Below, piece after piece: positions 1 through 64,000 of a stretch of DNA of 64,000 bases. Position numbers and translations under genes: made by a program. A model generated the notes under the pieces. It ran no database searches and was not told the origin of the DNA. It saw only the letters and a program-made list of their open reading frames with translations. Positions within the stretch are counted from its first letter, which is position 1. Each line of letters begins with the position of its first letter. Source of the stretch: an uncultured Alphaproteobacteria bacterium (lineage in GTDB: Bacteria > Pseudomonadota > Alphaproteobacteria > Rs-D84 > CACZYB01); NCBI GenBank assembly GCA_944392955.1, contig CALXYK010000010.1:22758-86757 (forward strand). Reading direction: 5' to 3'.

Positions 1-26
1 AAGAAAAATATTTATGGATTTAGATA

Positions 27-578
27 ATGTTGATAGATATTAAAGAAAAATTAAATAAGCCTATTGTTATAGTGGGGTTGATGGGGGCTGGAAAAACATC
101 TGTTGGAAAGATGATTTCCAAAAAACTTTCCTTGCCTTTTGTTGATTCTGATAGTGAGATAGTAAGTTCGGCTGGTTGTTCTGTTGTTGATATTTTTTCT
201 ATATACGGGGAACAAGAATTTAGACGGGTAGAAGACAGGGTTATAAATAGAATACTTTCTGATGAAAAAATAAAAGTTTTATCAACTGGTGAAGGGGCTT
301 TTATAATAGATAGTGTTAGACAACTAACTAAGGAAAAAGCTATTACAATATGGTTAAAGGCAGATTTGGATTTGTTAGTAAAAAGGACCAGTTTCAAAGA
401 TACACGCCCTCTTTTGCTTAATTATGACTCTTCTAAAATCTTAAAAAAACTTATTGAAGAACGTTATCCAATATATGCAAATGCAGATATCACTGTTGAA
501 ACAAAAGACGAGCCTACCTATAAAACAACTCAGAATGTATTAAAGGCTTTGCATTCATTCTTAAAAAAAAGGGGTTAA
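27..578 (+). CDS. aroK: Shikimate kinase
   Basis: Walker A GLMGAGKT, FVDSD, FRRVE, RPLL, RYPIY motifs. Confidence 0.93.
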   Translation: MLIDIKEKLNKPIVIVGLMGAGKTSVGKMISKKLSLPFVDSDSEIVSSAGCSVVDIFSIYGEQEFRRVEDRVINRILSDEKIKVLSTGEGAFIIDSVRQLTKEKAITIWLKADLDLLVKRTSFKDTRPLLLNYDSSKILKKLIEERYPIYANADITVETKDEPTYKTTQNVLKALHSFLKKRG

Positions 579-579
579 A

Positions 580-1080
580 ATGAAATTGTTTAAATATTTA
601 TCTATATTTTTATTGATTTGTTCCTGTGGATTTAAACCTATGTATAAGGAAACACCATACAATAATCTATCAGAAAAAACCGCATCTATTGCAATTTCAC
701 CAGTTAAAGTTTTTGATGGTGCCTATGGTGTAGAACTTCGTAATAAATTGCTTAATAAACTTACACCTTTGGGAAAACCTGAAAATCCTAAATACATTTT
801 GGACATTACTTTATCAGAGCCTAATATCTTAGATTATACTATAAAAACTGATGGAACCGCTTCTTCTTATCTTGTTAAAATGTATGCAGTTTATACCTTA
901 AAACAGAAAAAGGATTTCAAAGTTTTATTTACAAAAACAGCAAATGCTGAAATTTCCTATAACATTTTGAAAAACCAATTTTCAACCGAAATGTTAAAGA
1001 AAAATGCTATAAAATTGACTATTGATGATTTGGCGAATCAAATTTATTTTGCGGTTATAACTTATTTTACTGAAAGATAA
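580..1080 (+). CDS. lptE: LPS-assembly lipoprotein LptE
   Basis: Lipobox-like signal ending CSCGFKPMY; directly upstream of holA. Confidence 0.8.
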   Translation: MKLFKYLSIFLLICSCGFKPMYKETPYNNLSEKTASIAISPVKVFDGAYGVELRNKLLNKLTPLGKPENPKYILDITLSEPNILDYTIKTDGTASSYLVKMYAVYTLKQKKDFKVLFTKTANAEISYNILKNQFSTEMLKKNAIKLTIDDLANQIYFAVITYFTER

Positions 1081-1082
1081 AA

Positions 1083-2117
1083 ATGGTGAAATTTAAACTT
1101 GCTGATTTTAACAATGCAAAAAAAAATAAATTTTCCGAATTTGATGCTATATTGTTTTATGGGCAAGATAGAGGGCAAGTATTAGAAAATTTTAATATTG
1201 CAATGGAAACTATTGCTCCGGAAATTGATGATGGATTTTCTGTGTTTGAATTTTCTTCGTCAGATATTAAACAAGATCCATCAAAGTTAATTGATGAAGC
1301 AACTGCTATATCATTTTTAGGAACTAGAAAAGTTATCAAAATTAAAGATGCAAATGAAGATGTTGTAGAACCATTGAAACTTTTATTAAAGAACTATCAA
1401 AAATTAGAGGCATTTATCATTCTATCAGCAGATGAATTATCTCCTTCGTCAAAATTAAGGTCGTTGTTTGAAACTAATAAAAGATTGGCTGTTTTACCAA
1501 ATTATATAGATACTGATGAAAACCTTTCTTTTATAATAAAGGATACTTTGGCAAAGTCTGGAATAAAAAGAATACCTGACGAAGTTTTAATGTTTTTAAG
1601 ATCAAAATTAGGTGAAAATCGTGCAACTACACGAATGGAACTTGAAAAACTTGCGTTGTTTTTATACCCCAAAACTGAAATATCCATTGATGATGCTCAG
1701 AAATGTATTATGGACTCTTCTAGCATCACTTTGCAAGATTTGCCTTTGGCTATTGCTGATGGAAATAATAAAAAATTGTTCAGTGTATTATCAAGGCTTT
1801 TATCAGAAGGAAACAACCCTATTGACTTATTAAAAATTGTATTAAACCATTTTAAAAATCTTTACTATATGGCTTCGCAAATTGAAACGGGTATGTCAAT
1901 TTCAAGTGTGATTGAAAATTCTAAGCCTCCTATATTTTTTAAATTAAAACCAAGTTATGAGAGGCAACTTAGGTTTTGGACAACCGAAAAAATAATAAAG
2001 GTTATATCAGAAATAAATACTGCGGATATTCGTTGTAAATCCGTTAATATGCCACAGGAAACTATTGTTTCTCAGTTATTTTTTATGATATGTTCAATTG
2101 CTTCTAAAAGGATATAG
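1083..2117 (+). CDS. holA: DNA polymerase III delta subunit
   Basis: LFYGQD, SKLRSLFE, ELEKLALF, PPIFFK motifs; 344 aa. Confidence 0.9.
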   Translation: MVKFKLADFNNAKKNKFSEFDAILFYGQDRGQVLENFNIAMETIAPEIDDGFSVFEFSSSDIKQDPSKLIDEATAISFLGTRKVIKIKDANEDVVEPLKLLLKNYQKLEAFIILSADELSPSSKLRSLFETNKRLAVLPNYIDTDENLSFIIKDTLAKSGIKRIPDEVLMFLRSKLGENRATTRMELEKLALFLYPKTEISIDDAQKCIMDSSSITLQDLPLAIADGNNKKLFSVLSRLLSEGNNPIDLLKIVLNHFKNLYYMASQIETGMSISSVIENSKPPIFFKLKPSYERQLRFWTTEKIIKVISEINTADIRCKSVNMPQETIVSQLFFMICSIASKRI

Positions 2118-2119
2118 GT

Positions 2120-3975
<1,856 letters not shown>

Positions 3976-4121
3976 TTAATTATTAAAACAAAAAACGAAT
4001 CTTTAAAAATTAAAGATATCTTGAATTTATAATTTTATATGTTGCAAATATTAAAAGATAATATCCGTAATATAGAATCAAATTTTCTAAAATTTTATTT
4101 CTCCTTTTGCCTTATTTTGCA

Positions 4122-4149
4122 ATTGTATCATAAAAAAATGATTATTCAA
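4122..4149 (-). promoter_or_regulatory. Putative sigma70 promoter of tgt
   Basis: TTGAAT-16 nt-TACAAT with extended TG on the minus strand. Confidence 0.45.
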
Positions 4150-4296
4150 GTTTTTAATAATATCCTTGTAAACCTTTGAAAAAAGCTTTTGTTTATTAGA
4201 TATTTTATTTCTATTTTTAATATAAAATTAAATTTTTTACAATTTTAGGTTGTATTTATGAAATAATTCTATTATAATTAGAATCGGAGGTGCAAA

Positions 4297-4818
4297 ATGT
4301 TAAAGAAAATAAAAAGCACAAAATTAGTATGGAAAAACAAAACCTTTTCAATTAACGATTTATTATTATGTATTTTATTCATCCTTATTTGTGATTTTGT
4401 TGGATACATAAGTAGTTTGTTCCAGACAGAAAGTCTTAGGGCATGGTATCCTTTGCTTAATAAATCTTTATTTACACCTCCACCTTTTGTATTTCCTGCT
4501 GTATGGGGATTGCTTTACACTATTATTGGGATTTCAACATTCCTTGCCTTTAAAAATGCAATGAAAGAAGATAAAATTTATGTTTTATTTATTTTCTTTG
4601 CACAACTTTGTTTTAACTTTTTGTGGACTTTGTTCTTTTTTGGAATGAGAGCCCCTATTTTAGCATTTGTAGAACTTTTATTTTTTATTTTGATAGTAGT
4701 TAGTATGATGAAATTATATAAAAAATTAAGTTTTACTTCTTACATACTTCTTTATCCATATTTATTTTGGCTATTATTTGCCACATATCTTAATTTTTTT
4801 ATAATTTTGAAAAATTAA
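4297..4818 (+). CDS. tspO: TspO/MBR tryptophan-rich sensory protein
   Basis: WYPLLNK, PPPFVFPAVW, NFLWTLFFFG, PYLFWLLFATYLN. Confidence 0.92.
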   Translation: MLKKIKSTKLVWKNKTFSINDLLLCILFILICDFVGYISSLFQTESLRAWYPLLNKSLFTPPPFVFPAVWGLLYTIIGISTFLAFKNAMKEDKIYVLFIFFAQLCFNFLWTLFFFGMRAPILAFVELLFFILIVVSMMKLYKKLSFTSYILLYPYLFWLLFATYLNFFIILKN

Positions 4819-4865
4819 ATTCTTTTTTCTTAAAATATAAGTTACGATAAAAAGGTTAAAAAAAA

Positions 4866-5516
4866 ATGAGGTCGAATATGATATCAACAATAAAACAAGC
4901 CACACAAAATATACTTTCTAGATTAAACTGGAAAGTATACCATTCGACAATATTTTCTATTATAACCTTTTTATCTGTAATCCCATGCACAATCTTTCTT
5001 CCGGAAAGGTTTGCATGGGAAAATTCATGGATTGAAAATTCTCAGTTGGTTATATTGGCAATCACATTTTATATCGCCATTAAATCTAATTATAACAAAA
5101 AATTTTTTAATTGGATTGCAATGATTGCCGTAATATTGTTTTTAAGAGAAATTAGTTATGGTAGAGCATTATTCCCAAAAGAAGAATTTGTTAATGTTTT
5201 TAAATCCTGGGATGAAATTTTACCTATGTGTCCTTGGCTATCAATAACATTATACATTTCATTTATGGTTTATTCCTTGTTTTATTTCTTTAAAAACAGA
5301 TTATGTTATGATGTTATAGGTTATGTAAAATCTGCAAAAATAGCAGGTTGGGATTTTTCATTTTTATTTATAGGAATAATAGTAGGAACTATAAGCGAAT
5401 CGTATTTGCATAATGAACCTTTGGAAGAAATGACAGAAACCTTGTTTTATGTTGCATTCATGAGTATTATTTGGATATATTCCAATGTACCTATTTTCCA
5501 TTTAAATAAAAAATAA
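4866..5516 (+). CDS. Uncharacterised integral membrane protein
   Basis: About 6 hydrophobic segments; WENSWIENSQ, LREISYG, EEMTE acidic motifs. Confidence 0.7.
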   Translation: MRSNMISTIKQATQNILSRLNWKVYHSTIFSIITFLSVIPCTIFLPERFAWENSWIENSQLVILAITFYIAIKSNYNKKFFNWIAMIAVILFLREISYGRALFPKEEFVNVFKSWDEILPMCPWLSITLYISFMVYSLFYFFKNRLCYDVIGYVKSAKIAGWDFSFLFIGIIVGTISESYLHNEPLEEMTETLFYVAFMSIIWIYSNVPIFHLNKK

Positions 5517-5545
5517 AAAACTGCTTATGAAAAGCAGTTTTTTTT
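5515..5545. terminator. Bidirectional intrinsic terminator
   Basis: AAAAAACTGCTT-atgaa-AAGCAGTTTTTT between convergent genes. Confidence 0.8.
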
Positions 5546-5560
5546 AAAGAATTCTCTTTT

Positions 5561-7192
5561 CTATTTTTTCAAACAAATTTTTACCAAAGCATCAAATAAA
5601 GGTGCTACTGCAAAAGGTCTTGACTTAAATTCAGGATGGAATTGAACTGCAATAAAAAATTTATGTGCAGGAATTTCTATTATTTCTGGCAATTTTCCAT
5701 CTGGAGATTTTCCACTTATTACAACACCTTTTGATTTTAATTCGTCTTCGTATTTTATATCCATTTCATAGCGATGACGATGGCGTTCTGAAATTTCGGT
5801 TGCACCGCCATAAACTTTACTTGCCAAAGAATCAGGTAATAGTTTGGAAATATATGCACCAAGTCTTAATGTGCCACCTTTGTCAGTATTTTCATCCCTT
5901 ATCTCTTTTTTACCATCTTTTTCCCATTCTGTTACAAGAGATATTACAGGGGTGCATTCAGACATAAATTCCGTTGAATTGGCATCTTTGATACCCAATA
6001 AATGACGAGCCATTTCTATAACAGCAACCTGCATACCCAAACAAATACCAAGGTAAGGAATGTTATGAATTCGTGCATATTCCGCTGCCTTAATTTTTCC
6101 TTCTACACCACGATGTCCGAATCCTCCAGGCACGATTATCCCATCAACATCGGAAAATATATTTTCTATTTCTGTAGGATTCATTTCTTCTAAATGTTCG
6201 GAATTTATCCATTTGATATTTACCTTTGTTTCATTTGATATTCCTGCATGAGCAAGGGCTTCGTTCAAAGATTTATATGCATCAGGGAATCCACAATATT
6301 TTGCCACTATTCCTATTGTAATATTATGTTTCCAATTTCCCAACACATTTGAAATTTTTATCCATTTTTCAAAATCTGGCTCATTTGAAACAGATAATAA
6401 ATTGAAATAGTTTAAAATTCTATCATCAAGATGCTCCTTATGATAAACTGCTGGAATTTTGTATATGTTATCAGTATCAGGAGCAGAAATAACATCTTCT
6501 GGCTTTACATTACAAAACATTGCAATTTTCTTTTTTTCATTTTCAGGAATTAACACATCACTACGGCATAAAATTATATTAGGAGAAAGTCCCATTTCTA
6601 ATAATTTACGAACAGATTGTTGTGTTGGTTTGGTTTTTACCTCTGATGCGGTTTTTATATAAGGCACCAAAGTTAAATGTATCAATAATACATTATCTCT
6701 TCCTACCTCGTTCATAAATTGTCTTATACCTTCAAGGAAAAGGAAACCTTCCATATCACCTACGGTTCCACCTATTTCATAAATAACAAAATCTTCGCCA
6801 TGCAAGTCAGATTTAATAAATCTTTTTACCTCGTCGGTTATATGAGGGATAGACTGAACCGTTGCACCAAGATATTCCCCCTGTCTTTCCTTAGTCAAGA
6901 CATTCCAATAAATACGTCCTCCGGAAATACTATCACTTTTATGACAAGAAGAACCTGTAAACCTTTCGTAATGGCCCAAATCTAAATCTGTTTCAGCACC
7001 ATCATCTGTCACAAAAACTTCACCATGTTGAAATGGGGACATTGTGCCAGGATCAACATTTAGGTATGGATCCATTTTTCTTTGACGAACCGTAAAACCA
7101 CGAGATTGCAATAAAGCACCAATAGATGCAGAGGCAATACCCTTTCCCAATGATGAAATGACTCCTCCTGTTATAAAAATATACTTTGTCAT
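5561..7192 (-). CDS. pyrG: CTP synthase
   Basis: GGVISSLGKG, KTKPTQ, GICLGMQ, ERHRHRYE, QFHPE. Confidence 0.98.
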   Translation of the reverse strand: MTKYIFITGGVISSLGKGIASASIGALLQSRGFTVRQRKMDPYLNVDPGTMSPFQHGEVFVTDDGAETDLDLGHYERFTGSSCHKSDSISGGRIYWNVLTKERQGEYLGATVQSIPHITDEVKRFIKSDLHGEDFVIYEIGGTVGDMEGFLFLEGIRQFMNEVGRDNVLLIHLTLVPYIKTASEVKTKPTQQSVRKLLEMGLSPNIILCRSDVLIPENEKKKIAMFCNVKPEDVISAPDTDNIYKIPAVYHKEHLDDRILNYFNLLSVSNEPDFEKWIKISNVLGNWKHNITIGIVAKYCGFPDAYKSLNEALAHAGISNETKVNIKWINSEHLEEMNPTEIENIFSDVDGIIVPGGFGHRGVEGKIKAAEYARIHNIPYLGICLGMQVAVIEMARHLLGIKDANSTEFMSECTPVISLVTEWEKDGKKEIRDENTDKGGTLRLGAYISKLLPDSLASKVYGGATEISERHRHRYEMDIKYEDELKSKGVVISGKSPDGKLPEIIEIPAHKFFIAVQFHPEFKSRPFAVAPLFDALVKICLKK

Positions 7193-7261
7193 AAGATTCT
7201 CCTTTTCCTATTTACTATAATCCTAATATATATACTTAATTTCCTATATGCAAGAAAAGTT

Positions 7262-7705
7262 TTAATGGAACATATCATATCCATTTTGAGACATAATATA
7301 CTTTAACTTTTCTAATAAAGATGCATCCTCTTTTCGTTTTTTGATATTTGTTGAATTGGTATGAGTTAAATTCTGGCTAAGTTTTAAAATATATGGAATA
7401 GTAATAGAAAGTAATCTATTTTTAAATTCATTTATTATTTCTTTATCCTTTACATTATAATCAGAAAATTTACTCAATTTCGCATAATCTTCTGTTATAA
7501 CAATAATTTTATTGTCATCCAACAAATCTAATCTAAAATTACCCGTTGATAAAATTTCAGCCAGTTTGAATCTTAATTCAGGAAGTGTTGATTTAAGTTC
7601 TATTTTTTTACAGGAAAATGTCATTACATTTTCACCAATAAAATATTCTATTTGTTCTACATTACTTGGGAAAATATAACAAGAGTATTTATTTTTTGAA
7701 TTCAT
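7262..7705 (-). CDS. Hypothetical protein
   Basis: 147-aa ORF with no recognised motif. Confidence 0.55.
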   Translation of the reverse strand: MNSKNKYSCYIFPSNVEQIEYFIGENVMTFSCKKIELKSTLPELRFKLAEILSTGNFRLDLLDDNKIIVITEDYAKLSKFSDYNVKDKEIINEFKNRLLSITIPYILKLSQNLTHTNSTNIKKRKEDASLLEKLKYIMSQNGYDMFH

Positions 7706-7724
7706 GTTTAAACCTTTATTTCTA

Positions 7725-7758
7725 AAATAAAGCCCCCTATGTTTAGGGGGTGATTTAT
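7725..7758 (-). terminator. Hairpin after rplQ, likely the end of the ribosomal operon
   Basis: CCCCCTA/TAGGGGG stem followed by TTTATTTT on the minus strand. Confidence 0.6.
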
Positions 7759-7761
7759 TCT

Positions 7762-8322
7762 TTATTGTCCGATAACTTTTCTGTGTGATGTTGCCTTTGG
7801 TGTGGTGCCCTTTGTCTTAAGCTTTACATCAGAGGACTTAACATCCTTTACTTTCTTTGTATCTTGTTTTGATACTTCCTTTTTGGCCTCCGGAGCATCC
7901 TTTGCCTTTTCAGATTGTTTTTTAGATGCAATATCATTTTTTTGACGAAGACCTTTTGCATTAACATCTCTGTCAACAAATTCTATTATTCCCATAGGTG
8001 CACAATCGCCGTAGCGGAGACCTGCCTTTATTACACGGGTATATCCACCATTTCTTTTTTCATATCTTTTTCCAAGAACATCAAAAAGTTTTTTTACAGC
8101 TTCTTCTGAACGTAAAAATGCAAGGGCTTCCCTTCTTGCTGCCAAAGAGTTTTTCTTTGCTATTGTTATCATTTTATCCGCAAAAGATCTTAAATCCTTT
8201 GCCTTTGGTAAGGTTGTTGTTATTTGTTCATGTTCTATAAGTGAACATACCAAATTAGAAAACAATGCCTTTCTATGCGATGTTGGTCTGTTAAGTTTTC
8301 TTCCACTAATATTATGTCTCAT
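7762..8322 (-). CDS. rplQ: 50S ribosomal protein L17 with Lys-rich C-terminal extension
   Basis: [28 protein letters not shown]. Confidence 0.97.
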
Positions 8323-8399
8323 TTTTATCCTCTTTGACTTGTAGTGTTGACGGGCAACACGGATTAAACTTTGATATTACAGAAAAATCTAATAATATC

Positions 8400-8591
8400 C
8401 TATTTTTTACCTTTCTCAGAACCTTTTATTATATCTGCACTAAGGTAATGGTGGGTGCCTGCAACTGCCTTTTCTGATAAAGATGCAGCACCTTTTAAAA
8501 AATATCCGTTCATAGCAGAAACAAGAAGAAAGCAAGCGAATATAATCTTGAATATACTCCACCAAATACTTTGTTCTTTTTTTTCTGCCAT
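8400..8591 (-). CDS. Small single-TM hypothetical protein between rpoA and rplQ
   Basis: 63-aa ORF with AAGG RBS and a hydrophobic N-terminal segment. Confidence 0.6.
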   Translation of the reverse strand: MAEKKEQSIWWSIFKIIFACFLLVSAMNGYFLKGAASLSEKAVAGTHHYLSADIIKGSEKGKK

Positions 8592-8604
8592 AAACTAACC
8601 TTTA

Positions 8605-9624
8605 TTATTTATATGGATTTTCAAATTTCTTTGAAAGTTCCTCTATATTCTCTGGTGGCCATCCTGGAACATCCATTCCTAGATATAGTCCCATAAGTCC
8701 AAGTTGTTCCTTTATCTCGTTCAAAGACTTTCTTCCGAAGTTTGGTGTTTTTAACATATCATTTTCTGTCTTTTGAACAAGTTCACCTATGTAAGTGATA
8801 TTATCATTTTTCAAGCAATTATTTGCTCTTACTGATAATTCAAGTTCATCAACTTTTTTAAGTAATACTTTGTTGAATGGAAGTTCTTCTTCTACTTCTT
8901 CTTTCTTAACAACTTCTGGATCTTCAAAATTTACGAATAAATCTAATTGATCTATTAAAATTCTTGCAGAAAGTGCAAGAGCATCTTCTGGTTTTACAGA
9001 TCCGTCAGTTTTAATTGTCATCAAAAGTTTATCATAATCTGTCTTCTGACCAACACGAGCCTGTTCAACATTTGAAGCAACATTTAAAACTGGTGAGAAA
9101 ATAGAATCTACTGCAATATAACCTATTGGCATATCAGGTTTTTTGTTTTCTTCTGCTGTTTTATATCCCTTTCCATTTTCAACAAAAAATTCCATTGAAA
9201 GGTTTGCTGTGCTGTCAAGATGGCAAAGAACTAAATCTTTGTTTATAACTTCTACATCATTAGATGTTTCAATCATTCCTGCGGTTACAACCTGTGCACC
9301 TGAAACATTTAATGTCATCTTTTTAGGATGTTCAGATTCTGATTTTAAAACTATTTGTTTTACATTCAAAACTAGGTCTATAACATCTTCCTTTACACCA
9401 GGAATAGAGCCAAATTCATGTAAAACACCATCTATTTTTATTCCAACTACTGCTGTTCCTTGTAAAGATGAAAGAAGGACTCTGCGAAGGGCTGTACCCA
9501 ATGTCAATCCAAATCCCTTTTCCAAAGGTTCTGCAACAAGTGTAGCAACATTTTTATTTGTGTCTTCTTTTTCTATTACTACCTTTTCTGGTTTTATCAA
9601 TTCTAGCCAATTATTTTGTATCAA
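8605..9624 (-). CDS. rpoA: RNA polymerase alpha subunit (likely TTG start at 9624)
   Basis: (M)[38 protein letters not shown]; GGGGG SD before TTG. Confidence 0.97.
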
Positions 9625-9662
9625 TTTCGCCCCCATCTTTATATGGTTTAAACTTTTATATA

Positions 9663-10052
9663 TTAAACTCTTCTTGGTTTCTTTGCACGACAACCATTAT
9701 GTGGTATCTTTGTTATATCTGTAATACCATTGATTGTAATACCAAGTGATTGCAATGTTCTGACTGCTGATTCTCTACCTGAGCCAGGACCTTCCAATTT
9801 TACATCAAGATAACGGATACCATTTTCCATAGCCTTTCTTCCTGCATTTTCTGCTGTTACTTGAGCTGCGTATGGTGTGGATTTTTTTGCGCCGTTGAAA
9901 CTATTTGCACCAGCCGTAGACCATGATATAACATTTCCTTGCATGTCGGTAATTGTTACCCTTGTATTATTAAATGTTGCAAGTATATATGCTATACCAT
10001 TAGAGATATTTTTCTTTTCTTTTTTCTTTGTTAAACCTTTGTTATCAGCCAT
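9663..10052 (-). CDS. rpsK: 30S ribosomal protein S11
   Basis: [24 protein letters not shown]. Confidence 0.97.
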
Positions 10053-10070
10053 TTTAACTTTTCCTTTTAA

Positions 10071-10448
10071 TTATTTTGTAACTTTCTTCTTTCCTGCTAC
10101 TGGAATCGCCTTACCTTTTCTTGTTCTGGCATTGGTTTTTGTTCTTTGACCATGAACAGGAAGTTTCTTTGTATGACGAATTCCCTTATAACATCTCATA
10201 TCTTGAAGTCTTTTTATATTCATTGAGACTTCACGTCTTTTATCACCTTCAACCGAGAAGTTTTTATCTATATATTCGCGGATTTTAAATATTTCATCAT
10301 CGCTTAATTGATGAACGCGAACACTTGGTTTAATTTTTAATGCTGCACAAATTTTTTCTGCAGTCGCAGGACCTATTCCATAGATATAAGTCAATGCTAT
10401 ATTAACACATTTTTCGGTGGGTATATTTACACCTGCTATACGAGCCAA
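10071..10448 (-). CDS. rpsM: 30S ribosomal protein S13
   Basis: [27 protein letters not shown]. Confidence 0.97.
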
Positions 10449-10546
10449 AATAATTCTCCTTGTTTATATTTTTCTTTGTTATTGTTCATTTTTACATCAA
10501 AAGATGTATATATATTAAGCATATTTTTTAATATGTCAATAATTTT

Positions 10547-11200
10547 TTAAAACAAAAGCTTTTCCAATTTTTCGGTAACCTCCTCTATTGAAAGATGAGA
10601 TGCGTCTACCTCCAATAATTTCTTTTTCTTGTTATAAAAATCAACTATTGGTTCAACTTCCGAATAATAATGTTGAAGCCTTGTTTTTATAATTTCTGGT
10701 TTGTCGTCATTTCTTCTTATAAAATCATGAGAGCCACAATTATCACAGACACCTTCTGTCTTTGTTTTATTAAATTCCTTATGATAATTTTGACCACATT
10801 TTGCACATGAAAAACGACCAGATATTCGTCTTACTATTTCATCTTCTGTTATATTTATCATAACAGCAGCATCTAACTTTATTCCAAATTCAAATAAAAT
10901 ATCTTCTAGAGCATAGACTTGGTTAATTGTTCTTGGGTATCCATCTAAAATAAACCCTTTGTTTAAATCTATCTTACCCAACATATCCTTTACTATTTCA
11001 TTAGTAAGATTATCTGGAACCAAAAAACCGCTGTCTATTATAACTTTGACCTTTTGTCCTAGTTCACTGCCTGATGAAATTGCATCTCTGAAAATTTGTC
11101 CTGTTGATAGATGCAATAATCCATATTTTTTTGAAATAATTTCAGCCTGTGTCCCCTTACCTGCGGCTATTGGGCCTATGAATGTATAATATTTACCCAT
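10547..11200 (-). CDS. adk: Adenylate kinase with Zn-lid
   Basis: AGKGTQA, GFILDGYPRT, CxxC...CxxC lid. Confidence 0.95.
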   Translation of the reverse strand: MGKYYTFIGPIAAGKGTQAEIISKKYGLLHLSTGQIFRDAISSGSELGQKVKVIIDSGFLVPDNLTNEIVKDMLGKIDLNKGFILDGYPRTINQVYALEDILFEFGIKLDAAVMINITEDEIVRRISGRFSCAKCGQNYHKEFNKTKTEGVCDNCGSHDFIRRNDDKPEIIKTRLQHYYSEVEPIVDFYNKKKKLLEVDASHLSIEEVTEKLEKLLF

Positions 11201-11204
11201 TTTA

Positions 11205-12566
11205 TTACCTTATAAATCTTCTTTTTACTTTTGTTGAAGAATTTTTTAATATTCCCTGATATTGATTAGATATCAAATAAGATTGTATCTGTGCAATAGT
11301 TTCAGTTATAACATTACATACAATCAATAATGTAGTTCCGCCTAGATAAAATGGAACACTAAATTTATTTATTAAAAAATCAGGAAGTAGACATAATGCA
11401 ACCAAATATATAGAACCAACCACAGTAATCCTTGTCAATACATAGTCAAGATATTCCGCTGTTGCCTTTCCTGGTCTTATTCCAGGGATAAAACCACCAT
11501 AATTTTTTAAATTTTCTGCAGTTTCTTCTGGATTAAATTGTATTGCAGTATAGAAAAATGAGAAAAATATTATAAGTCCTGCATAAATAAGGAAATATGT
11601 TATACTTTGTCTGTTTAATTGATTAGAGATAAATTGCAACCATTCAGGAGATTTATCAGATATAAACGAAGTTAACATTGCAGGAATTGCCAATAAAGAA
11701 CCAGCAAAAATTGGAGGAATAACACCTGCGGTATTTAATTTTAATGGCAAATGCGATGATGAAGATGAATAACCCGCAGCCATTATATTAGATTGTTTCG
11801 GATAATGTATCAAAATTCTTCGTTGAGCCTGTTCCATAAAAACAACAAATAATATCACTGCTGCTACTAAAACAATTAAAAGCAACATTACCAATGGTTG
11901 AATTTGACCAATCCTTCCTAATTCAACGGTTTTTGCCAACGCAGAAGGTAAATTAGCAATAATTCCAACAAAAATTATAAGAGAAGTTCCCTGTCCTATA
12001 CCTCTGGCTGAAATTTGCTCACCTAACCACATAACAAGCATTGTTCCACCCAAAAGGCTTATCATAGTTGAGAATCTGAAAAAATACCCTGGATTTATAA
12101 CTGCGGAAACTCCATCACGACCTGTTAAATGTTCCAAACCTACTGCTATTCCATATGCTTGTATCATACAAATCAGAACCGTTAAATAACGAGTATATTG
12201 ATTCATTTTTTCACGACCACTTTCACCTTCTTTCTTTAATTCCATCATTGATGGAGTTATACTTGCAAGAAGTGAAATTATTATGGATGCAGAAATGTAT
12301 GGCATAATATTCAAAGCAAAAATTGTCATTCTTGACAACGAACCACCAGTGAAAACATCAAACATATTCAATATTCCACCATTTGCTTGACTATCAAAAA
12401 ATGACTTTACTATTGATGCATCAATTCCAGGAAGTGGAATAAAAGATCCCAATCGGTAAATTATTAAAATAAGTAAAGAAAATAAAAGCCTATGTTTTAA
12501 ATCTTTCGCCTTTTTAAAATCATCAAAAGTTATGTTAGAAACTAATCTCTCTGCCAAAGATGCCAT
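11205..12566 (-). CDS. secY: Preprotein translocase SecY
   Basis: IMPYISASII, GVIPPIFA, FIPGIRPG; start placed at MASLAE. Confidence 0.97.
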   Translation of the reverse strand: MASLAERLVSNITFDDFKKAKDLKHRLLFSLLILIIYRLGSFIPLPGIDASIVKSFFDSQANGGILNMFDVFTGGSLSRMTIFALNIMPYISASIIISLLASITPSMMELKKEGESGREKMNQYTRYLTVLICMIQAYGIAVGLEHLTGRDGVSAVINPGYFFRFSTMISLLGGTMLVMWLGEQISARGIGQGTSLIIFVGIIANLPSALAKTVELGRIGQIQPLVMLLLIVLVAAVILFVVFMEQAQRRILIHYPKQSNIMAAGYSSSSSHLPLKLNTAGVIPPIFAGSLLAIPAMLTSFISDKSPEWLQFISNQLNRQSITYFLIYAGLIIFFSFFYTAIQFNPEETAENLKNYGGFIPGIRPGKATAEYLDYVLTRITVVGSIYLVALCLLPDFLINKFSVPFYLGGTTLLIVCNVITETIAQIQSYLISNQYQGILKNSSTKVKRRFIR

Positions 12567-12593
12567 AAGCCCCACCTCTTTTCTTAATTAATA

Positions 12594-13145
12594 TTATTTA
12601 GCCTGTTTAGAAGCTAATTTTTTTGCAATCCTTGTTGTTTTAGAAGGTTTTTCTGTTTTAATTTTTTTGCCAGTCTGTTCCTTTTTTTCAATAGAAACTA
12701 TTGTACCCCCTACTTTTTCAACAAGTTCTTTTGCTTTGTTTGAAAATGCAGATACTTCTAATGTAATAGCTGTTTTTAATTCACCCTTTGCTAAAAGTTT
12801 TAGTCCATCTTTTACATGAGAAATAACACCTAAATCCTTTAAAATTTCAGCATTTGCTTTATCTTTTAATAATTTAGCATCTATTAGATTTTGAATATCA
12901 CCCAAATTGATTATAGCAAAGGATTTTTTAAAGTTTGCATTGTTAAAACCTCTTTTAGGAAGTCTTCTATAAATAGGTGTTTGACCTCCTTCAAAACCTT
13001 TTCCTTTAATTGCAACTCCAGATCTGGATTTTTGTCCCTTGTTTCCACGACCTGCAGTTTTTCCTTTACCTGAACCAATACCACGGCCAACTCTTAAAAG
13101 TGATTTTCTTGCACCTTTATTATCTTTTATTGTATTTAATTCCAT
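12594..13145 (-). CDS. rplO: 50S ribosomal protein L15
   Basis: RVGRGIGSGKGKT, GFEGGQTP. Confidence 0.96.
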   Translation of the reverse strand: MELNTIKDNKGARKSLLRVGRGIGSGKGKTAGRGNKGQKSRSGVAIKGKGFEGGQTPIYRRLPKRGFNNANFKKSFAIINLGDIQNLIDAKLLKDKANAEILKDLGVISHVKDGLKLLAKGELKTAITLEVSAFSNKAKELVEKVGGTIVSIEKKEQTGKKIKTEKPSKTTRIAKKLASKQAK

Positions 13146-13159
13146 TTTAACACCTTGTT

Positions 13160-13348
13160 TTATTCTTCTATTATTTTTACCAAATGGGAAACTTTGTTAA
13201 CCATACCCCTTATTTCCGGAGTATCAAGCAAAACTTTTTCCTTATTAACCTTTCCCAAGCCCAAACCTTTTAGTGTAGCAATTTGAGATTTTAAATGGCC
13301 ACAACCACTTGCAATTTGTCTTACTTTTATAGTTTTTTGTGTTGTCAT
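13160..13348 (-). CDS. rpmD: 50S ribosomal protein L30
   Basis: TLKGLGL, DTPEIRGMVNKV; position in spc operon. Confidence 0.94.
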   Translation of the reverse strand: MTTQKTIKVRQIASGCGHLKSQIATLKGLGLGKVNKEKVLLDTPEIRGMVNKVSHLVKIIEE

Positions 13349-13359
13349 TTATCTATCCT

Positions 13360-13935
13360 TTATTCTGCTTCTGTTGTATCTGTGTTAATAGAACCTCCGA
13401 TTTTTAAATCACGACGTCCTACAATTTCTCCTATTTTTAAACCTCTTCTATTTGCAACTAACTTTGGTGAAGATAATTCTTCAAAAGCCTTAAAAGTTGC
13501 CTTCAACATATTATGTGGATTAGAAGATCCTTGTGATTTAGATACTATATCTTGGATACCTAAAACTTCAAAAATTGCACGCATAGGACCTCCTGCGATT
13601 ATACCTGTTCCTGATGGAGCAGAACGAAGAATAACTTTTCCAGAACCAAACCTTGTCACAACATCGTGGTGGATAGTTCTTCCTTCCTTTAATGGAACAC
13701 GAATCATATTGCGTTTTGCCTGTTCTGTTGCCTTTCTAACAGCATCAGGAACTTCTTTTGCTTTACCTGTTCCATAACCTATACGACCTTTTCCATCACC
13801 AACTATTACTATTGCTGCAAGAGAGAAATTTTTTCCTCCTTTAACAACTTTTGTTACTCTGTTAACATGGATAAGTCTATCTACTAAACCTTCGTCTTTT
13901 TCTTTTGTTTTTATTTTAGGATTCACCATTTTCAT
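13360..13935 (-). CDS. rpsE: 30S ribosomal protein S5
   Basis: [18 protein letters not shown]. Confidence 0.97.
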
Positions 13936-13950
13936 TTTTCCCTATTTATA

Positions 13951-14310
13951 TTAAAAATTAAGTCCAGCTTCTCTTGCGCCTTCTGCTAATGCTTTTACGC
14001 GACCATGATAATAATATGCACCACGATCAAAAACAACATCTTTTACATTTTTTGAAAGAGCAAGTTTTGCTATTTCTGTACCAACTGCTGTTGCAGCTTC
14101 AACTGTTGAAGTCTTTTTTAGTTTAAAATCCTTACATTGTGTAGAATATGCACAAATTGTAATACCCTTTATATCATCTATTATTTGTGCTGATATATGA
14201 GTATTTGTACGATGGACAGAAAGTCTTGGTCTATCAGATTTATTAACTTCTTTCAAATTCCATCTGTTTCTTTTTTTCCTTTGTAAAGACATTTTTTTCA
14301 ATTTATTCAT
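13951..14310 (-). CDS. rplR: 50S ribosomal protein L18
   Basis: [24 protein letters not shown]. Confidence 0.96.
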
Positions 14311-14331
14311 TTTAAAAGCCCTTCTTATTTA

Positions 14332-14868
14332 TTATTTCTTTTTACCTTCTTTTCTGCGTACATATTCATCTTTATATCTGATACCTTTTCCCTTATATGG
14401 TTCTGGTACACGGAAAGAACGAATCTCAGAAGCTACAAGTCCTAGTAATTCTTTGTTTGCAGATGTTAATTTTAATTCAGTAGGAGATACAACTTCTGCT
14501 TTTACTCCTGCTGGAATATCATATTCAACATTATGAGAAAAACCTATAACCATATCAAGTTTTGTTCCCTTTAATGCAACTTTATAACCAACACCTTTGA
14601 ATTCAAGTTCTTTTGTAAATCCTGTGGATACTCCGATAATTGCATTGTTTATCAAAGCCCTTATTGTTCCCCACATAACACAAGATTGTGCATTGTTAGT
14701 ATCTTTTGGAGAAACTGTTATTTCTTTACCTTCTATTTTAACATCTACCAAATCAGAAAGTTTAACAGCAACTTCACCAACTTTGCCCTTTGCTATAAGT
14801 TGATTATCCTTTATTTCTACTGATACACCATCTACTATTTCAACTGGATGTTTTCCAACTCTTGACAT
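14332..14868 (-). CDS. rplF: 50S ribosomal protein L6
   Basis: MSRVGK, PEPYKGKGI. Confidence 0.97.
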   Translation of the reverse strand: MSRVGKHPVEIVDGVSVEIKDNQLIAKGKVGEVAVKLSDLVDVKIEGKEITVSPKDTNNAQSCVMWGTIRALINNAIIGVSTGFTKELEFKGVGYKVALKGTKLDMVIGFSHNVEYDIPAGVKAEVVSPTELKLTSANKELLGLVASEIRSFRVPEPYKGKGIRYKDEYVRRKEGKKK

Positions 14869-14902
14869 TTTATTTTCCCTTTTTCTTTCGTGTTACCTTT
14901 TA

Positions 14903-15301
14903 TTAGAATACATAGCACAAAACTTCACCACCAACATTTCTTTTTCTTGCTTCGTAATCTGCAAGAACACCAACAGAAGTGGAAAGTATTGCTATACCTA
15001 ATCCATTTTTAACCTTTGGAATATCAACAGTCTTGGAATAATTTCTTCTTCCTGGTCTTGATACCCTTTTTATTTCTTTTATTGCGCCTTGACCTTCAAA
15101 ATATTTAAGATCAATTCTGATTTCTTTTACACCTTTTCTTATTTCTGATGTTTCATATCCTTTTATAAAACCTTCGTTTTTAAGAACTTCTAAAACACCT
15201 TCTCTTAGAATAGAGGCTGGACATTTAACAGAAGCTAGTCCTGCTTTTTGACCATTTCTTATTCTTGTTAACATATCCCCAATTGTATCTGAAAAACTCA
15301 T
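14903..15301 (-). CDS. rpsH: 30S ribosomal protein S8
   Basis: DMLTRIRN, SRPGRR, GGEVLC. Confidence 0.97.
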   Translation of the reverse strand: MSFSDTIGDMLTRIRNGQKAGLASVKCPASILREGVLEVLKNEGFIKGYETSEIRKGVKEIRIDLKYFEGQGAIKEIKRVSRPGRRNYSKTVDIPKVKNGLGIAILSTSVGVLADYEARKRNVGGEVLCYVF

Positions 15302-15326
15302 TTTTTTTACCTTTTCTTAGTTTATA

Positions 15327-15632
15327 TTACCAACTTGATTTTCTTACACCTGGAAGTTTTCCTTCACTTGCCAACTCCCTTAATGAGATACGGCTCATAT
15401 CAAACTTCCTGTAATAACCACGTGGACGACCACTTAAAGCACATCTGTTTCTTACTCTGACAACCGCAGAATTTCTTGGAAGTTTTGCAAGTTTTAAATT
15501 TGCTTCAAAAATATCTTCTGGTTTCGCATTTCTATCTCTTGCAACATCAAGAAGTTTACTTCTTTTTGAACTTAAACTTTTTGACATTTTTATTCTTTTT
15601 TTATTTCTTTCTATTAAACTTACTTTTGACAT
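15327..15632 (-). CDS. rpsN: 30S ribosomal protein S14 (long, Zn-independent form)
   Basis: [21 protein letters not shown]. Confidence 0.97.
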
Positions 15633-15647
15633 TATACAATATCCTTT

Positions 15648-16190
15648 CTAGTTATAAAATGGGAAGTTAAAAGCAGTAAGCAATGCTTTTGCATCCTTAT
15701 CATTGTTTGCAGTTGTACATATTATAATATCCATACCACGAATATTATCAATTTTATCAAAGTCAATTTCTGGGAATATGATTTGTTCTTTTATTCCAAA
15801 TGCATAGTTTCCTTTTCCATCAAAACTTTTACCATTAAGTCCGCGGAAATCCCTAATTCTTGGCATTGCAACATTTATCAATCTGTCTAAGAAGTCATAC
15901 ATTCTATCTTTTCTTAATGTAACTTTACATCCTATGTGCATACCTTCTTTTAATTTAAAGTTTGCAAGAGACTTTTTAGCCTTGGTAATAACAACTTTTT
16001 GACCTGCAATGGCAGTCATATCCTTTACAGCTGCTTCTAATTTCTTTTTATCAGTAGCAGCATCACCAACTCCCATGTTTAAAACAATTTTTTCCAATTT
16101 TGGAAGTTGCATATCATTTGTATAGCCAAGTTGTTTTTTCAACTCTGCCTTTATTTTTGTATCATATAATTCTTTTAATCTACTTGCCAT
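15648..16190 (-). CDS. rplE: 50S ribosomal protein L5
   Basis: [22 protein letters not shown]. Confidence 0.97.
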
Positions 16191-16205
16191 TTTTTAACCT
16201 TTTAT

Positions 16206-16523
16206 TTATAATGTTTCACCACTTTTTTTTGCAAATCTTACTTTTTTACCATCAGATAATACTTTTACTCCTACTTTTGTTGCCTTGCCTGACTTTGGAT
16301 CTACAATTGCAACATTTGAAACATCTATTGGTAAATTTTTTGTTACAATACCAGCTTTGTTACCCTGAGCATCAGCTTTTCTGTGTCTTTGAACCTGATT
16401 GACTCCAGCAACTATAACTTTGTGTTCCGCAGGAAAAGCACTTATAACCTTACCTTTTTTACCTTTATCTTTACCTGTAAGAACTATAACTTCATCATTT
16501 TTCTTTATTTTCATTTTAGGCAT
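16206..16523 (-). CDS. rplX: 50S ribosomal protein L24
   Basis: [17 protein letters not shown]. Confidence 0.96.
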
Positions 16524-16541
16524 AATTTTACTCCTTATATA

Positions 16542-16910
16542 TTATAGCACTTCTGGTGCAAGTGATACTATCTTCATAAAATCTTTTGCGCGAAGTTCTC
16601 GTGCAACCGGGCCAAAGATACGTGTTCCTATTGGCTCTTTATTAGCATTTATAAGAACTGCAGCATTAGAATCAAATCTAATTACACTACCATCTGCTCT
16701 TTTTATATCTTTTTTAGTTCTTACAATAACAGCCTTGTAAACTTTTCCTTTTTGAACTTTACCTTTTGGCATTGCTTCTTTTACTGAAACAACTATTATA
16801 TCACCAACACTTGCTGTGCGAATATGAGAACCGCCAAGAACTTTAATACATTGTACTTTCTTAGCTCCGCTGTTGTCTGCCGCATCAAGAATAGATTGCA
16901 TCTGTATCAT
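16542..16910 (-). CDS. rplN: 50S ribosomal protein L14
   Basis: [21 protein letters not shown]. Confidence 0.97.
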
Positions 16911-16931
16911 TTTATTTAATCCCTTATAACT

Positions 16932-17177
16932 TTATTTTTCTTCTTTATTGTCTGTGAAAAGTTCCCATGTCTTTGTTTTAGAGATAGGTTTTGTTTCACG
17001 AATTTTTACTGTGTCACCTAATTTTGCACTATTGTTTTCATCATGTGCATGGTATTTTTTTGTAGTCCTTAAAAACTTTTTGTATAGAGGGTGCATAAAC
17101 TTTCTTTCAACCTCTACCACAATGGTTTTATCCATTTTAGTACTTACAACTGTTCCTTCTAATATTCTTTTTGGCAT
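16932..17177 (-). CDS. rpsQ: 30S ribosomal protein S17
   Basis: [20 protein letters not shown]. Confidence 0.97.
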
Positions 17178-17188
17178 TTCTTACCCTC

Positions 17189-17404
17189 TTACTTTTTTGT
17201 TTCTACTTTTTTAGTATTTGTTAAAAAACCTTTTAACATTGCAATAGATTTTTTAGTCTTTCTTAATAAAGAAGAATCTTTCAAACTTCCAGTAGTATGT
17301 TGGAATCTTAAATTCATAAGTTCCTTTTTCAAATCTAATATTTTAGATGAAACTTCTTCTTTGCTTGCAGTTTTTAATTTTAAAATATCTTGTTTGCTTT
17401 TCAT
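17189..17404 (-). CDS. rpmC: 50S ribosomal protein L29
   Basis: LKKELMNLRFQ; position in S10 operon. Confidence 0.93.
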   Translation of the reverse strand: MKSKQDILKLKTASKEEVSSKILDLKKELMNLRFQHTTGSLKDSSLLRKTKKSIAMLKGFLTNTKKVETKK

Positions 17405-17413
17405 AATTTCACC

Positions 17414-17830
17414 TTATTCTACTTCTTTTCTTGTTACAAATTTTGTTTTAACAGGAAGTTTAAATGCTGCCAAAGAAAGTGCTTGTCTTGCTAATTCTTC
17501 GGAAATTCCATCAACTTCAAACATTATACGACCTGGTTTAACTCTTGTTACCCAATATTCAACAGCACCTTTTCCTTTTCCCATACGAACTTCGGCTGGT
17601 TTCTTTGATACAGGAACATCTGGGAATATGCGAATCCATACCCTACCCTGTCTTTTCATTGCTCTGGTCATTGCCCTACGAGCAGCCTCTATCTGTCTTG
17701 CTGTAACTCGTTCTGGGGTCAATGCTTTTAATCCAAATGAACCAAAATCAAGTTCTGTCGCACCCTTTGATTCTCCGTGAATTCTTCCTTTATGAGCTTT
17801 TTTAAATTTTGTTTTCTTAGGCATTAACAT
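17414..17830 (-). CDS. rplP: 50S ribosomal protein L16
   Basis: [14 protein letters not shown]. Confidence 0.97.
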
Positions 17831-17862
17831 TTTAATTTTTCCTTTTTATTTTCTTTATTCAA

Positions 17863-18552
17863 CTAGTTTGACACCTTATCATTAGTTGCCATTGCATTTA
17901 TTTTACGATCTGTTGCAAGTGCTTCTTTACCAACAACATCTCCTTTGTAAATCCAAACTCTTACACCAATAACTCCGTATGTAGTTTCGGCACGTGCATA
18001 TCCATAATCTATGTCTGCACGAAGTGTATGCAAAGGCACTCTTCCTTCACGATACCATTCTTCTCTTGCTATTTCTGCACCATTCAAACGTCCAGCACAA
18101 CTTACCTTAATACCTTTTGCACCACTTCTTAAAGCATTTTGAACAGCCTTTTTCATAGCCTTTTTAAAAGAAATTCTTCTTTCTATTTGAGAAGCAATTG
18201 ATTTTGCAGTTATTACAGCATCAACATCTGCCTTTCTTACTTCTACAATATTGACATTTACATCGGATTTTGTAATTTTGCTTAGTGATTTTTTCAAGTT
18301 ATCAATATCTGCACCTTTTTTACCTATAATCAAACCAGGTTGTGATGAAAAAATGATAACATTTATTTTATTTGCTATTCTTTCTATAACAACATGACTT
18401 ACACTAGCTTTTTTCAATTCTTTATCTATGAAAGATCTTATCTTTAAATCTTCATGTAATTGTGTTGCATAACTTTTATCTGCGAACCATCTTGAATCCC
18501 AAGTTCTGTTCACATTTAATCTTAAACCTAGTGGATTTACCTTTTGTCCCAT
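17863..18552 (-). CDS. rpsC: 30S ribosomal protein S3
   Basis: [21 protein letters not shown]. Confidence 0.97.
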
Positions 18553-18990
18553 TTATTTTGCCTCTTTCTTTTCTGTTTTAGGTTTCGATTTCTTTACTTC
18601 TTCCTTTTTTGCTTTTACAGCAGGTGCTATTTTTTCAGCAACTATCACTGTCATATTTGAAAATGGTTTCAATATAGCAGCACCACGACCACGTGCACGA
18701 GCATGGAATCTTTTCATAACTAATGCTTTTCCAACATAAGCTTCTTTTATATATAATTTATCTATATCCAATTTGTAATTATGTTCAGCATTGCTAATTG
18801 CAGAAAGAACTAATTTCTTTACTTCTACTGCTACCCTTTTCTTTGAAAATGTTAATTGCTCTATCGCTTTGTCCGCAGAAAGACCACGTATAGATTGAGC
18901 AACAAGGTTTAACTTTTGAGGAGAGGTCTTAACCATTCTCAAAAAAGCTCTTGCTTCGTTTTCTTTTATTCCATATCTTTTTTCAACCAT
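18553..18990 (-). CDS. rplV: 50S ribosomal protein L22
   Basis: [23 protein letters not shown]. Confidence 0.96.
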
Positions 18991-19005
18991 TTTTTAATCC
19001 TTTAA

Positions 19006-19287
19006 TTATTTTGCAGCCTTTTTATCTGCTTCTTTTTTATGACCTTTGAATGTTCTTGTCAATGCGAATTCACCAAGTTTGTGACCTATCATTTCTTCTG
19101 CTACCAAAACAGGAATAAATTTGTTACCATTATGAACAGCAAAAGTCAAACCTACCATATTTGGTAAAATTGTAGAAGATCTTGACCATGTTTTTATTGG
19201 TTTTCTGTCATTATTTTGATTCGCTACATCTACTTTTTTCAAAAGTGATGGATGTATATATGGACCTTTCCAAATAGATCTAGTCAA
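19006..19287 (-). CDS. rpsS: 30S ribosomal protein S19
   Basis: KTWSR, GHKLGEF. Confidence 0.97.
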
Positions 19288-19300
19288 TTTAATTTACTCC

Positions 19301-20134
19301 TTATTTCTTTTTGGTTAAATGTCTACTTTTCAAGATAAACTTGTCTGTAAACTTATTTGTTCTTGTTTTATATCCTTTTGTTGGCTGTCCTGTTGGTGAA
19401 ACCGGATGTTTACCAAAGTTTCTTCCTTCACCACCACCATGAGGATGATCAACTGGGTTCATGGCTGTTCCACGAACATGTGGCCTTCTTCCTAACCAAG
19501 AGTTTCTTCCTGCTTTTCCAAGGTTAACATTTCTTTGTTCTGGATTTGAAACAGCACCTATACTTGCATAACATTCACAACTTACAAGTCTTAATTCACC
19601 AGAATTTAACTTTATCTGTGCAAATCCTGCATCTTTACCAGCTAATTGAGCATAACATCCTGCCGAACGAGCAAGTTGTCCACCACAACCAGGTTTTGTT
19701 TCTATATTATGAATTATTGTTCCCATTGGAATATTTTTTAATGGTAATGCATTTCCTACCTGAATATCAACATTATCACCTGCTATAACTTTACTACCAA
19801 CAGATAATCTTTGTGGAGCAAGTATATATGCCTGTTCACCATCTTCGTATTTTATAAGAGCAATAAATGCAGTTCTGTTTGGATCATATTCCAATCTTTC
19901 TACTACTGCAAACATATCTCTTTTATTTCTTTTGAAGTCAATAATTCTGTATCTTTGTTTATGGCCACCACCCATATTTCTATTTGTTTGATGTCCAAAA
20001 TTGTTACGACCACCTGTTTTTCTTTTTCCTTCTGTTAATTTTTTAACAGGTTTTCCTTTATACAATTCACTTTTATCTACCAAAGTTAATGATCTTTGGG
20101 AAGGTGTTGTTGGATTAAATAATTTCAAAGCCAT
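19301..20134 (-). CDS. rplB: 50S ribosomal protein L2
   Basis: [21 protein letters not shown]. Confidence 0.98.
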
Positions 20135-20147
20135 TTTCGTTCATCCT

Positions 20148-20468
20148 TTATTTCAAACCAGCCATAATATCAATATTATGACCTTCTTCTAGTGTTACAT
20201 AAGCCTTTTTCAAATCTGATGTCGAACCTAAAACCCCTCTAAACCTTTTTGTTTTTCCAGGTTTCATAGTTATATTAACAGATTTTACTTTTACATTATA
20301 AAGTTTTTCAACTGCATTTTTAACATCTGTTTTTGTCGCATCTAATTTTACTCCAAAAACGATTTTACCTTGTTCTGCAACCAAAGTTGTTTTTTCTGTA
20401 ATGATAGGTCGTTGTAATATATCATACATCTTTTCTGTTATTTTTACATCTTTATTTTTAACTACCAT
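20148..20468 (-). CDS. rplW: 50S ribosomal protein L23
   Basis: PIITEK, KKAYVTL. Confidence 0.96.
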   Translation of the reverse strand: MVVKNKDVKITEKMYDILQRPIITEKTTLVAEQGKIVFGVKLDATKTDVKNAVEKLYNVKVKSVNITMKPGKTKRFRGVLGSTSDLKKAYVTLEEGHNIDIMAGLK

Positions 20469-20479
20469 TTTTCAATCCT

Positions 20480-21103
20480 TTATTTTGATAACCTTTTTGT
20501 TAATTTTTCAACAGCATCTTTGGTCAAAACAAGTGTATCATGTTTCAAAATATCATATACATTTGCACCTTGAGAAGGTAAAGCATCTGTATTTATGATA
20601 TTTTTTAATGCCAAAACAAAATTACCATCTAATACTTCACCACCTATAAACAAAGGTTTTTTCCAACCTAATACATCTATTTTAGTTTTCAAATCTTTTG
20701 TTTTAGGAGTCGCACATTTTTCCGTATCTATAACAACAAGTTTTTTATCTTCTAATTTAGAAGATAATGCCATTTTTAAACCTAATGCACGAACTTTTTT
20801 AAGTAAAGAAAAGCCATGTTCACGAACAACTGGACCAAATATTGTCGCACCACCTCTCATTTGTGGAGAACGCAAAGATCCCTGTCTTGCACGACCAGTT
20901 CCTTTTTGTGAGAAAGGTTTTTTAGTAGTTCCACTTACTTCTGAAATAACTTTTGTAGAATGTGTTCCAGCACGTCTTTTCGCTAATTGCCAGTTAACAA
21001 CTCTGAACAAAATATCCTTTCTAGGAGTAATACCAAATATTTCCTTTGGTAGTTCAACCTGACCTTGTACTTTATTATCTAATGTAATAACATCTACTTT
21101 CAT
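20480..21103 (-). CDS. rplD: 50S ribosomal protein L4
   Basis: QKGTGRARQG, GGATIFGP. Confidence 0.97.
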   Translation of the reverse strand: MKVDVITLDNKVQGQVELPKEIFGITPRKDILFRVVNWQLAKRRAGTHSTKVISEVSGTTKKPFSQKGTGRARQGSLRSPQMRGGATIFGPVVREHGFSLLKKVRALGLKMALSSKLEDKKLVVIDTEKCATPKTKDLKTKIDVLGWKKPLFIGGEVLDGNFVLALKNIINTDALPSQGANVYDILKHDTLVLTKDAVEKLTKRLSK

Positions 21104-21106
21104 TTT

Positions 21107-21853
21107 TTACTCCTTTGATTCCTCAACAACAGAATCTTCTTCTTTTGTTTCAGAAGTTTCTTCTTTTACTTCTACTTTATTTGTTTTCTTTACACTTGCT
21201 GGAACAGGAGCCTGTGAAGGCAAAGCCCTTTTTACAGCATCATAAATACATACAACAGAACCTGTTGCACCTGGGACTGCACCACGAACAAGGATATATC
21301 CGTTTTCATCATCTGTATCAACAACTACTAGGTTTTGAATAGTTACATTAACATTTCCTAAATGTCCAGGCATTTTCTTTCCTTTGAAAACACGTCCTGG
21401 ATCTTGACATTGACCTGTTGAACCAACAGAACGATGTGAAACAGAAACACCATGGGTATCTTCTAATCCACGGAAGTTCCATCTTTTCATACCACCAGCA
21501 TATCCTTTACCTATGGATCTACCAGAAACATCAACAAATTGTCCCTTTACGAAATGAGATGGTAATATTTCATCACCTATATTCAACATACAATCCTCAG
21601 AAACACGAAATTCCCTTATTTCTTTTGGAAGAACACCTGATTTTTTCAAATGTCCTTTTAAAGATTTTGAAATTTTGCTTTCTTTTGCAACCCCTGCACC
21701 AAGTTGAACAGATGTATATCCATCTCTGTCCTTTGTTTTAACATCAACAACCTTACAATTGTCAATTTTTAGAACAGTAACAGGAACATGTTTATTATTT
21801 TCATCAAAAACACGGGTCATTCCCATTTTATATGCTATTAAACCAGTTCTCAT
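21107..21853 (-). CDS. rplC: 50S ribosomal protein L3
   Basis: KMGMT, PGRVFKGKKMPG; start placed at MRTGL. Confidence 0.97.
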   Translation of the reverse strand: MRTGLIAYKMGMTRVFDENNKHVPVTVLKIDNCKVVDVKTKDRDGYTSVQLGAGVAKESKISKSLKGHLKKSGVLPKEIREFRVSEDCMLNIGDEILPSHFVKGQFVDVSGRSIGKGYAGGMKRWNFRGLEDTHGVSVSHRSVGSTGQCQDPGRVFKGKKMPGHLGNVNVTIQNLVVVDTDDENGYILVRGAVPGATGSVVCIYDAVKRALPSQAPVPASVKKTNKVEVKEETSETKEEDSVVEESKE

Positions 21854-21863
21854 AATATTCACC

Positions 21864-22172
21864 TTACAATTCAACTTTTACATCTACTCCAACAGATAGA
21901 TTTAGATTCATCAAAGCATCTACTGTTTGAGGAGTTGGGTTTATAATATCTAAAACTCTTTTATGAGTTCTTATTTCAAACTGCTCACGTGATTTTTTAT
22001 TTACATGAGTAGAACGATTAACTGTAAATTTTTCTATCTTTGTTGGCAATGGGATTGGACCTATTACCTCTGCACCTGTTCTTTTTGCAGTGCTTACAAT
22101 TTCATGTACAGATTCATCAAGAACCTGATTATCAAAGGCTTTTAACCTAATTCTTATATTAGAATTTATCAT
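21864..22172 (-). CDS. rpsJ: 30S ribosomal protein S10
   Basis: [22 protein letters not shown]. Confidence 0.98.
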
Positions 22173-22224
22173 TTTTTAATTCCTTATTAACTTTATAAAC
22201 AGCATAAAAGTGTTTTAAGATACT

Positions 22225-22273
22225 AAATGAAACAAAAGAAAAAATCAAGCACTTTTTTTCTTTTATTTCATTT
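22225..22273. repeat. 20-bp-arm inverted repeat (1 mismatch) between fusA and rpsJ
   Basis: AAATGAAACAAAAGAAAAAA-9 nt-TTTTTTCTTTTATTTCATTT. Confidence 0.75.
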
Positions 22274-22323
22274 TTATATCAATGTCTTTTTAAAACAAAG
22301 TAAACACTTAAACTTTGTCTTAT

Positions 22324-24405
22324 TTATTTGGTTCCTGCTTTTGCACGAATCTCTTCTGCTACATTAGATGGAACATCAGCATAATGATCAAACACCATTG
22401 TATATTGTGCACGACCTTGTGACATAGATCTTAATGTATTAACATAACCAAACATATTTGCCAATGGAACCATTGCTGTAATAATTCGAGCATTTCCCTG
22501 GCTATCCATATTTCCTACTTGACCTCTACGAGAGTTAATATCACCAATAATATCACCCATATAATCTTCTGGTGTTACTATTTCCACTTTCATAATTGGC
22601 TCCATAAGTTTTGGACCAGCCTGTGGGATACCTTCCCTAAATGCAGCCCTTGCTGCTATTTCAAAGGCAAGAACAGAAGAATCGACATCATGATAAGCAC
22701 CATCTATCAATGTAGCCTTAAAATCAGTACATGGATATCCAGCAAGCACACCTGTTTCCTTAGCCAATTCAAAACCTTTTTCAACACCTGGAACATATTC
22801 TTTTGGAACATTTCCACCGACAATTTTACTTTCGAATTGGAAGCCTTCACCTGCCTTTAAAGGTTCAAGTAAAACTTTAATTTTTGCGAATTGTCCAGAA
22901 CCACCAGTTTGTTTTTTATGTGTATATTCAACTGTATATGGTTTGGAAATAGTTTCCCTATATGCAACCTGTGGAGCACCAATGTTTGCTTCTACCTTAA
23001 ATTCCCTTTTCATTCTATCAACAATAATATCAAGATGAAGTTCACCCATACCTTTTATTATAGTTTGACCTGTTTCTTGATCTGTTGACACTTTGAAAGA
23101 AGGATCTTCCACAGCAAGTTTTTGTAAAGCCAATCCCATTTTTTCAATATCCGCTTTTGTTTTTGGTTCAACAGCAACTTCAATAACTGGATCTGGGAAA
23201 TCCATTTTTTCAAGAATTATTGGTTTTGATTCATCACAAAGTGTATCACCTGTTGTTGTATCTTTTAATCCAACAAGAGCAATAATATCACCTGCATATG
23301 CCTCTTTTATTTCTTGACGATTATTAGAGTGCATCAAAATCATACGACCGATACGTTCTTTCTTATCCTTTACAGAATTATATACATATGAACCAGCCTC
23401 TAACTTTCCAGAATAAACACGAGTGAATGTTAAAGAACCAACAAAAGGATCATTCATAATTTTGAATGCCAATGCTGAGAATGGAGCATCATCAGAAGGT
23501 TGTCTTTCATCTTCCTTATCTGTTTTTGGATTTATTCCCTTTATAGCAGGAATATCAATAGGTGATGGAAGGTAATCAACAACACAATCTAGTAAATATT
23601 GAACACCTTTGTTTTTGAAAGAAGAACCACAGAACACAGGGAATATTTTCATTGCCAAAGTTCCCTTTCTGATACATTTTTTCAATGTTTCTACATCAGG
23701 TTCTTTTCCTTCCAAATATGCTTCCATAGCATCATCATCAAATTCAACAACTGCATCAAGTAATTCAGTTCTTGCTTGTTTTGCTTTTTCTTGTAATTCT
23801 GCTGGAATATCAAGGATATCGTAAGATGCACCCATATCTTCAGAATGCCATACAAGAGCCTTCATAGTAACTAAATCAACAATACCTTTGAAATCAGCTT
23901 CGGCACCAATAGCCAAACACAAAGAAACGGCATTTGCACCTAATCTATCACGAATAGTACCTACACAATATTCATAGTTAGCACCAATACGATCCATTTT
24001 ATTTATAAAACAGATACGAGGAACTTTATACTTATCAGCCTGTCGCCAAACTGTTTCTGATTGAGGTTGAACACCAGCAACACCTTCAAAAACAGCAACA
24101 GCACCATCAAGAACACGCAAAGATCTTTCAACTTCAACAGTAAAATCAACGTGCCCCGGTGTGTCAATTAAGTTTATTCTGTGTTCTTTCCAATAGCAAG
24201 TTGTTGCAGCAGATGTAATTGTTATACCACGTTCCTGTTCTTGTTCCATCCAGTCCATAGTTGCGCCACCTTCGTGAACTTCACCTATTTTATGAGTTTT
24301 TCCTGTGTAGAACAAAATACGCTCTGATGTTGTTGTTTTTCCAGCATCAATATGAGCCATAATTCCTATATTTCTATATTTATCTAATGCAGTAGTTCTT
24401 GCCAT
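22324..24405 (-). CDS. fusA: Elongation factor G
   Basis: [26 protein letters not shown]. Confidence 0.99.
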
Positions 24406-24437
24406 AATATTTTCCTTATTCCTTATTTCCTTTTATA

Positions 24438-24908
24438 TTACCATCTGAAATGAGAGAAAGCCTTATTAGCTTCTGCCATCTTATGAACATCAGATTTCTT
24501 TTTCAATGAAGCACCATTTCCCGCAAGAATATCTAAAAATTCGCCAGAAAGTCTTTCTGCCATTGTTTTTTCATTACGTTTTCTTGCAGCTTCTATAATC
24601 CAACGAATTGCTAATGCTTCACGTCTTGCTGGACGAACTTCGGTTGGAACCTGATATGTTGCACCACCAACACGACGAGAACGAACTTCAAGAGATGGTT
24701 TTACCTTATCAACCAATTCCAAAAATTGTGAAAGTTCATCTTTTTTTGTTTTTGCTTTCACTGCATCTAGTGCCTTATACATAATACCACTTGCAACGGT
24801 ACGTTTTCCATCAACCATCAAGTAGTTCATAAATTTTGAAACTAATAAATTTGCATATTTTGGATCTGGATTTATAACCCTTTTATCTGCTCTTTTTCTT
24901 CTTGACAT
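24438..24908 (-). CDS. rpsG: 30S ribosomal protein S7
   Basis: [19 protein letters not shown]. Confidence 0.98.
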
Positions 24909-24922
24909 ATTAACTCCTTATA

Positions 24923-25294
24923 TTACTTTGGTCTTTTTGCACCGTATAGAGAACGTGCTTGTTTTCTGTTAGCAACTCCTTGGGTATCAAGAACACCTCT
25001 TATAATATGGTATCTAACACCAGGTAAGTCCTTTACCCTTCCACCACGAATCATAACAACAGAGTGTTCCTGTAAGTTGTGACCAACACCTGGTATATAT
25101 GCTGTTACTTCGTATCCGTTAACTAACTTAACCCTTGCAACCTTACGTAAAGCAGAGTTAGGTTTTTTAGGGGTTGTTGTATAAACCCTTGTGCAAACAC
25201 CACGTTTTTGTGGATTTTGTTGCATTGCAGGAACCTTAGATTTTTTAACCTTATCAGTTCTTGGATGTTTTATCAACTGATTTATAGTTGGCAT
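24923..25294 (-). CDS. rpsL: 30S ribosomal protein S12
   Basis: [19 protein letters not shown]. Confidence 0.99.
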
Positions 25295-25540
25295 ATTTTT
25301 ATCCTTTTTTTAGTTTTTACAATATGTTAAACAATAGATATTAGAATCTATCAAATTAAAGTGCAACTATGTTAATCCCAAAAAATATAAGAGTCAATTA
25401 AATTTTAGTTTTTTAATGCTTTTTATTTACTACTTGTAATTTTATAATATTATTTTGACAAAAATATTGACAAATAAAATAATTTGTTGTATTCATATTA
25501 TCAATGACAAAAAACGAATCTTTTATAATAGGGGGTTGAA

Positions 25541-25870
25541 ATGAACACTAAAACTTTGAATGCATACAAAACTTTGACTGATAATATTGACCTTTGTATA
25601 GATAAAATTGAAAAAAGACAAAAGCAAATTCAAGAAAAACTTCAAGATATAGAAATACAAAACTTAACTTTATCAGAATGCGTAGATTTTTTTAAAAACT
25701 ATACATTAGAAGAATTACTAGAAATTCCAGTAGAAATTAAATCTTATGATGATGTTTTGGCTAAATTACAACAAGCAAAGAAAAACGAAAAAGATAAAAA
25801 AAATCTAACTCGTCGTTATAAGGAAAATGAACGTAAGTTAATGAAATTAAGACTTTCATTAAGTAGATAA
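25541..25870 (+). CDS. Hypothetical coiled-coil protein
   Basis: 109 aa, charged heptad pattern, TTGACA promoter and GGGGG SD upstream. Confidence 0.65.
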   Translation: MNTKTLNAYKTLTDNIDLCIDKIEKRQKQIQEKLQDIEIQNLTLSECVDFFKNYTLEELLEIPVEIKSYDDVLAKLQQAKKNEKDKKNLTRRYKENERKLMKLRLSLSR

Positions 25871-25908
25871 AATCTTTCAAAAAAGAATATATAAAATAAA
25901 AAACTCCG

Positions 25909-26355
25909 TTATGGAGTTTTTATTTTGTTAAGCCAAAATTCAGGAACACGACTGACCCTATGACCTATTCCATCTGGTAATTTTTTAACAAAGACCAATT
26001 TGAATTTTACCTCTACTAACTTTTCATCATTTCTAAAAATATCCTGAGACAATATTATATATGTTTTAGAAACTTCTATAACTTTTGAAACAATTACCAA
26101 ATCATCATTTAAAAATGCAGATTTCAAATATTCTACATTACATGAACGAACAACAAAATCACCAGTTTGTTGTAATTCTTTGTATGCCTCTTTGTCCTGA
26201 GCCCCCATTATTGAAAACATTGCAACACGAGCCTCCTCTGTCATACGGAGATAGTTTGCAAAATAGACTATTCCACCTGCATCGGTATGGTTATAATAAA
26301 CACGAACAGGAAAGTAATGAATGCCTTCTTTGATTTCGCCTAGATTTACCTTCAT
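25909..26355 (-). CDS. ybgC: YbgC-family acyl-CoA thioesterase
   Basis: TDAGGIVYFANYL hotdog motif; follows ruvB; start placed at MKVNL after AGGAG. Confidence 0.88.
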   Translation of the reverse strand: MKVNLGEIKEGIHYFPVRVYYNHTDAGGIVYFANYLRMTEEARVAMFSIMGAQDKEAYKELQQTGDFVVRSCNVEYLKSAFLNDDLVIVSKVIEVSKTYIILSQDIFRNDEKLVEVKFKLVFVKKLPDGIGHRVSRVPEFWLNKIKTP

Positions 26356-26365
26356 ATTTATCAAT

Positions 26366-27376
26366 TTAATTCTCCTTTTTAACAAACAAATCTGATAGCC
26401 CAAGATGTTTATAAGCCTTTTCTGTTATCACCCTACCCCTTGGCGTTCTTTGTAAAAAACCTATTTGAAGGAGATATGGTTCTATAACATCTTCTATGGT
26501 ATCAATTTCCTCACTTAATAGTGCAGAAAGAGTTTCTATACCAACAGGACCGCCCATATAATTTTCAATTATCAATTTTAAATATTTTCTATCTAAATTA
26601 TCCAAGCCAAATTCGTCTACTGATAATTTTTGTAGTGAAATTTTTGCCTCACTAGAATCTATTGTATTTTTATTATCTACAACTGCAAAATCCCTTACCC
26701 TTTTCAAAAGGCGATTAGCAACACGAGGTGTTCCTCTGGATCGTTTGGCGATTTCCTTTGCGCCGTCATCAGATAATGAAATGTTTAATATGTGTCCTGC
26801 CCTTTTTACTATATCTACTAAATCATCTTCGGTATAAAAGTCAAATGCCAATGGGATACCAAATCGTTCCCGTAATGGTGTAGATAAAAGACCTGTCCTT
26901 GTTGTTGCACCTATAAGTGTAAAGGGCGAAATATCTATTCTAACAGAGCGAGCAGCGGGACCTTCGCCTATTATTAAATCCAATTTATAATCTTCCATCG
27001 CAGAATATAAAACCTCTTCTATTGATGGGGAAAGTCTATGTATTTCATCTATGAACAACACGTCGTTTGGCTGCATATTAGTTAAAATTGCCGCCAAATC
27101 TCCGGTTTTTGTAATCATTGGGGCAGATGTTGCACGAAAACCAACCCCTAACTCAACAGCAATTATATTTGCAAGGGTAGTTTTCCCCAAACCAGGTGGA
27201 CCATAAAGAAGGCAATGATCCATTGCATTTTTTCTGTTTTTTGCAGATTGTATGAAGACCTTTAAATTCTCCTTTAATCTAGACTGACCTATAAATTCAT
27301 CTAAACAAACAGGACGAATGTTTTCATCTTTTGTTTTGTCTTCTGTTGTTTCCTTCATATCTACTATACGATCCAT
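26366..27376 (-). CDS. ruvB: Holliday junction helicase RuvB
   Basis: [29 protein letters not shown]. Confidence 0.98.
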
Positions 27377-27528
27377 AGATTTCTCCTATAACAAATAGTA
27401 TTTTGTATTATAATATTTTTTTATAAATATACAAGTCAAATTATATTGACAAAATTTTAAATTATATTAGAATCTTCCCCGAGAAAATAAGGTGGGTATT
27501 TTGTGTTAATAAAATTGAAAGCAAAAAA

Positions 27529-27744
27529 ATGAATATAATAGAAGCACCAAAAAAACCTTATTGTAAAAAAAATAAAAAATATAATAGACATAATTTAAAT
27601 GTTTATAATGCTTTGTTAGAAAAGGTAGAACAAATGGGTGTAGTTTCCATAGATTTTGCTTATATAAAATCTTATGAAAAAAGGATTTCTATACTGAAAA
27701 ATATTATAAGATTAGAAAATGAGAAGAGGCTTTCTCAAAAGTAG
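27529..27744 (+). CDS. Small basic hypothetical protein
   Basis: 71 aa; TTGACA...TAGAAT promoter-like sequence upstream. Confidence 0.5.
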   Translation: MNIIEAPKKPYCKKNKKYNRHNLNVYNALLEKVEQMGVVSIDFAYIKSYEKRISILKNIIRLENEKRLSQK

Positions 27745-27752
27745 TATCTTAT

Positions 27753-28211
27753 TTACCCTTCTATTTGATTTTTTGATATTTTATCCAATATCGCATTAAC
27801 CAAAGCGGTTTTTGTTTCTGGATAAAATTTATTCGCGATTTTGGTGTATTCGGAAACAATTATTGGGTGAGGTGTATTTTTCCTGTATAACAACTCAAAT
27901 GCTCCAGCACGAATAATTGATATTATTAGTTTATCATTTTTATTTAAATCTATCTTTAAATATTTTGAAATTTCTTTATCCAAAGTTTCTTGATTTCTGA
28001 TAATTCCTTTCACCAAAAATGCAAAAAGTTTTTCATTAACCTCTATTGGTTTGTCTGTATTGCTATCTTCCTCTGATAAAAAAGATTTTGTTTTAAAATA
28101 TTTCATAGTTTTTGAAGTTAATTTTTCCCCCATAAAAATTACAGAGTATGTGCATTGAACAACAGCAATCCTTGTATTTAATGTAATAGTTTCTATTTTC
28201 AAATCTGGCAT
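27753..28211 (-). CDS. nusB: Transcription antitermination factor NusB
   Basis: RIAVVQ, IIRAGAFEL, IVSEY, VNAILDK. Confidence 0.88.
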   Translation of the reverse strand: MPDLKIETITLNTRIAVVQCTYSVIFMGEKLTSKTMKYFKTKSFLSEEDSNTDKPIEVNEKLFAFLVKGIIRNQETLDKEISKYLKIDLNKNDKLIISIIRAGAFELLYRKNTPHPIIVSEYTKIANKFYPETKTALVNAILDKISKNQIEG

Positions 28212-28215
28212 AGCA

Positions 28216-28298
28216 ATTCCTTTTGTTTAAAATTTCCTACTTAATATATAACATTTTTATGTAAAAAAAAAGTATAAAGTTTTATTTGAAATTATTTT
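28216..28298. repeat. 83-bp direct repeat, copy 1 (nusB RBS and promoter region)
   Basis: Identical to 29417-29499. Confidence 0.92.
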
Positions 28299-28305
28299 AG
28301 TATAT

Positions 28306-29409
28306 TTAAATAATATTTGTATACTCACTATTATTTATATCGTTATGTTTTATAAAATGTTTCTTTAAATATTTATATGCGGGTTTTTCAACTAGATAAT
28401 ATGTTATTATACCTATAATAAAAGATACTAGTAAACTAACTGATAAACTTAAATAAATATTTGAAATAAATGATGTTTCTTTCCATAAAGTTTTTCCTAA
28501 AATAAAAAAAGATAATTGTTGCATTATGTATGTGGAATAAGAAAACTTGCCTAAAAATCCTAAACTTTTATTATTCAATATTTTAGAAATTAAACCTTTC
28601 TTAAAAAGAAATAATATAAATAGAATAATAAACCCTATTATATATTGAATTCCATTTGAATATGTTGGAGTATGAAATAACATAAAACAAAAAAGTATTG
28701 CACAAGTAAATAACTCTAAAATACTTATAAAAATAAAAGATAATTTTGTATCCTTTCTAACAGGTTGTAATTTATGATATTCGCAATAATTACATATAAA
28801 ATATCCAATACCTAGACCTGTCAATATCCTTAAAATACCACTGGGTACCATGGCATTTATAACTATAAAACCTAGATTTCCATTAAATGTGTTAATATGT
28901 AAAACTAAACTTAGATAAATTATCAATGCAAAAACTAAATCTATATATTTTTTTGAAAAATTTTTAATGAGATAATAAAATAATATCACGCCCCAGAAAA
29001 ACAAGGAAACGAACCAATTAATTCCTTTATAATCCAAAGTTAACCCTGTTGATTCAAGAAAAAATAAACTTAACATATTTACTTGGAAATTTTTATAACC
29101 TATTAAAATATAAATGATATTACAAAAAGCATATACCGGCCAAAGTCTAGCAATTTTATTTTTTGTAAAATCCCACCAGGAAACATCTTTGTTATTTAAA
29201 AAATTTTTATATATGAAAAAACCTGCTATAATGCAAAAAAAATCAACTATAAAATAACTTTTTGCACAATTAACAGATAATTTTTGGTATAATGAAGAAA
29301 TATTGGAATTACCTATAAACTTCATTATATTCTCATTTAATATATGGAAATAAACTATAATTAAGCAAAATATAATTCTTAAAAAATCAATGTTATAAAG
29401 TCTTGCCAT
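28306..29409 (-). CDS. Acyltransferase-3 (OafA-like) membrane O-acyltransferase
   Basis: IDFLR..H, VDFF...GF, RLWP, SYSTY, YYLVEKP; multiple TM segments. Confidence 0.88.
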   Translation of the reverse strand: MARLYNIDFLRIIFCLIIVYFHILNENIMKFIGNSNISSLYQKLSVNCAKSYFIVDFFCIIAGFFIYKNFLNNKDVSWWDFTKNKIARLWPVYAFCNIIYILIGYKNFQVNMLSLFFLESTGLTLDYKGINWFVSLFFWGVILFYYLIKNFSKKYIDLVFALIIYLSLVLHINTFNGNLGFIVINAMVPSGILRILTGLGIGYFICNYCEYHKLQPVRKDTKLSFIFISILELFTCAILFCFMLFHTPTYSNGIQYIIGFIILFILFLFKKGLISKILNNKSLGFLGKFSYSTYIMQQLSFFILGKTLWKETSFISNIYLSLSVSLLVSFIIGIITYYLVEKPAYKYLKKHFIKHNDINNSEYTNII

Positions 29410-29416
29410 TATAACT

Positions 29417-29499
29417 ATTCCTTTTGTTTAAAATTTCCTACTTAATATATAACATTTTTATGTAAAAAAAAAGTATAAAGTTTTATTTGAAATTATTTT
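29417..29499. repeat. 83-bp direct repeat, copy 2
   Basis: Identical to 28216-28298. Confidence 0.92.
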
Positions 29500-29536
29500 T
29501 TCTTTGCTTTATATTAACTTTTGATAGGAGATAAAA

Positions 29537-30031
29537 ATGCAAAACCAAGTATCAGACTTTTTAAATTATAACAAAATGTTGGATAAGGCATTATTGGATA
29601 TTGCAAAAAATGCTTTGCAACAGGTGGCATTTTCCGGATTATCCGGTGGACACTATTTTTATATAACTTTTAAAACTGATGCAAAAGGGGTTGTAGTTCC
29701 TGATTTTTTGTTAAAGCAATATCCTGATACCTTAACAATAGTAATTCAACATGAATTTTCAAATCTTTCTGTATCGGATAAAGAGTTTGCTGTTACCCTA
29801 TCATTTAATAACCATAATTACCACATAATTGTGCCGTTCTCATCTTTGATTGTTTTTTCAGATCCTTCGGTTGATTTTTCTTTGTCTTTCAATCCTACAA
29901 ATACAACCGAAGATTTATCAAAGGAAGATGAAGAACCGGAACTTTCCTATACTGATGATGATAGTAATATAATTTCTATGTCAGATTTTATGAAAAAACA
30001 TTCATCACCTTCTGATGATGATGTGGCATAG
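29537..30031 (+). CDS. sspB: ClpXP adaptor SspB (alphaproteobacterial type)
   Basis: HYFYITFKT, YPDTLTIVIQH, FSDPSVDFSL, IISMSDFMKK. Confidence 0.9.
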   Translation: MQNQVSDFLNYNKMLDKALLDIAKNALQQVAFSGLSGGHYFYITFKTDAKGVVVPDFLLKQYPDTLTIVIQHEFSNLSVSDKEFAVTLSFNNHNYHIIVPFSSLIVFSDPSVDFSLSFNPTNTTEDLSKEDEEPELSYTDDDSNIISMSDFMKKHSSPSDDDVA

Positions 30032-31169
30032 TATAGTTATCTTGTTTAGAAATTTCTGTCTTTTTTACAGGTAAGTTTTTATGAGTTTCCTTTATCTCCA
30101 TACCTGTATATATTAGGAAAATTAAATACATTGCAAAAAGTGATATGCTTGTAATTATCCAGTGTTTTTTACTTAATTTTAACAAGCAGAATACAAATAT
30201 AACATAAAAAATACTCATAAATTTTAAGCAATTAATATAACTTAATGATAAATTACCTAAAACTATATCTGTATGATTTAAAATACAAAAAATTAAAACA
30301 GGAAGACCTATACAAAAACTTATGTTAAATATATTAGAACCAAATACATTAGTAATGGAGTCATCAAATTCACCTATCTTTGCATCTTTTACAGATAAAA
30401 TAGTATCAGGTAAAGATGTAGCAACTGCGGTAATTGTGATTGCAATAAAATAACTTGGTATATTTAAAAATTCGCCTATGGCATAACTGCTTGCTACCAA
30501 TATATCACATGAAAAATAAAAAATTATTATACTTAATACCAAAATAGTAAATGATATTTTTGTATTTTGTTTTTTGTGTTTTGGAAAACATAGTGCATAT
30601 AAATCTATATCGCAAATAGATTTTATAACATGTTTTTGTTTTGTGTTACATTGTTCCGGATTGCAATTGGTATCTGAATCTTTTTTACCTTTGCTCCAAT
30701 TAAAAATAATAAACAAATATATTAGATATATAAAAACTAATATAAAAGATGAAAATGTTGTCATAACCCCTGTTGATAAAATATACATCAAGTATACCTG
30801 TAATAAAATCACAAAAATACTATCTCTGATTAGTATGTTTTTATCAAATTCCATCTTTTTTATATTTTTAAAAAATACACAACCTAATATAACAAAGAAA
30901 GGGATTATTGTAATATTATAAATTAAACTGCCTGTCGTATTTGCAATACCAAACATTGCACCATCGTTGTCTGTATAACTAAATATTGCAATAAAAGATG
31001 TCATGAATTCAGGGAATGAGCTTCCTATTGCATTTATTGTGGCACCTCGTGTTCCCAAAGGCATTTTTCGTCCCAAATACATAGATGCATTTTGAAAAGA
31101 ATCACAAACTTTCCATATAACATAAGAACTTAGTAATAATAAGATTAAATCTATAAAAAATTCCATCAT
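29988..31169 (-). CDS. Na+/Ca2+ antiporter (CaCA family)
   Basis: Alpha-repeats GSSFPE and ATSLPD, plus GSNIFN. Confidence 0.88.
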   Translation of the reverse strand: MMEFFIDLILLLLSSYVIWKVCDSFQNASMYLGRKMPLGTRGATINAIGSSFPEFMTSFIAIFSYTDNDGAMFGIANTTGSLIYNITIIPFFVILGCVFFKNIKKMEFDKNILIRDSIFVILLQVYLMYILSTGVMTTFSSFILVFIYLIYLFIIFNWSKGKKDSDTNCNPEQCNTKQKHVIKSICDIDLYALCFPKHKKQNTKISFTILVLSIIIFYFSCDILVASSYAIGEFLNIPSYFIAITITAVATSLPDTILSVKDAKIGEFDDSITNVFGSNIFNISFCIGLPVLIFCILNHTDIVLGNLSLSYINCLKFMSIFYVIFVFCLLKLSKKHWIITSISLFAMYLIFLIYTGMEIKETHKNLPVKKTEISKQDNYTMPHHHQKVMNVFS

Positions 31170-31249
31170 AAACTCCTTCTTTTAAAATAGTGTCAGTATA
31201 ATTTAACAATTCATTTTTTCAATATGATTTTTTTCAAATTTTTTGAATA

Positions 31250-32833
31250 TTATTTTTGAACAACATTATGATTATCATCAGTCAAAGTAATAAAGCCATC
31301 GTCCCCATAAAGATTTTTCCCATTTATATAAAATGTTTTTCCATCATCATTAGGATTATTTAGTTCATATCCATACAAATTCAAAAGTTTTTCATTTATC
31401 CTATAATGTGTAGGTGTTTTAATTTTTGAAAATAATTCAAATTCTTTTTGATTACAATTATAACATTTTACAAATACTGGAATTGTGCCAACCTCTTTTG
31501 TTAAAACTGAATGACCTCTTTTATTACCACCGATTAGTTCCCCATGATCGCTCATATATATTATATAGGTTGGAGACATAGTTTGTTTAGAAATATTTTC
31601 TGCATAGTTAAATATTTTGCTGTTTATATAGTCCCAATACAAAACTGAATTGTTATATTCTGCTATTTTTTGATTATTTCTTTCGTCGTCCGATTTTTTA
31701 AATACTTCCCATTTATCTTTATTAAAACTATAATGATCCTTATAATCAAAATGCATTATATTTTGATGATAAAATATTATATTCTTATCTTTTAATTCTG
31801 AAAGAAGTGGGAAAAAGTTTACAACAACCTCCTCCCCTGTTTTTATTTTACTACTTATATTCATAGAAACATCTGAAAATTTTTCATATTCAGGATCTGT
31901 TGACTGGGTTGTAATATACCAAACTTTGAATCCTGAATCTTTGGCAAGTTTTATTATATCTATTTTCTTATCCTTTTGAATTTGGTAATTTTCTGGCTCC
32001 CTTTGCATATAAAAATTCATCATGATAGAATAAATAGTAGAAACACTTGATGAATATCCTTTTTTATAAAAGAAAGTTTTATCATTTTTAAACTTATCTA
32101 AAAATGGTGTTGTTTTATTCTTATATCCATACAAAGACATAAAATCAGGGTTCGCACTTTCTCCAATTATATAAATAATATTTATTTTTTCAGGTGATGG
32201 TATAGTTGTTAAAGTATATTCTTTAAATGTCTTACCCTCACCTCCTAAAATAATTTTAGGAACAGCCTTAAAAAATATAAAAGGCAATTTTCGTAATGAA
32301 TTGATAAATGTAGGATTTGTATTCCTTTCTCCCATATAGAAAAAAGATCTGTTTGGACGATTAACATCAATTGCCATAAAAAGAACTACTAAACAAAAAA
32401 CAATAGTTCCATATCGTGGTCGTGATACAGCATTATTGTAATGAATATCTAAATATAATAGAACTGAAAAAGGCAATATTACACATAGTGGTGCATAAAA
32501 TAAATTCAAAGAATTAAAAATTCCCGATGCCGTATCCTGTAATTCCGTGAACATCCAAATATATGTGTATGGTGTTGCAACATCTCCGAAAAATGCATAA
32601 TGACATAATTCCATAGAGTAAAAAATACCATATAATATTATAAAAGTTCTTCTTAACTTATTAGAGTTAATCATCATAATTATAGAAGAAAAAATAAACA
32701 CCTCTAATATTTTACCAGGTCTAAATATCACCGAAGAAGTCTGAAAAAGTTTAAATAATAAATCTGGCATTATAAATAGAAATGCAGAAGTAAAAAATAA
32801 TAAAATTGTATTTTTTGATTTAGACATACACAA
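31250..32833 (-). CDS. EptA-like phosphoethanolamine transferase / sulfatase-fold protein
   Basis: N-terminal TM segments; IIGES, nucleophile-position Thr in SVST, YMSDHGE. Confidence 0.8.
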   Translation of the reverse strand: MCMSKSKNTILLFFTSAFLFIMPDLLFKLFQTSSVIFRPGKILEVFIFSSIIMMINSNKLRRTFIILYGIFYSMELCHYAFFGDVATPYTYIWMFTELQDTASGIFNSLNLFYAPLCVILPFSVLLYLDIHYNNAVSRPRYGTIVFCLVVLFMAIDVNRPNRSFFYMGERNTNPTFINSLRKLPFIFFKAVPKIILGGEGKTFKEYTLTTIPSPEKINIIYIIGESANPDFMSLYGYKNKTTPFLDKFKNDKTFFYKKGYSSSVSTIYSIMMNFYMQREPENYQIQKDKKIDIIKLAKDSGFKVWYITTQSTDPEYEKFSDVSMNISSKIKTGEEVVVNFFPLLSELKDKNIIFYHQNIMHFDYKDHYSFNKDKWEVFKKSDDERNNQKIAEYNNSVLYWDYINSKIFNYAENISKQTMSPTYIIYMSDHGELIGGNKRGHSVLTKEVGTIPVFVKCYNCNQKEFELFSKIKTPTHYRINEKLLNLYGYELNNPNDDGKTFYINGKNLYGDDGFITLTDDNHNVVQK

Positions 32834-32908
32834 ACTCTATTAATAATAAACGATAGGAGTATATCCCTAAAAAATATAGAAAGTCAATATATTAAATTTG
32901 TAAAAATA

Positions 32909-34204
32909 CTAACCTATTTTAAAGTAAATAAATCCTTTTTCCTTTAATCTATCTTTATTATACTGATTCCTTCCATCGAAAATCACTGGTGTTTTCATAA
33001 TAGACTTCATCTTTTCAAAATCAGGTCGTCTGAATTCATTCCATTCAGTTAATAACAGCATACAATCAGTATTTTTTAATGCTTCATAAGGATTAGATGC
33101 ATATTCAATTTTATCTCCAAAAATTTTTTGTGAAACATCCATAGCCTTTGGATCGTATGCCTGTATTTTTGCTCCTAATTTAAGCAATTCATTTATTATA
33201 GTTATGGATGGAGCTTCTCGCATATCATCAGTTTTGGGTTTAAAAGACAATCCCCAAATTGCTATTGTTTTATTTGATAAGTCGGATGAAAAATATTTTT
33301 TTATTTTTTCTATAAATAAATATCTTTGTTTTACATTAATTTCATCAGCTGACTTTATAATATTCATATCTAAACCATTATCTGCCCCTGTTCTTATCAA
33401 AGCCTTTACATCTTTTGGAAAACAACTTCCGCCATATCCTAAACCAGGGAAAAGGAATTGATTTCCAATTCTGCTATCTGTTGACATACCTATTCTGACC
33501 ATATCTGCATCTGCTCCAACAGATTCACAAAGGTTCGCTATTTCATTCATAAATGATATTTTTACCGCAAGAAATGAATTAGATGCATACTTTGTCATTT
33601 CGGCAGATTTAACATCCATTAAAATAATTCTGTTCGCTGTTCGCAAAAATGGAGAATATATATCCTGCATAATCTTAGTTGCCTTTTCGGAATTACTTCC
33701 AATAATAACTCTGTCCGGAGATAAGAAGTCAGCAACAGCATGACCTTGTTTTAAAAATTCAGGATTTGAAACTACATCAAACGAATGCGATGTATTCTGT
33801 CTTATTATATCAGCAACCTTTTCAGCAGTGCCGACAGGAACCGTGGATTTATCTACGATAACTTTGTATCCATTCATAGCCTTTGCAATAGATTTTGCCA
33901 CCTCTAACACATATTGTAAATCAGCGGAACCATCTTCGCCTTGTGGAGTTCCTACTGCAATAAAACAAACCTGAGAATTTTTTACTGCGGTATCTATATC
34001 TGAAGAAAAAGTTAACCTTTGTTCAGAGAAATTGGATTTTACAATTTCTTCTAATCCTGGTTCGTAAATCGGAATGATACCCTGTTGAAGCTTTTGCAAT
34101 TTTTCCTGATTATTGTCAATACAAATAACTTCGTTGCCCATATCTGCTAAACAAGCACCAGCAACTAAACCTACATAACCTGTTCCTATAACTGTTATTT
34201 TCAT
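32909..34204 (-). CDS. ugd: UDP-glucose 6-dehydrogenase
   Basis: GTGYVG, SNPEFL, GYGGSCFPKD, FDGRN. Confidence 0.96.
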   Translation of the reverse strand: MKITVIGTGYVGLVAGACLADMGNEVICIDNNQEKLQKLQQGIIPIYEPGLEEIVKSNFSEQRLTFSSDIDTAVKNSQVCFIAVGTPQGEDGSADLQYVLEVAKSIAKAMNGYKVIVDKSTVPVGTAEKVADIIRQNTSHSFDVVSNPEFLKQGHAVADFLSPDRVIIGSNSEKATKIMQDIYSPFLRTANRIILMDVKSAEMTKYASNSFLAVKISFMNEIANLCESVGADADMVRIGMSTDSRIGNQFLFPGLGYGGSCFPKDVKALIRTGADNGLDMNIIKSADEINVKQRYLFIEKIKKYFSSDLSNKTIAIWGLSFKPKTDDMREAPSITIINELLKLGAKIQAYDPKAMDVSQKIFGDKIEYASNPYEALKNTDCMLLLTEWNEFRRPDFEKMKSIMKTPVIFDGRNQYNKDRLKEKGFIYFKIG

Positions 34205-35502
34205 TTTTTATTCCTTTTAATTTTTATTTTTAATCCAAACAATGTAATTATTTTAAATTTTCTATTATCCGAATTTTTGATTGAAAATATATATTCCCAA
34301 AATACCTTTGATTTACTTTTTTGACTCTTTTCTATAAAAGAATTAATTGTTTTATATAAATTCGGTGAATAAGTTATTCTTATTTTTTTTAATTGTTTTT
34401 TATATGTTTTCTTTATTTTTCTTGAAGGCTTTCCATCTATAATTTTTTTTATCTTTAAAAAACCTACATTAGTATCTTTGTTATGTAATTTTTGAGATAA
34501 AATTAAATCTTTTTCTCTTTCTTCTCTTATTTCAAAATTATTTGCTAACTTTGAAATAATATTAGCCCCAATATCGCTTCTTACTATTACACTACTTAGG
34601 CCTTCAATATCTTTATTGTTTTCAATATAGTTATCACCCAAAGAAATATCGGAATTTTTATTAAATTTATCAAGACAATACAAACATCGTTCTAATATAA
34701 AAAAATCTTTTAGTTTCATTCTCTCTGTATTAGGCAAATCTAAGATATCACCATTTGTGTATTCAATTCTAACATTTCCTGGCCAACCACCTGCCAATTT
34801 TGTTCTAAAAAATAAATTTTTTAATTTTTTATTTCGACTTTCTGGATGTTGCCTGAAATATTCAACGACTCCATAATTCATTGTTTTATCGCAAAATAAA
34901 CCTATCAATAAATAATTATTTCTATTTAAATTTTTTAATTTAATAAAATTAGAAATTCCAGAAATTGTACAACCTGTTCCTATTAATATTACTTTTTTAT
35001 CGGGATTATTTAAAATGTATTTGCAACTATTAAAATGTGAAACGGTTAAATATCTACTTTTTTGTGTCTCAGATAAGTCCATATTTTTATCAAAATATTT
35101 TGTTTCAAGTTGAGTATTATAAGAATATCCTTCAACCAAAAAAGCACAATCATACTCATCTTGTTTTAAGAGATTTCTTACAATTTCTGTTACTACTCCT
35201 CCACTTGTTGCATTTTGTAAAAGATTTTTATCTTTTGTTTTAATAGAATAAATTTTTTTATACCCACCCAGAATATTCTGTTCCACGGATTTATTTGAAT
35301 CATAACTTTTAAGATTATTTACAGGACAAGTTTTTAAACATAATCCACAATCAATACACTTACTAGATATATGAGGCTGGTAATTATAATTTTTTTTTTG
35401 TACATCAATACAATTTTGAGGACAAATAGCTCTACATATGCCACATTCTATGCATAAATTTTCTTTTAACACTATATTTATATTGTTATTTTTATTATTC
35501 AT
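34201..35502 (-). CDS. Ferredoxin plus F420-hydrogenase beta (FrhB)-like Fe-S protein of glycan loci
   Basis: Two CxxCxxCxxxCP motifs, TSGG, SRY, GLFC, RCLYC, SDISLGD. Confidence 0.85.
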   Translation of the reverse strand: MNNKNNNINIVLKENLCIECGICRAICPQNCIDVQKKNYNYQPHISSKCIDCGLCLKTCPVNNLKSYDSNKSVEQNILGGYKKIYSIKTKDKNLLQNATSGGVVTEIVRNLLKQDEYDCAFLVEGYSYNTQLETKYFDKNMDLSETQKSRYLTVSHFNSCKYILNNPDKKVILIGTGCTISGISNFIKLKNLNRNNYLLIGLFCDKTMNYGVVEYFRQHPESRNKKLKNLFFRTKLAGGWPGNVRIEYTNGDILDLPNTERMKLKDFFILERCLYCLDKFNKNSDISLGDNYIENNKDIEGLSSVIVRSDIGANIISKLANNFEIREEREKDLILSQKLHNKDTNVGFLKIKKIIDGKPSRKIKKTYKKQLKKIRITYSPNLYKTINSFIEKSQKSKSKVFWEYIFSIKNSDNRKFKIITLFGLKIKIKRNKK

Positions 35503-36695
35503 CTAAATAACTCCATAATGTATTAAAAATGTTTTCCTTTTGTATTCTTATAACATTTTCCTTAATTTTATTTTTTTCTTCATCTTTATGAAGAATTAAA
35601 TATTCTAATATTTTTACTAAATTATTATTATCAATTCCGTTTCTGGCATCAAACATATAAGTTTCTTGTCCTAAATTTTGAGCCAACTCAATATATTTCA
35701 CCGCCCATCCAATAATTATGCAAGGAATATATTGTTTATATGCATGTACTATTGAATGAAATCTTGAAGAAATTAAAAAAATCAAAATTACTTAATAAAT
35801 TTGAAAAATCTATACAATTAAAATATTCATCAATAAATATAACATCTGAATTATCCTTAAAATATTCTTTTATATTTTTACAAATATCTATATCACATAA
35901 ATCATAATATGTTATATAAATCTGATATCCTTTACTTAATAACATTTTAATGCAATTTTGATAATTATCATATAATTTATTATTATCAGATCTTTCAAAC
36001 ACTCTTTTATTAGGGATAATTAAAACTTTTTTAGCAGAAGAATGAAAATTAAATGTTTTATTTATATTTTTCCTATAAATATGCTTGTAAGGCTTATTAG
36101 ATTCTAAAACTATGTCATTTGCAAGAACAATATTATTTAATCCATATGATTTTAACAAATCATAACCATCTTTTTCTCTACAAAATATTTTATCTACTGC
36201 TGATAAAATATTTATTAATTTTTTATTAGATACTGAAAAATTAAAAGGTCCAAACGATTGAGGTAATAAAAATATCTTTTTATTATATTTTTTAGCGATT
36301 TTAATTAAATCTAATAAACGTTTATTTGGTTTATTCCCCCATTGAGATGATAATGCATATCCGCTTATATCTAAAAAAACATCATTATTTTTATAAATAT
36401 TAACAAAATCGTATTGAGCTAATTTTCTTTTGTTATTTGTTAGAGAATATATTACTTTTTTTAGTTTGAATACTAAATATTTAAAAAAGCTTAATGAAGC
36501 ATCAGATAAGTTTTTATTTTCTTTAACTATTGTTATATTATCAAAATCATTTATGTTTATTTTCTCAAATCCATGCAGACATAATACTGTAATTTTAGAG
36601 TTTTCATCTCTATTTTTTATTTCAGTTATTAAAGTATAAAGCATAGATTCTGCCCCTTTGTTGGCAAAACCCGCTCCTGTTATTAAATATCTCAT
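35495..36695 (-). pseudogene. Polysaccharide pyruvyltransferase family gene, frameshifted at a T7 tract
   Basis: NKGAESM, QSFGPF, REK, and ISSRFHS in a second frame; removing one T at 35775-35781 joins both ORFs. Confidence 0.82.
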
Positions 36696-36710
36696 TAAAA
36701 TTTCTCCTTT

Positions 36711-37814
36711 TTATAACTCCATATTTAAAACTCTTTCTATCGCCTTGTCCATATCGTAGTATTTATAATCACCCAGGCGACCTAGGAATGTTATCTTATT
36801 ATCTTTTTTTATTTCTTTCAAATACTTTTTATATAATTCTTGATTTTCATCTTTGATTATTGGGTAATACCTTTCATTTTTACCCAAAACAAATGCTTCG
36901 GGATATTCAAATGAAACTATTGTTTTCCTTGATTTATCATTAAGGAAATATTTATATTCCCCTATTCTTGTAAATGTATAATTTTCCGGATAATTTATTA
37001 CGGAATTAGACTGATAGTATTCTGTATTAAATTTTTGAAAATCTAAATTTATACTGCGATATGGTAGTTGCCCATATTTGTAATTGAAATATTCATCTAT
37101 TGCTCCGGTATAATAGATTTTATCATATTTATCAACATTTGTAAAATCTTTAAAATCTTTGTTTAAAGAAACTTTTATCAATGGATGTTTTAACATATTT
37201 TCCATCATAGATGTATAACCTTTTAATGGAATACCCTGATATTTATTTTGAAAATATCTATCATCTTTACTTATATAAACAGGAACACGACCAGTTACAA
37301 GTGGATCTAACTCCTCTGGTTTTAATCCCCATTGTTTCAAAGTATAATCTAAAAAAACTCTTTTATACACATAATCTGCTAAAAAAGTTAAGTCTTTATC
37401 TTTACTTTCTCTTAACTCTAATATTGGAACTTTTTTACCAAAGCCGAATTTTGCAATTAACTTTTCTTCTAATTTTTCTGCTAAACATTTTGGGAATAAA
37501 AGATTTATAGAATTTAAATTGAATGGAACTGGAACTTCTTTGCCTTCTATTATTGCTTTTACTTTGTGCATATATGGGTGCCATTTTGTAAATTTTGATA
37601 AAAAATCCCAGACATATTTATTATCTGTATGGAAAATATGTGTACCATATTTATGAACACAAATACCATCTTCGTAATAATCGTAGCAATTACCACCAAT
37701 ATTATTTCTTTTATCTATTATTAAAACAGATTCTTGTTTTTCTTCGGCAATTTTTCTGGCAAGTGTGATGCCTGTTATTCCACAACCTACAATTAAGTTT
37801 TTAGAGTTTTTCAT
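36711..37814 (-). CDS. glf: UDP-galactopyranose mutase
   Basis: HKYGTHIFHT, LPYRS, YYP, GRLGDYKYYDMD. Confidence 0.96.
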   Translation of the reverse strand: MKNSKNLIVGCGITGITLARKIAEEKQESVLIIDKRNNIGGNCYDYYEDGICVHKYGTHIFHTDNKYVWDFLSKFTKWHPYMHKVKAIIEGKEVPVPFNLNSINLLFPKCLAEKLEEKLIAKFGFGKKVPILELRESKDKDLTFLADYVYKRVFLDYTLKQWGLKPEELDPLVTGRVPVYISKDDRYFQNKYQGIPLKGYTSMMENMLKHPLIKVSLNKDFKDFTNVDKYDKIYYTGAIDEYFNYKYGQLPYRSINLDFQKFNTEYYQSNSVINYPENYTFTRIGEYKYFLNDKSRKTIVSFEYPEAFVLGKNERYYPIIKDENQELYKKYLKEIKKDNKITFLGRLGDYKYYDMDKAIERVLNMEL

Positions 37815-37838
37815 TTTTAATATCCTCTCATATAATCT

Positions 37839-38702
37839 TTAAAATGTTATTTTTTTTAGTATTGGAATTATACCAAATAATTTATAATGTTTTTCTGTTT
37901 CCCATTCATAAACTTTTAATATTGTTATACCAAATATTATAAATTTATGTTTCCTTTTAAGTTGTAATTTAAATGGAATTTTAATATTATTTTCCTTTAC
38001 AAAATTTAGCATATAGTCCTTTGCCCAAATATGATCCATTCTTTTAAAATTATTTAAAGTGTTTACTATGGAATTTGGATTTGCTCTATAATAATAAAAA
38101 GCACCTGGAACCGCGATAATATTATTTAATTTAGAAATTATATCTATTGAAAATGGGACATCTTCAAAATATTTACCTTGTTCAAATCTTATATTATGTT
38201 TAAGTAGTTTAGAAGATCTATATATTTTATTCCAAACATAACAACATCTAGGGATATTTAAAATATCAAATTTTTCCTGTAATGTAGTTGCAAGTTGTTC
38301 ACTTTCTATTTTTAAACGTAAATGAATTTTGTTTCCATAAACTCTTTTTATAGGGGCACATGCAATATCTGAATTTGTTGTAATTGCAGTATTATATAAG
38401 TTTTTATAAAAATTTGAGTCTATCCAATCATCCGAATCTACAAAACCAATAAATTCCCCTGTTACATTTTCTATTCCTGTATTTCTTGCTCCTGATAATC
38501 CTTTGTTTTCTTGGTTGATAACTTTTATCCTTTTATCTTTTTTTGCATATTCCTCTAAAATACTTAAAGAATTATCTGTGGAGCCATCATTTACACAGAT
38601 TATTTCTATATCTTTTAATGTTTGGTTTATTACACTATCCAAACATTCGCTTAGATATTTTTCTACATTATATACCGGTATTATTACACTTACCTTAGGC
38701 AT
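37839..38702 (-). CDS. GT2 glycosyltransferase (copy 5)
   Basis: VIIPVYN, DGSTD, FVDSDD, FED. Confidence 0.92.
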   Translation of the reverse strand: MPKVSVIIPVYNVEKYLSECLDSVINQTLKDIEIICVNDGSTDNSLSILEEYAKKDKRIKVINQENKGLSGARNTGIENVTGEFIGFVDSDDWIDSNFYKNLYNTAITTNSDIACAPIKRVYGNKIHLRLKIESEQLATTLQEKFDILNIPRCCYVWNKIYRSSKLLKHNIRFEQGKYFEDVPFSIDIISKLNNIIAVPGAFYYYRANPNSIVNTLNNFKRMDHIWAKDYMLNFVKENNIKIPFKLQLKRKHKFIIFGITILKVYEWETEKHYKLFGIIPILKKITF

Positions 38703-39717
38703 GTTTATTTCTCCTTTTAATCTTTATTTTTAAGCCACACAATGTAATTATTTTGAATTGTTTATCGCAAGAATTTTTTATTGAAAATATACTTTGTAAA
38801 AAAGAACGATTGTGAAAAAGTATTAAATTTCTGTAATGTTTACTTAAACCCATTTTATCAAATCCATTATTTAATAAATATTCTAATACAATATTATATT
38901 CATTTTCATAATGACTTATAGTATGTAAATTATGTCTACATGTATCCACTACTAAATTAAAATAACTTTTTTTTACACATCCATAAACATGATGGGATAT
39001 TAAAAAATCTCTTAATGAAGTCAATGCCATTGTGAAATCTAATGGGAATTTATAATTAGTACTTTGTGAATTATTTTTTATTCCTATTCTATAACATACC
39101 AAATAATCACTAATAACTGAAATTTTTTTAGCAACAATTAAAGATGCCGAAGTAAAATATAAATCATTGGTTCTATAAATTTCTTGAAATTTTAAATTAT
39201 TATCATTTACAAAAGAGGTTTTTAATAATTTATTCCAACTACAATTATCAAAAATATTAAAAATTTTATTGGGAATATCCTCATAATTAAAAACTTTTTT
39301 GTGTATAAATTTATTGATGTTTCGTGCATTTATATATTTTCCTGTGGATGTACAAAAGTATTTAAAATTACATATGGCAATATCTGAATTAATATTTATA
39401 GCATTGTCATATAACTTTTCTAACATATCTAATTCAAAAAAATCATCAGAATCTAAAAAACTAAGATAGTCGCCTTTTGCAACTTCTAAACCTTTGTTTC
39501 TTGCCGCACCTGCACCTAAATTTTTTTGTTTAATAATCTTTATCCTTTTATCTTTTTTTGCATATTCTTCTAAAATACTTAAAGAATTATCTGTGGAGCC
39601 GTCATCTATACATATTATTTCTATATCTTTTAATGTTTGGTTTATTACACTATCCAAACATTTGCTTAGATATTTTTCTACGTTATATACTGGTATTATC
39701 ACGCTTACCTTAGGCAT
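38695..39717 (-). CDS. GT2 glycosyltransferase (copy 4)
   Basis: GT2 motifs; MPK start chosen from AGGAG spacing. Confidence 0.92.
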   Translation of the reverse strand: MPKVSVIIPVYNVEKYLSKCLDSVINQTLKDIEIICIDDGSTDNSLSILEEYAKKDKRIKIIKQKNLGAGAARNKGLEVAKGDYLSFLDSDDFFELDMLEKLYDNAININSDIAICNFKYFCTSTGKYINARNINKFIHKKVFNYEDIPNKIFNIFDNCSWNKLLKTSFVNDNNLKFQEIYRTNDLYFTSASLIVAKKISVISDYLVCYRIGIKNNSQSTNYKFPLDFTMALTSLRDFLISHHVYGCVKKSYFNLVVDTCRHNLHTISHYENEYNIVLEYLLNNGFDKMGLSKHYRNLILFHNRSFLQSIFSIKNSCDKQFKIITLCGLKIKIKRRNKHA

Positions 39718-40792
39718 GTTCATTTCTCCTTTTAATCTTTATTTTTAAGCCGAACAATGTAATTATTTTATGCTTTGCATCACTAGAATTTTTTATTGAA
39801 AATATATATTCTACAAATTTAAGATTTTTTGTATAAAAGTATTTTTTTAACTTATCAATGTCTTTTGATAATAAAATATCATAGAATCTATATCTAATTA
39901 GTTTACTATCTGGATATTTATATTTAGATAGTATATCTATAGATTTATCAATTGCATGCTTAACAATATTAACATTATTACAACAAAAAAAACTTTCCCA
40001 AGAGTGTTCTAATCCTTTATATATTGTTGAGAAAAATAATCTATCATATTTATCTTTATTATTTATATTTTTATTAAAGAAATCTAATGTATCTAGTCTA
40101 CTATTTAACTTGGAATTTATTTGCGCAATTAATTCTTTTTCTGATAAAATTTTATGAGATGTAGAATTTTCTCTTAATCTATAAGTATAATAAGCATCAT
40201 TGACTAGTACAAAATTATTGGCAATAGAGACAAATTTATATAAAAAAGTCACGTCCTCTAACCATCTTATATTTGCAAACTTAATATTATATTTATCTAT
40301 CAAATCTTTTCTATAAATAATAGACAGCCAACTAGATGCCAAATTTTTATAAGGAATTTTAGTAATTTTTGATGCCTTCGCTATTTTTAAATTTGTATTT
40401 GTAAATTTTATTTTTTGTTTTTTTTGATATAGTTGCTTTAAATCTCCTTTGATAAAATCATACTTATTTATTTTAGATTTATTATATAATTTTTTAAAAA
40501 AATCTAAATCCACATAATCATCAGAATCTACAAAACCAATATATTCTCCCTTTGCAACTTCTAAACCTCTATTCCTTGCGACTCCTGCACCTAAATTTTT
40601 TTGTTTAATAACCTTTATCCTTTTATCTTTTTTTGCATATTCTTCTAAAATATTTAATGAATTATCAGTAGAGCCGTCATCTATACATATTATTTCTATA
40701 TCTTTTAATGTTTGGTTTATTACACTATCCAAACATTCTCTTAGATATTTTTCTACATTATATACCGGTATTATTACACTTACCTTAGGCAT
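39710..40792 (-). CDS. GT2 glycosyltransferase (copy 3)
   Basis: GT2 motifs, FVDSDD, LED. Confidence 0.92.
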   Translation of the reverse strand: MPKVSVIIPVYNVEKYLRECLDSVINQTLKDIEIICIDDGSTDNSLNILEEYAKKDKRIKVIKQKNLGAGVARNRGLEVAKGEYIGFVDSDDYVDLDFFKKLYNKSKINKYDFIKGDLKQLYQKKQKIKFTNTNLKIAKASKITKIPYKNLASSWLSIIYRKDLIDKYNIKFANIRWLEDVTFLYKFVSIANNFVLVNDAYYTYRLRENSTSHKILSEKELIAQINSKLNSRLDTLDFFNKNINNKDKYDRLFFSTIYKGLEHSWESFFCCNNVNIVKHAIDKSIDILSKYKYPDSKLIRYRFYDILLSKDIDKLKKYFYTKNLKFVEYIFSIKNSSDAKHKIITLFGLKIKIKRRNEHA

Positions 40793-41780
40793 GTTCATTT
40801 CTCCTTTTAATCTTTATTTTTAAGCCGAACAATGTAATTATTTTATGTTTTTTATCATCTGAATTCCTTATGGAAAATATATTTTGAGAAATAAATTTTA
40901 AAAGTAAATGGTTATAAACTTTTTGAACTAAATTCGCCTTATAAATTAATTCATAATCTATTGATTTTATGGTTTTATATAATTGTGTAGTAAAAATATC
41001 TTTCAATGTGAATATTTTAAAATGTTGATATAACCTTTCGTATGTTAAGCAATAAAGTATATCAAGTTTATGTTTTTTCGCAAAATTAAAATTATCCGTA
41101 ATTCCTTTTAATAAATCTCTTTTCTTTTTTGTTGTCCATATAACATCTTTATGTCCTATTCTAAAAAGATATGTGATTTTTGAAATTGCATAAAATTGTT
41201 TAGCCTTATACATTGCCTTTACAAAAAAAGGCGGATCTTGAAATCGCTTATAATCAGGAAACAAAAGTTTATTTTTAACTAAAAAATCCCTATTATAAAT
41301 AAATCTGTGATACCCATAATCAAATTGATATTCCTTATATTTTATAATTTTATCCTGGTTAAATATATATCCAAAAAATGTTTTATTAAGAGAAGATTTA
41401 ATTTCTCCATTAAATAAATGACTGAAACTTCCGCCACAAATTAATACCTTATGTTTTTTGGCATTAGTATACAAAATTTTTAAAATATCATTTGTTGGAT
41501 AATAATCATCAGAATCAAGGAATATTACAAATTCACCTTTGGCAATTTTTATTCCTTTGTTTCTTGCTACACCTGCACCTAAATTTTTTTGTTTAATAAC
41601 CTTTATCCTTTTATCTTTTTTTGCATATTTCTCTAAAATACTTAAAGAATTATCTGTGGAGCTGTCATCTATACATATTATTTCTATATCTTTTAATGTT
41701 TGGTTTATTACACTATCCAAACATTCACTTAGATATTTTTCTACATTATATACCGGTATTATTACACTTACCTTAGGCAT
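40785..41780 (-). CDS. GT2 glycosyltransferase (copy 2)
   Basis: GT2 motifs, FLDSDD, FQDPPF. Confidence 0.92.
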   Translation of the reverse strand: MPKVSVIIPVYNVEKYLSECLDSVINQTLKDIEIICIDDSSTDNSLSILEKYAKKDKRIKVIKQKNLGAGVARNKGIKIAKGEFVIFLDSDDYYPTNDILKILYTNAKKHKVLICGGSFSHLFNGEIKSSLNKTFFGYIFNQDKIIKYKEYQFDYGYHRFIYNRDFLVKNKLLFPDYKRFQDPPFFVKAMYKAKQFYAISKITYLFRIGHKDVIWTTKKKRDLLKGITDNFNFAKKHKLDILYCLTYERLYQHFKIFTLKDIFTTQLYKTIKSIDYELIYKANLVQKVYNHLLLKFISQNIFSIRNSDDKKHKIITLFGLKIKIKRRNEHA

Positions 41781-42858
41781 TTTTAGATCTCCTTTTAATC
41801 TTTATTTTTAAGCCGAACAATGTAATTATTTTATGCTTTGCATCACTAGAATTTGTAAATGAAAGAATAAATCTAAATAATAATTTTAGCATAATATACA
41901 AATAAAAAACGAAGATATTAGAAACTAACAAATGAATTTTCTTTAAATCTTTCTTTCTAAATAAATTTTCATCAATTTCATTATTATTATAACCTTCTTT
42001 AAATTCTTTTGAAAATACTTTTATAAATTCCTTTTTAAATTTTTTATCTATTCTATTAAATGTAAACATATAATTATTATATTTTTTTACCCAATATATG
42101 CCTAGAAACTTTGATTTTAAATTTTCATTTTTTTCTAATATATTTCTTATATAATCGTATTCATTTTTCATAGCATAAACTTTATTTTTATTTTTTATTG
42201 AAGAATTTGGATTATCTCTTCTATTCATATAAAATGGAATATTTAAAATATATATCTTTGTTGCATACATAAATGTTTGAAAATAAAAACCATTATCTTG
42301 GTAAGAAGCACCTGGTGTTTCATTATGTCTTATATGATTTTTATTTATGAAATCAGTTTTATATATACCACTCCAAGTATGCATTATAAAGTTGAAAGTA
42401 TTTAAATCATTTTGTGGGTTTAATATTTTATTATAGTATGTATTTGTATTATCTAAGTGATTATAAAATAAAACTTTATCTTTGCCCGAACCTGTAAAAC
42501 GATAGAAGTCTGCCTTTATAAAATCTAAATCATATTCTGTGGCTTTATTATATAAGCTTTCATACATATCTAATTTTATATAATCATCTGGTTCTACTAT
42601 ACCTATATATTCTCCTGTCGCATTATCAATACCAACATTCATAGTATGTCCATAGCCACTATTTGCTTTATTTATAATCTTTATCCTTTTATCTTTTTTT
42701 GCATATTCTTCTAAAATACTTAATGAACTATCAGTAGAGCCGTCATTTACACATATTATTTCTATATCTTTTAATGTTTGATTTATTACACTATCCAAAC
42801 ATTCTCTTAGATATTTTTCTACGTTATATACTGGTATTATTACACTTACCTTAGGCAT
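41773..42858 (-). CDS. GT2 glycosyltransferase (copy 1)
   Basis: GT2 motifs, IVEPDD, ETPGASYQD. Confidence 0.92.
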   Translation of the reverse strand: MPKVSVIIPVYNVEKYLRECLDSVINQTLKDIEIICVNDGSTDSSLSILEEYAKKDKRIKIINKANSGYGHTMNVGIDNATGEYIGIVEPDDYIKLDMYESLYNKATEYDLDFIKADFYRFTGSGKDKVLFYNHLDNTNTYYNKILNPQNDLNTFNFIMHTWSGIYKTDFINKNHIRHNETPGASYQDNGFYFQTFMYATKIYILNIPFYMNRRDNPNSSIKNKNKVYAMKNEYDYIRNILEKNENLKSKFLGIYWVKKYNNYMFTFNRIDKKFKKEFIKVFSKEFKEGYNNNEIDENLFRKKDLKKIHLLVSNIFVFYLYIMLKLLFRFILSFTNSSDAKHKIITLFGLKIKIKRRSKNA

Positions 42859-43768
42859 TTTTAGACCTCCTGAATCTCCTTTCCATTAGCATAAATTTTA
42901 TTTTTTGGAATAATGATGCCTTTTGAAAAAAGGTTTGTTTAAAATCATTATAAAATTCGGTATGCCGAGCATAAGACCACCACATATCAGCACATTTAGT
43001 CAATTTATTCCATGGATTATAATTAATAAAATGATATATAATTCCGTTATTTTTTGCCTCGTTAAATTCTTGCTTAGTTAAAATTCCTTCGTTAATCATT
43101 TTGTGATATTTATGAGTTGAACGAGGCGTAAAATTATATTTCAATGGTAAAAATTTAATTCTGTTTCTGCAAACTAAATTCAAGATATCTTGATCTTTAT
43201 AATTGAATTCATATTGTGTTTGTGCAATAAGTTTTTGATAATAATTATCATTTCTTATGGATTTCAAATTTAGTAATAAGACTCCTGAATTTATATAATC
43301 ACCTCTTTTGACTTTGTTGGCAAAGATTTTTATCATCTTTCGTTTCCATGGACGTTTTAAATTAAGTCCATCCTTTGCACCATATAGCAAAGTATCCTTC
43401 ATATCTATATTATACAAACTTGATAATTCATCATTGAAAACAACATCAATATCACAATATATGATTTTATCAATATCTGGTAATAGTTTTGGTATTTGTA
43501 ATCTAAGATAAAAACCAACTTCTTTTTTATTTGCTAAGATATCTAAATCTTTGTCTGCATATAAAAATGTAATTACAGAAGATGAATCAAGTTGCTTTAC
43601 TAAACCACTTATATATTTTGTCATAGAAGATGTAATGTCATTTGAAACAACAGCATATATATTATATGAACATTTTCCCTTTGACACATTTAGTAAAGAA
43701 GACAATGCCACACAAAAATGTTTCCATAAATTTTTATCAAAGCAAAATGCGATATTTACTTTTTGCAT
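42851..43768 (-). CDS. GT8 glycosyltransferase
   Basis: IIYCDID, YINSGVLL, DQDILN, HF..PW. Confidence 0.9.
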   Translation of the reverse strand: MQKVNIAFCFDKNLWKHFCVALSSLLNVSKGKCSYNIYAVVSNDITSSMTKYISGLVKQLDSSSVITFLYADKDLDILANKKEVGFYLRLQIPKLLPDIDKIIYCDIDVVFNDELSSLYNIDMKDTLLYGAKDGLNLKRPWKRKMIKIFANKVKRGDYINSGVLLLNLKSIRNDNYYQKLIAQTQYEFNYKDQDILNLVCRNRIKFLPLKYNFTPRSTHKYHKMINEGILTKQEFNEAKNNGIIYHFINYNPWNKLTKCADMWWSYARHTEFYNDFKQTFFQKASLFQKIKFMLMERRFRRSKNA

Positions 43769-44694
43769 TTCATGTTTTCCTTTATTTTTGTAATATATTT
43801 ATAGATGATTTTATCTTCTATATCGTTTTTATCATTTTTTTTGAATGCATCTATAGTATATGGTTTATTTAATCTTAAAACATTGCCTCTTTGTATTTTT
43901 AAGATAAATTCTTCTTCACTTTTACAATAATAATGGTTGATTCTGATTTTATTTATTGTAAATGGATTATTTTTATGACTATAAATTTTTCGGTAATTTT
44001 CATCAACCGAAACAAATTTTCCAAAACTATATGGAATATGTGCATCCATACCAATAACTAACCTTGGATTTATTATTGATTTAACCTCTTTATTTCTGGG
44101 GAAATCATCATTTGCCCTTTTTGTAAATCGTTCGGTTAACAAGCCATCGGTTTTAGTTTTATGCCCATTACTACCATACATAACCCAATGAATGCTTAGC
44201 CCTGCATATCCATCATAATCATTTAAAACCTCGGGTATAGTGTTTTTTTCTACTGGAATAACAAATTCATCCGTATCAATGAAACCCAACCATTTTGTAT
44301 CATATCTATGTTTAAATAATGCATCATTATAAACTGGTCTTTGTGGTGATTTTCCTAGCCATTTAGTGTAATCTACAAGACCTTCGGTTATATATGGTAA
44401 TAAGACCTCATACAAATTATCAGACGAATCATTGTCATATACATAAAATTTTTCGACACCAACAATTTTATGATATTCTATCCATTCTTTAATATAATTT
44501 GCTTCGTTTTTTATACAAATTACAAATGCTAAATTATATTTAAACTTACGAGATTTTTCTACCTTAGCATTATGTAAAACAACTTTAATATTTTTTAGAT
44601 ATTGGATAAAAAATCCATCCCTTATTATATGCCTTAAACTTCTGGACCAAACAAAGCCACAGATTAAATTTCTTAATGACTTGTTTATATTCAT
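43756..44694 (-). CDS. GT92 / GT2-like glycosyltransferase
   Basis: IKNEANYIKEWIEYH, YDNDS, FIDTDEF, INHY; TAATG-coupled start. Confidence 0.85.
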   Translation of the reverse strand: MNINKSLRNLICGFVWSRSLRHIIRDGFFIQYLKNIKVVLHNAKVEKSRKFKYNLAFVICIKNEANYIKEWIEYHKIVGVEKFYVYDNDSSDNLYEVLLPYITEGLVDYTKWLGKSPQRPVYNDALFKHRYDTKWLGFIDTDEFVIPVEKNTIPEVLNDYDGYAGLSIHWVMYGSNGHKTKTDGLLTERFTKRANDDFPRNKEVKSIINPRLVIGMDAHIPYSFGKFVSVDENYRKIYSHKNNPFTINKIRINHYYCKSEEEFILKIQRGNVLRLNKPYTIDAFKKNDKNDIEDKIIYKYITKIKENMKCKK

Positions 44695-45425
44695 TATATC
44701 CTCCAAAAATTTTCCATCCATTTAGTTGGTTTTACATGACGAAAGCCAAATTTTCCCGTGTAGCCCTTAAATGCCTCCTCTGGATTGGGATGTCCATGGA
44801 ATATTAAGATTTTTGTTTCCTTTGGCAATATTGGAGATAAAAACCAATTTAGTGGGAAAGGTCTTAAACAATGTCTTTTGAAACTTACACACCAATTTTT
44901 TTTCCAATATTTCAATATTCCCTTTTGTTTCATAGCATAAGAAAGATATGCCTGTTCATTTCGGAACTGGGCTCTGATTTGAAAGCGGTTTTCTTCAAAA
45001 TAGTCTACAATATCTGGATATTTACCAACCTTAAACCTAAACACCGAAGAATTCCCAATATAATTTTTAAAATCCCAATCTTTGATTATTAAAAAATCAC
45101 CCTTTTCTTTGAAAAAATCATCTATGTTTTTCAAAATAAGCACATCTAAATCTAAGAATAAGGCATCACCTTCTAAATCACCTAAATTTTTTCTGAATAT
45201 ACCCAATTTGTTCCAGCCCCTTTCTGGACCAGGTTCAAAACAAACCTTTGGCAAAGGAAAAACTTCTATATTTTTATTCAAGCCTTTTGCATCATCTGTA
45301 AAGCAAACAAATCTATGTGGTAATGTAAGATTTTTTTCCACCATATCATACAATCTGTTAACATATTGAGGACCGAATTTTGTCCCCCATTTCATACAGA
45401 CAATATTCCTTTTGCATTTTACCAT
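44694..45425 (-). CDS. DxD-type glycosyltransferase of unassigned family
   Basis: CMKWGTK, FVCFTD, FLDLDV, NSSV, FHGHPNP. Confidence 0.75.
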   Translation of the reverse strand: MVKCKRNIVCMKWGTKFGPQYVNRLYDMVEKNLTLPHRFVCFTDDAKGLNKNIEVFPLPKVCFEPGPERGWNKLGIFRKNLGDLEGDALFLDLDVLILKNIDDFFKEKGDFLIIKDWDFKNYIGNSSVFRFKVGKYPDIVDYFEENRFQIRAQFRNEQAYLSYAMKQKGILKYWKKNWCVSFKRHCLRPFPLNWFLSPILPKETKILIFHGHPNPEEAFKGYTGKFGFRHVKPTKWMENFWRI

Positions 45426-45723
45426 AGATAATCTCCTTACATAAAAATAAAATATTTTGGGTTGTGGTAGAATTATCCTATCTTAATATATTGAATAATC
45501 TTAAATTTTAAATCAAAGATAAATACAAGCCACACGGCAGAGAATATATACCTAAACCTTATATTTTGCAACTACTTTTTCTTAAAATACAAAAATGCTT
45601 GTTAAATATTTTGTTTTGTAAATTTATTAAGTCAAACAATGTTTATAAGATATTAAATAAAACCTTTAAAAATATAAGGTTTTTGATGAAATTTAATAAA
45701 AAAAGCCTCATTTAGAGGACTTT

Positions 45724-45738
45724 CTGATTTTTGGTGGC
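45724..45738. repeat. att-like 15-bp copy of the tRNA-Met 3' end
   Basis: CTGATTTTTGGTGGC identical to 50290-50304; both copies are followed on the minus strand by a hairpin and T-tract. Confidence 0.7.
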
Positions 45739-45910
45739 TATTAAAGGATTAGTTTACTAGATTTCTATAAAATGAAATAAATTCTCATTCTAATCTATAC
45801 ATTATTACTTTACCTAACCCAACATACTATAAAAACTCATATTAAAAATCTATTTAGATTACCATTAATAATATTTCTATAAGAATAAATCTTTGATATA
45901 TTAATTTTAT

Positions 45911-47161
45911 TTAATATAACTTTATCTTTTCCAAAATTATATCTTGTGTAGTTTTATTATGCTTCTTTAATTCTTCATTTACAATATTTTCAATTGTACT
46001 TTTTAACCCTGATGAAATAAAAGAATTATTTGTTAAACCGATAGCAATCTTCCAAGGTTCTTCTATCTTGCCACCCATCTGACTTGTTAAATAAACAGTA
46101 TTTTCAATACCTATTTGATTATAAATTCTATTAGATATAATATTTCCAATAACAGTAAATAATTTTCCTGTATGATATACAGGATTTTTACCACATGGCG
46201 CTTCTAAAGAAATATTACGACAAAAAGGAATAAATCCACAACTTCTGTTTCCTCGTCCAACAGCCCCCTCATCACCACTTTCGACAGCGCTTCCTGTTAA
46301 CGTTAAATATAAATCATCATTTTCTAAATTATCTCTTGTATTTATAGAAATATTAAAAGTATAACCCAAGTATTTTTGGGATAAAATATCGATTAAAAAA
46401 CTTTTTAAAAACTTTATATTATTTCTATAAAAATCTTTATCTGGAGTATATAAAGAAATAAAAGCTATACAAGTTGTAATATCTATATTTTTTCCAATTC
46501 GTGTTCCCATTACTTTTATATCATTTCCGACAAAAGAATATTTTCTTTTAAATTCTTTAGAATTCAGTTGATTTTCCACATATAACACAACATTTTCTAA
46601 AACTGTGTATGGATAAAAACTAACTGTAGTAGATGTGTCATTTGTTCTATTCATATTATTATGATATTGTATAAAAGTTTCATTTTTTATGTTGAAAAAA
46701 CTGGAACGTTCATTATTTGTTGTTCCATCTTTCTTATATACGACACCGGGGCCTTGTGATGAATGTGTATTATCTATTATTTCTATATTTTTTTTACAAT
46801 CTATCATAGGAAATAGAAATTTCATATGTTCATAAATAGTTTCTGTTGCAATATCTACATATGGAATTTTTTCATTACAGAAATTTTCTGTAAATCGTCC
46901 ATTTAAGAGTATTCTTATAGGCTTTATAAATTCTCCACCACCAAAATATACTTTTGTTTTTCCACCTAAAATAGATAATTTATCAATCATATGTCTAAAT
47001 ATATGTCCATACTTTTGATACGTATATAAAGAATAATTAGCACTTATTTTTTCAGCTAAACTATCACAAATAGTATCAGGATGACCAATACCTTTACGTT
47101 CAACGACTTCATAATCTTGTTCATTAACATTAGTGTTTGAATTAAAAATACAAATATCCAT
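45911..47161 (-). CDS. mat: Archaeal-type S-adenosylmethionine synthetase
   Basis: VERKGIGHPDTICD, NDTS, DIKVMG, GDEGAVGRGNR, GKNPVYHTGK. Confidence 0.9.
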   Translation of the reverse strand: MDICIFNSNTNVNEQDYEVVERKGIGHPDTICDSLAEKISANYSLYTYQKYGHIFRHMIDKLSILGGKTKVYFGGGEFIKPIRILLNGRFTENFCNEKIPYVDIATETIYEHMKFLFPMIDCKKNIEIIDNTHSSQGPGVVYKKDGTTNNERSSFFNIKNETFIQYHNNMNRTNDTSTTVSFYPYTVLENVVLYVENQLNSKEFKRKYSFVGNDIKVMGTRIGKNIDITTCIAFISLYTPDKDFYRNNIKFLKSFLIDILSQKYLGYTFNISINTRDNLENDDLYLTLTGSAVESGDEGAVGRGNRSCGFIPFCRNISLEAPCGKNPVYHTGKLFTVIGNIISNRIYNQIGIENTVYLTSQMGGKIEEPWKIAIGLTNNSFISSGLKSTIENIVNEELKKHNKTTQDIILEKIKLY

Positions 47162-47171
47162 ATAAAACTCC

Positions 47172-47843
47172 TTACCGTTTTACATAAGTCTCTTCTAAAA
47201 ATATTTTATTATTGTTGTTGTAGATATTTATCTTATCAACAAATTGTCTGTAAAAATTAACAGCTGGTAAAACTTCATTGAAACCTTGTTCGATTAAATC
47301 AATTGGTATATACCCACCTCCATTTTTATAATGACGCTCTATTACTCTATCAATAGCTATATCTTTATCTACTAGAATAGCATTGATTTCTATTTTATAT
47401 CCCAAATTGCTTATATATTTAACCATATTTTTTTTATTTGAATCCAGACCTCCACAATCATAAAAAACATTTACTTTATTTGAAATCAAATAATCTAAAA
47501 TATAGAACGATAATTTTCTAGAAATTGTTTCACAAATTCGAAAATCATTATGTGATGATTTATTTAATAATTTTAGTTCTTTGAAAATTTGTAAATTATG
47601 CATAATTTCATCTCCTGATAAGAAGGCATAATCTTTATAATATTGCTTTACATTATTAAAAAATGTACTTTTTCCAGCTCCACTAATACCCAACATCATA
47701 ATAAATTTTGGTGTTGAATTATTAAATTTTACACCACTTAATATAGAAGAGTAAAAATTATCTATTTCTTTTTTTGATAACTCATTAACTTCATCATAAA
47801 CAGATTGCTTATAACATAAAAATTCAGAAATTAATACTCCCAT
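47172..47843 (-). CDS. Zeta-toxin-like P-loop kinase
   Basis: GISGAGKST Walker A, DEI, VFYD, AIDRVIER...GG.IP lid. Confidence 0.78.
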   Translation of the reverse strand: MGVLISEFLCYKQSVYDEVNELSKKEIDNFYSSILSGVKFNNSTPKFIMMLGISGAGKSTFFNNVKQYYKDYAFLSGDEIMHNLQIFKELKLLNKSSHNDFRICETISRKLSFYILDYLISNKVNVFYDCGGLDSNKKNMVKYISNLGYKIEINAILVDKDIAIDRVIERHYKNGGGYIPIDLIEQGFNEVLPAVNFYRQFVDKINIYNNNNKIFLEETYVKR

Positions 47844-48953
47844 TCATTTAACCTTTTCTTTAAATAATTTATCTAAAATTATACTTGTATTTTCTCTATA
47901 AATACGACTTTTTAAAGATTTTATAAATGCATTATCTGGCAATGTTATATCTATATTTGTTTTTATATTATACTTTTTTAATAAATCTAACAAATATGCA
48001 TGTTCATTTCTCTCAACTTCTTTTTCTATAATGTTACAAATTTTACTATATGGAACAAATGTATTAGATTTCCATTCATCATATGCTATTTGCTCTATTT
48101 TATTTAAGGGTATTGATATATTTGCATTATCAAAAACAAAATGTTTTAATAGTTGCCTTAGTCTATATCCATGATTATTATTACTTGGAACTATCCCATT
48201 ACCAGTAATTAAGATAGAAGTTCTTATAGAATCAATGATAGTTGTAATTTGATTGATAGAAACATTATCATTTTTAAATTCATCATAAATTTCCTTGTAT
48301 CTAGAAAAATAATAATTGTCTTTTTTAGATAACCATTCCATTCTTTCTACACCAAATCCTACTTCCATAATATTAGAAACTTGATTTGAATTGATAGGAA
48401 AATATTTCATAAAAATACATTCTCCCATTCTAAAATTATTATAATATAAACTAGCAACATACGTATTAAATTTTCTAGTTCCCCAAGTATTAGATTTTTC
48501 TTCAAACCTAACTAATAAATCATTATTATTATATCCATAATTATTAAGTAAAGAAATATAATTTTTTGTTTTATCTAAAAATTCATTATTTGAAATATCA
48601 AATATAATTGAAGAAAAATTAATAAAAGATGTAGAAACACCTTCTTTTGTTTTACCGATAAATTGAGTCCTTATAGATGGTTGATAAACACAAAAATCTT
48701 TTAAAATCTCATTGTTTTTTATCATTGTTTCTATATGCTGTACTCCTGCACATGTAAAAAGTGTTGTAGCATTATCTGTTCTTATAACATTATCCGCAGA
48801 AATTAATGGAACATCGTTGAAATATTCATGAATATATTGTTTAGGGAAATTATCAATATTTTTTTTATCTTTAAATCGGAAATATTCACCAGATACTTTT
48901 TTTAAATTTAAAAAAGAAGAAATTTTAGATATAAATTCTTTATAATTATTCAT
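47844..48953 (-). CDS. Stand-alone alanyl-tRNA-synthetase catalytic-core paralogue
   Basis: TTLFTCAGVQ, QPSIR, TSFINFS, EVGFGVER, DSIR...GIVPSNNNHGYRLR; no editing or C-Ala domain. Confidence 0.8.
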   Translation of the reverse strand: MNNYKEFISKISSFLNLKKVSGEYFRFKDKKNIDNFPKQYIHEYFNDVPLISADNVIRTDNATTLFTCAGVQHIETMIKNNEILKDFCVYQPSIRTQFIGKTKEGVSTSFINFSSIIFDISNNEFLDKTKNYISLLNNYGYNNNDLLVRFEEKSNTWGTRKFNTYVASLYYNNFRMGECIFMKYFPINSNQVSNIMEVGFGVERMEWLSKKDNYYFSRYKEIYDEFKNDNVSINQITTIIDSIRTSILITGNGIVPSNNNHGYRLRQLLKHFVFDNANISIPLNKIEQIAYDEWKSNTFVPYSKICNIIEKEVERNEHAYLLDLLKKYNIKTNIDITLPDNAFIKSLKSRIYRENTSIILDKLFKEKVK

Positions 48954-49019
48954 TTATCACCTTGAAATAATTATATATTGTGATACAATTATATAGTATA
49001 TTTTAAAAAAGGCAATAAA

Positions 49020-49925
49020 ATGTTTCATATATTTTCATGTAATTCAAAGACTATTTTAAAATGCTATCTTCCAGAACTTGATGGACATAAAATTTACTTC
49101 CAAGTATTCGGTAATCCAAATGGGAAACCTATCTTAAATTTTCATGGTGGTCCAGGTGCAAAAAGTAAGTTTAAATATGTAAAATGTTGTGATCTCAAAA
49201 AATATAAAGTAATCATTTTTGATCAACGTGGCTGTGGGAATTCTGAATTTAAAGATTTATTTTATAAAAATACAACACAAGATACCATTAATGATGCAAA
49301 AAGGATTTTGGATTACCTTAATATAAAAGAAAAGGTAATTTTATTTGGTGGTTCATGGGGGGCAACACTTGCACTTTTGTTCGCAGAAAAATATCATGAA
49401 TTAGTTGATAAAATGATTGTATCTCAGACTTTTTTAGCAAGGAAAAAAGATGTGGATTGGTTATATAAAGATTCAAAAATGTTCTATCCTGACATAATTG
49501 AAAAACTTTCACCATATCTTATAAACACAAATAAAGATTTGAAAATTTTATTGAAGCAAAGTAATACTAAAATTAATAAAACAGTAAAATATCTTACAAA
49601 TTATGACCATCAAATTGGGAAGTTAAAAATAAACATTGATAAAGAAATAAATGACCGTACATATAATTATTTTAAAGTTTATATGCATTATTACATACAA
49701 AATTATTTCATAAAAGAAAATGAAATATTGGATAATATTGATAAAATTAAAAATATTCCAACTCTTATAGTGGGAAATAGACTAGATTTCTGTACTCCAA
49801 TTGAACAGGCATATACATTGCATAAAGCAATGCCTAAATCGACTTTACATATTATTGATAGTTTTGGACATGGAAGCAAAAAACAAAATAAACTTTTGCC
49901 AAAACTTATAAAAGAATTTTTGTAA
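49020..49925 (+). CDS. pip: Proline iminopeptidase (S33)
   Basis: HGGPG, DQRGCG, GGSWG nucleophile, RLD, GH. Confidence 0.88.
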   Translation: MFHIFSCNSKTILKCYLPELDGHKIYFQVFGNPNGKPILNFHGGPGAKSKFKYVKCCDLKKYKVIIFDQRGCGNSEFKDLFYKNTTQDTINDAKRILDYLNIKEKVILFGGSWGATLALLFAEKYHELVDKMIVSQTFLARKKDVDWLYKDSKMFYPDIIEKLSPYLINTNKDLKILLKQSNTKINKTVKYLTNYDHQIGKLKINIDKEINDRTYNYFKVYMHYYIQNYFIKENEILDNIDKIKNIPTLIVGNRLDFCTPIEQAYTLHKAMPKSTLHIIDSFGHGSKKQNKLLPKLIKEFL

Positions 49926-50262
49926 TTTAACACAAAATTACATCTAATTTTAATAATTAGATAAAAATGAAAAATTATTTCAATGAAAATTTTATAAAAA
50001 TCCTCGTAAATTTCAATTTTTTTACTTTTTAACTTAACAATAGAAATAAATATGAAAAGTAAATATACTATTTCCGAAATGAAGAAAGAAAAATTTTATT
50101 GGATTCTAAATTGTTATACAATATTTTACCAGATAATTTACAATTAATTAATAACAATTTTACTAAATTTGTAAAAATTGAAAAAATTTATTTAATTATG
50201 AAAAACTTATAATAAAAATCGATATAACAAAAACTCTAGTCAAAACTGAGTTTTACAGGCAA

Positions 50263-50289
50263 AGAAAAAACCGCCACTAGGACGGTTTC
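50263..50289 (-). terminator. Terminator downstream of the tRNA
   Basis: AAACCG/CGGTTT stem followed by a T-run on the minus strand. Confidence 0.6.
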
Positions 50290-50297
50290 CTGATTTT

Positions 50298-50374
50298 TGG
50301 TGGCGCCCCCCAGACTCGAACTGGGGACCTGCGGATTATGATTCCGTCGCTCTAACCGACTGAGCTAGGGCGCC
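50298..50374 (-). tRNA. tRNA-Met(CAT), elongator type
   Basis: Cloverleaf with paired GGCGCCC acceptor, TTCGA T-loop, CAT anticodon and encoded CCA; lacks initiator features (Ile2 not fully excluded). Confidence 0.93.
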
Positions 50375-50441
50375 GATGTCGTAAGATGTTAAATCAATTT
50401 TATAAAAAAGTCAATATCAATTATTAAAATACCTCAAAACT

Positions 50442-51194
50442 TTATTTTTGATATTCGTTTAAACTCTTAATTATATTTTCCAAATTAATTAACTGCTTTT
50501 CGGATAAGGAAATTTCTCCCATTTCAGTATATTTAGCAATACGCAAAAATTCTCCGTAAACATATTGCTTAGATAACTCATTTTCAGCCCAATGATTTTC
50601 ATCTACTTTTATACCCAGTGCATCTATACTAGCAGTATACCCAATTGTGGAAATTTGACTTTCTTTAAATTGTGGAAGATTTTGTTGGGCGGTTAATTTT
50701 GCACGTAAAGTATTTTCCTTAGTCGTTAATATAGTAAGATGTTTTGCTTCCTTATAATATCCAAGTTCAGATGCATTTTGAAAGTTTTCCTTGGAATTAG
50801 TGCTTGTAGTTTCAAGAAGTAAAGATTTCTTAATTCCTATGTTATTTAACTCCTTTTGTATAATTTCTGCCTCTGGAATAGTAAGGGCATCATGCCAATT
50901 TCTTTTTCCACCTGCGACATAAAGGTTTTTAACCAACCCAGTTTCTTGCGAATTTTCTTTATAATTTGGATTTATTCCACCAGAAATAATTATATTTGTA
51001 TCAGGATTTTCCTTTATCACATTTAGTGCCTTATGAGATAGATTATCAAGAAATGCAATGTTGCCCATAATTTGAAAAATAGTTTCAGGATAAAATTTTC
51101 CTTCTTGATCTTTTAAAAAAAGAAATACTGTTATCAAACGAACAATTGTTTCGTTAAATTTAGGGGTTTTAGGTAGTTTATCTATTATTCTCAT
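50442..51194 (-). CDS. DUF218 (YdcF/ElyC/SanA-like) protein
   Basis: IISGG, PEA, LETTSTNSKEN, LRA, GEFLRI. Confidence 0.75.
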   Translation of the reverse strand: MRIIDKLPKTPKFNETIVRLITVFLFLKDQEGKFYPETIFQIMGNIAFLDNLSHKALNVIKENPDTNIIISGGINPNYKENSQETGLVKNLYVAGGKRNWHDALTIPEAEIIQKELNNIGIKKSLLLETTSTNSKENFQNASELGYYKEAKHLTILTTKENTLRAKLTAQQNLPQFKESQISTIGYTASIDALGIKVDENHWAENELSKQYVYGEFLRIAKYTEMGEISLSEKQLINLENIIKSLNEYQK

Positions 51195-51363
51195 TTTAGA
51201 ATCCTTATTTCTAATTTAGTTATTCATACTTAAATATATAGTGGCAATTTTTTATTTTGTCAACAAACCATTTGTTTTTCAATGTTTACTAAATAATATT
51301 ATTTCCTATTGTTTATTTTTTTATAAGTGATATAATCTGTATGTTAACAAAAAGGAGGTTATT

Positions 51364-51762
51364 ATGAAAAAATTATTATCTACTTTTGCTATTTGTCTTT
51401 GTTTGTTTGCTTGCTTAAAACAGAATGATTTAAAAGGTAATAAGTTTGTTTCAAATGCTGATAATGGGACTTTGATTACCTTAGGATTTGACGAGAAAGA
51501 AAATAGGCTATATGGTAAAGTTGTAAATAACTATTTTGCTACATACAAACTTGATGGAAATAACTTAATGCTAAATGGTGTAGGTTCTACTATGATGATG
51601 GGAATGCCTAATGCTATGCAAACTGAACAAGACTTTTTTGAATTTCTTAACTCTTCTCCTATAACTTATGTCATAGAAGGTGAAGAACTTACTTTGAATA
51701 ATGCAAAAGGTGATGTAATAAAATTTATTCAAGTAGAAGAATTCCCAGAAATGGAACAATAA
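51364..51762 (+). CDS. META/HslJ-domain lipoprotein
   Basis: Lipobox LFAC, VNNY, STMMMG, EQDF. Confidence 0.85.
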   Translation: MKKLLSTFAICLCLFACLKQNDLKGNKFVSNADNGTLITLGFDEKENRLYGKVVNNYFATYKLDGNNLMLNGVGSTMMMGMPNAMQTEQDFFEFLNSSPITYVIEGEELTLNNAKGDVIKFIQVEEFPEMEQ

Positions 51763-51784
51763 AAACTTTCAATTATATAATTAG

Positions 51785-51811
51785 AAGGGCTTTTAAAGCC
51801 CTTATTTTTTT
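51785..51811 (+). terminator. Intrinsic terminator
   Basis: AAGGGCTT/AAGCCCTT stem plus T-run. Confidence 0.75.
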
Positions 51812-51893
51812 ATAAAATTGTTTAGGAATATCATATTATAGATAATTTTGTTAATCTTGCTTATAATTTCTACTGCTGAATAAGGAGGTTAAA

Positions 51894-52448
51894 ATGAAAA
51901 TTCCTTTGAATATTTTAAAAGTTTTACAAGATGATAAAATGGCTCCTGTTATTGGAAATCCAGATGCCGAAAATGTAATTTATGAATTTTTTGATTATAA
52001 TTGCGGGCATTGTAAAAATCAATATTTTGTATTAGAAGATTTAATTTCAAAAAATAAAAATGTAAAAATAATCCTTGAAAATTTTCCTATATTCCCAATA
52101 TCTCAAATACCTGCAATGGCAACAATAGCATCTAAAAATCAGGGAAAGGCATTTTTATTAAACAAAGCATTATTTGAAAATAATCTTTTACCGGCAAATT
52201 ATTCAAATTTTTCTATGGAAGAATTAAACAAAAAGGTATTAGAAAAAGTTTTTAAAATTGCTGAAAAAACAGGAATAAATCTTGAATTATTAAAAAAAGA
52301 TATTATTTCCAAAGATATTGAAAATGAAATTCAAAAAATACGGAATTTGGCTCATTCCTTAAATATACATGGAACCCCCGCTTTGATTATAAATGGCGAA
52401 TTATACCCTACTTTTATGAAATTAGATGAAATTAAAAAACTTTTATAA
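51894..52448 (+). CDS. DsbA-family thioredoxin-fold protein
   Basis: EFFDYNCGHCK, FPI, GTP cis-Pro loop. Confidence 0.88.
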   Translation: MKIPLNILKVLQDDKMAPVIGNPDAENVIYEFFDYNCGHCKNQYFVLEDLISKNKNVKIILENFPIFPISQIPAMATIASKNQGKAFLLNKALFENNLLPANYSNFSMEELNKKVLEKVFKIAEKTGINLELLKKDIISKDIENEIQKIRNLAHSLNIHGTPALIINGELYPTFMKLDEIKKLL

Positions 52449-52566
52449 TTTTATTGACTTTTTATTTATTATGTCTATAATCTCCTTAAACTTGTAATAT
52501 GTGGGAGTGTGAAGTATTTAAAATATCCTGATATTAGCGAGTTTATGATATAGAAATAGAAAAGGA

Positions 52567-52884
52567 ATGAATATGAACGATTTGGAAAAAGGTCTTAGGA
52601 TTGAACTTCGTAGAAAAAAATACGGATATATTAAGAAAAATCAAGAAAAAAGAAAGAAAATAAAAGAAAATATTGCAAAACTTTCAAATGATATAAATGC
52701 TTTGGATTATATGATTGCATCTATTATAGATAGTTATTCATCTTCTGAAACAAAAGATGAAATGCTTGCAAAATACAGAAAACAAAGAGAAGTTCTTTTT
52801 TCTAAAATGAAAGATAAAATTATGGAATTGGATTCTGTTCCAACTCTGTTAAACGATATAGTAAAATTATTTAAAACAAAATAA
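52567..52884 (+). CDS. Hypothetical helical protein, paralogue of the next ORF
   Basis: TTGACT...TATAAT promoter, RBS, similarity to 52897-53196. Confidence 0.65.
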   Translation: MNMNDLEKGLRIELRRKKYGYIKKNQEKRKKIKENIAKLSNDINALDYMIASIIDSYSSSETKDEMLAKYRKQREVLFSKMKDKIMELDSVPTLLNDIVKLFKTK

Positions 52885-52896
52885 AGGAGCAAAAAT

Positions 52897-53196
52897 ATGA
52901 AAAATCAAAAAAAAGATAGTAAATTTACTAGAGCAATTGATAATATAAAAAAGCGAAATAATATCCAAAGTATTATCTTTGAAATAAATAGAGAAATCGG
53001 TGTTTTAGAACAACTTATATTTATGATAAAAGAGAGTAGAACACATAGTGAAGAGGCAAAAAAAATTCTTGTCGCTCAGTATGAAGAAAGGCTTAAAGAA
53101 ACAGAAGATAGATTGACTAGATTTATTGGGTATTATTATGAAGTCCCTTCTTTTATGGAAACCATTTTGAATTTACAAAATTTGAAAGATAGATAA
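52897..53196 (+). CDS. Hypothetical helical protein
   Basis: AGGAG RBS; aligns by eye with the previous ORF. Confidence 0.65.
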   Translation: MKNQKKDSKFTRAIDNIKKRNNIQSIIFEINREIGVLEQLIFMIKESRTHSEEAKKILVAQYEERLKETEDRLTRFIGYYYEVPSFMETILNLQNLKDR

Positions 53197-53209
53197 AAAA
53201 TAAGATAAA

Positions 53210-53243
53210 AAAATCCCCCTTTTGATAAGGGGGATTTTGTTTT
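53210..53243. terminator. Bidirectional terminator
   Basis: AAAATCCCCCTT/AAGGGGGATTTT stem between convergent genes. Confidence 0.8.
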
Positions 53244-54546
53244 AGAACATAAGTGTCGTTCTTAAACTTGCAACAGTTGCGGTGTCATGGCTTCTATCCA
53301 ATGCTGGATTGAAATAGAATTGCAAATCTGGTGTTATAGTCATCCAATTTCCAATTCCCCATGCCCAATAAGTTTCTAGAACAGTTTCATAATCTCGGGT
53401 ATTTTCTGTTCCAATTATATCTTTGTTCGCTTTGTTAATTGCTGCGGCAAAACCTATTTGATCCAAGGCATTCCTGTTAAGAGGATTATTTAATACACTA
53501 CCTAAAACATATGATTGTTCTATTTCTGATGGTGAATTTTCAGCACCATTTATTCTTCCAAATATAGATAACTTTTCGTTTAGGGCTTGTTCAAAATTTA
53601 ATGACCAACCATTAGATGTGCCTTCTTGCTCTGTTACACTTGGTTGATTATAAACAAGTATGGAATACTGCCCTGCTCCTAGACTTTTGATTATAGGCGC
53701 ATAGGAGATAGATGCAAAACTTGTATATTCTCCTTTACCAAAATCATTTGCACTTATTGATGTTCCACTTACATTATTTGCATCTTGCATTCCAACTATT
53801 ACCTCCCATTCGGAATTTATTGTAAATGTGAAGTATGCTCCTAAACTTGCAAGTGGGTATGTTGAACTGGCATTTTGTGAAAGTGCATAGTTCAAAAAGT
53901 TAATTTGCTGATTGGCATCATAATTAGTTCCGTCAAAATTATATATTGGAAATTGTCCTATTGTTATAGAAAACCAATCTAAATCTCCTGCAAATTGTTG
54001 TGTATAACTTAATTGATCAAAAGAATTTGATTTCGTGCTGTAATCATTTATTGCTGATAAAACATCTATTCTGTCGCTGATATCTTGAGCTGTTGTGGAA
54101 TTCCAATAACGAGTTGGTGTATAACTAGCGTTTATAGTTCCTGTTCCATATTCGTTATCAAATAGTTCCCATGAAATACTTGGATATGCCTGAAATTGGA
54201 TAGATGTTCCTTTACCATTAGGGGCTCCTCTTTGTCCTAGAACCGACATATCAAAGGAATATGAAAAACCTGTTTCTTCGGCAAGTTTGTTTTTCCAATT
54301 CGTGTATTCTTCCTCCCAACTATTAGGGTTAGAAAGTGAGTGTCTTTTATTCGTATAATTTTTTTTATTACTAGACTCTTTTGAAGCATAAATATTAGAT
54401 GAATTCACTATACCATCACTTTGGTAAATTTCTTCTATCGTATATGTATCTACTTCTATACCAACCATTTCTTGACCATATGAATATGATGGAGACATAC
54501 ACAATGATAATAAACCTATTACCATTTTATCTTTTTTTAATAACAT
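53242..54546 (-). CDS. aaxA: OprB-family porin, AaxA-like
   Basis: Signal peptide, YALSQNAS, ITPDLQF..NPA, terminal Phe; operon context. Confidence 0.8.
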   Translation of the reverse strand: MLLKKDKMVIGLLSLCMSPSYSYGQEMVGIEVDTYTIEEIYQSDGIVNSSNIYASKESSNKKNYTNKRHSLSNPNSWEEEYTNWKNKLAEETGFSYSFDMSVLGQRGAPNGKGTSIQFQAYPSISWELFDNEYGTGTINASYTPTRYWNSTTAQDISDRIDVLSAINDYSTKSNSFDQLSYTQQFAGDLDWFSITIGQFPIYNFDGTNYDANQQINFLNYALSQNASSTYPLASLGAYFTFTINSEWEVIVGMQDANNVSGTSISANDFGKGEYTSFASISYAPIIKSLGAGQYSILVYNQPSVTEQEGTSNGWSLNFEQALNEKLSIFGRINGAENSPSEIEQSYVLGSVLNNPLNRNALDQIGFAAAINKANKDIIGTENTRDYETVLETYWAWGIGNWMTITPDLQFYFNPALDRSHDTATVASLRTTLMF

Positions 54547-54599
54547 CTTTACCTCCTTTTATATAAGGGAAGATTTTAATCTTCCCTTTGTTAAATTTA

Positions 54600-56069
54600 T
54601 TAGATATTTATTATGCCTCGGACGAAACAATATATTGCAATGACACTTACTAATAATATAATCCCGACTAGGCATTTTTCTCCTTTTGTAAATATCATAT
54701 TTTTAAATGAATTATCTTTACGAGCCCAAATATAAAATGGAATACCTATTGCAATAAAGACTATTGCCATTAAAAGATAATTTAAACCTGCGGCATAAAT
54801 TAACCAAGATCCGTATATTGTTCCCAATATAGATGTAATAAGTGCTACTGATCTACTTATTCCTTTTTTATTATCAAATTCGCCATCTTCGCATATTTTC
54901 CAAAGATAACAAGTTGAAATAAAGTATGCAGGTAAAACCATAACACCAGTTATGCTTAACATTGTATTCCAAGCATTATTTGAAAAATATACAAGGAACA
55001 TTGCAAGTTGCATAACTATACTTGTTACCCATAATGAAACACTTGGAGATCCATTTTGATTTTCCCTTGAAAACACCTTTGGGAATGTTTTGTTAAGTGC
55101 CATTGCATAAGGCATTTCTGCAACTATCATTGTCCATGCCAACCAACTTGCAAGAACTGCTATTAACAAACCTATGTTCATAAGCCATGCACCCCATGGA
55201 CCTACTACGGCCTTTAAAATACCTGCTGTTGATGGATTTGGTATTGCTGAAAGTTCTGCCTGACTCATAAAGCCGAATGGAACGATTGATAGTAAAACAT
55301 AAATTACTAAACAACCTAAGAAACCTAATAATGTTGCTTTTGATACATCGTCTTGACTTTTTGCCCTACCTGATAAAACTACGGCACCTTCTATACCTAT
55401 AAATGCCCATAGTGTTACAAGCATTGTGCTTTTTATTTGACTGGATAAACTTCCTAAGGATTTTGTTTTTCCTATAATTGCTTCACCCCAGAAATCAAAG
55501 TCAAATGTATCCATTTTAAATACAAATAATAGTATTAAAATAAATAGTATCAGTGGAACTATCTTAAATATAGTTGCAATAAGGTTTATTATAGTTGCCT
55601 GTTTAACGCCTTTTAATACAAGGAAATTAAATGACCAGATTAGTATGGAACCTCCTATTATAGAAGCAAGATTATTACCTCCGGTGAAAACTCCAGGGAA
55701 AAAATAATCCAAAGCATCCATTGTAATAACTGCATAACCTACATTACCAAAAATTTGGCAAAGCCAATAACTCCAACCTATATTAAATCCCATATATGAA
55801 CCAAAACCTTCCTTTGCATACATATAAATTCCAGATGTAAGTTTTGGCTTTATGGTAGATAATACTCTGAATGTATTTGCAATAAAATACATACCTATAC
55901 CTGTTATTAACCATGCAAGTAATACTGCACCGACCGAAGCACTTTGTGCCATATTTTGTGGAAGGCTGTAAATGCCTCCTCCTATCATAGAACTTACAAC
56001 TATACCGGCAAGTCCCATAACTCCTAATTTAGAAACATTGCTTTCTTTTTTTGATTTTGTTTTAAACAT
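54600..56069 (-). CDS. aaxC: Arginine/agmatine antiporter (APC family)
   Basis: SMIGGGIYSLPQNMA, YWLCQIFGNVGYAV, LWAFIGIEGA. Confidence 0.88.
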   Translation of the reverse strand: MFKTKSKKESNVSKLGVMGLAGIVVSSMIGGGIYSLPQNMAQSASVGAVLLAWLITGIGMYFIANTFRVLSTIKPKLTSGIYMYAKEGFGSYMGFNIGWSYWLCQIFGNVGYAVITMDALDYFFPGVFTGGNNLASIIGGSILIWSFNFLVLKGVKQATIINLIATIFKIVPLILFILILLFVFKMDTFDFDFWGEAIIGKTKSLGSLSSQIKSTMLVTLWAFIGIEGAVVLSGRAKSQDDVSKATLLGFLGCLVIYVLLSIVPFGFMSQAELSAIPNPSTAGILKAVVGPWGAWLMNIGLLIAVLASWLAWTMIVAEMPYAMALNKTFPKVFSRENQNGSPSVSLWVTSIVMQLAMFLVYFSNNAWNTMLSITGVMVLPAYFISTCYLWKICEDGEFDNKKGISRSVALITSILGTIYGSWLIYAAGLNYLLMAIVFIAIGIPFYIWARKDNSFKNMIFTKGEKCLVGIILLVSVIAIYCFVRGIINI

Positions 56070-56122
56070 TTTATCTCTCCTTTTATTAAAGAATTGAGAG
56101 GGAGGTTATGCTCCCTCTTTTT

Positions 56123-56716
56123 TTAATAAGAAGCCTGTGGTGTGGCTGGATTTGCATACTCAAAATTCAAAAATCCTAATGCTGTTAAGCAATAACCAAA
56201 GTTTTGTGTGATATTAAGGTAGTTGTGATAGAATTGAAATTCGCTATGTTTATCAACATTTCTTAACATCAATTCATGATTTAATGATTTTGTAAGCCAC
56301 ATTTCAGCATGAGCTTGGGCTATTTCATCATTTATATATGTATCAAAATATTCTACATATTCTGCAGCCCAACCACCTATGAAATTTCCTTGCTTATCTT
56401 TTCCCCAGACAATACCAACTCCGGTAGCGATAGCTTTGTGATCTTCTATTCTTGCTCCATTACCAGCCATTATCACTTCTAATACTGCACCATGCTTAAA
56501 TTGATTTTGGACTTGTTCTACTGGAACTATATTATTAAAAAGTTCCGGTGGTAAAACAGATGTGTATGGTATTACATTGAAGTCCTGAATCTTTGCTTGT
56601 AATAGTGCACTATCATAGCAGAAAGTCTCAAATGGTTGCGGTGGTATTCCGTCGTCTGCTTGTCCTGCACCACCTGTATGGAAAGCCAATGTTGGATAAC
56701 GTGTTCCTACTGTCAT
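56123..56716 (-). CDS. aaxB: Pyruvoyl-dependent arginine decarboxylase
   Basis: [25 protein letters not shown], Thr52-Ser53 self-cleavage site, GGWAAEY. Confidence 0.92.
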
Positions 56717-56852
56717 TTTTTATTCTCCCTTTTATTTTAGTTAATATAAATAGAATTTTATAATTCTACAACTTATACTAGAATAATGGAAGTTATACCA
56801 TTATGGCAATAATATTAAATTCCTTTGAATTCATACTTATAAAAATGTAGTT

Positions 56853-58232
56853 TTATTTGGAAACTTTGACTCTGGCTAAAGATAAAACCGGTAATAAATT
56901 TTCAATCTCAGTTTTTGAAAATCCTTTAAATTCTTTGTATGGGATTAAAATATAATTATTTCCAACAGTTGCCCTGTCTATTATATTATTATTTTTTGTA
57001 TTTATTATTTTATCTATCTTAACACAGATTGGTTCAAAACGTATTGGAGATAAAAATTCTATGGTTTCACCTTTTGAAAATGAATTTTTAACTTCTAGTT
57101 CTATACCATCTGGTGTATGTTTAGAAACTCTACCTGCATATCTGTAATTACCATCAGAACGTGTAGTTTCATAATTCATTGCATGATGTGTCAAATGACC
57201 TTCAAAAAATCCGTATGTATATCCCCTATTTTGTAATGTATTAAGTTCGTTCATATACGGAGCACAATTCCAACTATCCGGTGATTTATAGAATGCATCT
57301 ATTGCATTACTATATGCTCTTGATGTAATACCTGCATAATATTCGGATTTGTTTCGTCCTTCAACTTTAAGCGAATCAATTCCAATAGATAATAGTTTAT
57401 CAAGTTTTGGCATAAGGCATAAATCCTTTGAATTCATTATATAAGAACCTTTGTCATCTTCGCAAAGTTCCAAAAATTCACCTTTTCTTTCCTGTTCTTC
57501 TAAATAAAAATCAAATAATTTCATTGTATCAGAGTTTATATCTATACCAAGAGTTTTTGCCTCTTTAATTATTTTACCACCTTCTAATAATTCTTCGTTC
57601 GGTTTTACATACATTTTATAATTCCAACGACAACAATGAGCACAATTACCCTGATTTGAACTACGTTCCGCCAAAAAATTAGAAATTAAACAACGACCAG
57701 AATAACTCATACACATACTTCCATGAATAAATGTTTCTAATTTTAAATCTGGTGCAACCTTTTGCCTTATTTCCCTTAATTCTTCAAAAGAAACTTCCCT
57801 ACCTAAAACACATAATTTTGCCCCTATATCATACCAAAACATTGCGGTTTCATACGAACAAACATTTGCCTGGGTTGATACATGTAATGGAATTTCAGGA
57901 AGGGCTTTTCTCATATATCTGAAAACACCAGCATCTGCAATAATAATACCATCTGGTGATAAATGTTTAAGGGTGTTAGCAAAACTAGGAAGTCGCTCTA
58001 TATCCTTATTATGTGTATATAAGTTTACTGTTAGATATATTTTTTTACCTATACTATGTGCATATTCTACACATTCCTTCATTTCTTCAACTGATACCTT
58101 TGATTTTGCTCTAAGGCTCATATCAGGAGTGCCTGCATACACAACATCTGCTCCATACATAAAGGCTGTTTTTATTCTATCATAGGAACCACCAGGAATT
58201 AAAAGTTCTGATTTTCGTGTAAAATTTGACAT
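56853..58232 (-). CDS. trhP: U32 family Fe-S protein, TrhP/YegQ-like tRNA hydroxylase
   Basis: GADVVY, HVSTQAN, HGSMCMSYSGRC...C..CR, SLKVEGR. Confidence 0.8.
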   Translation of the reverse strand: MSNFTRKSELLIPGGSYDRIKTAFMYGADVVYAGTPDMSLRAKSKVSVEEMKECVEYAHSIGKKIYLTVNLYTHNKDIERLPSFANTLKHLSPDGIIIADAGVFRYMRKALPEIPLHVSTQANVCSYETAMFWYDIGAKLCVLGREVSFEELREIRQKVAPDLKLETFIHGSMCMSYSGRCLISNFLAERSSNQGNCAHCCRWNYKMYVKPNEELLEGGKIIKEAKTLGIDINSDTMKLFDFYLEEQERKGEFLELCEDDKGSYIMNSKDLCLMPKLDKLLSIGIDSLKVEGRNKSEYYAGITSRAYSNAIDAFYKSPDSWNCAPYMNELNTLQNRGYTYGFFEGHLTHHAMNYETTRSDGNYRYAGRVSKHTPDGIELEVKNSFSKGETIEFLSPIRFEPICVKIDKIINTKNNNIIDRATVGNNYILIPYKEFKGFSKTEIENLLPVLSLARVKVSK

Positions 58233-58373
58233 AATTAACCTCTTATATTCTTCTTTTTCTTATATGGAAACATATTTTAATTCAAAAGTAAAATAAAATT
58301 TAAAATATGCTTGCCACAGAAATTTTTATGTTATAAATTAGTTTATTATATAAAATAAAAAAGGAGTAAAAAA

Positions 58374-58646
58374 ATGTATGCAACTTTTAGAAGTTATTTG
58401 TTTCAATTGATACCTGGTTATTGTGTATCTGATTTAATTTATCTTGGTATGATAGTATTTATACTTGCTGGTTTTTTATCAAGTAAGAAGTGGACTCCTT
58501 TCTTATCTTGCTTAATCTTTGCTTTTGTATTTAAATTGTTGGACTTTTTAGCATTGGGACAAACTGCTTCTGCTATAATACCTCAATTTTTACATATGAT
58601 TGCATTACCTTTTATTTTAACTTTGTTATATTCAAAAAGATCTTAA
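58374..58646 (+). CDS. Small membrane protein (about 3 TM)
   Basis: AGGAG RBS, hydrophobic segments. Confidence 0.65.
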   Translation: MYATFRSYLFQLIPGYCVSDLIYLGMIVFILAGFLSSKKWTPFLSCLIFAFVFKLLDFLALGQTASAIIPQFLHMIALPFILTLLYSKRS

Positions 58647-58688
58647 TCTTATTGGGGGAAAAGATTTTGTAATCTTTCTTTTTTTTGA

Positions 58689-60680
58689 ATGAAAAAAAGT
58701 ATTTTTTATTTTAAAACTTTTTTAATATTTTTGCTTTCTTTATTCGTATTAGAAGGCCTTTTCTACCCTTCTGTTGTTAGGGCGGCTCTTCCTAATATTA
58801 TGTATAGCAATGATGTTGAAAACTATAAAAAAATATTTGAATTACAGGAAAAAGGAAGATTTAAAGATGCTGACAAAGTTATCAAAGAAGTTAAAAATGA
58901 TGTGTTGATGGGATATGTTTTGTATCAAAGATTTATGAGTCCTTATTATAAAACACCTTTTAAAGAAATAAAGGAATGGCTTTTGAAATACTATGATATG
59001 CCTAATGCCAGTGATATATATAAATTGGGGTTAAAAAAAGGTGCAAAAAAGGAGTTGAAAAAGCCTAAACGTGAAGCCAGACGAACTCAATACTTCAATG
59101 ATGACTATAAAAACTCTTATCAAATGATTCAACATTCATATAAACACTTACCTAAAAAAGATAGAAATGAAGTTGCCTATATGTTAAAAGTTTTTAATAA
59201 CAGATTGAAAAAAGGCTATACCAAAAATGCTAGACAAATACTAGAAAATCCTCATAGTAAAAAGTTATTCGCCCAAAATGACTACCTTAGAATGCAGGCA
59301 TATCTTGCATTTAGATATTTTCTAGCAAACGAAGATGATATGGCTATTTTATGGGCAAAGGAACCTGCTGAACAATTAAATTTTTATTTGGCGAATTGGA
59401 CTTTGGGTTTAGTCTATTGGAGGATGGGGGATTATTTAACATCTAGGGATTATTTTAAAAATGTTGCATTTACAAAACAAATACCCGCTGATGTTGTTTC
59501 TGCTGGTGCATATTGGGCATATAGGGCAAATGAGAGGATTGAAGATCCTGAATTAAAAGATGATGAGGAAATATTTTTGGAAACTGCGGCTAGTTATCCG
59601 AAAACTTTTTATGGAATTTTGGCCACAAAAAAATTGAATAAAGAATTAGAAATAAGTTGGGAAGAGCCAATTTTAACCGTTCAAAATGCAAGGGAAATTA
59701 TTTCTTGGCAAGGTGGTGTAAGAGCCTTGGCCTTAATACAATTGGGTATGAAAAAAGAAGCAGCAGATGAATTAAAATTTCTTATAAACACAGTGACTGA
59801 TGATTTCTCTAATGACTTAATAAATGCCGTTTTGGCAGTTGCGGAAATATCTGGAATGCCTTATCTTTCCATAAATCTTTCTAATTATATTAAAGAATAT
59901 GCCGATGATGCGACTTTTGCGACATCTACTTATCCTACTATTGATATAGAACTGGAAGATGGATGGAATATTGATAAGGCTTTGGTTAATGCATTGATAA
60001 GACAAGAATCCAGATTTAACCCTATGGCAAAATCTAATGCTGGGGCAAGAGGTTTGATGCAAATAATGCCAGCAACTGCTTCGTTTATTATGAGAGATTC
60101 ATCCTTCCGTAAAAAGCAAAAATCAAAACTTTTTGATACTGAATTAAATTTAAAAATAGGACAAATGTATATAGAGTATTTATTGTCCAGACCTAACATA
60201 AACGGGAATCTTTTTAAATTTTTAATCGCATATAATGCAGGACCTGGAAATTTAAAAAAACACGAAGAAAAAGTTGTAAATCCAGGAAACGATCCTTTAT
60301 TTTTTGTAGAATCTATTAGCCTAAAAGAAACTAGAATCTATGTTGAACGTGTGATGGCTAATTTCTGGATTTATAGAAATAGGTTGGGACAAACTTCGGA
60401 ATCGTTGGACGATTTATCTAATGACCTTTGGCCTATTTACATAAGTAAAGGTGATACTCCTGTAAACAAATATACAGATGAAGAGTTTGAATATTTAGAA
60501 GATTATCTTGAAGAACAAGAAGCACAAAAAGAAGAACAAGAAAAAGAAGAAGAAGAAGAAATGTTAAAACAGGAAGGTGAGACCCTTCAAAATTTGGATA
60601 ACATAAATGTTGAAGATATATCTTCGGATGGACTTGTAAAAAAAGAAGAAGAAAGCAATAATCAAATATTAGAATCTTAG
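58689..60680 (+). CDS. Soluble lytic murein transglycosylase (Slt-like)
   Basis: Signal peptide; IRQESRF, GLMQI, AYNAG, ETRIYV; acidic tail. Confidence 0.9.
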   Translation: MKKSIFYFKTFLIFLLSLFVLEGLFYPSVVRAALPNIMYSNDVENYKKIFELQEKGRFKDADKVIKEVKNDVLMGYVLYQRFMSPYYKTPFKEIKEWLLKYYDMPNASDIYKLGLKKGAKKELKKPKREARRTQYFNDDYKNSYQMIQHSYKHLPKKDRNEVAYMLKVFNNRLKKGYTKNARQILENPHSKKLFAQNDYLRMQAYLAFRYFLANEDDMAILWAKEPAEQLNFYLANWTLGLVYWRMGDYLTSRDYFKNVAFTKQIPADVVSAGAYWAYRANERIEDPELKDDEEIFLETAASYPKTFYGILATKKLNKELEISWEEPILTVQNAREIISWQGGVRALALIQLGMKKEAADELKFLINTVTDDFSNDLINAVLAVAEISGMPYLSINLSNYIKEYADDATFATSTYPTIDIELEDGWNIDKALVNALIRQESRFNPMAKSNAGARGLMQIMPATASFIMRDSSFRKKQKSKLFDTELNLKIGQMYIEYLLSRPNINGNLFKFLIAYNAGPGNLKKHEEKVVNPGNDPLFFVESISLKETRIYVERVMANFWIYRNRLGQTSESLDDLSNDLWPIYISKGDTPVNKYTDEEFEYLEDYLEEQEAQKEEQEKEEEEEMLKQEGETLQNLDNINVEDISSDGLVKKEEESNNQILES

Positions 60681-60684
60681 CACT

Positions 60685-61332
60685 ATGAAAAATACCAATA
60701 TTTCTTTTGATATTGAAAACATTTTTATGACAAATAAAACTGATATAGTTTTAGGATTGGACGAGGCAGGTAGAGGATGTTTAGCAGGTCCCGTAGTTGC
60801 CGCATGTGTTTGGATAAATCAAGAACTATTTCCAAAGGAATTATTGGTACAGATAAATGACTCAAAAAAACTTTCAGAAATCAAAAGAAATAAAATTTTT
60901 TCTGAATTACAAAAATTAGATAAATCCGTTTTTATGTTTGAATATCAAGAAATATCTTCGGAAATAATTGATGAAATAAATATTTTACAGGCTTCGTTAT
61001 TGGCAATGGGAAAAGCATATCAAAAATTATTACCTAGGCTTTTTAATAAACCAGTTATAAGTTTAGTTGATGGGAATCAGCCCCCTGATATTCATCCTTG
61101 TCAAACTATTATTGCAGGTGATGCAAAATCTTACTCTATTGCAACTGCATCAATAATTGCAAAAGTTAAAAAAGATGAATTGTTAAATAAAATAGCAGAA
61201 AAATATCCTATGTATAACTTTGAAAAAAATAAAGGTTATGGAACTAAATCTCATTTAGAAGCATTGGAAAAATATGGAATTTCTCCGTTTCATAGAAAAT
61301 CATATGCTCCAGTTAAAAAATATATTAAATAA
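60685..61332 (+). CDS. rnhB: Ribonuclease HII
   Basis: DEAGRG.LAGPV, DSKKL, NKGYGT, HRKSY. Confidence 0.95.
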   Translation: MKNTNISFDIENIFMTNKTDIVLGLDEAGRGCLAGPVVAACVWINQELFPKELLVQINDSKKLSEIKRNKIFSELQKLDKSVFMFEYQEISSEIIDEINILQASLLAMGKAYQKLLPRLFNKPVISLVDGNQPPDIHPCQTIIAGDAKSYSIATASIIAKVKKDELLNKIAEKYPMYNFEKNKGYGTKSHLEALEKYGISPFHRKSYAPVKKYIK

Positions 61333-64000
61333 TTAAAACTCTTGAAACTTTAAATCTGTAATCCATAAAATAGCAGTATGAATATTTTTATTTGGATAAA
61401 TTTTTGAAACTGCGTTTTTATATTCTTGTAATTGTTTTTTATATTGTGATGGAATTTCTGATGTATCCTTATCAGTTTTATAATCTATAATCCATATATC
61501 ATTTTCAAGTATGACAAGTTTATCTACTCTTAATATTTTTGCATCTTTGTTTTGTGAAAGCATAATTTCTGTTTCTGATAAACTATTATTACCAAATATA
61601 AAATTATACTTATTATCATTATATAATTGCAAAATTTTTTCTGTGATAAAATCATGGTCGTCTATGATATTTTTTTCAAAATATTTTTGTATGATTTCTT
61701 TTAAATTTATATCATGTTTTACATTAGCATACTTAGAAATATTTTCTAATAATTTATGAATTATAGACCCCCTTAACAATGATTTATTATCATCGGAAAG
61801 ATATGTCAATGGTGATTTGGGTTTAATATCTTTTTTATATTCAAAAGATGGCAATTCCATTTTTTCTTCTAAATATTTAGGCATAGAAATAATATGTGGT
61901 TTTTCATCATTTGTTTCATTGGAAATTTTACCACTTTCGTTTTTACCTAAACGAAGAACCATATCATCAATATATTCCCTATTAAAATCTGCTAAGACTT
62001 CATCTTTTACAAAAGATGCGTCTTTGTTTTCCTCTAAACTTTGTTTTATACATGAATACCAGGTATTTTGCTTAATATTTTTTTCAACTCCCATAACATA
62101 TAATCTATCTCTGGCACGGGTCATCGCAACATATAATAATCTGTATTCTTCGTCTGAACTTTCCTTCTTGTAATCATTTACAATTTGAGCAAAATTTTCA
62201 TTTATTGTATCCATATTTGCAATTTTATACATAGGAAAATTTTTAAACCATAAAATTTTTTCCCTGACACATCTATCTGGAACATTGGTGTTATATAAAA
62301 ATACTATTGGAGCTTCTAAACCTTTTGAACCATGAACTGTTAAAATTCTGACTGTATTATTTGTATGTTCCATATCCCTTTTTATTACAACTTCACTTAA
62401 CGAAAACCATTCATAAAAATCACTTAATGATTTTCCCATCTGGGTATTGTCATAATTTAAACACTGAGACAAAAAGGCATTTAGAACTTCTTCTATTTCA
62501 TAACCGAATCTGTTTATGAAGTTTTCCCTTTTGTTTTGAACCTTTAAAACAAAATCAAAAAATTCAAATGGGAATGCAGTTTTAGAAAGTTTTATTAAAG
62601 AAGATAAATCTTCAAATATTTCCCTGTATTTAATTTCTTCTGATAATCTTTTAAATAAGGTTTTGTCCCCTCTGTTATAACAAAGAGTAAATAAATCGTC
62701 ATCGTCTAAGTTATAAAGCGGTGATTTTAAAACTTCGGCCAAAGATAAATCATCATAATTAAATAGAACAAATTTTAACAAGGATATTAAATCCTCCACT
62801 ACGATATTATCACTTAACGATAACTTATCTTGCCCTGATACTGGAATATTATTATTCACTAATGCAGTAATAGCAGAATCCATATAATTTCTTTTTCTTA
62901 CTAAAATCATAATATCTTTTGGTTGTATTTTCCTTATGTATTTTTCACCATTTATTTCCCCATCAGAAATGTATTCATTATCTAACAAATATCTTATTTT
63001 TTTTGCCAAAACATTTGCCTGTTCCATATCTGGATTAAAATTGTATATGTGTTTTATTGGTGTTTTAAAAATTTCACCTTCGTCCTTTTCTATTGCTTTT
63101 ATCAATGGCGAAACTTCGACTATACCATTACTATCTGTTCTATTATGTATATGTTTGATTTCTTCGTCCCCTATTCTGACACCAGATAAATTTTTAACTA
63201 CATCATCAACTGTATTTAATATATTTTTACATGAACGAAAAGATACATTTAATGGTAAATCATAAAATTTATAGTTATTGGTTTCTATCTTTTTTTTAAA
63301 TTCATCTTTATACTTTTTAAATAGTTTTATATTTGCACCTTGGAAACTGAAAATAGATTGTTTGACATCACCAACTGAAAAAAGAGTTTTTATATCTTTT
63401 TCTGTTCGTCCTGTTGTAAAAAATTCCTGTGTTAAATTATCAACGATATCCCATTGTAGAGGTGATGTGTCCTGGGCTTCGTCTATTAAAATATGAGAAA
63501 TCCCGCCGTCTAATTTATATAAAATCCATTCAGAAACATTGGGAATTGAAAATAATTTTTTCACAGATGTTATCAAATCTGTAAAATCCATTACTCCCTT
63601 TTTCTTTTTTAAATTATCATATATGTGATTTAATGCCAAACCTATATCTATAATTGATAGTGTTGCCATATATATTTTGGAACAATTTAAAAACCTAACT
63701 GCGTTTTCTATCCTTTTACCTTCGTTTAAAACATCTTGGTAAAAAGCTTTATTGGTATCTATTACTTTTTTTACAAACAAGGTTTCATAAAGTGTATTTT
63801 TGCTTGATATAAATACAGATTTGTATAGGTTAAATCTTTCTTCTACATCATCTTGTAAATCAGGTGAACGAAACCTTATAATGTTATTTAATTTATCATA
63901 CCTTTTGGAATTTGTGCTATATTGAGTATTTAATCTTAAAAAACCTTCTAAATTTTCTATAAAATTATTAGGAATATGATTTAATACATTCTCAATATAT
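61333..64000 (-). CDS. addA: AddA helicase/nuclease, partial (5' end outside the window)
   Basis: LIDEAQDT, VGDVKQSIF, TVHGSKGLE, YVAMTRA, IDYKT, QLQEY; frame is open to the window edge. Confidence 0.92.
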   Translation of the reverse strand, partial: YIENVLNHIPNNFIENLEGFLRLNTQYSTNSKRYDKLNNIIRFRSPDLQDDVEERFNLYKSVFISSKNTLYETLFVKKVIDTNKAFYQDVLNEGKRIENAVRFLNCSKIYMATLSIIDIGLALNHIYDNLKKKKGVMDFTDLITSVKKLFSIPNVSEWILYKLDGGISHILIDEAQDTSPLQWDIVDNLTQEFFTTGRTEKDIKTLFSVGDVKQSIFSFQGANIKLFKKYKDEFKKKIETNNYKFYDLPLNVSFRSCKNILNTVDDVVKNLSGVRIGDEEIKHIHNRTDSNGIVEVSPLIKAIEKDEGEIFKTPIKHIYNFNPDMEQANVLAKKIRYLLDNEYISDGEINGEKYIRKIQPKDIMILVRKRNYMDSAITALVNNNIPVSGQDKLSLSDNIVVEDLISLLKFVLFNYDDLSLAEVLKSPLYNLDDDDLFTLCYNRGDKTLFKRLSEEIKYREIFEDLSSLIKLSKTAFPFEFFDFVLKVQNKRENFINRFGYEIEEVLNAFLSQCLNYDNTQMGKSLSDFYEWFSLSEVVIKRDMEHTNNTVRILTVHGSKGLEAPIVFLYNTNVPDRCVREKILWFKNFPMYKIANMDTINENFAQIVNDYKKESSDEEYRLLYVAMTRARDRLYVMGVEKNIKQNTWYSCIKQSLEENKDASFVKDEVLADFNREYIDDMVLRLGKNESGKISNETNDEKPHIISMPKYLEEKMELPSFEYKKDIKPKSPLTYLSDDNKSLLRGSIIHKLLENISKYANVKHDINLKEIIQKYFEKNIIDDHDFITEKILQLYNDNKYNFIFGNNSLSETEIMLSQNKDAKILRVDKLVILENDIWIIDYKTDKDTSEIPSQYKKQLQEYKNAVSKIYPNKNIHTAILWITDLKFQEF

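Follow-up and report, generated by a model that had tools for sequence, protein, structure and literature searches.

The closest precedent for the module described here, by analogy, is the AcmD/AcmE/AcmF set of ascamycin synthesis. In the published accounts of the Streptomyces ascamycin cluster, AcmF is described as a truncated AlaRS-like protein of 370 aa with aminoacylation and tRNA-recognition domains only, which works as an aminoacyl-tRNA-dependent transferase; its acceptor, a 5'-substituted adenosine, occupies the old adenylate site and is N-aminoacylated there (PMC12945691, PMC4257720). According to these accounts, its canonical Asn and Asp are replaced (N219Q, D232E), and most of its ATP-binding residues are reported there as absent (PMC12945691, PMC4257720). 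AcmD, the aminoacyl-tRNA synthetase (aaRS) beside AcmF, is said to supply the aminoacyl-tRNA, while AcmE, an alpha/beta hydrolase, takes the amino acid off, and dealanylation of ascamycin is reported as shown for a Xanthomonas aminopeptidase (PMC12945691, PMC4257720). In mycothiol synthesis, an aaRS review presents MshC as another aaRS paralogue. Known zeta-family kinases are described as phosphorylating a hydroxyl either on nucleotide-sugars or on the adenosine ribose of NAD, and AvrRxo1, one of them, is described as making 3'-NADP.

Layout and mobility of the locus

The window, i.e., the whole stretch of 64,000 nucleotides that was analysed, comes from the 915-kb (0.9 Mb) genome of a reduced gut alphaproteobacterium (G000). 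Three genes on the minus strand encode an AlaRS-like paralogue (369 aa, 47844-48953; recognised by fold, hhalign and a weak PF01411 match), a zeta-toxin-family P-loop kinase (223 aa, 47172-47843; PF06414, 54.1 bits, 1.8e-14; PF13671) and an archaeal-type methionine adenosyltransferase (MAT, SAM synthetase; 416 aa, 45911-47161; PF01941, 342.7 bits, 3.5e-102). The stop codon of the AlaRS-like gene directly abuts the kinase start (47843/47844), and 10 bp, GGAGTTTTAT, separate the kinase stop TAA from the MAT ATG. The gene pip, for a prolyl aminopeptidase of the S33 alpha/beta hydrolase type (301 aa, 49020-49925), lies on the plus strand across a divergent intergenic region of 66 bp (48954-49019). 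The first-pass annotation had described three tightly coupled minus-strand genes with a divergent pip, and the ORFs, both junctions and the 66-bp gap are exactly as claimed. Promoter-like sites across the region are not above chance (47 found vs 46.5 expected); two of the four best matches in the region fall in the 66-bp gap, one per strand (TTGCCT-16-TATAAT on the minus strand, TTGAAA-16-TACAAT with TG on the plus strand).

The cassette is flanked by a 15-nt direct repeat, CTGATTTTTGGTGGC, which consists of the tRNA-Met 3' end plus 8 nt and has a wider match of 40 nt at 75%. Its distal copy (45724-45738, plus strand), an att-like scar, is followed by a hairpin and a T-run on the gene strand, while the proximal copy (50290-50304, plus strand) overlaps the 3' end of tRNA-Met (CAT; 50298-50374, minus strand; ARAGORN; Rfam RF00005, 64 bits). 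No copy of the 15-mer was expected in the window (100 shuffles), and these two exact copies, one either side of the cassette, are also the only ones in the whole genome, which bears out the earlier claim that the cassette lies inside a tRNA-end repeat. By blastn, a block of 4,099 bp is the only stretch common to the window and a congener (G010) at 89.7% DNA identity, with unrelated flanks; the mobile block proper spans 45831-49926. All four genes are present in the congener in another genomic context, with no tRNA-Met close by. Additionally, the cassette has a GC content of 23.9% vs 30.4% for the genome and is patchy, being found in 2/41 relatives. No phage or integrase genes were found within the block. 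On this sequence evidence, the four-gene block of 4.1 kb is a mobile cassette, with the tRNA-Met 3' end as its candidate insertion target, and we regard it as very probable that a conserved, horizontally moved functional module exists.

A truncated AlaRS paralogue paired with MAT

By sequence, the AlaRS identity of the paralogue is weak, as the PF01411 match reaches 29.7 bits (cut-off 30.3) and covers residues 226-321 only. It is confirmed by the predicted fold, that of an AlaRS catalytic fragment: the AlphaFold model (pLDDT 85.7) has AlaRS catalytic fragments as top Foldseek matches (prob 1.00), and hhalign against the genome's own AlaRS gives 96.3%. The protein has the class II aminoacylation and helical tRNA-recognition domains without editing and C-Ala domains, and the tRNA-recognition block is its part most similar to true AlaRS. 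The active site is remodelled, with R175, G177, E178 and E197 at the canonical E, W, N and D. The family comprises 283 representative clusters at E<=1e-30. Invariant positions, 21 in number, are concentrated in the class II catalytic motifs, which favours a functional active site. No variation is seen at the motif 2 Arg (R95), the adenine-stacking Phe (F110) and the motif 3 Glu-Arg (E203, R204), and therefore ATP binding and self-adenylation may still occur. The earlier statement on ATP consumption holds for all three gene families; the paralogue itself may be an exception, given its remodelled adenylate site. A canonical AlaRS ORF of 877 aa lies elsewhere in the genome, and canonical AlaRS is kept in 5/5 genomes checked from Patescibacteria (CPR), which argues that the role of the paralogue is more than simple housekeeping.

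The MAT matches archaeal MAT 4hpv over its full length (1.7e-70), and module MATs share 82 invariant columns (n=29). An archaeal-type MAT (PF01941) adjoins the AlaRS-like gene in all 31 distinct loci with enough room to show it, mostly from CPR; regardless of room, it is found in 47/65. The pairing is seen in dozens of ultra-small bacteria and in three gene orders (with AlaL for the paralogue): MAT abutting a downstream AlaL, AlaL followed by an S51 peptidase with a convergent MAT (23/39 distinct full-length pairs), and AlaL-kinase-MAT as in the window. In an even sample of 301 Patescibacteria genomes, the paralogue occurs in 4 and PF01941 in 16; each of the 4 has a PF01941 MAT and none has the paralogue alone, while 12 have a PF01941 match without it, two of these matches being broken or sub-threshold. 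The paralogue of the window nests inside a CPR clade (100/100), whereas the window's MAT is placed in neither of the two CPR module clades by a FastTree tree with long branches; the pair thus seems to have been re-assembled, which is more than mere co-inheritance. The pair core, a truncated AlaRS paralogue plus an archaeal-type SAM synthetase, is old and widespread in Patescibacteria. A second, dedicated SerRS or a GlyRS often adjoins the paralogue: two SerRS genes are present in both convergent-type genomes, with one copy next to the module, each of the two co-directional-type genomes has a single SerRS gene away from it, and in one locus (L039) a fused GlyRS follows the paralogue. Natural fusions join the paralogue to S51 (P0146), to a class I SAM-dependent methyltransferase fold (MTS/TRM5-TYW2-like; P0129) and to a GT-A-like domain (P0148/L084).

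Literature searches gave no description of an AlaRS-like/MAT module, in keeping with the first-pass remark that no described system has such a gene set. The co-location it had proposed holds for the AlaRS core and the PF01941 MAT, which recur together (31/31 loci, 4/4 genomes), but not for the PF06414-like kinase, which was found in the window's lineage only. This kinase has a Walker A motif GISGAGKST and a conserved SGD, and its nearest Atlas clusters are zeta toxin family (0.96). A search of 5.8 billion proteins gave only 6 clusters for it, of which five reach at least 78% identity and one 49%, and no close characterised relative was found. It was not found in CPR module loci with the window's kinase as query, and only the module version of the window's lineage has it.

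Pip matches the solved enzymes 1qtr (1.2e-44) and 1azw (1e-40) with the GGSWG nucleophile motif, Asp and His aligned, and scores 217.8 bits against TIGR01249 (prolyl aminopeptidase), under the NCBIfam equivalog cut-off of 259.75. We take the ascamycin-dealanylating enzyme of Xanthomonas to be the proline iminopeptidase of entry 1azw. Pip sits within the block shared with the congener. Homologues with 38-53% identity are present in 5 relatives that do not carry the cassette, and Pip may therefore be a regular peptidase mobilised along with it. In CPR, an S51 peptidase occupies its place, directly downstream of the paralogue in 46/50 distinct loci, and Pip was therefore rejected as the conserved hydrolase of the module.

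Possible functions of the module

The reading we favour, with a probability of roughly 0.4, is that the module makes or breaks down a new kind of aminoacyl-capped adenosine compound, for which MAT would supply SAM or a near relative, the paralogue would aminoacylate, Pip or S51 would uncap and the kinase would phosphorylate. The first step is partly shown in that the MAT looks fully functional; its likely product is SAM or a very close adenosyl-sulfonium relative. We infer the later steps, and the acceptor is deduced from gene linkage alone. The paralogue would hold the adenosyl compound in the former adenylate pocket, where the canonical Asn is now Asp/Glu, and acylate an amine of this compound with a small amino acid of the Ala, Gly or Ser class; aminoacyl-tRNA would be the most likely donor, as in AcmF, and a self-made aminoacyl-adenylate a less likely one. 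The serine hydrolase (Pip; S51 peptidase in CPR) would then strip the aminoacyl cap, whose presence or absence would affect the activity, stability or transport of the compound. In the window's lineage only, the zeta-family kinase might phosphorylate the compound on a hydroxyl, which by analogy would be the ribose 3'-OH, as a further modification or as self-protection. Of the aminoacylated, phosphorylated adenosine-derived molecule suggested earlier, the aminoacylated part thus remains the best reading, and phosphorylation would apply at most to the window's lineage.

We counted for this reading the universal MAT neighbour, the conserved or fused S51, the retained tRNA block and the SerRS/GlyRS neighbours, together with the methyltransferase-fold fusion, which takes the SAM link past adjacency, the AcmD/AcmE/AcmF precedent and, for the kinase, that of AvrRxo1. 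Counted against it were the Ino1/GT4/PIG-L context and the GT-A-like fusion, both of which would suit an amine on a sugar or inositol as alternative acceptor, the invariant ATP-site residues unlike those of AcmF, the module MAT as the sole MAT detected in several genomes and a PF01941 match without the paralogue in 12 CPR genomes, the kinase missing in CPR with the window's query, and Pip homologues in relatives that do not carry the cassette.

The sugar or inositol acceptor is suggested by the co-directional CPR operon, tightly packed as Ino1-MAT-AlaL-S51-GT-GT4-PIG-L (non-de-duplicated locus counts: Ino1 10, GT 13, GT4 9, PIG-L 8). Here the paralogue, like MshC, itself presented as an aaRS paralogue, would be a ligase that puts an amino acid on glucosaminyl-inositol or another de-N-acetylated glycoside. 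The product would be a mycothiol-like or GPI-like aminoacyl-glycoside or a cell-envelope modification, with the hydrolase as matching amidase and MAT merely giving SAM to another step or to the cell. The best match of CPR Ino1 is TIGR03450 ('mycothiol_INO1', 428 bits), those of PIG-L are MshB and Mca, and some loci also carry a HisJ/PHP phosphatase; however, all these matches are below curated cut-offs. The fusions to a GT-A-like domain fit as well, as does the run of glycosyltransferase genes that begins 485 bp past the cassette in the window, but this cluster is outside the 4.1-kb common block and does not adjoin the congener's copy. In convergent-type loci, Ino1, GT, GT4 and PIG-L are not next to the module, and homologues of Ino1, S51, the GTs including GT4, PIG-L and the PHP phosphatase are all absent from the window's genome, so that general metabolism and the cassette genes suffice for the portable function. 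Such a ligase also leaves the universal MAT neighbour and the retained tRNA-recognition block unexplained, and we consider it unlikely. As the CPR core lies inside this longer inositol-phosphate synthase/glycosyltransferase/PIG-L operon, the final CPR product may still be a larger glyco-conjugate.

The selected function might instead be SAM synthesis in lineages otherwise without MAT. A profile search found no MetK (PF02773/PF02772) and one PF01941 match in the window's genome, and the module MAT is the sole MAT detected there and in 3/5 CPR genomes. As such it must also feed the general SAM supply, which could alone explain its retention, and since 34/41 related genomes have neither MetK nor PF01941, gaining it would be a large benefit. 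HisZ, a HisRS paralogue, is a non-catalytic regulatory subunit of ATP phosphoribosyltransferase (HisG); the AlaRS paralogue would similarly be a non-catalytic or regulatory partner of MAT, or a tRNA-linked sensor, and Pip and the kinase would be hitch-hikers. This agrees with the altered adenylate-site residues and with the sampled genomes, in which MAT does stand alone and the paralogue never does. However, the 21 invariant positions favour a working active site, the fusions to peptidase, methyltransferase fold and GT-like domain are typical of pathway enzymes, and the hydrolase link is conserved (46/50). Moreover, the stop/start abutment and the 10-bp junction speak against passenger genes, and another genome (G045) keeps the module MAT despite a full MetK. 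We find this explanation doubtful.

The retained tRNA-recognition block, the MTS/TRM5-TYW2-like fusion and the frequent aaRS neighbours would also suit an enzyme that, like GluQRS (YadB), aminoacylates a modified nucleoside in tRNA or another RNA, or one that charges a special tRNA; a coupled modification would draw on SAM made by the neighbouring MAT. The aaRS review lists an RNA-modifying truncated synthetase among its references. An enzyme of this kind is improbable, as the conserved, even fused, peptidase-type hydrolase is left without a role and the Ino1/GT/PIG-L context without explanation, and an unsystematic look at the modules noted no dedicated tRNA gene. An antiphage or toxin module was raised at first pass. 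In such a module, the kinase would be a toxin whose target for phosphorylation is an essential nucleotide-sugar or cofactor, the remaining genes would modulate or neutralise this toxin, and the cassette would be an addiction or defence island. This reading has the Zeta_toxin family and a mobile, patchy cassette at a tRNA-end repeat in its favour, but it found no support and is highly improbable, given that PADLOC returned only P-loop noise (E 2e-4 over 37 residues), there is no small antitoxin-like ORF and the gene upstream of the kinase is that of the 369-aa paralogue, the block is without phage or integrase genes, and a kinase missing from all CPR versions with the window's query cannot be the module's point.

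Comparison with described systems

The window's kinase shares the P-loop family PF06414 with the epsilon/zeta (PezAT) toxins and AvrRxo1, but it has no antitoxin partner, is packed translationally between two biosynthetic-type genes, and is only 223 aa long without a close characterised relative. Pip resembles the classical prolyl aminopeptidases (1qtr, 1azw) in its match and aligned catalytic residues, and differs in its score below the equivalog cut-off. Like HisZ, the paralogue is a truncated class II aaRS paralogue tied genetically to a metabolic enzyme and without a tRNA-charging role; unlike HisZ, it has invariant catalytic-motif residues and natural fusions to enzymes.

Mycothiol synthesis (Ino1, MshA, MshB, MshC) offers an amino-acid ligase derived from an aaRS paralogue amid an inositol-phosphate synthase, a GT4 and a PIG-L deacetylase. 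However, MshC is a class I CysRS paralogue whereas the window and CPR proteins are class II AlaRS paralogues, the CPR genes score far below the MshB and INO1 cut-offs, Ino1, GT4 and PIG-L are missing from convergent-type loci and from the window's genome, and mycothiol synthesis requires no MAT.

The likeness to ascamycin synthesis is drawn from the published description of AcmF, its residue positions and architecture. The earlier analogy with this pathway proved apt and is strengthened by AcmF being described as a truncated AlaRS-like protein that uses an adenosine acceptor and has an aaRS and an alpha/beta hydrolase as neighbours. The window's 369-aa paralogue has the same two domains, with E178/E197 at the equivalents of N219/D232; as with AcmE and AcmD in the published cluster, an alpha/beta hydrolase (Pip) stands beside it, and SerRS or GlyRS beside CPR paralogues. 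The module differs in that the motif 2 Arg, stacking Phe and motif 3 Arg are invariant, unlike in AcmF as reported, and in that the conserved hydrolase of CPR is an S51 peptidase and not an alpha/beta hydrolase. It also has none of the sulfamate-building, halogenase or other acm genes, its adenosine-building enzyme is MAT, and it is carried by CPR bacteria and by a gut alphaproteobacterium.

Gene content and mobility of the cassette

All four open reading frames proposed in the first-pass annotation lie exactly at the positions it had claimed. On the minus strand, the gene for an AlaRS-like paralogue of 369 aa (47844-48953; weak match to PF01411) is followed by a kinase gene (47172-47843; PF06414, 1.8e-14) and a methionine adenosyltransferase gene (MAT, 45911-47161; PF01941, 3.5e-102), and on the plus strand pip (49020-49925) encodes a protein that scores 217.8 bits against the prolyl aminopeptidase model TIGR01249, below its cut-off of 259.75. 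The stop codon of the AlaRS-like gene abuts the kinase start, as had also been claimed, and GGAGTTTTAT separates the kinase stop TAA from the MAT ATG. Between the divergent AlaRS-like and pip genes lie 66 bp. Promoter-like sites around the cassette show no excess over shuffles, and an Rfam search of 45300-50500 (E<=1) gave no riboswitch, its matches being the tRNA and two sub-threshold overlapping tRNA.

The cassette is accessory and mobile. The 15-mer CTGATTTTTGGTGGC is present at 45724 and 50290 as an exact direct repeat of the 3' end of a tRNA-Met gene (50298-50374), and, read on the gene strand, each copy precedes a hairpin and a T-run. The whole 915-kb genome (G000; 17 contigs, 95.6% complete) holds these two copies only, with 0 expected from 100 shuffles. 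Foreign DNA is thus bracketed by a direct repeat of a tRNA 3' end, as in tRNA-targeted islands, and the GC content of the cassette is 6.5 points lower than that of the genome (23.9% vs 30.4%). No integrase or recombinase was found among the four ORFs of at least 100 aa between the repeats.

Of the 41 related genomes, only G000 and its congener G010 contain the full-length paralogue and a PF01941 MAT. The two cassette copies share 89.7% DNA identity over a 4,099-bp block that includes pip and corresponds to 45831-49926 in the window, beginning 80 bp beyond the MAT stop codon and ending one base after that of pip. The flanks of this block are unrelated between the two genomes, and the G010 copy lies away from tRNA-Met and does not carry the 15-mer. 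For comparison, the slowly evolving fusA of G000 has 87% identity to its counterpart in G010 and the same identity to that of the cassette-free relative G004. In the six congeners that were compared, gene order near the DUF218 gene and tRNA-Met is not maintained, and a clean empty site could not be demonstrated.

Directly beyond the cassette, ten consecutive minus-strand genes (35736-45425) have a GC content of 21-31%. Five genes near the cassette were scanned, of which three encode glycosyltransferases (GT2, GT8 and GT92-like), one had no match (44694-45425) and one is the DUF218 gene (50442-51194). The ten-gene run looks like a variable surface-polysaccharide locus; it is outside the mobile block and does not adjoin the G010 copy.

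The AlaRS-like paralogue and its partner MAT

A canonical AlaRS is full-length, comprises aminoacylation, tRNA-recognition, editing and C-Ala domains and exceeds the family cut-offs; the 369-aa paralogue does not fit this description. It reaches 29.7 bits against PF01411 (cut-off 30.3), over residues 226-321 only, and 24.7 bits against TIGR00344 (cut-off 457), and G000 has a separate 877-aa AlaRS ORF (679 bits). Although these sequence matches are sub-threshold, the AlaRS core recognized in the first-pass annotation is borne out by other comparisons. The AlphaFold model of the paralogue, built from a 29-sequence alignment, has a pLDDT of 85.7 and a pTM of 0.85, and its best Foldseek matches (3wqy, 2ztg, 2zze, 9jdn, 1riq, 3hxu and 4xem; probability 1.00, TMq 0.5-0.64) are catalytic fragments of archaeal, bacterial and human AlaRS, with GlyRS alpha subunits next. 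Additionally, hhalign pairs the paralogue with the genome's own AlaRS at 96.3% probability. Model, structural matches and hhalign together make the AlaRS nature of the paralogue secure despite the weak PF01411 score. The closest sequence resemblance to true AlaRS is in the helical tRNA-recognition block ADHIR...PSN...GYxLRR.

Active-site residues were equated through the hhalign alignment to the AlaRS of G000, and family states were read from the 29-member alignment, which has 21 invariant positions. The Arg of motif 2 (R95) and the second Phe of HHTFF (F110) are kept and invariant, the Trp before the GPCG loop is kept (W157), and so is GxGxER of motif 3 (G199-R204), in which E203 and R204 are invariant. 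Not preserved in the window paralogue are the canonical Glu, Trp and Asn of E-I-W-N and the Asp of D-T-G-M-G-L-E-R. Their places are taken by R175 (Glu in 27/29 members), an invariant Gly (G177), E178 (Asp or Glu in 29/29) and E197 (Asp in 26/29), respectively.

The family is larger than a word-indexed search, which gave 11 paralogue clusters, would indicate. An exhaustive profile search returned 1,523 proteins at E<=1e-3, a set bound to contain true AlaRS as well. Tightening the threshold to E<=1e-10 left 470, and to E<=1e-30 left 283 representative clusters; the 150 family matches listed are mostly 320-430 aa. Pfam and NCBIfam give weak, sub-threshold AlaRS matches only, and this AlaRS-derived family is therefore both sizeable and unannotated.

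Pattern scans recovered 76 metagenome loci and six genome loci, the latter from one G010-like alphaproteobacterial MAG, four Patescibacteria-group (CPR) MAGs and one 'uncultured bacterium' MAG. All but one of the 82 loci (81) yielded the paralogue, in 65 distinct forms at 95% identity. Where the sequence extends at least 1.3 kb upstream and 2.1 kb downstream (31 distinct forms), a MAT adjoins the paralogue every time; regardless of room, the count is 47/65. A gene of ~230 aa, identified as an S51 peptidase (PF03575, 7.8e-23), directly follows the paralogue in 46 of the 50 forms whose downstream sequence is 750 bp or longer. The recurrence that the first-pass annotation had set as its test is thus seen for the AlaRS core and the PF01941 MAT; the kinase, which it had counted in, and Pip were found in the G010 locus only, among the loci scanned.

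Gene orders were counted on 39 distinct full-length paralogue/MAT pairs. In 15 co-directional pairs the order is MAT, paralogue, S51, usually inside a longer Ino1-MAT-paralogue-S51-GT-GT4-PIG-L arrangement. In 23 convergent pairs the paralogue is followed by S51 with an overlap of ~10 bp, the MAT is convergent, and SerRS is often flanking. The order paralogue, kinase, MAT was seen in one pair and in the window itself. The kinase was also considered as the gene in the 730-bp gap of convergent loci and was ruled out, since the gap gene is the S51 peptidase. Locus L051 (1075-6394) has the AlaRS-like gene followed by SerRS, S51 on the opposite strand, then Ino1 and a MAT fragment at the contig end, and its layout is a mix of features of the two main orders. 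In L098, a second, divergent S51-family paralogue (5338-5994) lies 4.4 kb upstream of a convergent-type module.

A sample of 301 Patescibacteria genomes, drawn evenly, contained PF01941 in 16 and a standalone paralogue in four, counting the centre genome G045; kinship among the genomes makes these counts non-independent. All four paralogue genomes have a MAT, and no genome in the sample has the paralogue without one. The two genes are adjacent in three; in the fourth they are on separate contigs, each less than 400 bp from a contig end. Unusually strict genomic ties link the family to a SAM synthetase of archaeal type and to a peptidase, and we put the probability that this is a real, conserved and horizontally transferred functional module at about 90%.

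One alternative is that the paralogue serves as the only, split AlaRS of CPR genomes. This was ruled out, as a canonical AlaRS match is present besides the paralogue in 5/5 CPR genomes reached through genome loci, as 595-653-aa frames in four and as fragments split across contigs in G041.

The window MAT scores 342.7 bits against PF01941 (cut-off 27) and matches the archaeal structure 4hpv end to end (1.7e-70, residues 8-412). Its 313 bits against an NCBIfam equivalog cut-off of 481 mark it as a divergent member of the archaeal-type MATs. Module MATs share 82 invariant columns, including ERKGxGHPD and GDEGxxGRGNR, and judged by this conservation they look like working SAM synthetases. A predicted complex of MAT and paralogue scored 0.00 and was counted neither way. 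As for other SAM sources, the CPR genome G045 has a full MetK besides the module MAT and G043 a MetK fragment, and in G041, G042, G044 and G000 the archaeal-type MAT alone was found, without MetK. Among the 41 genomes related to G000, a MetK-type domain is present in five, PF01941 in two and neither in 34, and the G000 lineage may import SAM in general. All five MetK matches score modestly and lie in short frames of 331-349 aa. G041 also carries a second PF01941 copy (C99:2295-3329) with one TAG and one TAA inside, and at L071 (3280-4073) and L077 (2698-3896) the MAT is split into two overlapping frames; these copies may be pseudogenes or assembly errors.

The paralogue and the MAT of the window do not have the same nearest relatives. 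In the IQ-TREE phylogeny the window paralogue is nested in a 12-member co-directional CPR clade (100/100), as sister to L037/L048 (97/94) with a long-branch warning, and its identity is 29-37% to co-directional and 24-28% to convergent members. The MAT, on the other hand, is 37-43% identical to co-directional and 46-53% to convergent members, and in a FastTree phylogeny, a weaker method, the window pair falls outside both the co-directional (100) and the convergent (98) clades, on its own branch. The cassette thus likely combines a paralogue of CPR type with a MAT from a different lineage, a reading held no firmer than likely because of the MAT tree method. If right, a re-formed partnership would be stronger evidence of functional dependence than co-inheritance. 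The window copy also records a transfer of the module from CPR into a gut alphaproteobacterium, in which no other SAM synthetase was found, with the kinase and Pip replacing S51.

Deeper ancestry is touched by an N-terminal CxxC...C...C motif in convergent-type paralogues (e.g., L098:9731-10918 and L074:9725-10918), which is absent from the window protein. As this Cys motif aligns with the N-terminus of Archaeoglobus AlaRS, the paralogue, like the MAT, has archaeal-type features, which suggests an archaeal ancestry.

Kinase, peptidases and neighbouring genes

The kinase belongs to the zeta family, with 54.1 bits against PF06414 (cut-off 22.3) and an Atlas value of 0.96 to zeta toxin clusters. 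The small antitoxin of epsilon/zeta pairs was not found upstream of it, where the gene is the 369-aa AlaRS paralogue. The kinase is rare, with six clusters in 5.8 billion proteins, and P0017 is a relative at 49% identity. Its best PDB match by sequence has an E-value of 0.11, and its predicted model, from six sequences, has a pLDDT of 59.6, too low for a fold comparison. The antiphage role that had been suggested as an alternative found no footing in PADLOC, which gave 0 families for the MAT, the paralogue and Pip, and for the kinase P-loop matches of 37-45 residues (E 2e-4 to 4e-4).

Pip homologues with 38-53% identity occur in five relatives without the cassette; therefore its membership of the module is physical and only putatively functional. 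The cassette-free genome G002 holds a decayed 52-aa Pip remnant (C31:3348-3518) that contains two in-frame TAA stops and is 72% identical to residues 236-301.

Further aminoacyl-tRNA synthetase (aaRS) genes accompany some modules. The convergent-type genomes tested (G044 and G045) have two SerRS genes each, one of them beside the module, and two co-directional-type genomes have a single SerRS located elsewhere. The module SerRS is a true serS by score (475 bits vs a cut-off of 302). On the metagenome contig L039, a 1,018-aa fused alpha-beta GlyRS (11036-14089; 837 bits) lies directly downstream of the paralogue in the S51 slot. The second SerRS and the GlyRS beside the gene lend indirect support to aminoacyl-tRNA as a putative donor. 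Natural fusions of the paralogue were seen with an S51 peptidase (P0146) and with a class I SAM-dependent methyltransferase fold (P0129; MTS, TRM5-TYW2). A third, P0148 (L084:3736-5757), carries a domain whose Atlas model resembles GT-A glycosyltransferases (TM 0.57-0.62).

Co-directional CPR loci contain a mycothiol-type set of Ino1, GT4 and PIG-L, which the window cassette is without. The best match of Ino1 is TIGR03450 and that of PIG-L is MshB/Mca, all below cut-offs, and a HisJ/PHP phosphatase is added in some loci. Ino1, GT4 and PIG-L are absent from convergent-type loci, and neither they nor the other extra genes gave a tblastn match in G000 (E<=1e-3).

Possible chemistry and the ascamycin comparison

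The aaRS paralogues that act outside translation are a small, well-studied set, each of which opened new chemistry (MshC, HisZ, GluQRS, AcmF and others). CPR bacteria are otherwise thought to have minimal metabolism, and the module points to new SAM-linked or aminoacyl-nucleoside chemistry in them. We found no description of an AlaRS-like + MAT module in the literature searched, from which subscription journals were mostly absent, and a 2022 review of aaRS paralogues lists under AlaRS only aa:carrier-protein ligases.

The system that resembles the module most in its cast is that of ascamycin. As described in two reports, AcmF takes Ala (also Gly or Ser) from aminoacyl-tRNA and transfers it to the amine of 5'-O-sulfamoyl-2-chloroadenosine bound in the former adenylate site; the charged tRNA comes from the aaRS AcmD, and AcmE is an alpha/beta hydrolase that removes the alanine and resembles the Xanthomonas aminopeptidase that dealanylates ascamycin (PMC12945691, PMC4257720). 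The module similarly has the paralogue, a hydrolase (Pip or S51) and often an extra aaRS, together with a MAT that builds an amine-bearing 5'-substituted adenosine. It is this shared cast that leads us to propose that the MAT would make a 5'-substituted adenosine with a free amine, the paralogue would aminoacylate SAM or a close relative, and Pip or S51 would reverse the aminoacylation. With an acidic residue in place of the canonical Asn, a cationic sulfonium would be accommodated better than a phosphate. In the window, the zeta-family kinase might phosphorylate a ribose hydroxyl, by analogy with AvrRxo1, a zeta-family kinase which is reported to phosphorylate a ribose hydroxyl of NAD. Against aminoacylation of SAM or a near relative with reversal by the hydrolase stand the retained ATP-site residues and the MAT being the only SAM source found in several hosts, and we regard this analogy-based mechanism as tentative, falling somewhat short of an even chance. 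Also against it, the inositol/glycosyltransferase context and the glycosyltransferase fusion point to a sugar amine as acceptor in at least part of the family.

A more explicit version would have the paralogue aminoacylate the alpha-amine of SAM via aminoacyl-tRNA to give N-aminoacyl-SAM, S51 or Pip uncap it, and the zeta-type kinase of the gut lineage 3'-phosphorylate it. We consider this version unlikely. If true, it would amount to a previously unknown class of 'capped' sulfonium cofactor and a new branch of SAM metabolism, in which ultra-small symbiotic bacteria would have SAM in a stored, exported or Trojan-horse form, and to a second, far more widespread natural AcmF-type reaction outside antibiotic synthesis. 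Should the AcmF-like reading hold, catalysts for making aminoacyl-nucleosides could readily be drawn from the family.

At the level of the protein itself, AcmF is described as 370 aa long, with aminoacylation and tRNA-recognition domains only, the substitutions N219Q and D232E, most ATP-binding residues reported as lost, and Arg93 and Glu216 kept (PMC12945691, PMC4257720). The paralogue is likewise a truncated two-domain protein of ~370 aa and has E178 and E197 at the corresponding Asn and Asp positions; around the ATP site, R95, F110, E203 and R204 are invariant, and the window protein has an Arg at the canonical Glu position.
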